A stretch of 27,908 nucleotides of DNA from Candidatus Sediminicultor sextus. GTDB lineage: Bacteria > Atribacterota > Phoenicimicrobiia > Phoenicimicrobiales > Phoenicimicrobiaceae. Positions 1-27,908 of the stretch are shown here, one piece after another. How positions within the stretch are numbered: the stretch's first letter is position 1; the number at the start of each line of letters is the position of its first letter. The stretch spans positions 1,845-29,752 of the forward strand of contig JADBKX010000069.1 of assembly GCA_014894735.1 (NCBI GenBank), given 5' to 3'. Below the pieces are notes generated by a model. It saw only the letters and a list, made by a program, of their open reading frames with translations. It did no database searches and was not told the DNA's origin. Position numbers and translations under genes: made by a program.

Positions 1-429
1 AAAGTCAGCCTCCTCTGCATCATCACCGGCGCACAGTTTTCCTCCTAAAATTTTAACTTCATAAATTATAATAACTAAATAACCATGAATTTCGCTATTA
101 TTGGGATAAACTCCTATCAGCCTCTTCGATTTTCCTTTTAACCCGGTCTCTTCAGCTAATTCTCTCAAAGCTGCTTCTACTGGGCTTTCCTCTATCTCCA
201 TAAACCCGCTGGGTAGTGCCCATTCGCCTTTGCGGGGCTCTATTTTCCTTTTGATTAATAATATTTTGCCTTCGTCATCTCTGGCTATCACTGCCACTAC
301 CGGAGTAGGATTTTCGTAAAATATTTTACCACACCTCGAGCAATACAATCTTTCTCTTCCTTCCAACATTTTTCTGACTAATTTATAAGCACAATAGGGA
401 CAAAATTTTATGGATAAATTACTTTTCAT
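1..429 (-). CDS. NUDIX hydrolase with N-terminal zinc ribbon (runs off the left edge)
   Basis: Not in the ORF track; translated by hand from ATG 429: MKSNLSIKFCPYCAYKL...LYCSRCGKIFYENPTPVV...WALPSGFMEIEESPVEAALRELAEETGL. Two CxxC pairs, a perfect Nudix box (Gx5Ex7RELxEETGL), and an AAGGAG SD inside the radC 3' end. Confidence 0.93.
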   Translation of the reverse strand, partial: MKSNLSIKFCPYCAYKLVRKMLEGRERLYCSRCGKIFYENPTPVVAVIARDDEGKILLIKRKIEPRKGEWALPSGFMEIEESPVEAALRELAEETGLKGKSKRLIGVYPNNSEIHGYLVIIIYEVKILGGKLCAGDDAEEADF

Positions 430-435
430 GTATTG

Positions 436-1167
436 CTAACTCCTTTTTAGCGCAGATACAAGGTCTACTCCTACTTTTTTCAATAAGCCCTCCTGAGCAA
501 AACTGAAATAATTATCCTCTCCCAATATTATATGATCCAGCACTTTTACCCCGACCAGTTCACAAGCGCCCGCCAGACGCTCAGTAATATCTAAGTCATT
601 TTTACTGGGATTTGATTCTCCGCTGGGATGGTTATGTAAAAATATAACCGAAGCAGCTGATTCTTTGATTATCTCCTTTAATGCCTCGCGGGGATGGACT
701 ATGCTTTCCGTCAGACTCCCTACTGAAATATCAATATCCTTGATAATTTTATTCTTTACGTCCAACATTACTACCTTAAATTTTTCCTTCTTTAAATCTC
801 TCATGCACGGTCCATAATAATTTACTAAATCTAAGGCATTATGAATTTTCTTTTTAGGTGAATTGGTTTCCCTTAGAAGCCTCTTCCCTATCTCAAGAGC
901 TGCCTTTATTTGGGCAAATTTAGCCAGGCCTATCCCTTTAACAGAACTCATCTCCGGATAACTTAAAGAATCTAATTTCCTTAAACTCTTTGTTTCTGAT
1001 AATAAATCTTTCGCTAATTCTACCGAGGTCTTCCCCTGATAACCTTTAACCAATATTATTCCTAATAATTCCGCATCTGTCAAGCAACCTACGCCATGCT
1101 CAACCAACCTCTCCCTCGGCCTTTCCTCATCCGGCCAATCTTTCACTGTGTAATTCTTTTTCTCCAT
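436..1167 (-). CDS. radC: RadC family JAB/MPN-domain protein, full length with N-terminal HhH region
   Basis: WPDEERPRERL, LTDAELLGIIL, GIGLAKFAQIKAALEIGKR, VHPRE, HNHPSG-x-S-x-D and VLDHIILG motifs. Confidence 0.95.
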   Translation of the reverse strand: MEKKNYTVKDWPDEERPRERLVEHGVGCLTDAELLGIILVKGYQGKTSVELAKDLLSETKSLRKLDSLSYPEMSSVKGIGLAKFAQIKAALEIGKRLLRETNSPKKKIHNALDLVNYYGPCMRDLKKEKFKVVMLDVKNKIIKDIDISVGSLTESIVHPREALKEIIKESAASVIFLHNHPSGESNPSKNDLDITERLAGACELVGVKVLDHIILGEDNYFSFAQEGLLKKVGVDLVSALKRS

Positions 1168-1210
1168 CTCTTGCTCCTTTTCTATTAAAGGTAAACTTTT
1201 GTGCCAGGCT

Positions 1211-2434
1211 CTATTGTTTACCTTTAATTCGATTTAAACGATATTGTAATTTTTCTCTTATGAAAATATTTTCTACAATATTTAGAGCTTCTTCTATTAT
1301 CGTTTCTGCTTTTTGATAATCCTTCAAATGGTGCTCGTAATATTTGGCTAACTCTTCGTAAGGATAACAGAGAAATTCCGGGCTTCTTTCTATGGTCTTT
1401 TTCCATATTTTTTCTGCTTCTTCCCATTCTCCCTGTCTCTTATAAGCAAAAGAAGCCAATCTTAATATCTCTAAGATCTCTTCTTCTGCTAAATTGTGTT
1501 TTAAAGCTTCAGTATAATAGTGGGTGCACTGCTCATATCTCTTCTCTTCATCAAACATCTTACCTATACTAAAAATATCCATTCCGTATTCGGTATTATT
1601 CAAAGGATCTTCTACCAGAAAACACATCCTGCTAACTAAGGCTACCAGAGAAAGAATATCCTGTAAATTATGTTCGAAGACCTGTTTTAATGTTCGGGCA
1701 TCTTTGGTTTTAAGATACCTAAAATAAATCTCGGGGACAAGATAGCCCGGAACATCGTTTTCTCTGATGACCCCCAGTATATCTCTTTCTACTGTAGATA
1801 GGGAACAACTCTCCAGCCTTTTCTTCCAGAGACGGCGGGCGGGGTAAAGAAGGTCGAAGTGGTAAGGATCTTTTAAACTCATCTTCATCCCGGACATAAT
1901 AAAGCGGCTCTGAATTAAGGGAACATCAAAAGTCTTTCCATTATACGAAACTATTGCCTCAAAATTGGAAAGCAGTTCATTTACTGCTGATAGTAGTGCT
2001 CGTTCTTCATTATAATCCCGCATAAAATATTGCCGGACACAAAATTGGTCTCCTTCAAAATATCCTGCTCCCACTAAAAAAATATAAGTCCCTGTTCCTC
2101 CGGCCAACCCGGTAGTCTCGGTATCCAAAAAGACGGTCTTATTAATATCTATTTCTTTTAATCTGTCATCCCTGGCCAAACCGGAAATAGTTTTGGCAGA
2201 AGATTGAAAAATTTTAAAAAGCTCAACTTCTCCACATTTATAATCCTGAGGAAAATAGTTTTCTCGAACAAAACTTTCCCCAAAAGGAGTGGAGATAAAT
2301 TTTCCCGATAATACTTCTTCTATCTTTATTTCTTGATTTACAATACCTATACTTTTCTCTTTTTGTGATTGAGCAATATTATTTATATTCTTTTTTAATT
2401 GGGCAATCTTTTCCAGTCGACTCTTTAGGTCCAT
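1211..2434 (-). CDS. mrfB: MrfB/YprB-type DEDDh exonuclease (RNase H-like) with C-terminal TPR-like repeats
   Basis: FLDTETTG, SYNGKTFD, HFDLL and HNLQD motifs; helical C-terminus with YEELAKYYEH; starts 2 nt after the helicase stop. Confidence 0.85.
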   Translation of the reverse strand: MDLKSRLEKIAQLKKNINNIAQSQKEKSIGIVNQEIKIEEVLSGKFISTPFGESFVRENYFPQDYKCGEVELFKIFQSSAKTISGLARDDRLKEIDINKTVFLDTETTGLAGGTGTYIFLVGAGYFEGDQFCVRQYFMRDYNEERALLSAVNELLSNFEAIVSYNGKTFDVPLIQSRFIMSGMKMSLKDPYHFDLLYPARRLWKKRLESCSLSTVERDILGVIRENDVPGYLVPEIYFRYLKTKDARTLKQVFEHNLQDILSLVALVSRMCFLVEDPLNNTEYGMDIFSIGKMFDEEKRYEQCTHYYTEALKHNLAEEEILEILRLASFAYKRQGEWEEAEKIWKKTIERSPEFLCYPYEELAKYYEHHLKDYQKAETIIEEALNIVENIFIREKLQYRLNRIKGKQ

Positions 2435-2436
2435 AA

Positions 2437-4719
2437 TCAGCTCAAGGCCTCCCTTAAAATTAGAAGAGCGCTCTCTTTTCCCTTTATGCCCACTTCGTCA
2501 ATAGGCCCCACACAGGAGGGGCAGCCTTTTTCACATCCGCAGCCAAGAATTAATTCCTGAGCTGCCTGCAGTAAAAGTCGACGCAGTTCAAACATCTTCT
2601 CACTAAATCCTACTCCTCCGGGATAATTATCATAGATATAAATAGTCGGTTCTCCGGTAAAAGGAGAACGCACTTCCGAAACTGCCCTGATATCCTGAGG
2701 GTCACACATAACATATAAAGGAACAACATTAATAAGGACGTTAGATAGAGCCAAAAGCCCGCTGCTTAAATTAAAAGATGTGCCTTCACTTTCCAGTCGC
2801 TTCAATCGCTCCCTACTATCATCAGCCAAAGCGAGCCAGTAAGCGGTCGTATGCATCTCTTCCGGCGGCAAAGATATTTCCCCGAAACCGATATTCTCGT
2901 GAGTATAAAATTTTATCTTTTTATAACAGGCAGAAAGGATAGTAATGACCACTTCCCCATAAGCATGTTCTATATTTGATTCTTCACTCTTCTCAAACAC
3001 ATCTAAAACCTTAATATTAGTCTCGGTCTGAGCATCAGTATAATAATTAACTTTAACTTTTTCGGCATAGGCCTTCTGATTCTGATAATCTAACCTGTGA
3101 ATAGCATATTGTTCACCTTCATGCAGATAAATAGCCCCTTCATAGATAAGTATGGGCACACTGGCTTTATCCATTTCCCCGATAACCTGTTCCTGCTGGT
3201 CAGTAGTATCAATAATTACAAAATTATCTACTGAAGCACTGCGCAGACTTATCTCTTCAGTAGGATAAATCTCGCTCATCCAATACCATTTCTTTTCCAC
3301 GTAATGAAGTACGCCTTCCTTCTCCAAATACTCCAGAACATCCCGAAGCTTATTAGTTCCGAAATCTTCTCCTTCTTCGAAGGGTAATTCAAAAGAAGCA
3401 CACCTGATATGGCTGACTAAAATACTTAAATTATCCGGATCGATAACTGCACTCTCCGGTGATTCTCCGAAGAAATAATCAGGATGATTTATCACAAATT
3501 GGTCTAAAGGGTTACTGGAAGCAACTAAGATAGCTATCGAACTCTTAGATCTGCGCCCGGCTCTTCCAGCCTGCTGCCAGGTACTGGATATAGTTCCGGG
3601 ATAACCGGCCATAAAACAGGCGTCAAGCTGGCCAATATCTATCCCCAGCTCCAGGGCATTGGTACTTACTACTCCTTTTATCTCCCCATCTTTTAAACCC
3701 TTTTCTATTTCACGCCTTAAATTGGGCAAATAACCTCCCCTATAACCTCTAACCATATCCTTGGACCTTCCCGTTTTAGCTAAAAAATCTTTTAAATAAC
3801 TGGTTAGGACTTCGGTAGTGAGACGGCTCCGCGCAAAGATTATGGTCTGAATATCATAATTTAAAAAATAAGCGACAAAACGGGCAACTTCTTTAATTAA
3901 ACTTTTCCTGATTCCCAATTCTTTATTAATTACCGGAGGGTTATAAAATAAAAAATGTTTCTCGCCTTGCGGGGCGCCATTATTATCGACTAAAACAAAT
4001 TCTTCTCCTACAATCTTTTGAGAAAGCTCCTGAGGATTAGCAATAGTCGCTGAACAGCAGATAAACTGGGGATTTGACCCATAAAATCGGCAGATTCTCT
4101 TCAATCTCCTGATTACATTGGCCAGATGGCTTCCGAATACCCCCCGATAAATATGCACCTCATCGATTACCACATATTTCAAATTTACGAAAAAATCCAT
4201 CCACTTGGTATGATGAGGCAATATCCCTAAATGCAGCATATCCGGATTGGTTACCACAATATGTCCTTTCTTACGGATGGCCTGCCGGGCGGAAGACGGG
4301 GTATCTCCATCATAGGTATAAGTCCTAATTCCCTCATCCAGGGCTGACACTAATTGATACAATTCAGTCAATTGGTCTTGAGATAAAGCTTTAGTGGGAA
4401 ACAGATAAAGTGCCCGGCTATTTTTATCTCTTAAGATAGAATCTAATACCGGCAGATTATAGCAGAGAGTCTTGCCTGAGGCGGTAGGGGTAACTACTAC
4501 TACATTTTTCTTGTTCCTTATAAATTCCAAGGCAGAAGCCTGATGAGAATAAAGTTTACTAATACCTTTATCTTTCAAAATCCTTACCAGTCTATCCTCT
4601 ACCCACTCCGGAAATTCCTCATAAATTCCAGATTTAGCCGGAATATGTCTCCAGTTAGTAAAGCGAGAATTTATCTTATTATACTTTTTTAATTCATTTA
4701 AAATTTTCTCTACCGGCAT
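2437..4719 (-). CDS. mrfA: MrfA/YprA (Hrq1-like) DEAH helicase with DUF1998 C-terminal Cys cluster
   Basis: PTASGKT, DEVH, CSAT, TNALELGIDIG, QQAGRAGRR; C-terminal CDPQD...YDNYPGGVG...CGCEKGCPSC. Confidence 0.9.
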   Translation of the reverse strand: MPVEKILNELKKYNKINSRFTNWRHIPAKSGIYEEFPEWVEDRLVRILKDKGISKLYSHQASALEFIRNKKNVVVVTPTASGKTLCYNLPVLDSILRDKNSRALYLFPTKALSQDQLTELYQLVSALDEGIRTYTYDGDTPSSARQAIRKKGHIVVTNPDMLHLGILPHHTKWMDFFVNLKYVVIDEVHIYRGVFGSHLANVIRRLKRICRFYGSNPQFICCSATIANPQELSQKIVGEEFVLVDNNGAPQGEKHFLFYNPPVINKELGIRKSLIKEVARFVAYFLNYDIQTIIFARSRLTTEVLTSYLKDFLAKTGRSKDMVRGYRGGYLPNLRREIEKGLKDGEIKGVVSTNALELGIDIGQLDACFMAGYPGTISSTWQQAGRAGRRSKSSIAILVASSNPLDQFVINHPDYFFGESPESAVIDPDNLSILVSHIRCASFELPFEEGEDFGTNKLRDVLEYLEKEGVLHYVEKKWYWMSEIYPTEEISLRSASVDNFVIIDTTDQQEQVIGEMDKASVPILIYEGAIYLHEGEQYAIHRLDYQNQKAYAEKVKVNYYTDAQTETNIKVLDVFEKSEESNIEHAYGEVVITILSACYKKIKFYTHENIGFGEISLPPEEMHTTAYWLALADDSRERLKRLESEGTSFNLSSGLLALSNVLINVVPLYVMCDPQDIRAVSEVRSPFTGEPTIYIYDNYPGGVGFSEKMFELRRLLLQAAQELILGCGCEKGCPSCVGPIDEVGIKGKESALLILREALS

Positions 4720-4744
4720 TCACTTAAACCTCGTCATCGGACAG

Positions 4745-4774
4745 TGTGACAGGGGATAACGGTTCTCTGTCACA
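4745..4774. repeat. GC-rich intergenic palindrome (REP-like hairpin)
   Basis: TGTGACAGGGGA-TAACGG-TTCTCTGTCACA: 8-bp perfect outer stem, extendable to 12 bp with G-U pairs on the + strand; lies between nfo and mrfA. Confidence 0.7.
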
Positions 4775-4787
4775 TATTTTTATCGTA

Positions 4788-5642
4788 TTAATTTGAAACC
4801 AAACTCTTTACTAAATTAATATTTTTTAGATCATCTTTTTCGTCATTCTTAGGAGTCTCCAGAATAAAAGGTAGGTCTTTTAAATATTTATGATTCACCA
4901 ACACCTTAAAACCCTCCAGCCCTATATATCCTTTGCCAATATGCATATGTCTGTCTTTTCGTGAACCCAAAGGAAATTTTGAATCATTAAGATGTATCAC
5001 CTTTAATTGTTCTAAGCCCAAATATTTATCAATCTCCCCTAAAGTCTGTTCAATCCCTTCTTGATGCGAAAGGTCATATCCTGCCGCAAAGGCATGACAG
5101 GTATCAAAGCATACTCCTATTCTCTTTCTATCTTTCGCCCCTTCTGCCATCCTTTTTAACTGCCCAAAAGTATAACCTAAATGCGTACCTGAGCCAGCAG
5201 TGTCCTCTAATAATATCATCGTTTTTAAAGCTAAACCTGCACTTTTCTCTAAAATAATATTAAGGGCTCTGATTATCCTCTGAATTCCGTATTCTTCTCC
5301 TGCTCCGGTATGGGCTCCCGGATGGGTAATTAGGTAGGGTTCGGTCAGTAAAATGTCAGCTCTCTTCATCTCTTCTAAAAAAGCATTAATTGATTTGAAA
5401 TAAAGTTCATCTGAAGGAGATGCCAAATTAACCAGATAAGAGGTGTGAATAAAAACGGGGTTAATATTAGTTTTTTTTAAATTTTTTCTAAAATTTTCTA
5501 CTTCGTCCTTTTTTAATATCTTCTCCCGCCAGGTCGATGCATTCTTAGAGAATATCTGCATAGTATTACAGCCTAATTCCACAGCCCGAACAACAGAATT
5601 ATCTATTCCCCCGGCGATAGAAATATGGCATCCAATCTTCAC
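4788..5642 (-). CDS. nfo: Endonuclease IV (AP endonuclease family 2)
   Basis: GCHISIAGG, HTSYLVNLAS, HPG, EDTAG, DTCH, HLNDSK, DRH, ETP metal-ligand motifs; GTG start with AGAGGA SD. Confidence 0.95.
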   Translation of the reverse strand: MKIGCHISIAGGIDNSVVRAVELGCNTMQIFSKNASTWREKILKKDEVENFRKNLKKTNINPVFIHTSYLVNLASPSDELYFKSINAFLEEMKRADILLTEPYLITHPGAHTGAGEEYGIQRIIRALNIILEKSAGLALKTMILLEDTAGSGTHLGYTFGQLKRMAEGAKDRKRIGVCFDTCHAFAAGYDLSHQEGIEQTLGEIDKYLGLEQLKVIHLNDSKFPLGSRKDRHMHIGKGYIGLEGFKVLVNHKYLKDLPFILETPKNDEKDDLKNINLVKSLVSN

Positions 5643-5714
5643 TCTATGTTTCCTCTTTTCTTCTTTAATTATTTAATTTTACCAATAAAAATTAGAGATT
5701 ATTGAGAAATTTTA

Positions 5715-5742
5715 TTGACTTCTCTATTTTTATAAGTATAAC
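5715..5742 (+). promoter_or_regulatory. Sigma70-like promoter for the membrane protein gene
   Basis: TTGACT-N16-TATAAC in the divergent gap. Confidence 0.45.
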
Positions 5743-5827
5743 ATATTACTATAGCCTAATTAAATAATTATTGCCTTTAGACTCTACCTACTTAAAAATT
5801 TTTTAAATTGAGGAATGAAGGAAAGAA

Positions 5828-6442
5828 ATGTATAAACAAATCCTTAAAGAATTAAAAGAACATATGCCCTTTACTGCTTTTGGAGCTGCTACCGGAATCA
5901 TTATGATAATGTTCTTACAAAAAATACCGACCAAATTTGCCTATAATATTTTTTATACCCTCCACCCTCTCCATGTTTTTTTAAGTGCACTGGTTACTAC
6001 TTCTATGTATATTTTTTATCAATATTACCCTTCCAAAAAGAAATATAACCTGGGAATTTTAATTTTTATCGGTTATGTGGGTTCTGTCGGAATAGCTACA
6101 GTAAGTGATTCGGTAATTCCCTATCTGGGTGAAATTTTGCTCAATCTACCCCATCGAGAAATTCATTTAGGTTTTATTGAAGAATGGTGGCTGGTCAATC
6201 CTATGGCCTTATTCGGAATTGGAATAGCTTACCTAAAACCCTCTACAAAGTTTCCTCATCTTGCTCATGTTCTCCTCAGCACCTGGGCTTCGCTCTTTCA
6301 TGTTATTATGGCTTTAGGACATACTTTGAATTGGTTTATATATCTTGGCATTTTTACTTTTCTATTTCTCTCTGTTTGGATACCTTGCTGTTTTAGTGAT
6401 ATCGTATTCCCTCTTTTATTTGTAAAAACACCAAAAAATTAA
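5828..6442 (+). CDS. Uncharacterised multi-pass membrane protein with His/Cys motifs (possible metal transporter)
   Basis: About 5-6 hydrophobic segments with EHMPFT, LHPLH, SDSVIPYLGE, FPHLAH, SLFH and WIPCCFSDIVFP. Confidence 0.75.
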   Translation: MYKQILKELKEHMPFTAFGAATGIIMIMFLQKIPTKFAYNIFYTLHPLHVFLSALVTTSMYIFYQYYPSKKKYNLGILIFIGYVGSVGIATVSDSVIPYLGEILLNLPHREIHLGFIEEWWLVNPMALFGIGIAYLKPSTKFPHLAHVLLSTWASLFHVIMALGHTLNWFIYLGIFTFLFLSVWIPCCFSDIVFPLLFVKTPKN

Positions 6443-6456
6443 ATATTCTTCTTCCT

Positions 6457-6500
6457 GGCTTTCACTTGTGAAAAGCCATAATTTTTTCTCTTTTTTTCTT
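6457..6500 (+). terminator. Probable intrinsic terminator between convergent genes
   Basis: GGCTTTCAC-TT-GTGAAAAGCC stem with one bulge, followed by a long pyrimidine/T tract. Confidence 0.5.
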
Positions 6501-6543
6501 TCCTGAAAAAGCCAACCCATCATCATTTTTAATCGGAAACAAA

Positions 6544-7107
6544 TTATTTTTTATCCAATAAATATATTTTATAATGCCCCGCTGACTGTAACATCAACCA
6601 GATTTCACCAAAAATATTATTAGTAAATTTTTTACCCTGATTAATATAATACTCTACCGCTTCCTTTTCAGTTAAACCTACTCCCTCTTCCACAATTAAA
6701 AATAATTTACCATTATGATTATATTTTTTTTCATTTTTATTGTTTATCCGCTCATTTAAAGAATCACAAAACATTTGGGTTGCTTCAGTTAAGCAATCTT
6801 TTTTATCTTTATTATTTCGGTTATTATGGTTATTTTTTGCCCTCTTTTTCATTAATTTAACTAATCCCCAGGTAGCTTTCGCCTCATCTTTATTATAATA
6901 AACCGGGGTAATTTCAATATTTAAATTATCTGTACAAATACAAGAGGGTTCTTCTTTAATGGGATCACCTATACTAATAAAGCGGTAATCTTCTTTATTC
7001 TTTTTATTATATTCTTTTAGAAAAACTTTACAGGTTTCTTTTTCTGAAAGCTTGTAATCAATTTCTCTGCTACTTCTGTCTTCTTTGATCGATTTCTTGG
7101 GGAGCAT
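6544..7107 (-). CDS. Hypothetical protein, weak PD-(D/E)XK-like pattern
   Basis: 187-aa AT-rich ORF with GGAGG upstream; E...GDP..EEPSCIC...NIEITPVYY, KKY and FGEIWL segments. Confidence 0.65.
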   Translation of the reverse strand: MLPKKSIKEDRSSREIDYKLSEKETCKVFLKEYNKKNKEDYRFISIGDPIKEEPSCICTDNLNIEITPVYYNKDEAKATWGLVKLMKKRAKNNHNNRNNKDKKDCLTEATQMFCDSLNERINNKNEKKYNHNGKLFLIVEEGVGLTEKEAVEYYINQGKKFTNNIFGEIWLMLQSAGHYKIYLLDKK

Positions 7108-7250
7108 CCTTATTATTTTAAACCTCCATAAAAAATAATTTTATTTTTATACTCCTATTTTGTACCTCATTTAATATTTTATCTGACTTTGATTAATATT
7201 TTGATATTTTTCTACTTAACTCCCCCTCTTTTTCTCGCATTATTATTGTA

Positions 7251-7259
7251 ATTATAACA
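7251..7259 (-). promoter_or_regulatory. Extended -10 promoter (TGnTATAAT) upstream of 6544..7107
   Basis: Minus strand reads TGTTATAAT. Confidence 0.4.
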
Positions 7260-7472
7260 TATCAAGTCAACTTCAATAAATATAACTCTAAAATTTTCTC
7301 TTATTTCTTTTGCCCCTTTACACTTCATGTTTATGGAGCTAAGCACAATTAATTAATCTTTTTGTTAACCTATTATACTTTGGTGATATAAAATTTGCCA
7401 AGTGAACGAATATTTAACCAAAATCTAAAAATCAGTAACTTATAATTTATTTCTATTATTTTTTACCAAAAA

Positions 7473-7501
7473 AGAGGATTTCTCAAATTTTTAAAGAATA
7501 T
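7473..7501 (+). promoter_or_regulatory. SigH-like promoter upstream of the pRiA4b ORF-3/SWIM pair
   Basis: AGAGGATTT-N11-AAAGAATAT matches the Bacillus SigH consensus RNAGGAWWW-N11/12-RNNGAATWW. Confidence 0.45.
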
Positions 7502-7566
7502 TATTTATATACACTTTTATAAAATGTTATTGATAAAAATTCTAAATTATAAGAGGAGGAAAAGTT

Positions 7567-8169
7567 ATGAAAAAGAAATTCAATCAAGTATATCAATTTA
7601 AGATTACCTTAAAGGACATTAAGCCACTCATTTGGCGACGAATACAGGTCCCAAAAACCTATACCTTTTGGGACCTACACATAGCTATTCAAGATTCTAT
7701 GGGCTGGTTTGATAGTCATCTTCACGAATTTGAGATAACTAATCCACTAACTGGACTAAAAACACTAATAGGAATTCCAGGGGAAGATTTCGTAGATTAC
7801 AAAGTTCTTCCTGGTTGGAAAATAAAAATAGCAGACTATTTTTTAAGGGAAAAACGATCAGCGAATTACATATATGATTTTGGTGATAATTGGGAACATG
7901 AAATAACCCTGGAAAAGATACTCCCCAAGGAAAATAACGTTACTTATCCCCTGTGTGTTAAAGGAGAAAGAGCTTGCCCTCCGGAAGATTGTGGCGGATC
8001 ATATGGTTATGAAGATTTTTTAGAAATTATAAGAAACCCTAATGATGAACAACATGAAGAAATGTTAGAATGGATTGGAGGCGAATTTGACTCAGAACAT
8101 TTTGATCCAAATGAAATCGTTTTTGATGACCCTGCTGAACGTTTTAAGAATGCCTTTGGTATAAGATAA
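7567..8169 (+). CDS. Plasmid pRiA4b ORF-3 family (MM3350-like) protein
   Basis: YQFKITL..IKPLIWRRIQVP, DLHIAIQDSMGW..SHLHEF, YIYDFGDNWEH, GERACPPEDCGG; AGGAGG SD. Confidence 0.92.
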   Translation: MKKKFNQVYQFKITLKDIKPLIWRRIQVPKTYTFWDLHIAIQDSMGWFDSHLHEFEITNPLTGLKTLIGIPGEDFVDYKVLPGWKIKIADYFLREKRSANYIYDFGDNWEHEITLEKILPKENNVTYPLCVKGERACPPEDCGGSYGYEDFLEIIRNPNDEQHEEMLEWIGGEFDSEHFDPNEIVFDDPAERFKNAFGIR

Positions 8170-8184
8170 ATTGTGAGATAAAAA

Positions 8185-9846
8185 ATGATATTAACTCTAG
8201 AAGATATAAAAAATTTATGTACCGAAACTTCTTTTGTACGCGGCTTGGATTATTTCCAGATGGGTAATGTTACCAATTTAGAGCAATTCGGGAACAAAAT
8301 CACCGCTACGGTAGAAGGAACGAGGGATTATACGGTAACAATCCTTACAAATAAAAAAACTATTGCAGCTACCTGCACCTGTCCTTACGATTGGGGAGGT
8401 TATTGTAAACATATTGTGGCTGCACTTATTGCCCTATCAGACAATGATCCAAAAATTAAAAAGGATAAAGATAAAAAAGAGAAAAAAATTATGAAAATTT
8501 TAAATAATCTCTCTTTTAATGAATTGAAAGATTTTCTAACATCTGAACTTGGAAACAATCCTTCCTTAAGAAACCACTTTACAATTTACTTTTCAGGGAA
8601 AAGCTCAAAAGGGAAAAGCCTCAATGACTATAAAAAAGAGATCAATCTGTCCTACCGTGAGATAAGCGACAGCGGTGGGTATATTGAATATGGAACAGAA
8701 GTCGATTTTTCATATATTCGTGATTTGGCTGACCGATATACTGATGCGGGAAATTTCCTTGAAGCAGCGACTATCTATCAGGCACTATCTGAAGTTATTG
8801 CTGAAAATATGGAAGAGGTGGATGATTCTGATGGATACTATAGAGACGAATTTTGTTTGGCTATAGAATATTTTGCAAACTGTATAAATGAAGCAGAACT
8901 GAGTCATATAGAAAAAAAGAAGTATATTGACTATTTTTTTGGTAAATATATTAAAAATGACCCGGACTATTTTCGAGAAAACTATGACGACGCTTTAAGC
9001 GAAATATGTCTCTCAAAAGATGATTTGGAATATTGGAAAAAACTGCTCAAACCTTACCTTCCTAAGAATCTTCCGGATAGTGAGCAATGGAGTGAATATT
9101 ATCAAGCAAAAGAGCTCCTATTAACACAGCTTTACCTCCTGGACTCACTTAATCATGAAAAAGAATTCTACGAATTGGTAAAAAAATATTACCGCCAAGA
9201 GGAAGAATTTTGTCTTTCTTATATTGAACGTTTAGAAAAAGACAACAGGTGTAAAGAGGCTATTAAAATTGCCGAAGAAGGCCTTGACCTTTTTCCTGAG
9301 CATATGCTCATAGAAATACGCCGGTTTTTAAATAGATTCTATAAAAAGCAATCTCCGGAAAAATATAAACAGAATCTTATAAATCTTTTTATTCAAAATA
9401 AAGACTGGAATGATTACGAAAGGCTGAAAGAAATCTGTTCTAAAGAAGATTGGAAAGAAAAAATACTTTCAATAATTATTAACAATCTCCCAAAAGATAG
9501 AGACAGATTTAGCAGTGATACAATCATTGATATCTACCTAAAAGAAAAAATGTTTGAAGAAGCATTTGAAGAGGTTCTTGCGAAAAAAAGTCTTTTTACT
9601 CTTGATACATACTATAAAGATTTATCAGCAAAATTCCCCGAAGGATACTTTAAGGCTTACAGGGAGCTGCTTATTCCTTTTACTGATAGCAAGATGGGGA
9701 GATCACACTATAGAAATATCGTCAGCTATCTGAATCGGATGAAAAAAATAAAGGGATTTGAAGAGGAATTCAACGAATTAGTGAGCCTACTTAAGACCAA
9801 ATATGCAAAAAGACCTGCCTTTCTGGATGAGATGAAATATATGTAA
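8185..9846 (+). CDS. SWIM zinc-finger protein with long helical C-terminal region
   Basis: SFVRGLDYF, ATVEGTRDYTV, CTCPYDWGGYCKHIVA (CxC-x6-CxH); C-terminal YAKRPAFLDEM; 15 nt after the previous stop. Confidence 0.88.
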   Translation: MILTLEDIKNLCTETSFVRGLDYFQMGNVTNLEQFGNKITATVEGTRDYTVTILTNKKTIAATCTCPYDWGGYCKHIVAALIALSDNDPKIKKDKDKKEKKIMKILNNLSFNELKDFLTSELGNNPSLRNHFTIYFSGKSSKGKSLNDYKKEINLSYREISDSGGYIEYGTEVDFSYIRDLADRYTDAGNFLEAATIYQALSEVIAENMEEVDDSDGYYRDEFCLAIEYFANCINEAELSHIEKKKYIDYFFGKYIKNDPDYFRENYDDALSEICLSKDDLEYWKKLLKPYLPKNLPDSEQWSEYYQAKELLLTQLYLLDSLNHEKEFYELVKKYYRQEEEFCLSYIERLEKDNRCKEAIKIAEEGLDLFPEHMLIEIRRFLNRFYKKQSPEKYKQNLINLFIQNKDWNDYERLKEICSKEDWKEKILSIIINNLPKDRDRFSSDTIIDIYLKEKMFEEAFEEVLAKKSLFTLDTYYKDLSAKFPEGYFKAYRELLIPFTDSKMGRSHYRNIVSYLNRMKKIKGFEEEFNELVSLLKTKYAKRPAFLDEMKYM

Positions 9847-9854
9847 AGTACATC

Positions 9855-9906
9855 ATAAAAAAGGGAAAAGCCAGGCGCCTGTCAAAAAAGTAATTCCCTT
9901 TTTTAT
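9855..9906. terminator. 13-bp perfect inverted repeat with 26-nt loop (terminator and/or operator)
   Basis: ATAAAAAAGGGAA (9855-9867) and TTCCCTTTTTTAT (9894-9906); the loop contains the palindrome CAGGCGCCTG. Confidence 0.6.
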
Positions 9907-9907
9907 C

Positions 9908-9935
9908 TTGACATAGAGTAATGTTTTGGTATAAA
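9908..9935 (+). promoter_or_regulatory. Sigma70 promoter of the abiE operon
   Basis: TTGACA (9908-9913)-N16-TATAAA with a TG extended -10. Confidence 0.65.
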
Positions 9936-9947
9936 ATGATACCAATT

Positions 9948-10538
9948 ATGGAAACTATATCTAAACAAAAAGCAATTCAAATTTTAATTCAGAATAATAT
10001 TTCTCTCCTGGATATTAGCAGTGCCCAAAAAATCTTCTCCTTTAAGAAAGAGAATAGTCTTTATAAATTTCTTCAAAGATTAGAAAGGGCTGATATCTTA
10101 AAGAGAATTGTTAAAGGAAAATATTTATTTTCTTTTAAAGAAATTAATGATTATGAATTAGCTAATTTTTTACTCGCTCCCTCTTATATTTCTTTGGAAA
10201 GCGCCCTTTCTTTTTACGGAATTTTAGCTCAGTTTCCCTATACTATTACTTCTGTTACTACCTCTAAAACCAGGAAGATTATCTATAACGAAAAGGAATT
10301 TGAATTTGCTCATCTGAGGAGGGAAAATTTTTTTGGTTTTGTAAAAAAGGACAATTTTTTAATCGCCCAACCGGAAAAAGCTCTTTTAGATGAACTTTAT
10401 TTTATTTCCAAGGGTTTGATAAGTATAAGTTTAAACGAATTGAATTTATCCTTAATTAATAAGAATAAGTTACTAAAAATGTTGCAATATTATAAGTTTT
10501 TACCTTTAGAAAATATGGTGAAAAAATATGTTAAATAG
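9948..10538 (+). CDS. abiEi: Type IV TA antitoxin AbiEi (wHTH N-terminus)
   Basis: LQRLERADILKRIVKGKY (wHTH), PSYISLESALSFYGIL, ITSVT, IAQPEKALLD. Start moved from 9921 (inside the promoter) to ATG 9948; ATG 9936 is an alternative. Confidence 0.88.
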   Translation: METISKQKAIQILIQNNISLLDISSAQKIFSFKKENSLYKFLQRLERADILKRIVKGKYLFSFKEINDYELANFLLAPSYISLESALSFYGILAQFPYTITSVTTSKTRKIIYNEKEFEFAHLRRENFFGFVKKDNFLIAQPEKALLDELYFISKGLISISLNELNLSLINKNKLLKMLQYYKFLPLENMVKKYVK

Positions 10539-11289
10539 AGAACAGGTACAAATATTTTCCAAAGAATTAAAAATAGATACATTTTCTGTTTATCGAGAAT
10601 ACTTACAACTTTTATTTCTAAAATATTTTTACGATTTAAAAGAAAGTAACCAGGTCTATTTTAAAGGTGGAACGGCAATTAAATTTTTATATCATTCTTT
10701 TAGGTTTTCGGAAGATTTAGATTTTAGCAGTACCTTAAAAGAAAAAGAGATTAAAATTTTAATTCAAAAAGCAATTAAAAACCTTTCTAGAGAACTCCCT
10801 GTATCCTTCAAGCAAGAAAAATCTATTGCCAATTCTTTTACCGGAAGGATTTTCCAAAAAATAACAGATTTTAGTTTTCCTTTAACTATTAGATTAGATA
10901 TTTCTTTTAGAGAAAAACCAATTTATATTGAAACCAAATATATTGAGACTACTTTCCCTCTTGCGCCATATCCTCTGGTAGTTCATTTAGCAGCCAAAGA
11001 AATTTTAGCTGAAAAAATCAGAGCCCTAATAATTAGAGGAAAAGGAAGGGATGTATTTGATCTTTGGTATCTATTAAGTAAGGGAATAACAATTGATTGG
11101 AATTTGGTTAATCTAAAAATGTCTTTTTATGATAAAAAGACTGATGTTAAAGAATTAATAAACATTATAAAAGGGATATCGGATAAAGAAATTAAAAAAG
11201 ATTTGATTAAATTTTTACCTCTAAATCAAAGAACGACCGTTGCAAAAATAAAAATCTGGCTAATTGAAAAGTTAGGCGAAAGAGAATAA
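10528..11289 (+). CDS. abiEii: Type IV TA toxin AbiEii nucleotidyltransferase (DUF1814)
   Basis: YFKGGTAI, RFSEDLDF, EILAEKIRAL, RGKGRDVFDL; overlaps abiEi by 11 nt. Confidence 0.92.
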   Translation: MLNREQVQIFSKELKIDTFSVYREYLQLLFLKYFYDLKESNQVYFKGGTAIKFLYHSFRFSEDLDFSSTLKEKEIKILIQKAIKNLSRELPVSFKQEKSIANSFTGRIFQKITDFSFPLTIRLDISFREKPIYIETKYIETTFPLAPYPLVVHLAAKEILAEKIRALIIRGKGRDVFDLWYLLSKGITIDWNLVNLKMSFYDKKTDVKELINIIKGISDKEIKKDLIKFLPLNQRTTVAKIKIWLIEKLGERE

Positions 11290-11317
11290 ATATTTTTGTA
11301 AAAGTCAGCGATTAATT

Positions 11318-11476
11318 ATGGAAACTGGTTTAAATAGAATTAAAAAGAATTTTACTTCCCGATTAATGGGTATAATCGATGCAGAAAAAGAGTGAAGAAA
11401 TCCTTTGTTTAGTGGTGTGTTTATTTTAATATTTGGATTTGGTATTTTATTTAATCCCATTTCTACGGATTTCTAA
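11318..11476 (+). pseudogene. Possible small membrane protein remnant with an internal TGA
   Basis: METGLNRIKKNFTSRLMGIIDAEKE*RNPLFSGVFILIFGFGILFNPISTDF* in one frame; TGA at 11393-11395; no clear SD. Confidence 0.25.
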
Positions 11477-11750
11477 GTTTTATTTTAGAACCCTAAGGAG
11501 GATATCATACCCCCGGATACTACCTGAAGGTATAAATTAAACCTTATGGGCAAACACTCGACAAAGGGAGAAAAATTATGAAATCAAAAAATAGATTCAT
11601 AAAGACAATTATTATATCGTGAATCCGGCTATTCCCGTTTGATTTTGTGAATAATCAAAATTGAACCGAATACAATTCTTGCTCACCGTGTTTCCTGCAG
11701 AAAATATTCGGTATCGGAATAGATCAAGGGTCTATAAACCTTTTATTTAC

Positions 11751-11780
11751 TTGACATTAATATCGTAATATCGTTATATA
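11751..11780 (+). promoter_or_regulatory. Sigma70 promoter of cdr with overlapping operator-like repeat
   Basis: TTGACA 11751-11756 with TATATA at 11775-11780; the spacer holds tandem AATATCGT x2, also readable as the imperfect palindrome ATATCG-N6-CGTTAT. Confidence 0.6.
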
Positions 11781-11821
11781 TAAATGTTATGATATTTTTC
11801 TCATAAAAGGAGTGAACTGCC

Positions 11822-13504
11822 ATGAAAGTAGTCGTTGTAGGAGGCGTTGCCGGAGGAGCAAGTGCCGCTGCCCGTCTGAGACGCCTCGACGAAAACGCAG
11901 AAATAATTGTTTTGGAAAGAGGAGAGTATATTTCTTTTGCCAACTGCGGCCTCCCCTATTATATTGGTGGGGTAATAAAAAAACGGGATAATTTAGTGGT
12001 CCAATCCCCCGAAAGTATGAAAGAAAGATTTAATCTGGATATAAGAGTTTTAAATGAAGTTAAAAATATTGATATTAAAAATAAACAGGTTGATGTTTAC
12101 GATATCAAAAATAACAAAAATTATAAAGAAAGTTATGATAAATTAATTCTCTCTCCCGGGGCTGTTCCTATTAAACCCCCCGATAAAGGATTTAACTCCC
12201 CTAATGTATTTACCTTGAGAGACATACCTGATACCCTGGCCATCAAAAATTTTGTGGATAAGCATAATCCTAAAAGCGCTGTGGTAGTAGGTGCGGGTTT
12301 TATCGGGATGGAGTTAGCGGAAAATCTTTATAGAAGGGGAATTGCCATTACCATCATTGAATTAGCAGAACAGGTATTAGCTCCCCTGGATAGTGAAATG
12401 GCCTCCCTGATTCATCAACACTTGAAAGAAAAAAAGGTAGAATTTTATCTAAACGACGAGGTAAAAGAAGTTGAACATCGGGAGGAATTTTCCCTGGTTA
12501 AACTCGGCAGCGGACGAGAAATAAAGACCGATATGGTTTTCATCGGCATAGGGGTTCGCCCCGAAGTTACTCTGGCTAAAATGGCCGGTTTAGAAATTGG
12601 TGAAAGAGGAGGCATAAAAGTAGACCGTTCCTTAAAAACTTCTAACCCTGATATCTATGCAGTTGGCGATGCTATCGAAGTGATAGATTATATTAACGGA
12701 AATCCCACTCTTGTCCCTCTTGCCGGACCAGCAAATAAACAGGGAAGAATTGCCGCCAATAATATCTGCGGGATAGCAGAAGAATATGAAGGAACGCAAG
12801 GCACTTCCATATTAAAGGTATTTGATATGACGGTGGCGGCTACCGGAAATAATGAAAAATTGCTAAAAAGATGCAATATTCCTTATGAAAAATCTTTTAC
12901 TCATTCTTCATCTCATGCCGGATATTATCCTGAGGCTCTCCCTTTATCTATTAAGCTTATCTTTTCATCGGAAAATGGGAAAATTTTAGGAACCCAGATA
13001 GTAGGTTATGATGGAGTGGATAAAAGAATAGATGTTATCGCTACGGCAATACGGGCTGGGATGACGGTCTATGACCTGGAAAAATTAGAACTGGCCTATG
13101 CCCCGCCCTATTCTTCGGCCAAAGACCCGGTAAATATGGCCGGATATGTGGCTTCCAATATCTTAAAAGGGGATAGTGTGATCATCCACTGGCATGATAT
13201 AGAGAAATTAAATCGCGAGGAAACAGTCCTTATCGATGTGAGAACACCTGAAGAGTATAACCTGGGTACCATAGAAGGAGCAAAAAATATTCCGGTTGAT
13301 GAATTAAGAAATAGATTAAGCGAAATTCCCCAAGACCGAGAGATTATCATCTTTTGCCAGGCAGGGTTAAGGGGTTATATCGCCTGCCGAATCTTAAGGC
13401 AAAAAGGATATAAAAAGGTTAAAAATCTTAGCGGCGGGTACAAAACATATTTCCCGGCTGTTCAAATGCAAGATAATCCGGACATTTTTCAATACGAAAA
13501 ATAG
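11822..13504 (+). CDS. cdr: CoA-disulfide/persulfide reductase fused to a rhodanese domain (CoADR-RHD/Npsr type)
   Basis: GGVAGGAS, SFANCGLPY redox Cys, GAGFIG, YAVGDA, LAYAPPYS, then rhodanese IDVRTPEEY...FCQAGLRG; AAGGAG SD. Confidence 0.92.
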   Translation: MKVVVVGGVAGGASAAARLRRLDENAEIIVLERGEYISFANCGLPYYIGGVIKKRDNLVVQSPESMKERFNLDIRVLNEVKNIDIKNKQVDVYDIKNNKNYKESYDKLILSPGAVPIKPPDKGFNSPNVFTLRDIPDTLAIKNFVDKHNPKSAVVVGAGFIGMELAENLYRRGIAITIIELAEQVLAPLDSEMASLIHQHLKEKKVEFYLNDEVKEVEHREEFSLVKLGSGREIKTDMVFIGIGVRPEVTLAKMAGLEIGERGGIKVDRSLKTSNPDIYAVGDAIEVIDYINGNPTLVPLAGPANKQGRIAANNICGIAEEYEGTQGTSILKVFDMTVAATGNNEKLLKRCNIPYEKSFTHSSSHAGYYPEALPLSIKLIFSSENGKILGTQIVGYDGVDKRIDVIATAIRAGMTVYDLEKLELAYAPPYSSAKDPVNMAGYVASNILKGDSVIIHWHDIEKLNREETVLIDVRTPEEYNLGTIEGAKNIPVDELRNRLSEIPQDREIIIFCQAGLRGYIACRILRQKGYKKVKNLSGGYKTYFPAVQMQDNPDIFQYEK

Positions 13505-13633
13505 AAAAATCGAAATTTATCCAAAAAAGTGAACTGTTAAAAGCTCTTGCCCACTCTACAATACTTTGCATCGTAAAGGGTCTTATGGACAAAGAGAGTA
13601 ATGTAACCAATATTCAGGAATGTCTTGATTTAC
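13501..13633 (+). pseudogene. Truncated ArsR/SmtB-family regulator fragment
   Basis: Frame from 13501 reads IEKSKFIQKSELLKALAHSTILCIVKGLMDKESNVTNIQECLDL, an ArsR helix 1-3 pattern; no start codon, and it ends before the recognition helix by running into antisense ptb. Confidence 0.75.
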
Positions 13634-14525
13634 TGCATAAGATAGAGACGGCGATGCAATTTAATTTCACATCACTTTTATCTGCTCGGGAAGGTATTAT
13701 TACCGGAGCTTTGGTACCCACCAGTGTATGTCCTACCTGGTAATTGGCATAATAGGTAAGTGCTTTGCCAAAGATATTTCCAGCTGCAATATCAGGGACA
13801 ATTAGGATATCGGCTTTACCTGCTACCGGTGAAACAATTCCTTTTTTCTCGGCAGCAAATTCTGAAATAGCATTATCTAAAGCCAGCGGCCCATCGATGA
13901 TACAGCCGATAATCTGTTTTCTTTCATTCATTTTGGAAATCATTCCTGCTTTTACAGTCTCTTCCATATCAGGGTTTATGGTTTCTACGGCTGCTAGCAG
14001 GGCAACCTTAGGAGTCTCTATCCCAAGCTTATGGGCAACTTCAACAGCATTATTTATAATTGCCACTAAAGTCTTCACATCTGGTTTGAGGTTTACTCCG
14101 CCATCACTCATTAATACCAATTTGGGATTCCCTTCTCTTTTATCTTCAAAGATAAAAACATCACTGACGATTTTATCAGTCCTTAAACCCCACTCTTTGT
14201 TTAACACCGCCTTTAAAAGGGTGGCTGTCTTTATCTTCCCCTTGAGGAGTGTCCCTCCTTCTTTTACTCTTTCTACTGCCTTTCGAGCTATATCTTCATC
14301 ATCTTTTGCTCCGATAATCTCTTTTACAAAATTACTTTCGCCTAATAAAGAAAGGGATTTTTCAATTTCTGCTTTATCTCCCACTAAAACTCCCTCTCCG
14401 AATCCGTAATCGTAACAATCTTTTAGGGCTTTCAAAGTTTCAATATCTTCTCCACCGGCAACAATAATTTTTTCTATTCCTTTCATTTTTAAATTGTCGA
14501 ATAATTCTTTAAAACTTTTTATCAT
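13614..14525 (-). CDS. ptb: Phosphate butyryltransferase / branched-chain phosphotransacylase
   Basis: LKGKIKTATLLKAVL, SDGGVN, PKVALLAAVE, DGPLALDNAIS, VAGKADILIVP, SRAD; start moved to ATG 14525 behind AGGAGG. Confidence 0.92.
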   Translation of the reverse strand: MIKSFKELFDNLKMKGIEKIIVAGGEDIETLKALKDCYDYGFGEGVLVGDKAEIEKSLSLLGESNFVKEIIGAKDDEDIARKAVERVKEGGTLLKGKIKTATLLKAVLNKEWGLRTDKIVSDVFIFEDKREGNPKLVLMSDGGVNLKPDVKTLVAIINNAVEVAHKLGIETPKVALLAAVETINPDMEETVKAGMISKMNERKQIIGCIIDGPLALDNAISEFAAEKKGIVSPVAGKADILIVPDIAAGNIFGKALTYYANYQVGHTLVGTKAPVIIPSRADKSDVKLNCIAVSILCSKSRHS

Positions 14526-14568
14526 CTTCGAACCTCCTATACACAAATTACACAGATTAAATTTGATT

Positions 14569-15636
14569 TTAGGAATATGTTTTTACTTTTTCTACCCCAT
14601 CTATTACTCTTATCACTGCTTGGGCCAATGCCTTCATCTCTTCTTCTCCCGGATAAACTACCACTGGAGCTATCCAACCCGTACGATCTTTTATCTTATT
14701 TACTAAAATTTTATTATGAGCTATGCCTCCGGTAAGAATAATTGCTTCAACTTTTCCTTTTAATACTGCAGCCATCGCCCCGATTTCTTTAGCAATCTGA
14801 TAACACATCCCTTCAAAAATTAATTCTGCATATTTATCTCCTTGCTCTATTTTCTTCATTACTTCTCTGACATCATTGGTCCCCAGATAAGAGACAAGTC
14901 CGCCCTGATAAGTAATAAGTTTATACAATTCTTTTTCTGAATATTCACCAGAATAACACAGATGGATTAGAGCCTTATTGGGGAGAGAGCCGGTTCGCTC
15001 GGGTGAAAAAGGTCCTCCGTCATTGGCATTATTTACATCAATTATTTTCCCCTTCTCTATTGGAGCAATGGATATCCCCCCACCGAGATGGGCAACAATA
15101 AGGTTTGATTCCTCGAATTTTTTCCCCTGTTCTTTAGCGTAACGGAAGGCACTAGCCCGGATATTTAAAGTGTGAAGCAAGGATTTCCTTTCTATTCCTT
15201 TTAGCCCGGATATCCGGGCGATATCGGTAAATTCATCAACCGATACCGGGTCAGCGATATAGGCAGGGATATTGATTTCTTCAGCTATTTCATGGGCAAT
15301 AATTCCTCCTAAATTGGAGGCATGTTCTATAGGAGAATTTTTTAGGTCATTGATAAGTTTGTTATTAACCTCGTAAGTCCCGGCTTCTAAAGGTTTTAAT
15401 ACACCGCCCCGTCCTATAATCGCTCTTAATGAATTAGAATCTATATTTTTCTTTTTCAAGGTATCCAAAATTATCTTTTTTCTGACTGGACCTTGTTCTA
15501 ATAGCGATTTAAATTGGGAAAGTTCTTCTGTAGAATGGGAGATAGTCTCCTTAAAAATCTCTTTTCCTTTCTGATTAAATATTGCTACTTTGGTAGAAGT
15601 TGAACCGGGATTGATAACCAATATATTTTCTTTCAT
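14569..15636 (-). CDS. buk: Butyrate kinase / branched-chain carboxylic acid kinase
   Basis: INPGSTSTK, GRGG, HASNLG, DPVSVDE, HTLN, HLGGGIS, GPFSPER, LTGGIA, PGEEEM. Confidence 0.96.
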   Translation of the reverse strand: MKENILVINPGSTSTKVAIFNQKGKEIFKETISHSTEELSQFKSLLEQGPVRKKIILDTLKKKNIDSNSLRAIIGRGGVLKPLEAGTYEVNNKLINDLKNSPIEHASNLGGIIAHEIAEEINIPAYIADPVSVDEFTDIARISGLKGIERKSLLHTLNIRASAFRYAKEQGKKFEESNLIVAHLGGGISIAPIEKGKIIDVNNANDGGPFSPERTGSLPNKALIHLCYSGEYSEKELYKLITYQGGLVSYLGTNDVREVMKKIEQGDKYAELIFEGMCYQIAKEIGAMAAVLKGKVEAIILTGGIAHNKILVNKIKDRTGWIAPVVVYPGEEEMKALAQAVIRVIDGVEKVKTYS

Positions 15637-15654
15637 ACATTCCTCCTTACAAAT

Positions 15655-15689
15655 TAGTATATAGTATATAGTATTTAGTATATAGTAAA
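15655..15689. repeat. Five-unit 7-bp tandem repeat (TAGTATA)
   Basis: TAGTATA TAGTATA TAGTATT TAGTATA TAGTAAA between iorB and buk. Confidence 0.9.
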
Positions 15690-15724
15690 GAAATACGGTG
15701 GTAAGTAATGCGTAAAGGGATATT

Positions 15725-16318
15725 TTATTTTTTTACTTCTTTAAATCCCAGCTCAAAGGCTTTTAAATTTGTCTCAATACTTTTGAGAGGTAAGTTTTCT
15801 TTCATAGACTGAATAACTAAATCTTTATCCACCGGAAATCCAGGGGTAGCAACTGCTGCTCCGAGCAGAACCATATTTTCCGATATAATACTTCCTGCTT
15901 CTTTGGCTATTTTTTGGGCATCAATTATTGATAAATTCTTTATTTTTGCTTTTAGTTCGTCAAAAACAGAAGACAGTTCGGGATATTCCGAAATGCCCAG
16001 TGAAACAGTAAAAGGCACAATAGGAGCACTATTTACTATAACAAAAGAGTTGCAGTTTATCTTATTTAAAGACCTTAGAGCTTCTGTTGGTTCAAAAGCA
16101 ATCAATAAATCCGCTGCTCCCTCTTCAATTAGAGGGCTGTGTGCTTCACCAATTTTAAGTTCAGTTACTACTGTCCCTCCTCTTCGAGCCATTCCATGAA
16201 CTTCACTCATTACCACATTCAAACCTTTTCTCATCGCTGCTTCTCCCACAATAGTAGAAGTTTTAATCGTTCCCTGTCCCCCTACTCCAATAAGCTGAAT
16301 CTTATATATATTTTTCAA
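15725..16318 (-). CDS. iorB: Indolepyruvate:ferredoxin oxidoreductase beta subunit
   Basis: GVGGQG, SEVHGMARRGGTV, FEPTEALR, NMVLLGA; true start is probably TTG 16318 overlapping the iorA stop (TTGA), giving MKNIYKIQLIG. Confidence 0.92.
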   Translation of the reverse strand: MKNIYKIQLIGVGGQGTIKTSTIVGEAAMRKGLNVVMSEVHGMARRGGTVVTELKIGEAHSPLIEEGAADLLIAFEPTEALRSLNKINCNSFVIVNSAPIVPFTVSLGISEYPELSSVFDELKAKIKNLSIIDAQKIAKEAGSIISENMVLLGAAVATPGFPVDKDLVIQSMKENLPLKSIETNLKAFELGFKEVKK

Positions 16319-18192
16319 CCTTGTTTTTTCACCTCTATCGCTTTCTTTGGACATATCTGGGCACAAACTCCACAACCATCGCATAATAATGGGTTGATAT
16401 TAACAGAGCCATCTTTTTCTATATAGATAGCCGGACAGGTAAAATTCTTCACGCAGATTAAGCATTTGGTGCACTCTTCCTGGTTAATGGTATATTTGAT
16501 ACTTATACCTTTTTTCCTGTTTTCCCCATCAGTAATCATAGCACAGGGGTGTTTGGTAATAACCACTGCTATACCTTCAAATTGTAGAGCTTCCTTAAAT
16601 ACTTCTTCTGTCTCTTTTAAATCAACCGGGTCAGTGGTCTTTACTAAACCTACACCTATTCCTCGAGCAATCTTCTCTATGGAAACTTCGGGAGCAGGAT
16701 TACCCATTCCATCCAGGGGTATACCGGGATTGGTTTGACCTCCGGTCATTCCGGTTATCCTATTGTCCATAACTACTAATAAAATCTTATCTTTATTATG
16801 AACAGCATTAATTAAAGGAGGAATACCGGCATGAAAGAAGGTTGAATCTCCGATAAAAGATATTACTTTCTGGTTGGTTGCCTTAGAAAACCCGCAGCCA
16901 ATACCTATACTTGAACCCATAGAAATACAGTAATCCCCCATATTATAGGGGGGTTCCATACCCAAGGCATAACATCCTATATCAGTGGAGTAAATTATCT
17001 CTTCTTCCTTTAATTTTAATTTTTTTATAGCTTTTTTTAAAGCAAAATAAGTTGCACGGTGGGGGCATCCGGGACAGAGTATCGCTGACCGTAAAGGCAA
17101 AGAAAGTTTAGTACTATATTTTTCTCTTTTGATTAATTCTTTTTCTACAATTTTTGCCATCCCAAAAGAGATAATATCCGGATTATATTCATAAATTCTG
17201 GGAAGGGTTCCGTCTAACTTGCCATATACTTTTTTCTTTATATTATATTTTCCTATTATGGCTAAAACTTCTTTTTCCATTACCGGTTCCACTTCTTCTG
17301 CTACCAAAATATTATCAACGCTATTTATGAAGTCTAATACTAATTTCTCGGGGAAAGGATAAGAGAAGGTGAGTTTCAAAATTTTAACTTTCAAATTATT
17401 CTCACTAACCACATCCATCACGTAATTAAAGGCACTACCACTGGTGATAATTCCTATCTCTCTACCACCTTTATCAATTATTTTATTAAGAGGAGATTTT
17501 TCGGTTTTTTCTTCAATCTGTTTTAATTTTTCAATTAATTCTTTACGCATTTTTACCACATATACCGGAGTTACTATGAATTGAGAAGGATCCTTTTTAA
17601 AGTATCCTTTCTCTTTTCCCTGAATAACTGTTCCTAAATTTACTACCCCTCTCATATGAGATATTCTGGTAGTAGTACGTATAAGTATGGGAATCTTAAA
17701 TTGTTCTGATAAATCAAAACCAAATTTCATCAGGTCTTTTACTTCTTGCGGATTGGAGGGCTCGAGTAGGGGAATCCCTGCTAAGCGAGCCATAATCCGA
17801 TTGTCTTGTTCATTCTGTGAAGAATACATAGAAGGGTCATCGGCTGATAAAACAATCATCCCGCCTCGCACTCCGGTATAAACTGCGCTCATAAAAGAGT
17901 CAGCTGCTACATTTAAACCTACATGTTTCATAAAAACAAAGGAACGCAATCCAGCGGCTGCGGCTGCAACAGAAACTTCTAACGCCACCTTCTCGTTTGA
18001 AGAAAATTCAAAATACACTCCTGCTTCCCGGGCAATTTTGTAAAATACATTTCCTATCTCTGAAGAAGGGGTACCAGGATAGGTGGAAACGACCGAAACA
18101 CCGCCTTCTAAAGCCCCTCGAACAGCAGCTTCGTTGCCCAATAAAAACAGTTTTTCTCCTTCTTTTTCAGTTAAAATTTCTTTTACTTTCAA
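16315..18192 (-). CDS. iorA: Indolepyruvate:ferredoxin oxidoreductase alpha subunit
   Basis: LLGNEA, YPGTPSSE, NEKVA, KHVGLN, SSQNEQD, LCPGCPHR, DIGC, GDSTFFH TPP motif, C-terminal 2x[4Fe-4S] CxxCxxC motifs; TTG start with AGGAG SD. Confidence 0.96.
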   Translation of the reverse strand: MKVKEILTEKEGEKLFLLGNEAAVRGALEGGVSVVSTYPGTPSSEIGNVFYKIAREAGVYFEFSSNEKVALEVSVAAAAAGLRSFVFMKHVGLNVAADSFMSAVYTGVRGGMIVLSADDPSMYSSQNEQDNRIMARLAGIPLLEPSNPQEVKDLMKFGFDLSEQFKIPILIRTTTRISHMRGVVNLGTVIQGKEKGYFKKDPSQFIVTPVYVVKMRKELIEKLKQIEEKTEKSPLNKIIDKGGREIGIITSGSAFNYVMDVVSENNLKVKILKLTFSYPFPEKLVLDFINSVDNILVAEEVEPVMEKEVLAIIGKYNIKKKVYGKLDGTLPRIYEYNPDIISFGMAKIVEKELIKREKYSTKLSLPLRSAILCPGCPHRATYFALKKAIKKLKLKEEEIIYSTDIGCYALGMEPPYNMGDYCISMGSSIGIGCGFSKATNQKVISFIGDSTFFHAGIPPLINAVHNKDKILLVVMDNRITGMTGGQTNPGIPLDGMGNPAPEVSIEKIARGIGVGLVKTTDPVDLKETEEVFKEALQFEGIAVVITKHPCAMITDGENRKKGISIKYTINQEECTKCLICVKNFTCPAIYIEKDGSVNINPLLCDGCGVCAQICPKKAIEVKKQG

Positions 18193-18245
18193 TTTTTTTC
18201 TCCTATTTTTTCTTTGTATCGCGTAGTTTAGTCGTCAAATAACTA

Positions 18246-19124
18246 TTAATAATATTTTTTTATATAATTCTTAACGTCATCTCTGGTTCCCTTAAAAGGA
18301 CCCGGTTTTTCCATCTTTAAAGAAACTAAAGCAGCAGCAAAGAGGAGCGCTTCCTCTATTCTTTTATCTAACCTTTCGGTGATATAAGCACTGAAACAGG
18401 TATCACCCCGGCCGGTTCTTCCTGAAAGATTTCTCGGTTTTAAAGGACAGGTATAATGTTTTTTACCATTATAAATTAAAACTTCTTTATTGTGAGTAAT
18501 CATAATTTCCTTTGTTCCCCACCCGAAGAGTATTTCCGCTGCTTTCTTTCTATCTTTTGTTCCCGTCATAATTTCAGCTTCAGCTGCATCAGTTTTTAAA
18601 TAATCAATATAAGGGAGATATTCCTTCTTTTTTTCCCAATCTATAAAGACCATCTCTTTATTTTCCACCACAGTCCTTAAAAACCCTTGAACGTCCAGGG
18701 CAACTCTCCCTTTGTTATGCAGAAATCTTATCATTTCACTATCAAATTCCCCCGAGATGAGGCCGGCAAAATGATATATCTGGGAAGCAATATTATCCGG
18801 AACATCGTCGATAGTGAAGGGATCTGCAATCGATAGAGCAGTACAGGTTCTTCTTTCTCTATCTGCGCTATGATAAATATTTCTGATGGAAGTGGTATTT
18901 CTGGAATCTAAAGCAGTAATATTTTCTTGGGGAATAATAAATGCCTCCAAATACTTTCTATCCCGTGGGGATAACTTAGTCAAAATACCTATTTTATGAC
19001 CGATAGCGTAGGAAGCACAGGATGAATAAAAAACTGCCCCTCCAATTTCCTTTACAGTTTCTCCTTGATATATGTTTTCATCAACAGAGATATGTCCTAT
19101 GACAAAGCTATCATATCTTTTCAT
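18246..19124 (-). CDS. Ribokinase/PfkB-family kinase, predicted PPi-dependent (TM0415-like), copy 1
   Basis: IGHISVD, TTSIRNIY, DVQGFLR, LKTDAAEA, RTGRGDT (GRGD instead of GAGD), SLKMEKPGPF. Confidence 0.9.
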   Translation of the reverse strand: MKRYDSFVIGHISVDENIYQGETVKEIGGAVFYSSCASYAIGHKIGILTKLSPRDRKYLEAFIIPQENITALDSRNTTSIRNIYHSADRERRTCTALSIADPFTIDDVPDNIASQIYHFAGLISGEFDSEMIRFLHNKGRVALDVQGFLRTVVENKEMVFIDWEKKKEYLPYIDYLKTDAAEAEIMTGTKDRKKAAEILFGWGTKEIMITHNKEVLIYNGKKHYTCPLKPRNLSGRTGRGDTCFSAYITERLDKRIEEALLFAAALVSLKMEKPGPFKGTRDDVKNYIKKYY

Positions 19125-19156
19125 TTTTACCTCTTACTCTTTTTTCACATAAAACA

Positions 19157-19196
19157 ATTATACTCCCAAAGCATCCCTTTGAAAAATATTTTTAAA
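19157..19196 (-). promoter_or_regulatory. Promoter of kinase 1 with near-palindromic operator candidate
   Basis: TATAAT at 19157-19162 (minus); TTGAAAAATATTTTTAAA at 19179-19196 overlaps the expected -35. Confidence 0.45.
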
Positions 19197-19212
19197 CTAC
19201 TTTCCATAAATT

Positions 19213-19296
19213 GTTTTGAATAAAAATAAAAATGTGGGAAGGCCGTAATTGAAAAATTGGGGTGATGAATTTCTTAAAGCTTTTTTACCTGAAAAA
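19213..19296 (+). pseudogene. Possible HRDC-domain remnant
   Basis: One frame reads VLNKNKNVGRP*LKNWGDEFLKAFLPEK, resembling the HRDC end motif (L..I.GVG..KLEKYG.EFL); internal TAA at 19246-19248. Confidence 0.35.
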
Positions 19297-19311
19297 ATAA
19301 TTTACCTGTCT

Positions 19312-20412
19312 TTAATTATCGTGTTTAGAAAAAGGAGAGGTTTTCTTTAATTTGTAGTTATTGCCGGTACTTTCTATAAGTTCGTTAACTCTTTGCAGGC
19401 TATATTTATAAAACTTCTTGTAACGGGGCTTTAATTCCAAACACAATACTCCATTGTAATTTTTAAATAGGCGGAATATCTTATCATAGGGAATCTCTCC
19501 CCAGCCTACAGGCATATGCATATCACCTATGCCAAACTGAATTAGATCGATATCTCGATTTTCAGGTGAGACTTTGGGTTTGCCAAAACAATCATGAATA
19601 TGCAGATGTTTTATATACGGTAGGGCTAATTTTATAGAATCTAAAAATTTGAAGTGATAATATTTGGAGGCAAGATAAGCATGTCCAAAATCAAGGGTAA
19701 TTCCTACGTTATCCCGATCAATTTTTTTAACTTGGTCAACTAATTCTTCAATCTTCGTTCCATATTTATACTTTCTAACTTCTTGCAAAAAGATGGGCTT
19801 GGGTGTCTGAGGAGAAAGGCTATAAGAAGGAATTACTCTACTATTACCAAATCGTCTTGATAATTCCCAGAGAGTCTCTTCCTCTAACTCAGGACAAGTA
19901 TTTTCAATAACAATGGTCACCCCTAAATCTTTAGCAAAGTCAGCTAATTCTTGCAAAGTTTTTACTTCTATCTTCTTTGATCTTTCAATCTTGTTTAGAG
20001 AAGGTACTGTTAGTATTCCATTTTGTCCTAACCATTCCCCTCTAAACTCTTCCTGTTGTAAAGGAATTTTTCCACTATGGTATACAAAAATTTCTGCTCC
20101 TATAGCATTAGTAAATTCAATTCCAGATTTGAAGATTTCTTTTTGTAATTTAAAATTACCAGAGTCCATCAAATTTAGCAGATCGGGACCGTGAATAGTA
20201 TATTTTAATTTAAATTCCTTCAGGATGTCTGTAATTGCTCTGGTTTGCAGCCAATTCAGTTTCCCCTTAAAGATTGCATCGACTCCGTGGACAGGTATTT
20301 CGGCATAATCAAAACCGATATCTTGAAAATTACCTAAAGTCTTCTCTAATAGATCTAAGTCACCATCTATAGTGGAAGAATCTACGTTTATTCCAATCCC
20401 TTTTATATGCAT
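19312..20412 (-). CDS. Sugar-phosphate isomerase/epimerase family (xylose isomerase-like TIM barrel)
   Basis: GFDYAEIP, TIHGP, VYHSG, IENT, TLDFGH, HLHIHD, DMHMPVGWG, LELKP metal-site motifs. Confidence 0.85.
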   Translation of the reverse strand: MHIKGIGINVDSSTIDGDLDLLEKTLGNFQDIGFDYAEIPVHGVDAIFKGKLNWLQTRAITDILKEFKLKYTIHGPDLLNLMDSGNFKLQKEIFKSGIEFTNAIGAEIFVYHSGKIPLQQEEFRGEWLGQNGILTVPSLNKIERSKKIEVKTLQELADFAKDLGVTIVIENTCPELEEETLWELSRRFGNSRVIPSYSLSPQTPKPIFLQEVRKYKYGTKIEELVDQVKKIDRDNVGITLDFGHAYLASKYYHFKFLDSIKLALPYIKHLHIHDCFGKPKVSPENRDIDLIQFGIGDMHMPVGWGEIPYDKIFRLFKNYNGVLCLELKPRYKKFYKYSLQRVNELIESTGNNYKLKKTSPFSKHDN

Positions 20413-20455
20413 AGTTTTCGCTTCAAACCATAAATATTTTTATTAATTATTTCAC

Positions 20456-20483
20456 ATTATAGCACAATCAAATTCATATACAA
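20456..20483 (-). promoter_or_regulatory. Sigma70 promoter of the TIM-barrel gene
   Basis: Minus strand TTGTAT-N16-TATAAT with a TG extended -10. Confidence 0.55.
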
Positions 20484-20523
20484 GTATAGTTAAAAATTGT
20501 TTAAAATAATTTTTTTCAAATAG

Positions 20524-21285
20524 TTAATTTTCTTTTATATTTTTTAGAATAATATCTCTGCCATAATTAATCTCTTTTATCAATATATGTCCAACCTTTG
20601 GAGTATTTATTTCAGCATCCGTTGTATCAACAATGTAAGTCTCCAAATCACAATCTTTTTTCAACCCTTCAATAAATTTAATCTGCTCTCCTCGGTTATT
20701 ATATATTTTATTTCCGCGAATTGTATTTTTTAAAAGAATTTCAACGCCTAATGGGTCATGGATTTTTCTACATATCTCTTTATCTAAGTCATTTTGATCT
20801 ACCTCGATATCGTATATACCAGCTCTCCCGCATATTGGGCAAAATTCTACAAATGGATGATTCTTATTTTCTGTCGTTACCTCATAATGGGCGCTCAGAG
20901 CCAATCGATAAAATATTATATTCCCATTGCTTAACTTCAATTTTACCCTTTCAGATTTATTATTCATCAAATTTTTGTAATAATATCTAATATGTAATTG
21001 ATGATCGTGGCTGTTAGCAGGATTATCTATATCTGTGTAAGGTTGCAAACCTTTATATCTTCCTTCCGTATCGCTTCCTTCATTACTATTAAGCAAAATA
21101 TGGCGTAAACGATAATTTTCGCTAAAATTATTCTTAATATTACAATATTTCATTAAATTAAATATTACTAAATAAACAGCTTCAAGATATCCTTCTACAA
21201 TATTGCAATTTACATAAAACCAGATATTAGGATATCTCGGTATTTCTTTTGAGATAATATCTTTTTTTGGTAATTTAAAATCCAT
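20524..21285 (-). CDS. Orphan hypothetical protein with His/Cys metal-binding-like motifs
   Basis: Start moved to ATG 21285 (MDFKLPKK) behind GGAGGA; motifs HDHQLHIRYYY, AHYEV and CPIC-x19-CRKIH. Confidence 0.75.
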   Translation of the reverse strand: MDFKLPKKDIISKEIPRYPNIWFYVNCNIVEGYLEAVYLVIFNLMKYCNIKNNFSENYRLRHILLNSNEGSDTEGRYKGLQPYTDIDNPANSHDHQLHIRYYYKNLMNNKSERVKLKLSNGNIIFYRLALSAHYEVTTENKNHPFVEFCPICGRAGIYDIEVDQNDLDKEICRKIHDPLGVEILLKNTIRGNKIYNNRGEQIKFIEGLKKDCDLETYIVDTTDAEINTPKVGHILIKEINYGRDIILKNIKEN

Positions 21286-21388
21286 TTTTATCCTCCGCTT
21301 ATAAATATAATTAGAAGTAATTATTGTTCTCTTGTGTATACACAAAATATTAGTTGTATGGATTATTTTACTTTATTTCATGGTTTAA

Positions 21389-21417
21389 CTATACGACATA
21401 ACTTTTAAAAATCCTTC
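21389..21417 (-). promoter_or_regulatory. SigH-like promoter upstream of the orphan
   Basis: GAAGGATTT-N11-GTCGTATAG, same geometry as 7473-7501 with GTAT for GAAT. Confidence 0.35.
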
Positions 21418-21422
21418 TTTTC

Positions 21423-21472
21423 TTGAAAAATATTTTAGGAGATTGTTTTTCCGTTTTATTCTTTGCTATAAT
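21423..21472 (+). promoter_or_regulatory. Promoter of kinase 2 with the operator candidate shared with kinase 1
   Basis: TTGAAAAATATTTT 21423-21436 is identical to 19179-19192; TGCTATAAT extended -10 at 21464-21472. Confidence 0.5.
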
Positions 21473-21529
21473 AAATGGACAAAGAAAGTAAAATTATTAA
21501 ATTATTGACTTTATATTGGAGATAATAAA

Positions 21530-22417
21530 ATGGAAACTAACACTAAATTTTATGATATTGCTTTTATAGGACATTACACCAAAGACACAATTGTTTCTGC
21601 TTCGGGCATCAGAGTTGTTGATGGTGGTGCCTTTAATTATGGTGCTAATGTAGCTGCAAGAATGGGGTTAAAAGTAGCAGCAGTTACCCGTTTGGCAGAA
21701 GAAGATTTTCATGTAGTAGAAAAACTCAAGGGTTTAGGTGTGGATGTATTCGCACATATCTCCCCTCAGTCTACTTGTCTGCGTCTGGAATATCCCACTT
21801 CCGATGTTGATGAACGGGTCATATATGTAACCAGCTCAGCAGGTCCCTTCACCCCGGCTGAAGTAGAAAAAATTCAAGCCCGGGCAATTGTTGTGGGCGC
21901 ATCTATGCGTGATGAGGTTAGCTTGCAACTGATAGAGGAACTGTCGAAAAAGAAAACTATTCTTTCCGCTGACGTGCAGAGCTTTATCCGGGTAAATGAT
22001 AATGGTAAATTAGTTCCCAAGAAATGGCCGGAAAGAGACGATATATTTGCCTGTTTGGATATTTTAAAAACTGATGCAATAGAAGCGGGACTTTTATTCG
22101 GTGAATCTGATCTCTATACAGCTGCTCAAAAAATGCATGATCTGGGACCTAAAGAAGTAATCATCACTCACCGTGAAGGTTTGTTAGTCTTTGCCGATGG
22201 CAAATTTTATGAAGAAAAATTTTTCCCCAAAGAAATTATCGGAAGAAGCGGACGAGGAGATACTTGTATTGCTTCCTATACAGCCAAACGGTTAAGTGCT
22301 TCCCCTCAAGAAGCAACAACTTGGGCAGCGGCAGTAACCAGTTTAAAGATGGAAGCCGAAGGACCTTTCCAACGAACTATGCAAGAGGTTAATAATCTTA
22401 TTTATAATAAATATTAA
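21530..22417 (+). CDS. Ribokinase/PfkB-family kinase, predicted PPi-dependent (TM0415-like), copy 2
   Basis: IGHYTKD, ADVQSFIR, LKTDAIEA, FFPKEIIGRSGRGDT, SLKMEAEGPF. Confidence 0.9.
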   Translation: METNTKFYDIAFIGHYTKDTIVSASGIRVVDGGAFNYGANVAARMGLKVAAVTRLAEEDFHVVEKLKGLGVDVFAHISPQSTCLRLEYPTSDVDERVIYVTSSAGPFTPAEVEKIQARAIVVGASMRDEVSLQLIEELSKKKTILSADVQSFIRVNDNGKLVPKKWPERDDIFACLDILKTDAIEAGLLFGESDLYTAAQKMHDLGPKEVIITHREGLLVFADGKFYEEKFFPKEIIGRSGRGDTCIASYTAKRLSASPQEATTWAAAVTSLKMEAEGPFQRTMQEVNNLIYNKY

Positions 22418-22501
22418 GAATACAAATTAAGTTAGCAAACCCTATTTTTTAGTAGGTTTTAGGTCTCCGGATAAACCATCTTAAAGAACAAAAAATCGTT
22501 T

Positions 22502-23599
22502 TTATTTTTTAATCTCCTCATAAGGTATAACATGTAAACTTTTTTCCTTTAAAATTACAGATACTTCCTCTCCTATAGAATAAATTTTATGCTCCTGAGG
22601 GTTAGTAATCTCTACAGTAAGGAGATTCTTATCAACTTCAATTTCGTACACCATCCTAGAGCCAAGATAAATTACCTGGTTGATTATGCCATTAATAGCA
22701 CCTGATTTCTTAGGTTCTAGTTCTACAGATTCAGGTCTAATAATCAGTAAAATTTTATCTCCTTCTGAAAAGGTATTTTTTAATATATAAACTTTATATT
22801 TTACCCCTTTTATATCGACTTCAATTTCTTCCTGAGATAAAATATTTGCCACTCGTCCCTCTAAAAAGTTCGCTTTACCGATAAAATCAGCTACAAAATA
22901 ATTAACCGGATGGCTATATATTTCCTGAGGGGTGCCTATCTGTTGAATTTTACCAGCATTCATAATAACTACTCGGTCAGAAAGAGTCATTGCCTCTTCC
23001 TGGTCATGAGTAACATAGACAGATGTTATTCCAACTCTTTGTTGTATTTTACGAATCTCTAATCTGGTGGATACTCGCATCTTGGCATCGAGATTGGAAA
23101 GAGGTTCATCAAGCAGTAGCACCTTTGGTTCCATAATTAGAGAACGAGCCAGACTAACCCGTTGCTGTTGACCTCCGGAAAGTTGTGCTGGAGATCGATT
23201 ATTTAACCCTTTTAAACCCACCAAATTCATAATGGTTTCTGTTCTTTCTCGAATATTTTTTTCTTTCTCTCGATGAATCTTTAATCCATAAGCAATATTT
23301 TGATATACAGTCATATGGGGGAATAGAGCATAATTCTGAAATACCATAGTAGTAGGTCGCTGATTGGGAGGAGTAGTAGTTACTTCTTCCCCGTCAATAA
23401 AGATTTCCCCAGAAGTAGGAAGCTCAAAACCAGAGATCATCCGAAGGGCAGTAGTTTTTCCACATCCAGATGGCCCTAAAAGAGTAACTAGTTCCCCTTC
23501 TTTTACTTCTAAATTCACCTTATCAACTGCAATAACAGTATCTTTTTTACTTCCAAAAATTTTTACTAGATTTTTGAGCACAAGGTAATCTTGTTTCAT
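22502..23599 (-). CDS. ABC importer ATPase (FbpC/AfuC/PotA class) with TOBE domain
   Basis: GPSGCGKT, VFQNYALFPH, LSGGQQQ, LLLDEP, YVTHDQ. Confidence 0.95.
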   Translation of the reverse strand: MKQDYLVLKNLVKIFGSKKDTVIAVDKVNLEVKEGELVTLLGPSGCGKTTALRMISGFELPTSGEIFIDGEEVTTTPPNQRPTTMVFQNYALFPHMTVYQNIAYGLKIHREKEKNIRERTETIMNLVGLKGLNNRSPAQLSGGQQQRVSLARSLIMEPKVLLLDEPLSNLDAKMRVSTRLEIRKIQQRVGITSVYVTHDQEEAMTLSDRVVIMNAGKIQQIGTPQEIYSHPVNYFVADFIGKANFLEGRVANILSQEEIEVDIKGVKYKVYILKNTFSEGDKILLIIRPESVELEPKKSGAINGIINQVIYLGSRMVYEIEVDKNLLTVEITNPQEHKIYSIGEEVSVILKEKSLHVIPYEEIKK

Positions 23600-23625
23600 A
23601 AAAAATCCTTTCCTTTTCTAAATAA

Positions 23626-25335
23626 TTAGCCAATAATATCGACAGTTCTTACCCCTTTACCAATACGATTCACTATTAGCTGAATAATTCCTAAGGCAAT
23701 TAATACAATAATTATCAATAAATTGGACATCGCTGCTGCTTGGGCATATCTGCTATTATCCACAAAACCCAGAATAGCTATAGTAATTAAATTCCATTTG
23801 CCCGATACTACAAAAATTACAGCACTGATAGCAGTCATAGCTTTTACAAAATTATAAGCAAGACCGGAGAAAAAAGCCGGAGCAATCATAGGTAAGGTAA
23901 TTCTGCGAAAAGTAGTATTACTATCTGCACCCAAGTCAGTTGAAGCCTCCTCGATAGAAGGATCAATTTGTTGAAGAGCAGCAATTCCAGAACGTATTCC
24001 CACTGGCATATTTCTAAATATAAGAAGGATGATAATAATCCAAGCTGTTCCGGTCATTATAAAAGGAAGCAGCACAGTTTTTTGATTAAAGGCTAAGATA
24101 TATCCTATTCCAACTACAGTCCCGGGAACAGCAAAAGTAAGCATAGAAATAAACTCCATTACACCGCGGCCAATAAATTTTTTCCTTATTACCAGAAAAG
24201 AGATAAAGATGCCTATAATACCGGCTATAGGTGTAGCGACAGCTGAAAGAACTAAAGAATCAATTAAATAATCTTTACCTACCTGATACATCTCTACATA
24301 ATGTTTTAGAGTTAAGGTGGGGTTAACTCCCCAGAGGGTCTGAAAAGAACCATGAACAATAGTTCCATAAAAAAGAAAAACAATTCCGGTAAAAATAATA
24401 CAGCAGGAATATACCGGTAGCTTTATATACCATTCCAGCTGCTTAATAGTTGCGCCGGTTGGCTTTCCGGTAACTGTAACATATGATTTTCGAGAAACCC
24501 AGTATTTTTGCAGAAAAAAAGCAACTATGGTTGGAATGAACAGAAGTATCGCCAGAGTAGAACCCCGAGATAAATCATACATCCCGGTAATTTGCAAATA
24601 AGCCTGCACTGAAAGAACTCGATAATTCCCAGAAATAACCATAGGGTTCCCGAAGTCAGCTAAAGATTGGATAAATACCAAAAGCCAGGCACTGGCAATA
24701 CCCGGGGTAGATAAAGGTAAAGTAATGGTAGAAAACACTTTTACCCTCGATGCTCCCAAATCCATAGAAGCCTCTTCTAATGATGGGTCAATAGCTTGAA
24801 GAATACCGTAAAGAACTAAAAAAGCTGTAGGGGCATAAGCAATCGTTTCAACAAGTATCAATCCTGCCAACCCATATATGGTATAGTCACCAATAATTTT
24901 AGTTAAAAAAGGATTAAGACTTCCTGCTCTTCCAAAGAGAAGAATGGCTGATAGTGCAACTACAAAGGGTGGGGAGATAATAGGGAAGGTCGCAGTTACC
25001 CGAAAGAAATTTTTAAAGGGCATTGGAGTTCTGGTAAGGGCATAAGCAAAAATAAACCCAATTATAGTACCTATGGTTGCAGTGTACACCCCTAAAAGCA
25101 TACTATTAAAGAAAGGTTGATAATAATACCTTTTGGAAAAAATTGCTGAATAATTGGAAAAATTCAATTGCTTATCAATAAATAAACTTGTTTTAAAGAC
25201 TTGAAATATCGGAAATACCACAAACACTATTAAGCAATAAAAAATAGCCAGTATAGATATAAATAGTAATGGTTCTTTCCATATCAAACGGAGATTCCCT
25301 ATGACTTCTTGTATTTTTCTTTTTGAACTGTTCAT
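23626..25335 (-). CDS. ABC importer permease, fused double TM module (FbpB/AfuB class)
   Basis: About 12 hydrophobic segments; two EAA loops, EEASMDLGAS and EEASTDLGAD. Confidence 0.93.
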   Translation of the reverse strand: MNSSKRKIQEVIGNLRLIWKEPLLFISILAIFYCLIVFVVFPIFQVFKTSLFIDKQLNFSNYSAIFSKRYYYQPFFNSMLLGVYTATIGTIIGFIFAYALTRTPMPFKNFFRVTATFPIISPPFVVALSAILLFGRAGSLNPFLTKIIGDYTIYGLAGLILVETIAYAPTAFLVLYGILQAIDPSLEEASMDLGASRVKVFSTITLPLSTPGIASAWLLVFIQSLADFGNPMVISGNYRVLSVQAYLQITGMYDLSRGSTLAILLFIPTIVAFFLQKYWVSRKSYVTVTGKPTGATIKQLEWYIKLPVYSCCIIFTGIVFLFYGTIVHGSFQTLWGVNPTLTLKHYVEMYQVGKDYLIDSLVLSAVATPIAGIIGIFISFLVIRKKFIGRGVMEFISMLTFAVPGTVVGIGYILAFNQKTVLLPFIMTGTAWIIIILLIFRNMPVGIRSGIAALQQIDPSIEEASTDLGADSNTTFRRITLPMIAPAFFSGLAYNFVKAMTAISAVIFVVSGKWNLITIAILGFVDNSRYAQAAAMSNLLIIIVLIALGIIQLIVNRIGKGVRTVDIIG

Positions 25336-25367
25336 ATTTTAAATCCAATAATATTTATGGCGATAAT

Positions 25368-25417
25368 ATAATAATCCCTGCTACTAAAAATAATCAACTC
25401 GTAACAGGGATTATTAT
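25368..25417 (-). terminator. Intercistronic stem-loop between SBP and permease (stabiliser/attenuator)
   Basis: ATAATAATCCCTG (25368-25380) and CAGGGATTATTAT (25405-25417) form a perfect 13-bp stem, 17 bp with one G-U on the transcribed minus strand. Confidence 0.7.
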
Positions 25418-25446
25418 TTCTCTATTATCTGGTTAACTAAATTTAA

Positions 25447-26451
25447 TTATTGTCCAATTCTATCTCTCCAGGCAGTTACCAATTCATCTTTGTGCTCGCC
25501 TGCCCAGATGGCGTCATACTCGATTAATTTTACTTTATCTAAAGTTACAGCACCTTCGGCAACTGTTGCTTTGGGATTAATAGGCAAACGGCTATATTTC
25601 TGGAATAAATCCTGTGCTTGTTTAGTAAAACACCAATCGATAAATTGCTTACCCAATTCAGGTTCAGGACCACCTTTAATTAAAGAAAGACCTCCAACTT
25701 CATAACCAGTTCCTTCTGAGGGGAAGGTCATAACTACCGGATATCCTTCATTTATACCTTTAGCAACGATATCGTGCGAAAAAGCAATTCCCACTGCTAT
25801 TTCACCTAATCCAACCATCGGTATACATCCAGTTCCTGATTTAGTATATTGAAAAATACTTTGTTTATCAAATTCTTCCCACCAGTTCAGAGCTTTTTCC
25901 AGACCAAGCATTTGGATAAGAGTTGCATAAGTAGTATATGAAGTACCAGAAGTATAGGGATAAGCTATAGCAACGTTTTTCTTAAAAGCTGGGTTCAAAA
26001 GTTGAGACCAGGAAGTCGGTGCTTCTACCTTATGTTCCTTTAAAAAATTTATATTAGAAACGAATCCAATGGCACCGGTATAAAATCCTGTCCAGGCCCA
26101 ATCTATAGCATGAAATGATTCTGGCAATTCGAAATCTGTATTAGGTTTGTAAGGTTCCAGTAATCCTTTTTTAGCAGCGTTTATATGATCTGTATTAGAG
26201 CCGGCATGCCAAACACTGGCTTGGGGATTTGCGGATTCTGCTTCCATTCGAGCTGCAACCTCACCAGAGGACATTCTCACCCATTCCACATCGATTCCAG
26301 TTTCTTTTTCAAAAGCCTCAATGTAATACTGGGCCTCTTCGGTATCAAATGCTGTATACATATGAAGCACCTTACCTGCTGCCAGACCCGTTGCAAACAC
26401 GCTACCTACCATAACCATGATTAATAACAATACTAAAGTTAACCTTTTCAT
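25447..26451 (-). CDS. ABC solute-binding protein, AfuA/InoE-like (sugar- or inositol-phosphate binding predicted)
   Basis: Start moved to ATG 26451 behind GAGGAGG; Sec-type signal peptide without a lipobox Cys; NPQASVW, TSGTSYT, YTKSG, FSHD, EGTGYEVGG motifs. Confidence 0.88.
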   Translation of the reverse strand: MKRLTLVLLLIMVMVGSVFATGLAAGKVLHMYTAFDTEEAQYYIEAFEKETGIDVEWVRMSSGEVAARMEAESANPQASVWHAGSNTDHINAAKKGLLEPYKPNTDFELPESFHAIDWAWTGFYTGAIGFVSNINFLKEHKVEAPTSWSQLLNPAFKKNVAIAYPYTSGTSYTTYATLIQMLGLEKALNWWEEFDKQSIFQYTKSGTGCIPMVGLGEIAVGIAFSHDIVAKGINEGYPVVMTFPSEGTGYEVGGLSLIKGGPEPELGKQFIDWCFTKQAQDLFQKYSRLPINPKATVAEGAVTLDKVKLIEYDAIWAGEHKDELVTAWRDRIGQ

Positions 26452-26607
26452 AAAAAACCTCCTCATTTATTTTTTTTATGATTTTTACCATACAGAATAT
26501 ATAATCTTTATATTCCTGTATATAATATACTACGCTTTTTATTAACCTCCCTTCTTTTTTTATAAATAATTTTAAAAAATTAGAATTTCTCAAAATTATC
26601 TAACCTT

Positions 26608-27651
26608 TTATAATATAAGCAGCCTACCCTGGGGATTAAATTTTGCATACAAGGCTTTTCGTATCTCCTGTTTTTCTCTATAAGATCTTAGGTGATCATA
26701 ACCATCTTCCTGCCAAGGCGGAGAAGTAAAGAGCGCTTGGTTAAATGCCTGTAAAAGTTTATCTTCAAATTCCCCTTTGTACTCCCTCTTTATAAATCGC
26801 TGAAATGCCTGAGGAAAATTATTCCAGGCTCCCAGTTCTTGGCCAGGAGACGTGGGATAAAAAAATCCGTTATTTGCTTTTACTGCTTTTAAATCTCCAC
26901 CACCATCACCGATCATTAATACCTGATCATCTTCATAATTGCCTGCCCTTTTTGCTACTTCAATGTGGTGTCCCTTTGACCCCATTTCCTGACCGGCAAT
27001 AATTTGGACATATCGAGCAATCCCTTGAGCTTCCCAGTAATTTGCTAAATCTGAGTATGGAGTTTTAGAAACAATTAATATATCTGCATATTGAGCCATT
27101 AATTCTAAACATTCTTTTACCTTGTCAAAAGGCGGAATCTTTGCAGAAATATGCGGGAACATTCTATTTACAGCCTCACTCCAACCTAAAAGTTTATATA
27201 AAGACAAATCAAGAGGATTTTGATTTAAATATTCCTCCAAACTTGGATTACCTAATCCTAATTTATTCTCTTTAGTATAGGCGATATATTGGTTTAAAGG
27301 TTTTATATTAGGTAGTTTTATATGTCCTTCTTGTAATACTTGCTGAACATCTGTCCTGTTTTGAAGAGCAGTGAGGGTAAGTTGGATGGCAATAAATCTA
27401 TTACATCCTCTATCCACAGAAAAAAGATTGTAGTATTCAGCAACTTCTCTAAAATAAGACTCGATGCCACATAACTGATAAAATTCCATAAATTGTGGAT
27501 GAAAAATCAACATCTGTTTTCCATTCATATTATCAGTAACACAACCATCGGTATCGATAGCTATTAAAAAATCTTTTGTTCTTTTAAATTTTCTTAATTG
27601 TTGTTCTGCATCTTCCTTTATCTGTTTTTCGTTAAGCCTGGGTAAGGCCAT
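26608..27651 (-). CDS. HAD-superfamily phosphatase
   Basis: Motif I IDTDGCVTD, motif II VSKT, motif III SKGHH, motif IV MIGDGGGD. Confidence 0.85.
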   Translation of the reverse strand: MALPRLNEKQIKEDAEQQLRKFKRTKDFLIAIDTDGCVTDNMNGKQMLIFHPQFMEFYQLCGIESYFREVAEYYNLFSVDRGCNRFIAIQLTLTALQNRTDVQQVLQEGHIKLPNIKPLNQYIAYTKENKLGLGNPSLEEYLNQNPLDLSLYKLLGWSEAVNRMFPHISAKIPPFDKVKECLELMAQYADILIVSKTPYSDLANYWEAQGIARYVQIIAGQEMGSKGHHIEVAKRAGNYEDDQVLMIGDGGGDLKAVKANNGFFYPTSPGQELGAWNNFPQAFQRFIKREYKGEFEDKLLQAFNQALFTSPPWQEDGYDHLRSYREKQEIRKALYAKFNPQGRLLIL

Positions 27652-27673
27652 TATTTCATCTCCTTCCTGATAT

Positions 27674-27868
27674 TAGCGTACAGCGGATAGCGTTTAGCGT
27701 ATAGTATAAATCATTTATCAATTTGGTTAGCTAGTTATTTGGTTATTTAGTTAGCCAGTTTGATACTAAATCCTCAACTAACTAACCAGGTAACCAGCTA
27801 ACTATTTCTCAATATCCGCTTTCTTCCTCTTTCTTCGCTATATACTATATACGATATACTATATACTA
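27674..27868. repeat. Nested inverted repeat of 7-mer arrays (outer) and 8-mer arrays (inner)
   Basis: Outer arms 27674-27708 (TAGCGTA CAGCGGA TAGCGTT TAGCGTA TAGTATA) and 27834-27868 (TTCGCTA TATACTA TATACGA TATACTA TATACTA); inner arms 27724-27752 (TGGTTAGC TAGTTATT TGGTTATT TAGTT) and 27774-27804. Confidence 0.85.
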
Positions 27869-27870
27869 AT

Positions 27871-27908
27871 TTATTTTCTATATTCTACTGGTACATATTC
27901 TCCGCATT
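27871..27908 (-). CDS. 3' end of an upstream gene entering from the right edge
   Basis: Minus frame reads ...CGEYVPVEYRK* with TAA at 27871-27873, ending just before the repeat array. Confidence 0.4.
   Translation of the reverse strand, partial: CGEYVPVEYRK

Follow-up and report, generated by a model that had tools for sequence, protein, structure and literature searches.

What phosphoryl donor and what acceptor are used by two paralogous kinases that lie close together in a genome fragment of Candidatus Sediminicultor sextus, and with which other genes do they work? The window, by which we mean the whole stretch of 27,908 nucleotides analysed here, encodes two PfkB proteins: copy 1 (P0001, 292 aa; positions 18246-19124, minus strand), a ribokinase-family kinase of the TM0415 type ('T1') with the signature of pyrophosphate (PPi) use, and copy 2 (P0002, 295 aa; 21530-22417, plus strand), a member of a clade that we call T2. 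They share 33% identity along their whole length (E 1e-45), and the genome holds no third copy. An earlier note, made from the sequence alone, had pointed to the RxGRGD, KxDxxE and SLKM motifs, and both open reading frames carry them (KTDAAEAE, RTGRGD and SLKMEKPGP in copy 1, together with TTSIRNIY and DVQGFLR; KTDAIEAG, RSGRGD and SLKMEAEGP in copy 2, together with STCLRLEY and DVQSFIR). The family of PPi-using kinases and its signature, including the RxGRGD motif, were already proposed by Nagata et al. 2018 (PMC5931981). The interpretation of the pair in that note is largely right but not new.

Both proteins are close kin of TM0415 of Thermotoga maritima. In a phmmer search of the PDB, TM0415 (1VK4, 5YSP, 7E4L) was matched at E values of 2.6e-48 (copy 1) and 5.8e-47 (copy 2), far above chance, and the next PfkB structures followed at 1e-4 to 1e-7. 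AF2 models of the two copies (pLDDT 97.8 and 97.2) superpose on TM0415: the seven best Foldseek matches of both are all TM0415 structures (TM 0.85-0.94, rmsd 1.7-2.6 Å), with the complexes 5YSP and 5YSQ at the top of the list, followed by the ATP-dependent MI3K of T. kodakarensis. Each copy has a ribokinase fold with a medium-sized lid, nearest to that of TM0415 (TM 0.86-0.94 and rmsd 1.7-2.3 Å to 5YSP, 5YSQ and 1VK4).

In TM0415, K171, R229 and R232 bind PPi, while F221, R232 and M266 occlude the ATP pocket (PMC5931981), and the earlier note had given these facts accurately. Gap-free HMMER alignments to TM0415 place the residues of both copies on this donor site, exactly as had been assigned: both have K, R, R and M, and position 221 is occupied by L in copy 1 and by F in copy 2. 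Thus, K171, F221, R229, R232 and M266 correspond to K177, L228, R236, R239 and M271 in copy 1 and to K180, F231, R239, R242 and M274 in copy 2. The three basic residues of the PPi subclass are kept in both copies, as are the catalytic GxGD Asp (D234; D241 in copy 1, D244 in copy 2), the Mg-site acids D139 and D173/E176 (D144 and D179/E182; D148 and D182/E185) and T204 (T210; T213). The occluding pair F221/M266 is complete in copy 2 (F231/M274) and reads L228/M271 in copy 1, where F221L replaces one of the five published signature residues. This leucine is a common natural variant and no outlier: of the 98 kinases from related loci, 52 have F at 221, 22 have L, 11 have I, 7 have Y and 2 have V, and R229 and R232 are kept. 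We found no mutational data on position 221 in PMC5931981. Since these facts on TM0415 are correct and the donor-site residues map in both copies, PPi dependence of both is the best-supported prediction. PPi, to the exclusion of ATP and ADP, is the donor of TM0415 and of two homologues with the signature; Nos. 48 and 111, two of the four such homologues assayed in 2018, had no activity on any of 14 acceptors (PMC5931981). The acceptor is not proven by the signature alone.

On the acceptor side, copy 1 is TM0415-like. The residues that define the 1-kinase (S9, D11, I76, N78, S/C89, L116, Q141, R145 and T230) are matched by S13, D15, I80, N82, C94, L122, Q146, R150 and T237, and a cysteine at position 89 is accepted in the acceptor table of Nagata 2018 (Supplementary Table 1; PMC5931981). 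Copy 2 departs from this set, with T, L, L, I, S and S at positions 9, 76, 78, 89, 116 and 230, and its acceptor side is remodelled at Y16, T17, L84, L86, I98, S125 and S240. Seven T2-specific positions lie on the acceptor side, and none of their residues is basic; of the four residues that contact inositol, D11, Q141 and R145 are the same throughout T2. A tree of the GRGD kinases, which the earlier note had proposed as a check, places the T2 kinases in a single clade of 21 T2 rows and one fragment (support 78) within a clade of 24 rows (support 98). The copy-2-type kinases are one old, separate clade.

This type of acceptor site has been listed before. Homolog No. 55 of Nagata 2018 (OGD17089.1, A2V47_06395, Atribacteria RBG_19FT_COMBO_35_14) shares 93% identity with copy 2 and is entered in Supplementary Table 2 as a putative PPi-dependent kinase for some other acceptor (PMC5931981). 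Its acceptor residues (D,L,Q,R,T,G,G,A,L,I,S,S,D) are exactly those of copy 2, and the 18-residue pattern of the two is identical. No. 55 was listed as a candidate; the assayed homologue with the same pocket type is No. 49 (Levilinea saccharolytica). The T1 paralogue that neighbours No. 55 in its MAG (locus L004) was passed over by the five-residue filter of 2018 because it carries L221, and neither this paralogue nor the link to a transporter is discussed in PMC5931981. No. 49 has N78L, L116S and T230S in common with copy 2, yet M/L instead of L/I at positions 76 and 89, and its phosphorylation of myo-inositol is PPi-specific, occurs at positions other than 1 and gives three products (PMC5931981). 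According to the title of PDB entry 7E4L, N78L/S89L turns the 1-kinase TM0415 into a PPi-dependent myo-inositol 3-kinase. Leu at 78 and Leu/Ile at 89 occur naturally in copy 2 (L86, I98) and in the whole T2 clade, and in the phmmer search copy 2 scores best against 7E4L, above wild-type TM0415. Compared with 7E4L, T2 is further altered, with Y at 8, T at 12, S at 116, S at 230 and W at the position of copy 2's W265. Because copy 2 has S at position 116, unlike MI3K of T. kodakarensis and the 7E4L mutant (V or L), a prediction of the 3-OH for copy 2 is only an analogy. The earlier note had proposed PPi as the donor of both copies and a new acceptor for copy 2. Its donor signature holds; by analogy, however, another hydroxyl of the same cyclitol is at least as likely as a new acceptor, because No. 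49 uses myo-inositol and because of the effect of N78L/S89L in 7E4L.

The genes around the pair add a transporter to this picture. Convergent with copy 2 and 84 bp from it lies an ABC transporter ATPase (ABC_tran and TOBE_2; 22502-23599, minus strand), with, at higher coordinates on the same strand, a fused two-domain ABC permease of 569 aa (23626-25335), which is AfuB/PhnU2-like but below the equivalog cut-off, and an AfuA-type substrate-binding protein of 339 aa (25447-26466). The nearest solved relative of the latter is AfuA (4R72-75, a sugar-phosphate binder; E 1.6e-47), in which H205, D206 and E229 contact the sugar and S37 and T150 the phosphate (Sit 2015). All five contacts are kept in the window's protein (S67, T175, H231, D232, E256), and the T/H/D/E contacts are kept in 21 of the 26 binding proteins that adjoin these kinases. 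Beyond it lies P0274 (26608-27651, minus strand), a HAD-superfamily protein of 347 aa with DTDG as motif I, GDGGGD as motif IV and a large cap, predicted to be a phosphatase or phosphomutase; genes of this type are the first of the transporter operon in the Atribacterota loci L004, L009 and L014. Directly upstream of copy 1, on the same strand, P0003 (366 aa; 19312-20412, minus strand) encodes a xylose-isomerase-like TIM barrel, for which an assignment as IolO was rejected (19 bits against a cut-off of 300); its best NCBIfam match is a weak one to the CbiR phosphodiesterase (32 bits, cut-off 105), and homologues of it lie near such kinases in Atribacterota and, at a single locus (L119), in Anaerolineae. 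Between the two kinases, the orphan P0004 (20524-21345, minus strand) has no family match and is conserved only in Atribacterota loci (L004, L008), and its place in the module is uncertain.

The earlier note had missed that the pair is a conserved module with transporter and inositol genes. T1 and T2 kinases lie at most 10 kb apart in Atribacterota, Thermodesulfobacteriota (Syntrophaceae), Spirochaetota and Chloroflexota (Anaerolineae), and this recurrence of the pair across four phyla, next to transporters and to enzymes that act on inositol or inositol phosphates, is new. Also new is the T2 clade itself, which adjoins copy-1-type kinases in these phyla and whose members often reside inside IolG/M/N/O inositol operons, usually directly after an ABC importer. 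T1 and T2 are within 10 kb of each other in 9 of 20 Anaerolineae loci, an ABC ATPase gene directly adjoins T2 in 17 of 36 loci, and within the window's order IolN is found above the cut-off in 28 of 52 genomes (21 of 26 with T2, 7 of 26 without), although all these counts overstate independence because the compared genomes are related to each other. At loci L044, L048, L111-L115 and L121, both kinases lie within operons with IolM, IolN and IolO above the NCBIfam equivalog cut-offs. Locus L085 has phytase, GDPD, PhoD and HAD genes alongside the kinases, and L118 has two GDPD genes.

No IolM, IolN or IolO equivalog is present within the window, and the assembly as a whole (90% complete) likewise yielded neither IolM nor IolN. 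A 2-kb contig carries an IolG-like gene with 68% identity to that of locus L044, and the genome encodes a membrane pyrophosphatase (H+-PPase). Contigs covering both kinases and the transporter genes were found in four metatranscriptome runs at 88-95% identity, which points to related strains, with carry-over of DNA possible.

Based on these findings, we consider it likely that both copies are PPi-dependent cyclitol kinases of the TM0415 subclass, that copy 2 acts on another hydroxyl, and that they form a unit with the importer and with inositol catabolism. Phosphoryl transfer would occur between PPi and a cyclitol hydroxyl, most likely that of myo-inositol. Judging from TM0415, the distal phosphate of Mg-PPi would be held by the KxDxxE lysine together with both arginines of RxGRGD, the space of the adenosine would be filled by the GRGD Arg, the SLKM Met and the hydrophobic residue at 221, and the GRGD Asp would serve as the catalytic base. 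Copy 1, with the same inositol-contacting residues as TM0415, is predicted to make or use Ins(1)P. The pocket of copy 2 is remodelled by N78L, S89I/L, L116S and T230S and by a Tyr and a Thr beside the catalytic-site loop, and by analogy with the N78L/S89L form of TM0415 copy 2 would most likely act on the 3-OH of the same ring and so form the enantiomeric phosphate; an unrelated acceptor is less likely. The importer of the unit would carry a phosphorylated polyol or sugar. What the data show directly is the family, the mapped residues, the fold, the clade and the conserved gene neighbourhood; PPi use, the hydroxyl attacked, the imported ligand and the direction in vivo are deduced from them.

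Other readings of the pair concern its direction and its role. The physiological direction may be reversed (InsP + Pi to inositol + PPi), which we regard as unlikely: the importer would supply inositol monophosphates that derive from lipid head groups, from the breakdown of phytate or from di-myo-inositol phosphate, each paralogue would take one enantiomeric or positional isomer, free inositol would pass to IolG, and the ester bond would be saved as PPi for the membrane pyrophosphatase or PPi-dependent glycolysis. Such a reversal is suggested by the catabolic operons L044 and L048, which start with an AfuA-type importer and hold only T1 and T2, without a phosphatase, by the retention of all AfuA phosphate and sugar contacts, by the links to phytase, PhoD and GDPD at L085 and L118, and by this genome, which encodes an H+-PPase and in which a search for IMPase-family genes gave none. 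The kinase direction is, however, favoured by a standard free energy of roughly 5-10 kJ/mol, and the reverse needs a high Pi/PPi ratio and removal of inositol. InoE of T. maritima is said, in work attributed to Rodionova in 2013, to have bound myo-inositol phosphate in vitro, which counts for the reverse direction. The same direction is favoured by the naming of InoEFGK as an inositol-phosphate transporter (PMC11767280), by the failure of T. maritima to grow on free inositol (PMC3750489) and by the high Km for inositol, which fits inositol as a product. Against it, the HAD protein of the Atribacterota operon could simply hydrolyse the ester, the Anaerolineae transporter before T2 has an SBP_bac_8 protein without a link to phosphate esters, and this assembly yielded neither IolM nor IolN. 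We think it doubtful that the two are in vivo no kinases at all, but inositol-phosphate:phosphate phosphotransferases, each specific for one enantiomer (Ins(1)P or Ins(3)P + Pi to inositol + PPi), with imported substrate from bacterial/eukaryotic and archaeal lipid head groups, phytate breakdown or di-myo-inositol phosphate. If true, an energy-starved subsurface fermenter would keep as PPi the ester bond that phosphatases waste, which would explain both the place of TM0415 in a catabolic operon and the lack of growth of T. maritima on free inositol.

A non-inositol acceptor for copy 2, perhaps for both copies, which is the new acceptor of the earlier note, also seems rather unlikely. The Km of TM0415 for myo-inositol is 12 mM, and its authors suspect other genuine acceptors, such as pathway intermediates (PMC5931981); the three products of No. 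49, the inactivity of Nos. 48 and 111, the seven T2-specific positions, the embedding of the kinases in IolM/N/O operons and an AfuA-type binding protein that suggests a phosphorylated import substrate agree with this. Yet D11, Q141 and R145 do not vary in T2, No. 49 uses myo-inositol with the same pocket, N78L/S89L alters only the attacked position as far as the 7E4L title tells, and the T2-specific residues include no basic one, although one would expect this for the binding of a second phosphate. Anabolic salvage, as proposed for the ATP-dependent MI3K of T. kodakarensis, is improbable: MIPS and IPCT-DIPPS, enzymes for di-myo-inositol phosphate, are encoded in further MAGs of Atribacteria (bioRxiv 10.1101/536078), the isomer predicted from copy 2 is the one used by those pathways, and salvage would be needed here because MIPS was not found in this genome; but this assembly yielded neither a CDP-alcohol phosphatidyltransferase nor a DIPPS-type gene, and across four phyla the kinases reside in catabolic IolG/M/N/O operons, not biosynthetic ones. 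It is very improbable that one or both copies are ordinary ATP-dependent PfkB sugar kinases or inactive paralogues with a coincidental signature. The L for F at 221 in copy 1 does leave some room in the former adenosine pocket, but R at the 'x' of GxGD is incompatible with the small residue that ATP-dependent members need for nucleotide binding, the PPi ligands are complete, the catalytic Asp is retained, and both genes are intact, 77-95% identical within Atribacterota and present in RNA libraries.

The closest known system is TM0415, the PPi-dependent myo-inositol 1-kinase of T. maritima (PDB 1VK4, 5YSP, 5YSQ), with the same fold and 34-36% identity in the Foldseek alignment. Both copies share with it RxGRGD, K171, T204, M266, D234 and the Mg-site residues, copy 1 alone also the inositol contacts D11, N78, Q141 and R145 together with I76, L116 and T230, and relatives of these kinases are likewise located in IolG/M/N/O operons. 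In contrast, copy 1 has L at 221 and C at 89, copy 2 deviates at 9, 76, 78, 89, 116 and 230, and here two paralogues lie together and adjoin an AfuA-type importer, whereas TM0415 belongs with the two-permease InoEFGK system. The source also differs, being an Atribacterota MAG of ~35% GC and no hyperthermophile, with its DNA in permafrost, sediment and soil samples. The next-best structural relative, the ATP-dependent myo-inositol 3-kinase MI3K of Thermococcus kodakarensis (PDB 3W4S, 4XF7; TM ~0.8, 18-21% identity), has a hydrophobic L77/L87 pair like that of T2 but lacks K171, R229 and R232. PPi-dependent phosphofructokinase, a sugar kinase that is driven by PPi close to equilibrium and works in either direction in vivo in anaerobes with a PPi economy, belongs to an unrelated fold family (PfkA) and is a functional analogy only. 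For the importer, the counterpart is AfuABC of Actinobacillus/Citrobacter, which imports hexose-6-P, fructose-6-P and sedoheptulose-7-P (PDB 4R72-75; PMC4546632) and whose S37, T150, H205, D206 and E229, fused permease and single ATPase all have equivalents here. The nearest NCBIfam models to the importer of the window are PhnS2/U2/T2, with scores below the cut-off, and this importer has inositol genes together with PPi kinases and a HAD protein as its partners in the genome.

Both kinase genes in the window are intact PfkB genes, with copy 1 (P0001, 18246-19124, minus strand) encoding 292 aa and copy 2 (P0002, 21530-22417, plus strand) encoding 295 aa. They are on opposite strands, separated by 2.4 kb, and their products share 33% identity over the full length. 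No third such gene was found in the assembly, in which the window is part of contig C163 (a MAG of 1.43 Mb in 174 contigs, about 90% complete), and all close relatives of the window's genes carry the label Atribacterota or Candidatus Atribacteria. As an earlier note had anticipated, standard annotation stops at the family name: Pfam gives PfkB alone (42 and 53 bits) and no NCBIfam model is passed by either copy. Among all PDB sequences, the best match of both is TM0415, the pyrophosphate (PPi)-dependent myo-inositol 1-kinase of Thermotoga maritima (1VK4, 5YSP/5YSQ and 7E4L; E = 2.6e-48 for copy 1 and 5.8e-47 for copy 2), which other PfkB structures trail by 40 orders of magnitude. AF2 models based on 78 and 89 homologues (pLDDT 97.8 and 97.2) gave the same placement in Foldseek, where the top seven matches of both are TM0415 entries (TM 0.85-0.94, rmsd 1.7-2.6 Å), followed by the ATP-dependent inositol kinase of T. 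kodakarensis or a plant ribokinase.

The donor-half alignments to TM0415 are free of gaps, and the residue mapping is therefore unambiguous. K171, F221, R229, R232, M266 and D234 of TM0415 correspond to K177, L228, R236, R239, M271 and D241 in copy 1 and to K180, F231, R239, R242, M274 and D244 in copy 2, and T204, D139, D173 and E176 of TM0415 are conserved in both copies as well. Every motif quoted in the earlier note is present, the equivalents it had named (K, R, R and M, with L in copy 1 and F in copy 2 at position 221) were borne out, and the donor residues do fall on PPi-site positions of TM0415. Copies 1 and 2 resemble TM0415 in fold and have its full set of PPi-binding and catalytic residues.

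This kind of enzyme was described by Nagata et al. 2018 (PMC5931981), who showed that TM0415 makes Ins(1)P with PPi and not with ATP or ADP, that PPi is bound by K171, R229 and R232 (alanine mutants retain 3-11% activity) and that the adenosine pocket is filled by F221, R232 and M266, in agreement with the residues named in the earlier note. They also put forward the RxGRGD motif and, filtering by the five residues, collected 50 candidate enzymes. Homolog No. 55 of that study (OGD17089.1) is an orthologue with 93% identity to copy 2 and exactly its residue pattern, so that the inference drawn for copy 2 was already in print; the tables hold no further Atribacteria entries. The overall interpretation is consequently correct in substance but not new, having been published for a 93%-identical protein, and the window contributes no new kind of enzyme. 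PPi-dependent enzymes of the ribokinase family rest on one paper and three assayed proteins, and our comparison shows the family to be large by now, with 385 clusters at 50% identity (E <= 1e-30). PPi-specific, position-specific inositol kinases are of practical use, PPi being a far cheaper donor than ATP.

In locus L004, from the MAG of No. 55, the copy-1 orthologue (90% identity) carries L at position 221 and would therefore fail the published five-residue filter. We typed the residues of 98 kinases from 81 loci and of 121 cluster representatives. Where both arginines are present, residue 221 is F (52), L (22), I (11), Y (7) or V (2), and position 266 by M, L or I. Judged by sequence, L221 of copy 1 is inside natural variation, and the signature at this position would best be read as 'large hydrophobic residue'. 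At this residue the published filter appears too strict, and no mutant of position 221 was found in PMC5931981. Close relatives that lack both arginines have A or P at 229, C at 232 and the acceptor pattern TDFNQLQRT; they include about 25 cluster representatives and a 291-aa ORF in an Anaerolineae locus (L119), where it lies between a P0003-like TIM barrel gene and a GFO gene. These are presumably ATP-dependent cousins, which could serve as an outgroup and in work on donor switching.

A scan of species-representative genomes for copy-1-type kinases returned 80 loci, none from Thermotogota, and loci were processed by ORF calling, clustering and kinase typing into T1 (copy-1/TM0415-type) and T2 (copy-2-type, with a remodelled acceptor side). 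T2 lies within 10 kb of T1 in Atribacterota (L004, L008, L009, L014), Thermodesulfobacteriota (Syntrophaceae and 'delta proteobacterium'; L044, L048, L077) and Spirochaetota (L052, L064, L066, L067, L070, L075, L079). Of all neighbours of T2-type kinases, an AfuA-type binding protein is the most conserved; its cluster is represented in 14 of the 15 loci with T1 and T2, the remaining locus stopping at a contig edge. Five 'AfuA-cluster' proteins of spirochaete T1-only loci, in which SSGNR replaces the AfuA contacts, were not counted as AfuA-type, and the 'PeriBP4' cluster, in which LacI regulators and binding proteins are mixed, was set aside. In spirochaetes, the binding protein, permease, ATPase and T2 genes share a strand and T1 is divergent. 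L044 and L048 hold a string of ten genes encoding the AfuA-type binding protein, permease, ATPase, IolG-like, IolM-like and IolN-like proteins, IolO (357 bits vs an NCBIfam equivalog cut-off of 300), T1, a second TIM barrel and T2.

Anaerolineae extend the pattern, with a match at E <= 1e-40 in 85 of 301 sampled genomes. Among 20 T2 loci from this class, T1 is adjacent or nearby in nine and an ABC ATPase gene directly precedes T2 in seven, and these operons also hold IolM (577 bits vs 450), IolN (532 vs 245) and IolO (356 vs 300). The Anaerolineae binding protein ahead of T2 has no PDB relative and only a weak PRK11622 match, and JGI labels its relatives 'putative spermidine/putrescine' binders; it is therefore neutral on an inositol-phosphate ligand there. 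The second TIM barrel, 'TIMa' (about 278 aa; L044 10136-10972, L111 4255-5091), is distinct from IolO and occurs with T2 in Thermodesulfobacteriota and Anaerolineae and in a single locus of Atribacterota (L014); its weak top matches, QuiC dehydratase and IolO, are both far under cut-off. The metagenomic T2 locus L085 also encodes a beta-propeller phytase, GDPD, PhoD, HAD and UxaE, and in L118 two GDPD genes adjoin the kinase pair.

Matches occur in 34 of 86 Atribacterota genomes, mostly two per genome (T2 plus T1), and are concentrated in the window's order. There, IolN is above cut-off in 28 of 52 genomes, that is in 21 of the 26 with T2 vs 7 of the 26 without it, counts that are descriptive and not a test because the genomes are mutually related. 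The window's own assembly (about 90% complete) yielded neither IolN nor IolM, probably owing to an assembly gap; a 2-kb contig carries an IolG-like gene with 68% identity to that of L044. Across at least four phyla, two anciently diverged kinase subtypes occur together, accompanied by importers and inositol genes.

In the window, copy 2 is convergent with a minus-strand unit of four genes encoding a HAD protein, a binding protein, a fused permease and an ATPase. The binding protein (25447-26466, minus strand) would be annotated 'Fe3+' or '2-aminoethylphosphonate'. Its best solved relative is AfuA (4R72-75, E = 1.6e-47), others being AfuA-like 8X1A and the pyridoxal-phosphate binder P5PA (6WCE), vs E values of 1e-5 to 1e-10 for true Fe3+ binders. 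AfuA binds G6P, F6P and S7P, contacting the sugar through H205, D206 and E229 and the phosphate through S37 and T150 (Sit et al. 2015, PMC4546632). All five contacts are present here (H231, D232, E256, S67 and T175), and this conservation predicts a phosphorylated cyclic polyol or sugar as the ligand of the window's importer. The HAD protein (26608-27651, minus strand, 347 aa) has intact DxD and GDxxxD motifs (DTDG and GDGGGD) and a cap approximately 150 aa long; no relatives were found in PDB or NCBIfam, and the Atlas returned only generic HAD clusters. Its gene leads the importer operon in Atribacterota only.

Upstream of copy 1 on the minus strand, P0003 encodes a xylose-isomerase-like TIM barrel (366 aa), for which IolO was rejected by NCBIfam; its weak top match, CbiR phosphodiesterase, is well under cut-off, and in the Atlas it falls only in generic 'sugar phosphate isomerase/epimerase' clusters. 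Downstream of copy 1, iorA (625 aa, ferredoxin domains), iorB, butyrate-kinase-like and phosphotransbutyrylase genes occupy 13614-18192 (minus strand); the group starts 53 bp past copy 1 on the same strand, and iorA is also close to the kinase pair in the spirochaete loci L066, L070, L075 and L079. Between the kinases lies the orphan ORF P0004 (20524-21345, minus strand), which has no family match and is conserved in the Atribacterota loci L004 and L008; it probably starts not at the listed TTG but at an ATG 20 codons further on. At 9921-11289 (plus strand), a gene for an AbiEii-type nucleotidyltransferase toxin (253 aa) is preceded by that of a 205-aa partner. Promoter and terminator sites in 13400-27908 were no commoner than in shuffled sequence, and the scan therefore yields no operon boundaries. 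Metatranscriptome contigs from four runs in three studies (marine sediment, lake water, soil and sediment), with 88-95% identity to the window, cover copy 1, copy 2 and its upstream region, the ABC genes and the binding-protein/HAD pair, and lend weak support to transcription of these genes in nature, the contigs being from relatives and DNA carry-over being possible. In one such contig (run X16, record 9), 15926 is joined straight to 18223, so that iorB adjoins copy 1 without iorA in a related strain.

To our knowledge, the reason for an inositol kinase in a catabolic operon that first oxidises free inositol has never been explained. TM0415 has a Km for inositol of 12 mM (PMC5931981), inositol does not support growth of T. 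maritima (PMC3750489), and the InoEFGK system of this species is annotated as an inositol-phosphate transporter (PMC11767280). Together with the phospho-sugar-type importers and phosphatase-free operons seen in our comparison, these observations point to imported inositol phosphates as the likely real substrates. In the 2013 work of Rodionova, InoE reportedly bound inositol phosphate. PPi-linked kinases run near equilibrium, and a backward reaction is thus possible, in which InsP + Pi -> inositol + PPi would feed IolG and save bond energy. This would suit operons that open with such an importer and hold no phosphatase, and the window's genome has a membrane pyrophosphatase and no IMPase-family gene that we could find in the assembly; however, the HAD phosphatase candidate shares the importer operon in Atribacterota and the reverse reaction is uphill by roughly 5-10 kJ/mol under standard conditions, and we consider this direction unlikely. 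Anabolic salvage is improbable: no MIPS, CDP-alcohol phosphatidyltransferase or IMPase-family gene was found in the (incomplete) assembly, which argues against a biosynthetic sink. PF01066, the CDP-alcohol phosphatidyltransferase family, is present in 13 of 14 control genomes and has no match in the window's assembly, a sign of missing sequence or else of unusual lipid synthesis. The module of T1, T2 and importer and the direction of the reaction are the points that deserve follow-up, as the comparison makes the purpose of the kinases testable: does each subtype serve one enantiomeric inositol phosphate, in which direction do they run, and does the AfuA-type importer take up inositol phosphate?

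Both kinases are predicted to move phosphate between PPi and a cyclitol hydroxyl. On the acceptor side, copy 2 differs from TM0415 by S9T, I76L, N78L, S89I, L116S and T230S. A comparison of 42 T2 with 144 TM0415-type sequences added Tyr at 8, Thr at 12, Pro at 81 and Trp at copy-2 residue 265, and there are no basic residues among those specific to T2. In a FastTree of 207 rows, T2 forms a single clade (21 T2 rows and one fragment, support 78) within a slightly larger clade with support of 98; T2 is an old subfamily and did not arise by local duplication. Two characterized proteins bear on the suggestion of the earlier note that copy 2 may have a new acceptor, which we soften to probably another hydroxyl of inositol, itself a putative acceptor. 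No. 49, the Levilinea homologue (N78L, S89L, L116S, T230S), is PPi-specific on myo-inositol and forms monophosphates other than Ins(1)P (PMC5931981), although as an analogy it is limited in not being regiospecific. The second is 7E4L, titled 'Conversion of pyrophosphate-dependent myo-inositol-1 kinase into myo-inositol-3 kinase by N78L/S89L mutation', in which these two are the sole changes from TM0415; L86 and I98 are the natural residues of copy 2 at the mutated positions, whereas T2 differs from 7E4L in having Ser at position 116. By analogy with these proteins, T2 enzymes are most simply read as keeping the inositol ring but attacking a different hydroxyl, probably the 3-OH. Copy 1 would then act at O-1 and copy 2 at another position, probably O-3, where attack would yield the enantiomer of the product of TM0415.

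Follow-up and report, generated by a model that had tools for sequence, protein, structure and literature searches.

The window analyzed here, from an uncultured bacterium of the Atribacterota, is a stretch of 27,908 nucleotides in which eight genes span 9.4 kb (Table 1), and all eight open reading frames are present where the original prediction, made from the letters alone, had placed them. The spacer upstream of the HAD-superfamily hydrolase (HAD) contains a 43-nt heptamer array (27830-27872) that is 91% complementary to positions 15651-15693, and contigs from RNA libraries skip or rejoin at this spacer. The genes beyond position 27908, which had been proposed for checking, are a PPi-PFK, a LarA-like gene and a 6PGDH, located across a 100-N scaffold gap and on the same strand; in relatives the order 6PGDH, LarA-like gene, PPi-PFK and HAD is contiguous, unlike in the gapped assembly here. 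RNA-library contigs from four studies cover genes of the locus, and one of 1856 nt bridges the periplasmic binding protein (SBP) and HAD, but such libraries may contain DNA. In three of four RNA libraries the SBP had the top word depth of all bins, although depth counted per contig is no basis for ranking genes. Metagenomes from 13 studies contain near-identical DNA.

Table 1. Features of the locus, with positions in the window
Feature	Position	Strand	Match or remark
K1, PfkB kinase, TM0415 (PPi-dependent) group	18246-19124	-	PDB 1VK4/5YSP, E 2.6e-48
TIM barrel, AP_endonuc_2	19312-20412	-	Pfam PF01261, 6.8e-31
Orphan, 253 aa, rich in His/Asp/Glu/Cys; conserved, accessory gene of the locus	20524-21285	-	
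K2, PfkB kinase, TM0415 (PPi-dependent) group	21530-22417	+	7E4L, E 5.8e-47; 1VK4, E 9.1e-46
ABC ATPase	22502-23599	-	PF00005, 2e-38, plus TOBE_2 domain
Fused double-domain ABC permease	23626-25335	-	two BPD_transp_1 stretches
SBP, AfuA-type periplasmic binding protein; phosphorylated ring sugar/polyol predicted	25447-26466	-	
HAD-superfamily hydrolase, large C1 cap	26608-27651	-	HAD_2, 1.1e-5
Repeat-rich spacer upstream of HAD	27674-27872	.	assembly break just beyond

Rodionova and colleagues reportedly described in 2013 an importer-kinase cluster of Thermotoga maritima in which IolG, IolM, IolN and IolO accompany the InoEFGK transporter. A PPi-dependent kinase, an ABC importer and an AP_endonuc_2 TIM barrel occur together in that cluster as they do here, but the TIM barrel of this locus is not IolO, and the window contains none of IolG, IolM and IolN, as the original prediction had noted. 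A LacI regulator accompanies IolG, which is encoded on another contig (C146; 472 bits, cut-off 355). A tblastn search of the 90% complete genome did not find IolM, IolN or IolO, and genes of the MIPS and IMPase families were likewise not found in it. Zn-ADHs on contig C7 reach 183-198 bits, where the cut-off is 450. The inositol regulon of T. maritima is that of IolR (PMC3750489). The genome also encodes an H+-PPase, which together with the neighbouring PPi-PFK indicates by sequence that the organism has a PPi economy.

The importer and the two kinases

The SBP matches AfuA (PDB 4R72; E 1.6e-47, approximately 40% identity) and a PLP binder (6WCE; E 1.5e-40). All five ligand contacts of AfuA are kept: S67 and T175 correspond to S37 and T150, which contact the phosphate, and H231, D232 and E256 correspond to H205, D206 and E229, which contact the ring. 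The SBP is thus of the AfuA type, and the imported substrate is probably a phosphorylated ring compound, which agrees with the import of a phosphorylated substrate in the original prediction. With these five contacts conserved, hexose or heptose 6-phosphates, the ligands of AfuA, would be equally plausible cargo for the importer. Import of such 6-phosphates would fit the neighbouring PPi-PFK and 6PGDH. The permease is PhnU2-like but under the cut-off (318 versus 593 bits) and is 80-97% identical across the order; the adjacency of the ATPase to K2 is conserved in relatives. The AfuABC system of Actinobacillus/Citrobacter (Sit et al. 2015, PMC4546632; PDB 4R72) has the same layout of a single fused permease and an ATPase, but the locus neighbours here are PPi-dependent kinases and PPi-PFK, and the ligand here is predicted from sequence.

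The discovery of PPi-dependent PfkB kinases dates from 2018 (Nagata et al., PMC5931981). TM0415 of T. maritima (PDB 1VK4, 5YSP) is a PPi-dependent myo-inositol 1-kinase of the ribokinase family with a Km of 12 mM for myo-inositol and <15 uM for PPi, and the 'No. 49' enzyme of Levilinea saccharolytica was PPi-specific in assay and formed three inositol monophosphates, none of them Ins(1)P; for both enzymes the authors suspected that the true acceptor is not myo-inositol (PMC5931981). K1 and K2 have approximately 40% identity to TM0415 over their full length and match its structures with E ~1e-47. Both carry the RXGRGD motif of TM0415 (R229, R232, catalytic D234), as R236-T-G-R239-G-D241 in K1 and R239-S-G-R242-G-D244 in K2, in keeping with the two GRGD kinases of the original prediction; the motif is invariant in 14 sequences from Atribacterota and in 77 kinases from 80 loci surveyed across phyla. 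The third basic ligand of PPi, K171 in TM0415, is K177 in K1 and K180 in K2. The bulky pair F221/M266 that occludes the ATP pocket in TM0415 is represented by F231 and M274 in K2 and by L228 and M271 in K1, so that all five donor residues are present in K2 (K180, F231, R239, R242, M274) and K1 has K177, L228, R236, R239 and M271, with leucine in place of F221. The donor pattern K-F-R-R-L is found in 23 of the 77 kinases and K-L-R-R-L also occurs. K1 and K2 are predicted from this signature to use PPi instead of ATP as phosphate donor, as had been proposed, although the leucine of K1 tells against it.

The acceptor pockets of the two kinases differ. K1 (D15, I80, N82, C94, L122, Q146, R150) keeps all four inositol-contact residues of TM0415 (D11, N78, Q141, R145, as D15, N82, Q146, R150) as well as I76 and L116 (I80, L122), and has C94 for S89, as do entries in Table 1 of Nagata et al.; its pattern is a type listed in their Suppl. 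Table 1, for example No. 17. The K1 pocket is predicted to be of the TM0415-like myo-inositol type. The K2 pocket (T17, A34, L84, L86, I98, S125, S240) does not match that of TM0415 at L86, I98 and S125; these substitutions (N78L, S89I, L116S) lead to the expectation of a different hydroxyl or a different acceptor. The K2 pattern is identical to that of the Atribacteria homologue OGD17089.1 in Suppl. Table 2 of Nagata et al. (PMC5931981), and K2 differs from the Levilinea enzyme only at G26A, I76 (L versus M) and S89 (I versus L). Both kinase types, including a homologue from Atribacteria, were thus already listed in 2018, and calling the system undescribed was an overstatement. Genomic context lay outside the analysis in that paper (PMC5931981). 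T. maritima has been described with one such kinase, whereas two paralogues are present in this locus.

Conservation of the locus and neighbourhoods of K2 relatives

Relatives of K1 and/or K2 were found in 33 of 61 related genomes surveyed, sharing a contig in at least 14. In most of the loci retrieved K2 adjoins the importer, HAD and K1 are adjacent in family f2, and joint occurrence of the importer, K2, K1 and HAD extends over an order of Atribacterota. The conserved core is the importer with K2, and K1 and HAD are usually nearby. The set of eight is not conserved as a whole: presence of the TIM barrel and the orphan varies from genome to genome, and the orphan occurs in 12 of 61 relatives. 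The conservation expected by the original prediction therefore holds for the importer, K2, K1 and HAD but not for the orphan or the variable TIM barrel.

Among 80 loci of K2 relatives from many phyla (Atribacterota, Chloroflexota, Acidobacteriota, Ignavibacteria, KSB1 and others), neighbour representatives above the NCBIfam cut-offs place IolG near the kinase in 23 loci, IolM in 20, IolO in 19 and IolN in 12, so that the Thermotoga-type inositol oxidation genes that are dispersed or not found here surround K2 relatives elsewhere. The other recurrent neighbours are organophosphate:Pi antiporter-type MFS transporters (28 loci), phytases (12) and AfuA-type SBPs (9). In all 28 loci the MFS gene lies directly ahead of the K2 relative, with a median overlap of -18 nt. 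K2 and an AfuA-type importer are also found together in Spirochaetaceae, Verrucomicrobia and Firmicutes MAGs, where a search for HAD alone detected no homologue, and AfuA-type SBPs lie inside iol clusters of Chloroflexi (loci L088, L115). In two-kinase loci an enzyme of the N78 type is always paired with one of the L78 type. The survey links the kinase family to importers of phosphorylated compounds (AfuA-type ABC and organophosphate:Pi antiporter-type MFS), to phytases and to Thermotoga-type inositol oxidation genes, and it shows repeated pairing of the two pocket types.

HAD, the TIM barrel and the orphan

HAD has motifs I-IV as D33-T-D35, S195, K226 and G-D248-G-G-G-D252, scores 26 bits against Pfam HAD_2 (cut-off 23.8), and is present in 30 of the 61 relatives, in families f1 and f2 only. 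Its steadiest neighbour is PPi-PFK (306 bits, cut-off 273), which HAD directly follows in relatives with gaps of approximately 22 nt; 6PGDH accompanies them. The same trio occurs in an unrelated high-GC lineage, where a HAD homologue with 46% identity lies between 6PGDH and PPi-PFK on a 3.7-kb contig of 64% GC that carries no kinase genes. Because the partners of HAD are PPi-PFK and 6PGDH, its proposed function as the phosphatase of the imported substrate is doubtful.

The TIM barrel had been called an epimerase, which is not established. An IolO or a ketose 3-epimerase would be recognized by a match to a curated model and an E-D-H-E single-metal site, but the TIM barrel scores 19.4 bits with the NCBIfam model of IolO (cut-off 300), 21 with that of psicose epimerase (300) and 32 with that of CbiR (105, hence also under cut-off). 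Nine residues (H74, H112, E170, D241, H244, H271, D297, H299, E326) are invariant and align, at motif level only, with the H-H-E-D-H-H-D-H-E ligands of Endonuclease IV, with identical residue types at all nine; true IolO is without the extra ligands H74, H112, D297 and H299. The identification as IolO was rejected on the score and on these additional His and Asp ligands. Overall similarity to the Nfo encoded in the window itself is not significant (hhalign probability 5.6%), and the only PDB sequence match is MJ1311/3WQO. The fold neighbours found by Foldseek are ketose 3-epimerases, although the model is weak (pLDDT 63.6), and D297 and H299 sit in a poorly modelled loop. The TIM barrel may be metallophosphoesterase-like or epimerase-like.

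The orphan begins with the ATG at 21285; the TTG at 21345 is not its true start. It has no match in Pfam, NCBIfam or the PDB, and its AF2 model (pLDDT 85.5) has no fold match (best Z 4.6), but 164 homologues share 29 invariant columns that include H92, H94, H97, H132, E134, H142, C148, C151, H175 and D176. Homologues elsewhere adjoin a GDPD and another ABC system (G051) or, in other loci, HAD and PHP genes, and one is near a PI-PLC gene on a contig from Acidobacteriota. The survey thereby flags a large family without a detectable fold relative.

Possible functions of the locus

The best explanation, at a probability of about 0.5, is that the locus is a composite of modules and not one linear eight-step pathway, and that it combines uptake of an inositol monophosphate or a similar compound with PPi/Pi-linked interconversion with free inositol. 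The stretch would be the distal part of a conserved string consisting of 6PGDH, the LarA-like gene, PPi-PFK, HAD, an AfuA/InoE-type importer, K2, the orphan, the TIM barrel and K1. In the first module, the importer would bring in an inositol monophosphate or else a cyclitol or sugar phosphate closely resembling it, and K2 and K1 would be two PPi/Pi-dependent PfkB phosphotransferases of different regiospecificity that interconvert the imported compound with free inositol; the predicted site is the 1-hydroxyl for K1, as in TM0415, and a different hydroxyl for K2, as in the Levilinea enzyme. The IolG encoded elsewhere in the genome could oxidize free inositol. The second module (PPi-PFK, HAD, 6PGDH) would belong to central sugar-phosphate metabolism and draw on the same PPi pool, and the TIM barrel and the orphan would be accessory enzymes that vary between genomes and may be phosphoesterases. 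What was observed is the gene content, the signature residues, the synteny and the occurrence in RNA libraries; the substrate, the direction in which the kinases work and all enzymatic activities are inferred.

It is possible, though not probable, that the importer is instead a true equivalent of AfuABC for glucose 6-phosphate, fructose 6-phosphate or sedoheptulose 7-phosphate feeding PPi-PFK and 6PGDH, with HAD a sugar-phosphate phosphatase or mutase and the kinases mere neighbours with a separate inositol function. The complete set of AfuA contacts, the level of identity to 4R72, the conserved co-directional order from 6PGDH through the LarA-like gene, PPi-PFK and HAD to the importer, and the kinase-free trio of the high-GC lineage are consistent with this, but K2 stays beside the importer in two families as well as in Spirochaetaceae, Verrucomicrobia and Firmicutes MAGs, and AfuA-type SBPs also occur within iol clusters of Chloroflexi.

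Another alternative, which must be considered unlikely, is that K1 and K2 run in the direction InsP + Pi -> inositol + PPi, so that imported D- and L-type InsP are dephosphorylated and the ester energy is saved as PPi for PPi-PFK or the H+-PPase. K2 relatives lie behind organophosphate:Pi antiporter-type transporters and near AfuA-type importers, phytases and IolG; IolG needs free inositol and no IMPase family gene was found in the genome; the Km of TM0415 for inositol is as high as 12 mM; and the N78 and L78 types are always paired. On the other hand, the reaction is estimated to be uphill under standard conditions, the low Km of TM0415 for PPi favours the forward direction, phytases, metallophosphoesterases or HAD may perform the dephosphorylation, and no assay of the reverse reaction was found in the published literature.

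The scheme of the original prediction, in which HAD dephosphorylates the import, K1 and K2 rephosphorylate it with PPi at another position or twice, and the TIM barrel epimerizes the product, retains its import step and its PPi-dependent kinases but loses the role of HAD, the epimerase and the eight-gene unit, and is improbable as a whole. Every enzyme class that it needs is encoded within the 9.4 kb, the acceptor pockets of the kinases do differ, and HAD adjoins K1 in family f2; however, the conserved partners of HAD are PPi-PFK and 6PGDH, the variable TIM barrel has an Endonuclease IV-like ligand set, and the scheme loses the energy of the ester bond by hydrolysing first and rephosphorylating afterwards, which defeats its ATP-sparing logic. 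Also improbable is a locus for inositol phosphodiesters, for example glycerophosphoinositol or di-myo-inositol phosphate (DIP), the diester being cleaved by the TIM barrel and/or the orphan and the products processed by the kinases, for despite the nine phosphodiesterase ligands of the weakly CbiR-like TIM barrel, the GDPD, PHP and PI-PLC genes near orphan homologues and the DIP synthesis reported for some Atribacteria, the SBP pocket resembles a binder of monoesters, the fold neighbours of the TIM barrel are epimerases, and both the TIM barrel and the orphan are missing from most relatives that keep the importer and kinases.

The paired N78- and L78-type PPi 'kinases' might, as a speculative and rather doubtful possibility, form a reversible, energy-neutral phosphate shuttle acting on imported inositol monophosphates. 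If so, with both enzymes running backwards the phosphoester of either InsP enantiomer would be converted to PPi in an energy-conserving dephosphorylation, and with one running backwards and one forwards phosphate would be moved between positions 1 and 3 without ATP. Such a shuttle would account for the position of these kinases after organophosphate importer and phytase genes, which recurs in many uncultured phyla. The parts of the locus are of known kinds, and the conserved pairing of importer and kinase is a testable lead on the role of PPi-dependent kinases, which bears on the use of organic phosphorus and pyrophosphate by energy-limited anaerobes of sediments and permafrost.

Gene content and limits of the locus

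The scaffold to which the window belongs (as C163:1845-29752) is part of a 1.43-Mb, 90%-complete metagenome-assembled genome of 35% GC. All eight open reading frames named in the original prediction are present, including the orphan, a 253-aa protein that starts, as in its homologues, with the ATG at 21285. A scan of 17800-27908 for promoters and terminators returned background numbers (45 versus 38.5 expected and 6 versus 7 expected, respectively), and therefore the limits of operons rest on spacing and synteny only. On the same strand as K1, and starting 53 nt after it, are iorAB (indolepyruvate:ferredoxin oxidoreductase), a butyrate-kinase-like gene and a phosphotransbutyrylase gene (window 13614-18192); this arrangement is also present in the related genomes G001 and G010 and, in part, in family f2. 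Two 43-nt arrays of TAGTATA-like heptamers (15651-15693 and 27830-27872), which are 91% complementary, flank a 12-kb block from iorB through the HAD gene; contigs from RNA libraries skip or rejoin at both arrays, and the scaffold breaks just past the second.

Features of the kinase-importer locus and its continuation (HAD, HAD-superfamily hydrolase)
Feature	Position	Strand	Basis or remark
K1, PfkB kinase	18246-19124	-	family search
AP_endonuc_2 TIM barrel	19312-20412	-	family search
Orphan	20524-21285	-	ORF and homologues' start
K2, PfkB kinase	21530-22417	+	family search
ABC ATPase	22502-23599	-	family search
Fused double permease	23626-25335	-	family search
Binding protein (SBP)	25447-26466	-	family search
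HAD	26608-27651	-	family search
LarA-like (Lar_N) gene	L003:4195-5381	same as HAD	just past window end
6-phosphogluconate dehydrogenase	L003:5534-7039	same as HAD	just past window end

Metagenomes of permafrost, soil and freshwater sediment, from 13 studies, contain nearly identical DNA. Most of the genes are also matched, with at least 90% identity, by contigs of four metatranscriptome libraries, and one 1856-nt RNA-library contig spans the junction of the SBP and HAD genes, although carry-over of DNA is possible in both cases. In single RNA runs, parts of the window lack cover.

Pyrophosphate-type kinases beside an AfuA-type importer

K1 and K2 each match the crystal structures of Thermotoga maritima TM0415 with E ~ 1e-47. 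Five residues determine the phosphoryl donor of TM0415: K171, R229 and R232 bind PPi, and access to the ATP pocket is obstructed by F221 and M266. An RXGRGD motif has been proposed for PPi-dependent kinases (Nagata et al. 2018, PMC5931981). Mapping of donor and acceptor residues through HMMER alignments, with the letters checked by script, found all five determinants in K2 (K180, F231, R239, R242, M274) and K177, L228, R236, R239 and M271 in K1, with leucine in place of F221. In the acceptor pocket of K1, the four residues that contact inositol in TM0415 are retained (D15, N82, Q146, R150), as are I80 and L122, with cysteine replacing S89, a pattern that is classified as leaving the acceptor unchanged (Nagata et al. 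2018, PMC5931981). The pocket of K2 differs from that of TM0415 by N78L, S89I and L116S and is close to that of "No. 49" of Levilinea saccharolytica, a PPi-specific enzyme that phosphorylates myo-inositol at positions other than 1 (Nagata et al. 2018, PMC5931981). Thus, the two GRGD kinases of the original prediction are borne out, and both kinds are already catalogued. Among the matches listed, homologues of K1 were found in close Atribacterota relatives only.

The best solved relatives of the SBP are AfuA (4R72, E 1.6e-47), which binds glucose 6-phosphate, fructose 6-phosphate and sedoheptulose 7-phosphate (Sit et al. 2015, PMC4546632), and the pyridoxal-phosphate binder P5PA. All five ligand contacts of AfuA, namely S37 and T150 to the phosphate and H205, D206 and E229 to the ring, are kept in the SBP (S67, T175, H231, D232, E256), and because of this retention uptake of a ring-shaped monophosphate ester by the importer is a well supported prediction from sequence; the phosphorylated substrate that had been proposed is probably imported. 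The choice between an inositol phosphate and a hexose phosphate is left undecided.

When K2 was used to query 61 related genomes in a single search (E <= 1e-20), relatives of K1 and/or K2 turned up in 33 of them, at least 14 of which have both on one contig. In 20 retrieved regions, the SBP-permease-ATPase string with K2 alongside recurs across two families. K1 and the HAD gene mostly lie no more than 10 kb away, and in family f2 these two genes adjoin and are co-directional. Conservation thus covers the importer and the PPi-type kinases next to it. It does not extend to the orphan, which is found in only 12 of the 61 genomes, or to the TIM barrel, which varies among loci, family f2 carrying other AP_endonuc_2 barrels. 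The locus is a composite of modules. In some members of the genus, a 708-aa glycosidase resembling GDE_N_bis and mannosylglycerate hydrolase (L030:9381-11507 in G010, L035:2494-4617 in G024) is encoded between K1 and the TIM barrel or orphan, which hints that the substrate is glycosylated in these strains. In another Atribacterota contig (L130:8445-13338), a gene for a membrane H+-pyrophosphatase directly follows the TIM barrel-K1 pair.

The hydrolase, the TIM barrel and the orphan

A look beyond position 27908, as had been advised, showed that a 100-N gap is followed, all on the same strand, by genes for a PPi-dependent phosphofructokinase (306 bits against a cut-off of 273), a LarA-like protein and 6-phosphogluconate dehydrogenase; an 836-aa Lar_N-phosphofructokinase fusion was rejected as an artefact of reading through the gap. 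In relatives, the genes of 6-phosphogluconate dehydrogenase, the LarA-like protein, the phosphofructokinase and the HAD are contiguous, with a gap of ~22 nt between the last two, and the order of LarA-like/6-phosphogluconate dehydrogenase followed by phosphofructokinase and HAD is kept across the taxonomic order. A 46%-identical HAD lies again between 6-phosphogluconate dehydrogenase and PPi-dependent phosphofructokinase on a contig of 64% GC. The HAD therefore belongs first with these two steady partners, and its proposed role as phosphatase of the imported substrate is weakened. It had no match in the PDB by sequence at E <= 0.1 and only generic HAD clusters in the protein atlas; nearly all homologues among the matches listed are from Atribacterota at 72% identity or more.

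Epimerization by the TIM barrel likewise fits poorly: identity with IolO was rejected (19 bits versus a cut-off of 300), and a true IolO (locus L053) lacks four of the nine residues that the TIM barrel aligns, same in type, with all nine metal ligands of endonuclease IV (H74, H112, E170, D241, H244, H271, D297, H299, E326). These nine are invariant in ten orthologues and would favor a phosphoesterase, although across its whole length the TIM barrel does not significantly resemble the Nfo encoded in the window. The best curated match is the phosphodiesterase CbiR, under its cut-off, and the sole PDB match by sequence is MJ1311. The closest folds to the AlphaFold2 model are ketose 3-epimerases, which would favor an epimerase, and MJ1311, but the model is weak (pLDDT 63.6) and unfit for checking ligand geometry. 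The TIM barrel may thus be either an epimerase or a phosphoesterase, a choice that is left open.

The orphan represents a sizeable conserved family that has no Pfam model and in which many His, Asp, Glu and Cys residues are invariant. Although its structure is modelled with confidence (pLDDT 85.5), the libraries searched contained no detectable relative in fold (Foldseek against the PDB, none at E <= 0.001; VIA-wide, best Z 4.6; ESM Atlas, TM <= 0.37), and a feature search of the protein atlas gave no usable match. Closer members adjoin a GDPD phosphodiesterase and an ABC system, which in G051 is a different one, or HAD and PHP genes. Distant members are often secreted (signal peptides), and in Acidobacteriota-like contigs their genes come immediately after those of TonB-type outer-membrane receptors; in one of these contigs a member lies near a PI-PLC gene (orphan loci L009, L007, L132, L133).

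Inositol genes in the genome and across phyla

On a small contig of the organism's own genome, a true IolG is encoded together with a LacI regulator. The genome also encodes an H+-pyrophosphatase, but no MIPS, IMPase family gene, IolM, IolN or IolO was found in this 90%-complete assembly. A contig with zinc alcohol dehydrogenases and a TIM barrel (C7) was rejected as an iol cluster. The genome had no match to PF00459 (IMPase/FBPase/CysQ family) or PF01066 (CDP-alcohol phosphatidyltransferase), present in 14 and 13 of 14 control genomes, respectively; if these absences are real, phospholipid head-group synthesis would be unusual. Salvage of inositol phosphate for synthesis of DIP or inositol lipids was set aside, given that neither MIPS nor CDP-alcohol phosphatidyltransferase was found in this genome; MIPS occurs in just 3 of 61 relatives.

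A scan of species genomes for K2 relatives found at least 570 loci, of which the best 80, from many phyla, were taken further by clustering and naming the neighbours within 7 kb. Among these 80, an MFS transporter of the organophosphate:Pi antiporter type is directly upstream in 28 and a beta-propeller phytase directly downstream in 12; the other neighbours are IolG (23), IolM (20), a LacI regulator (20), IolO (19), IolN (12), a TonB receptor (12), PHO4 (12) and an AfuA-type importer (9). Representatives of IolG, IolM, IolN and IolO exceed curated cut-offs. A recurrent unit consists of LacI, IolG, the antiporter-type MFS, a K2-type kinase and then beta-propeller phytase or metallophosphoesterase, plus a TonB receptor. 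This unit, which is present in assemblies that include KSB1, Ignavibacteria, Fidelibacterota and Cytophagia-like ones (L056, L059, L064, L067, L080, L105 and others), looks like an undescribed locus for utilization of phytate or inositol phosphate. Every two-kinase locus combines one N78-type (TM0415-like) enzyme with one L78-type (K2-like) enzyme.

The scheme of an imported ester dephosphorylated by the HAD, rephosphorylated with PPi by K1 and K2 and epimerized by the TIM barrel thus survives in part: import of a ring phosphate is probable and PPi-type kinases are kept beside the importer, but the locus is a composite of modules, the HAD and TIM barrel fit their proposed roles poorly, and the pathway can hardly be called undescribed, the kinases and their link to an importer being of known kinds. 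Among the new leads, the most useful is that two pocket types are paired across phyla, behind organophosphate importers. Through this pairing, the role of PPi-dependent inositol kinases, with operation in reverse as one possibility, becomes open to direct tests.
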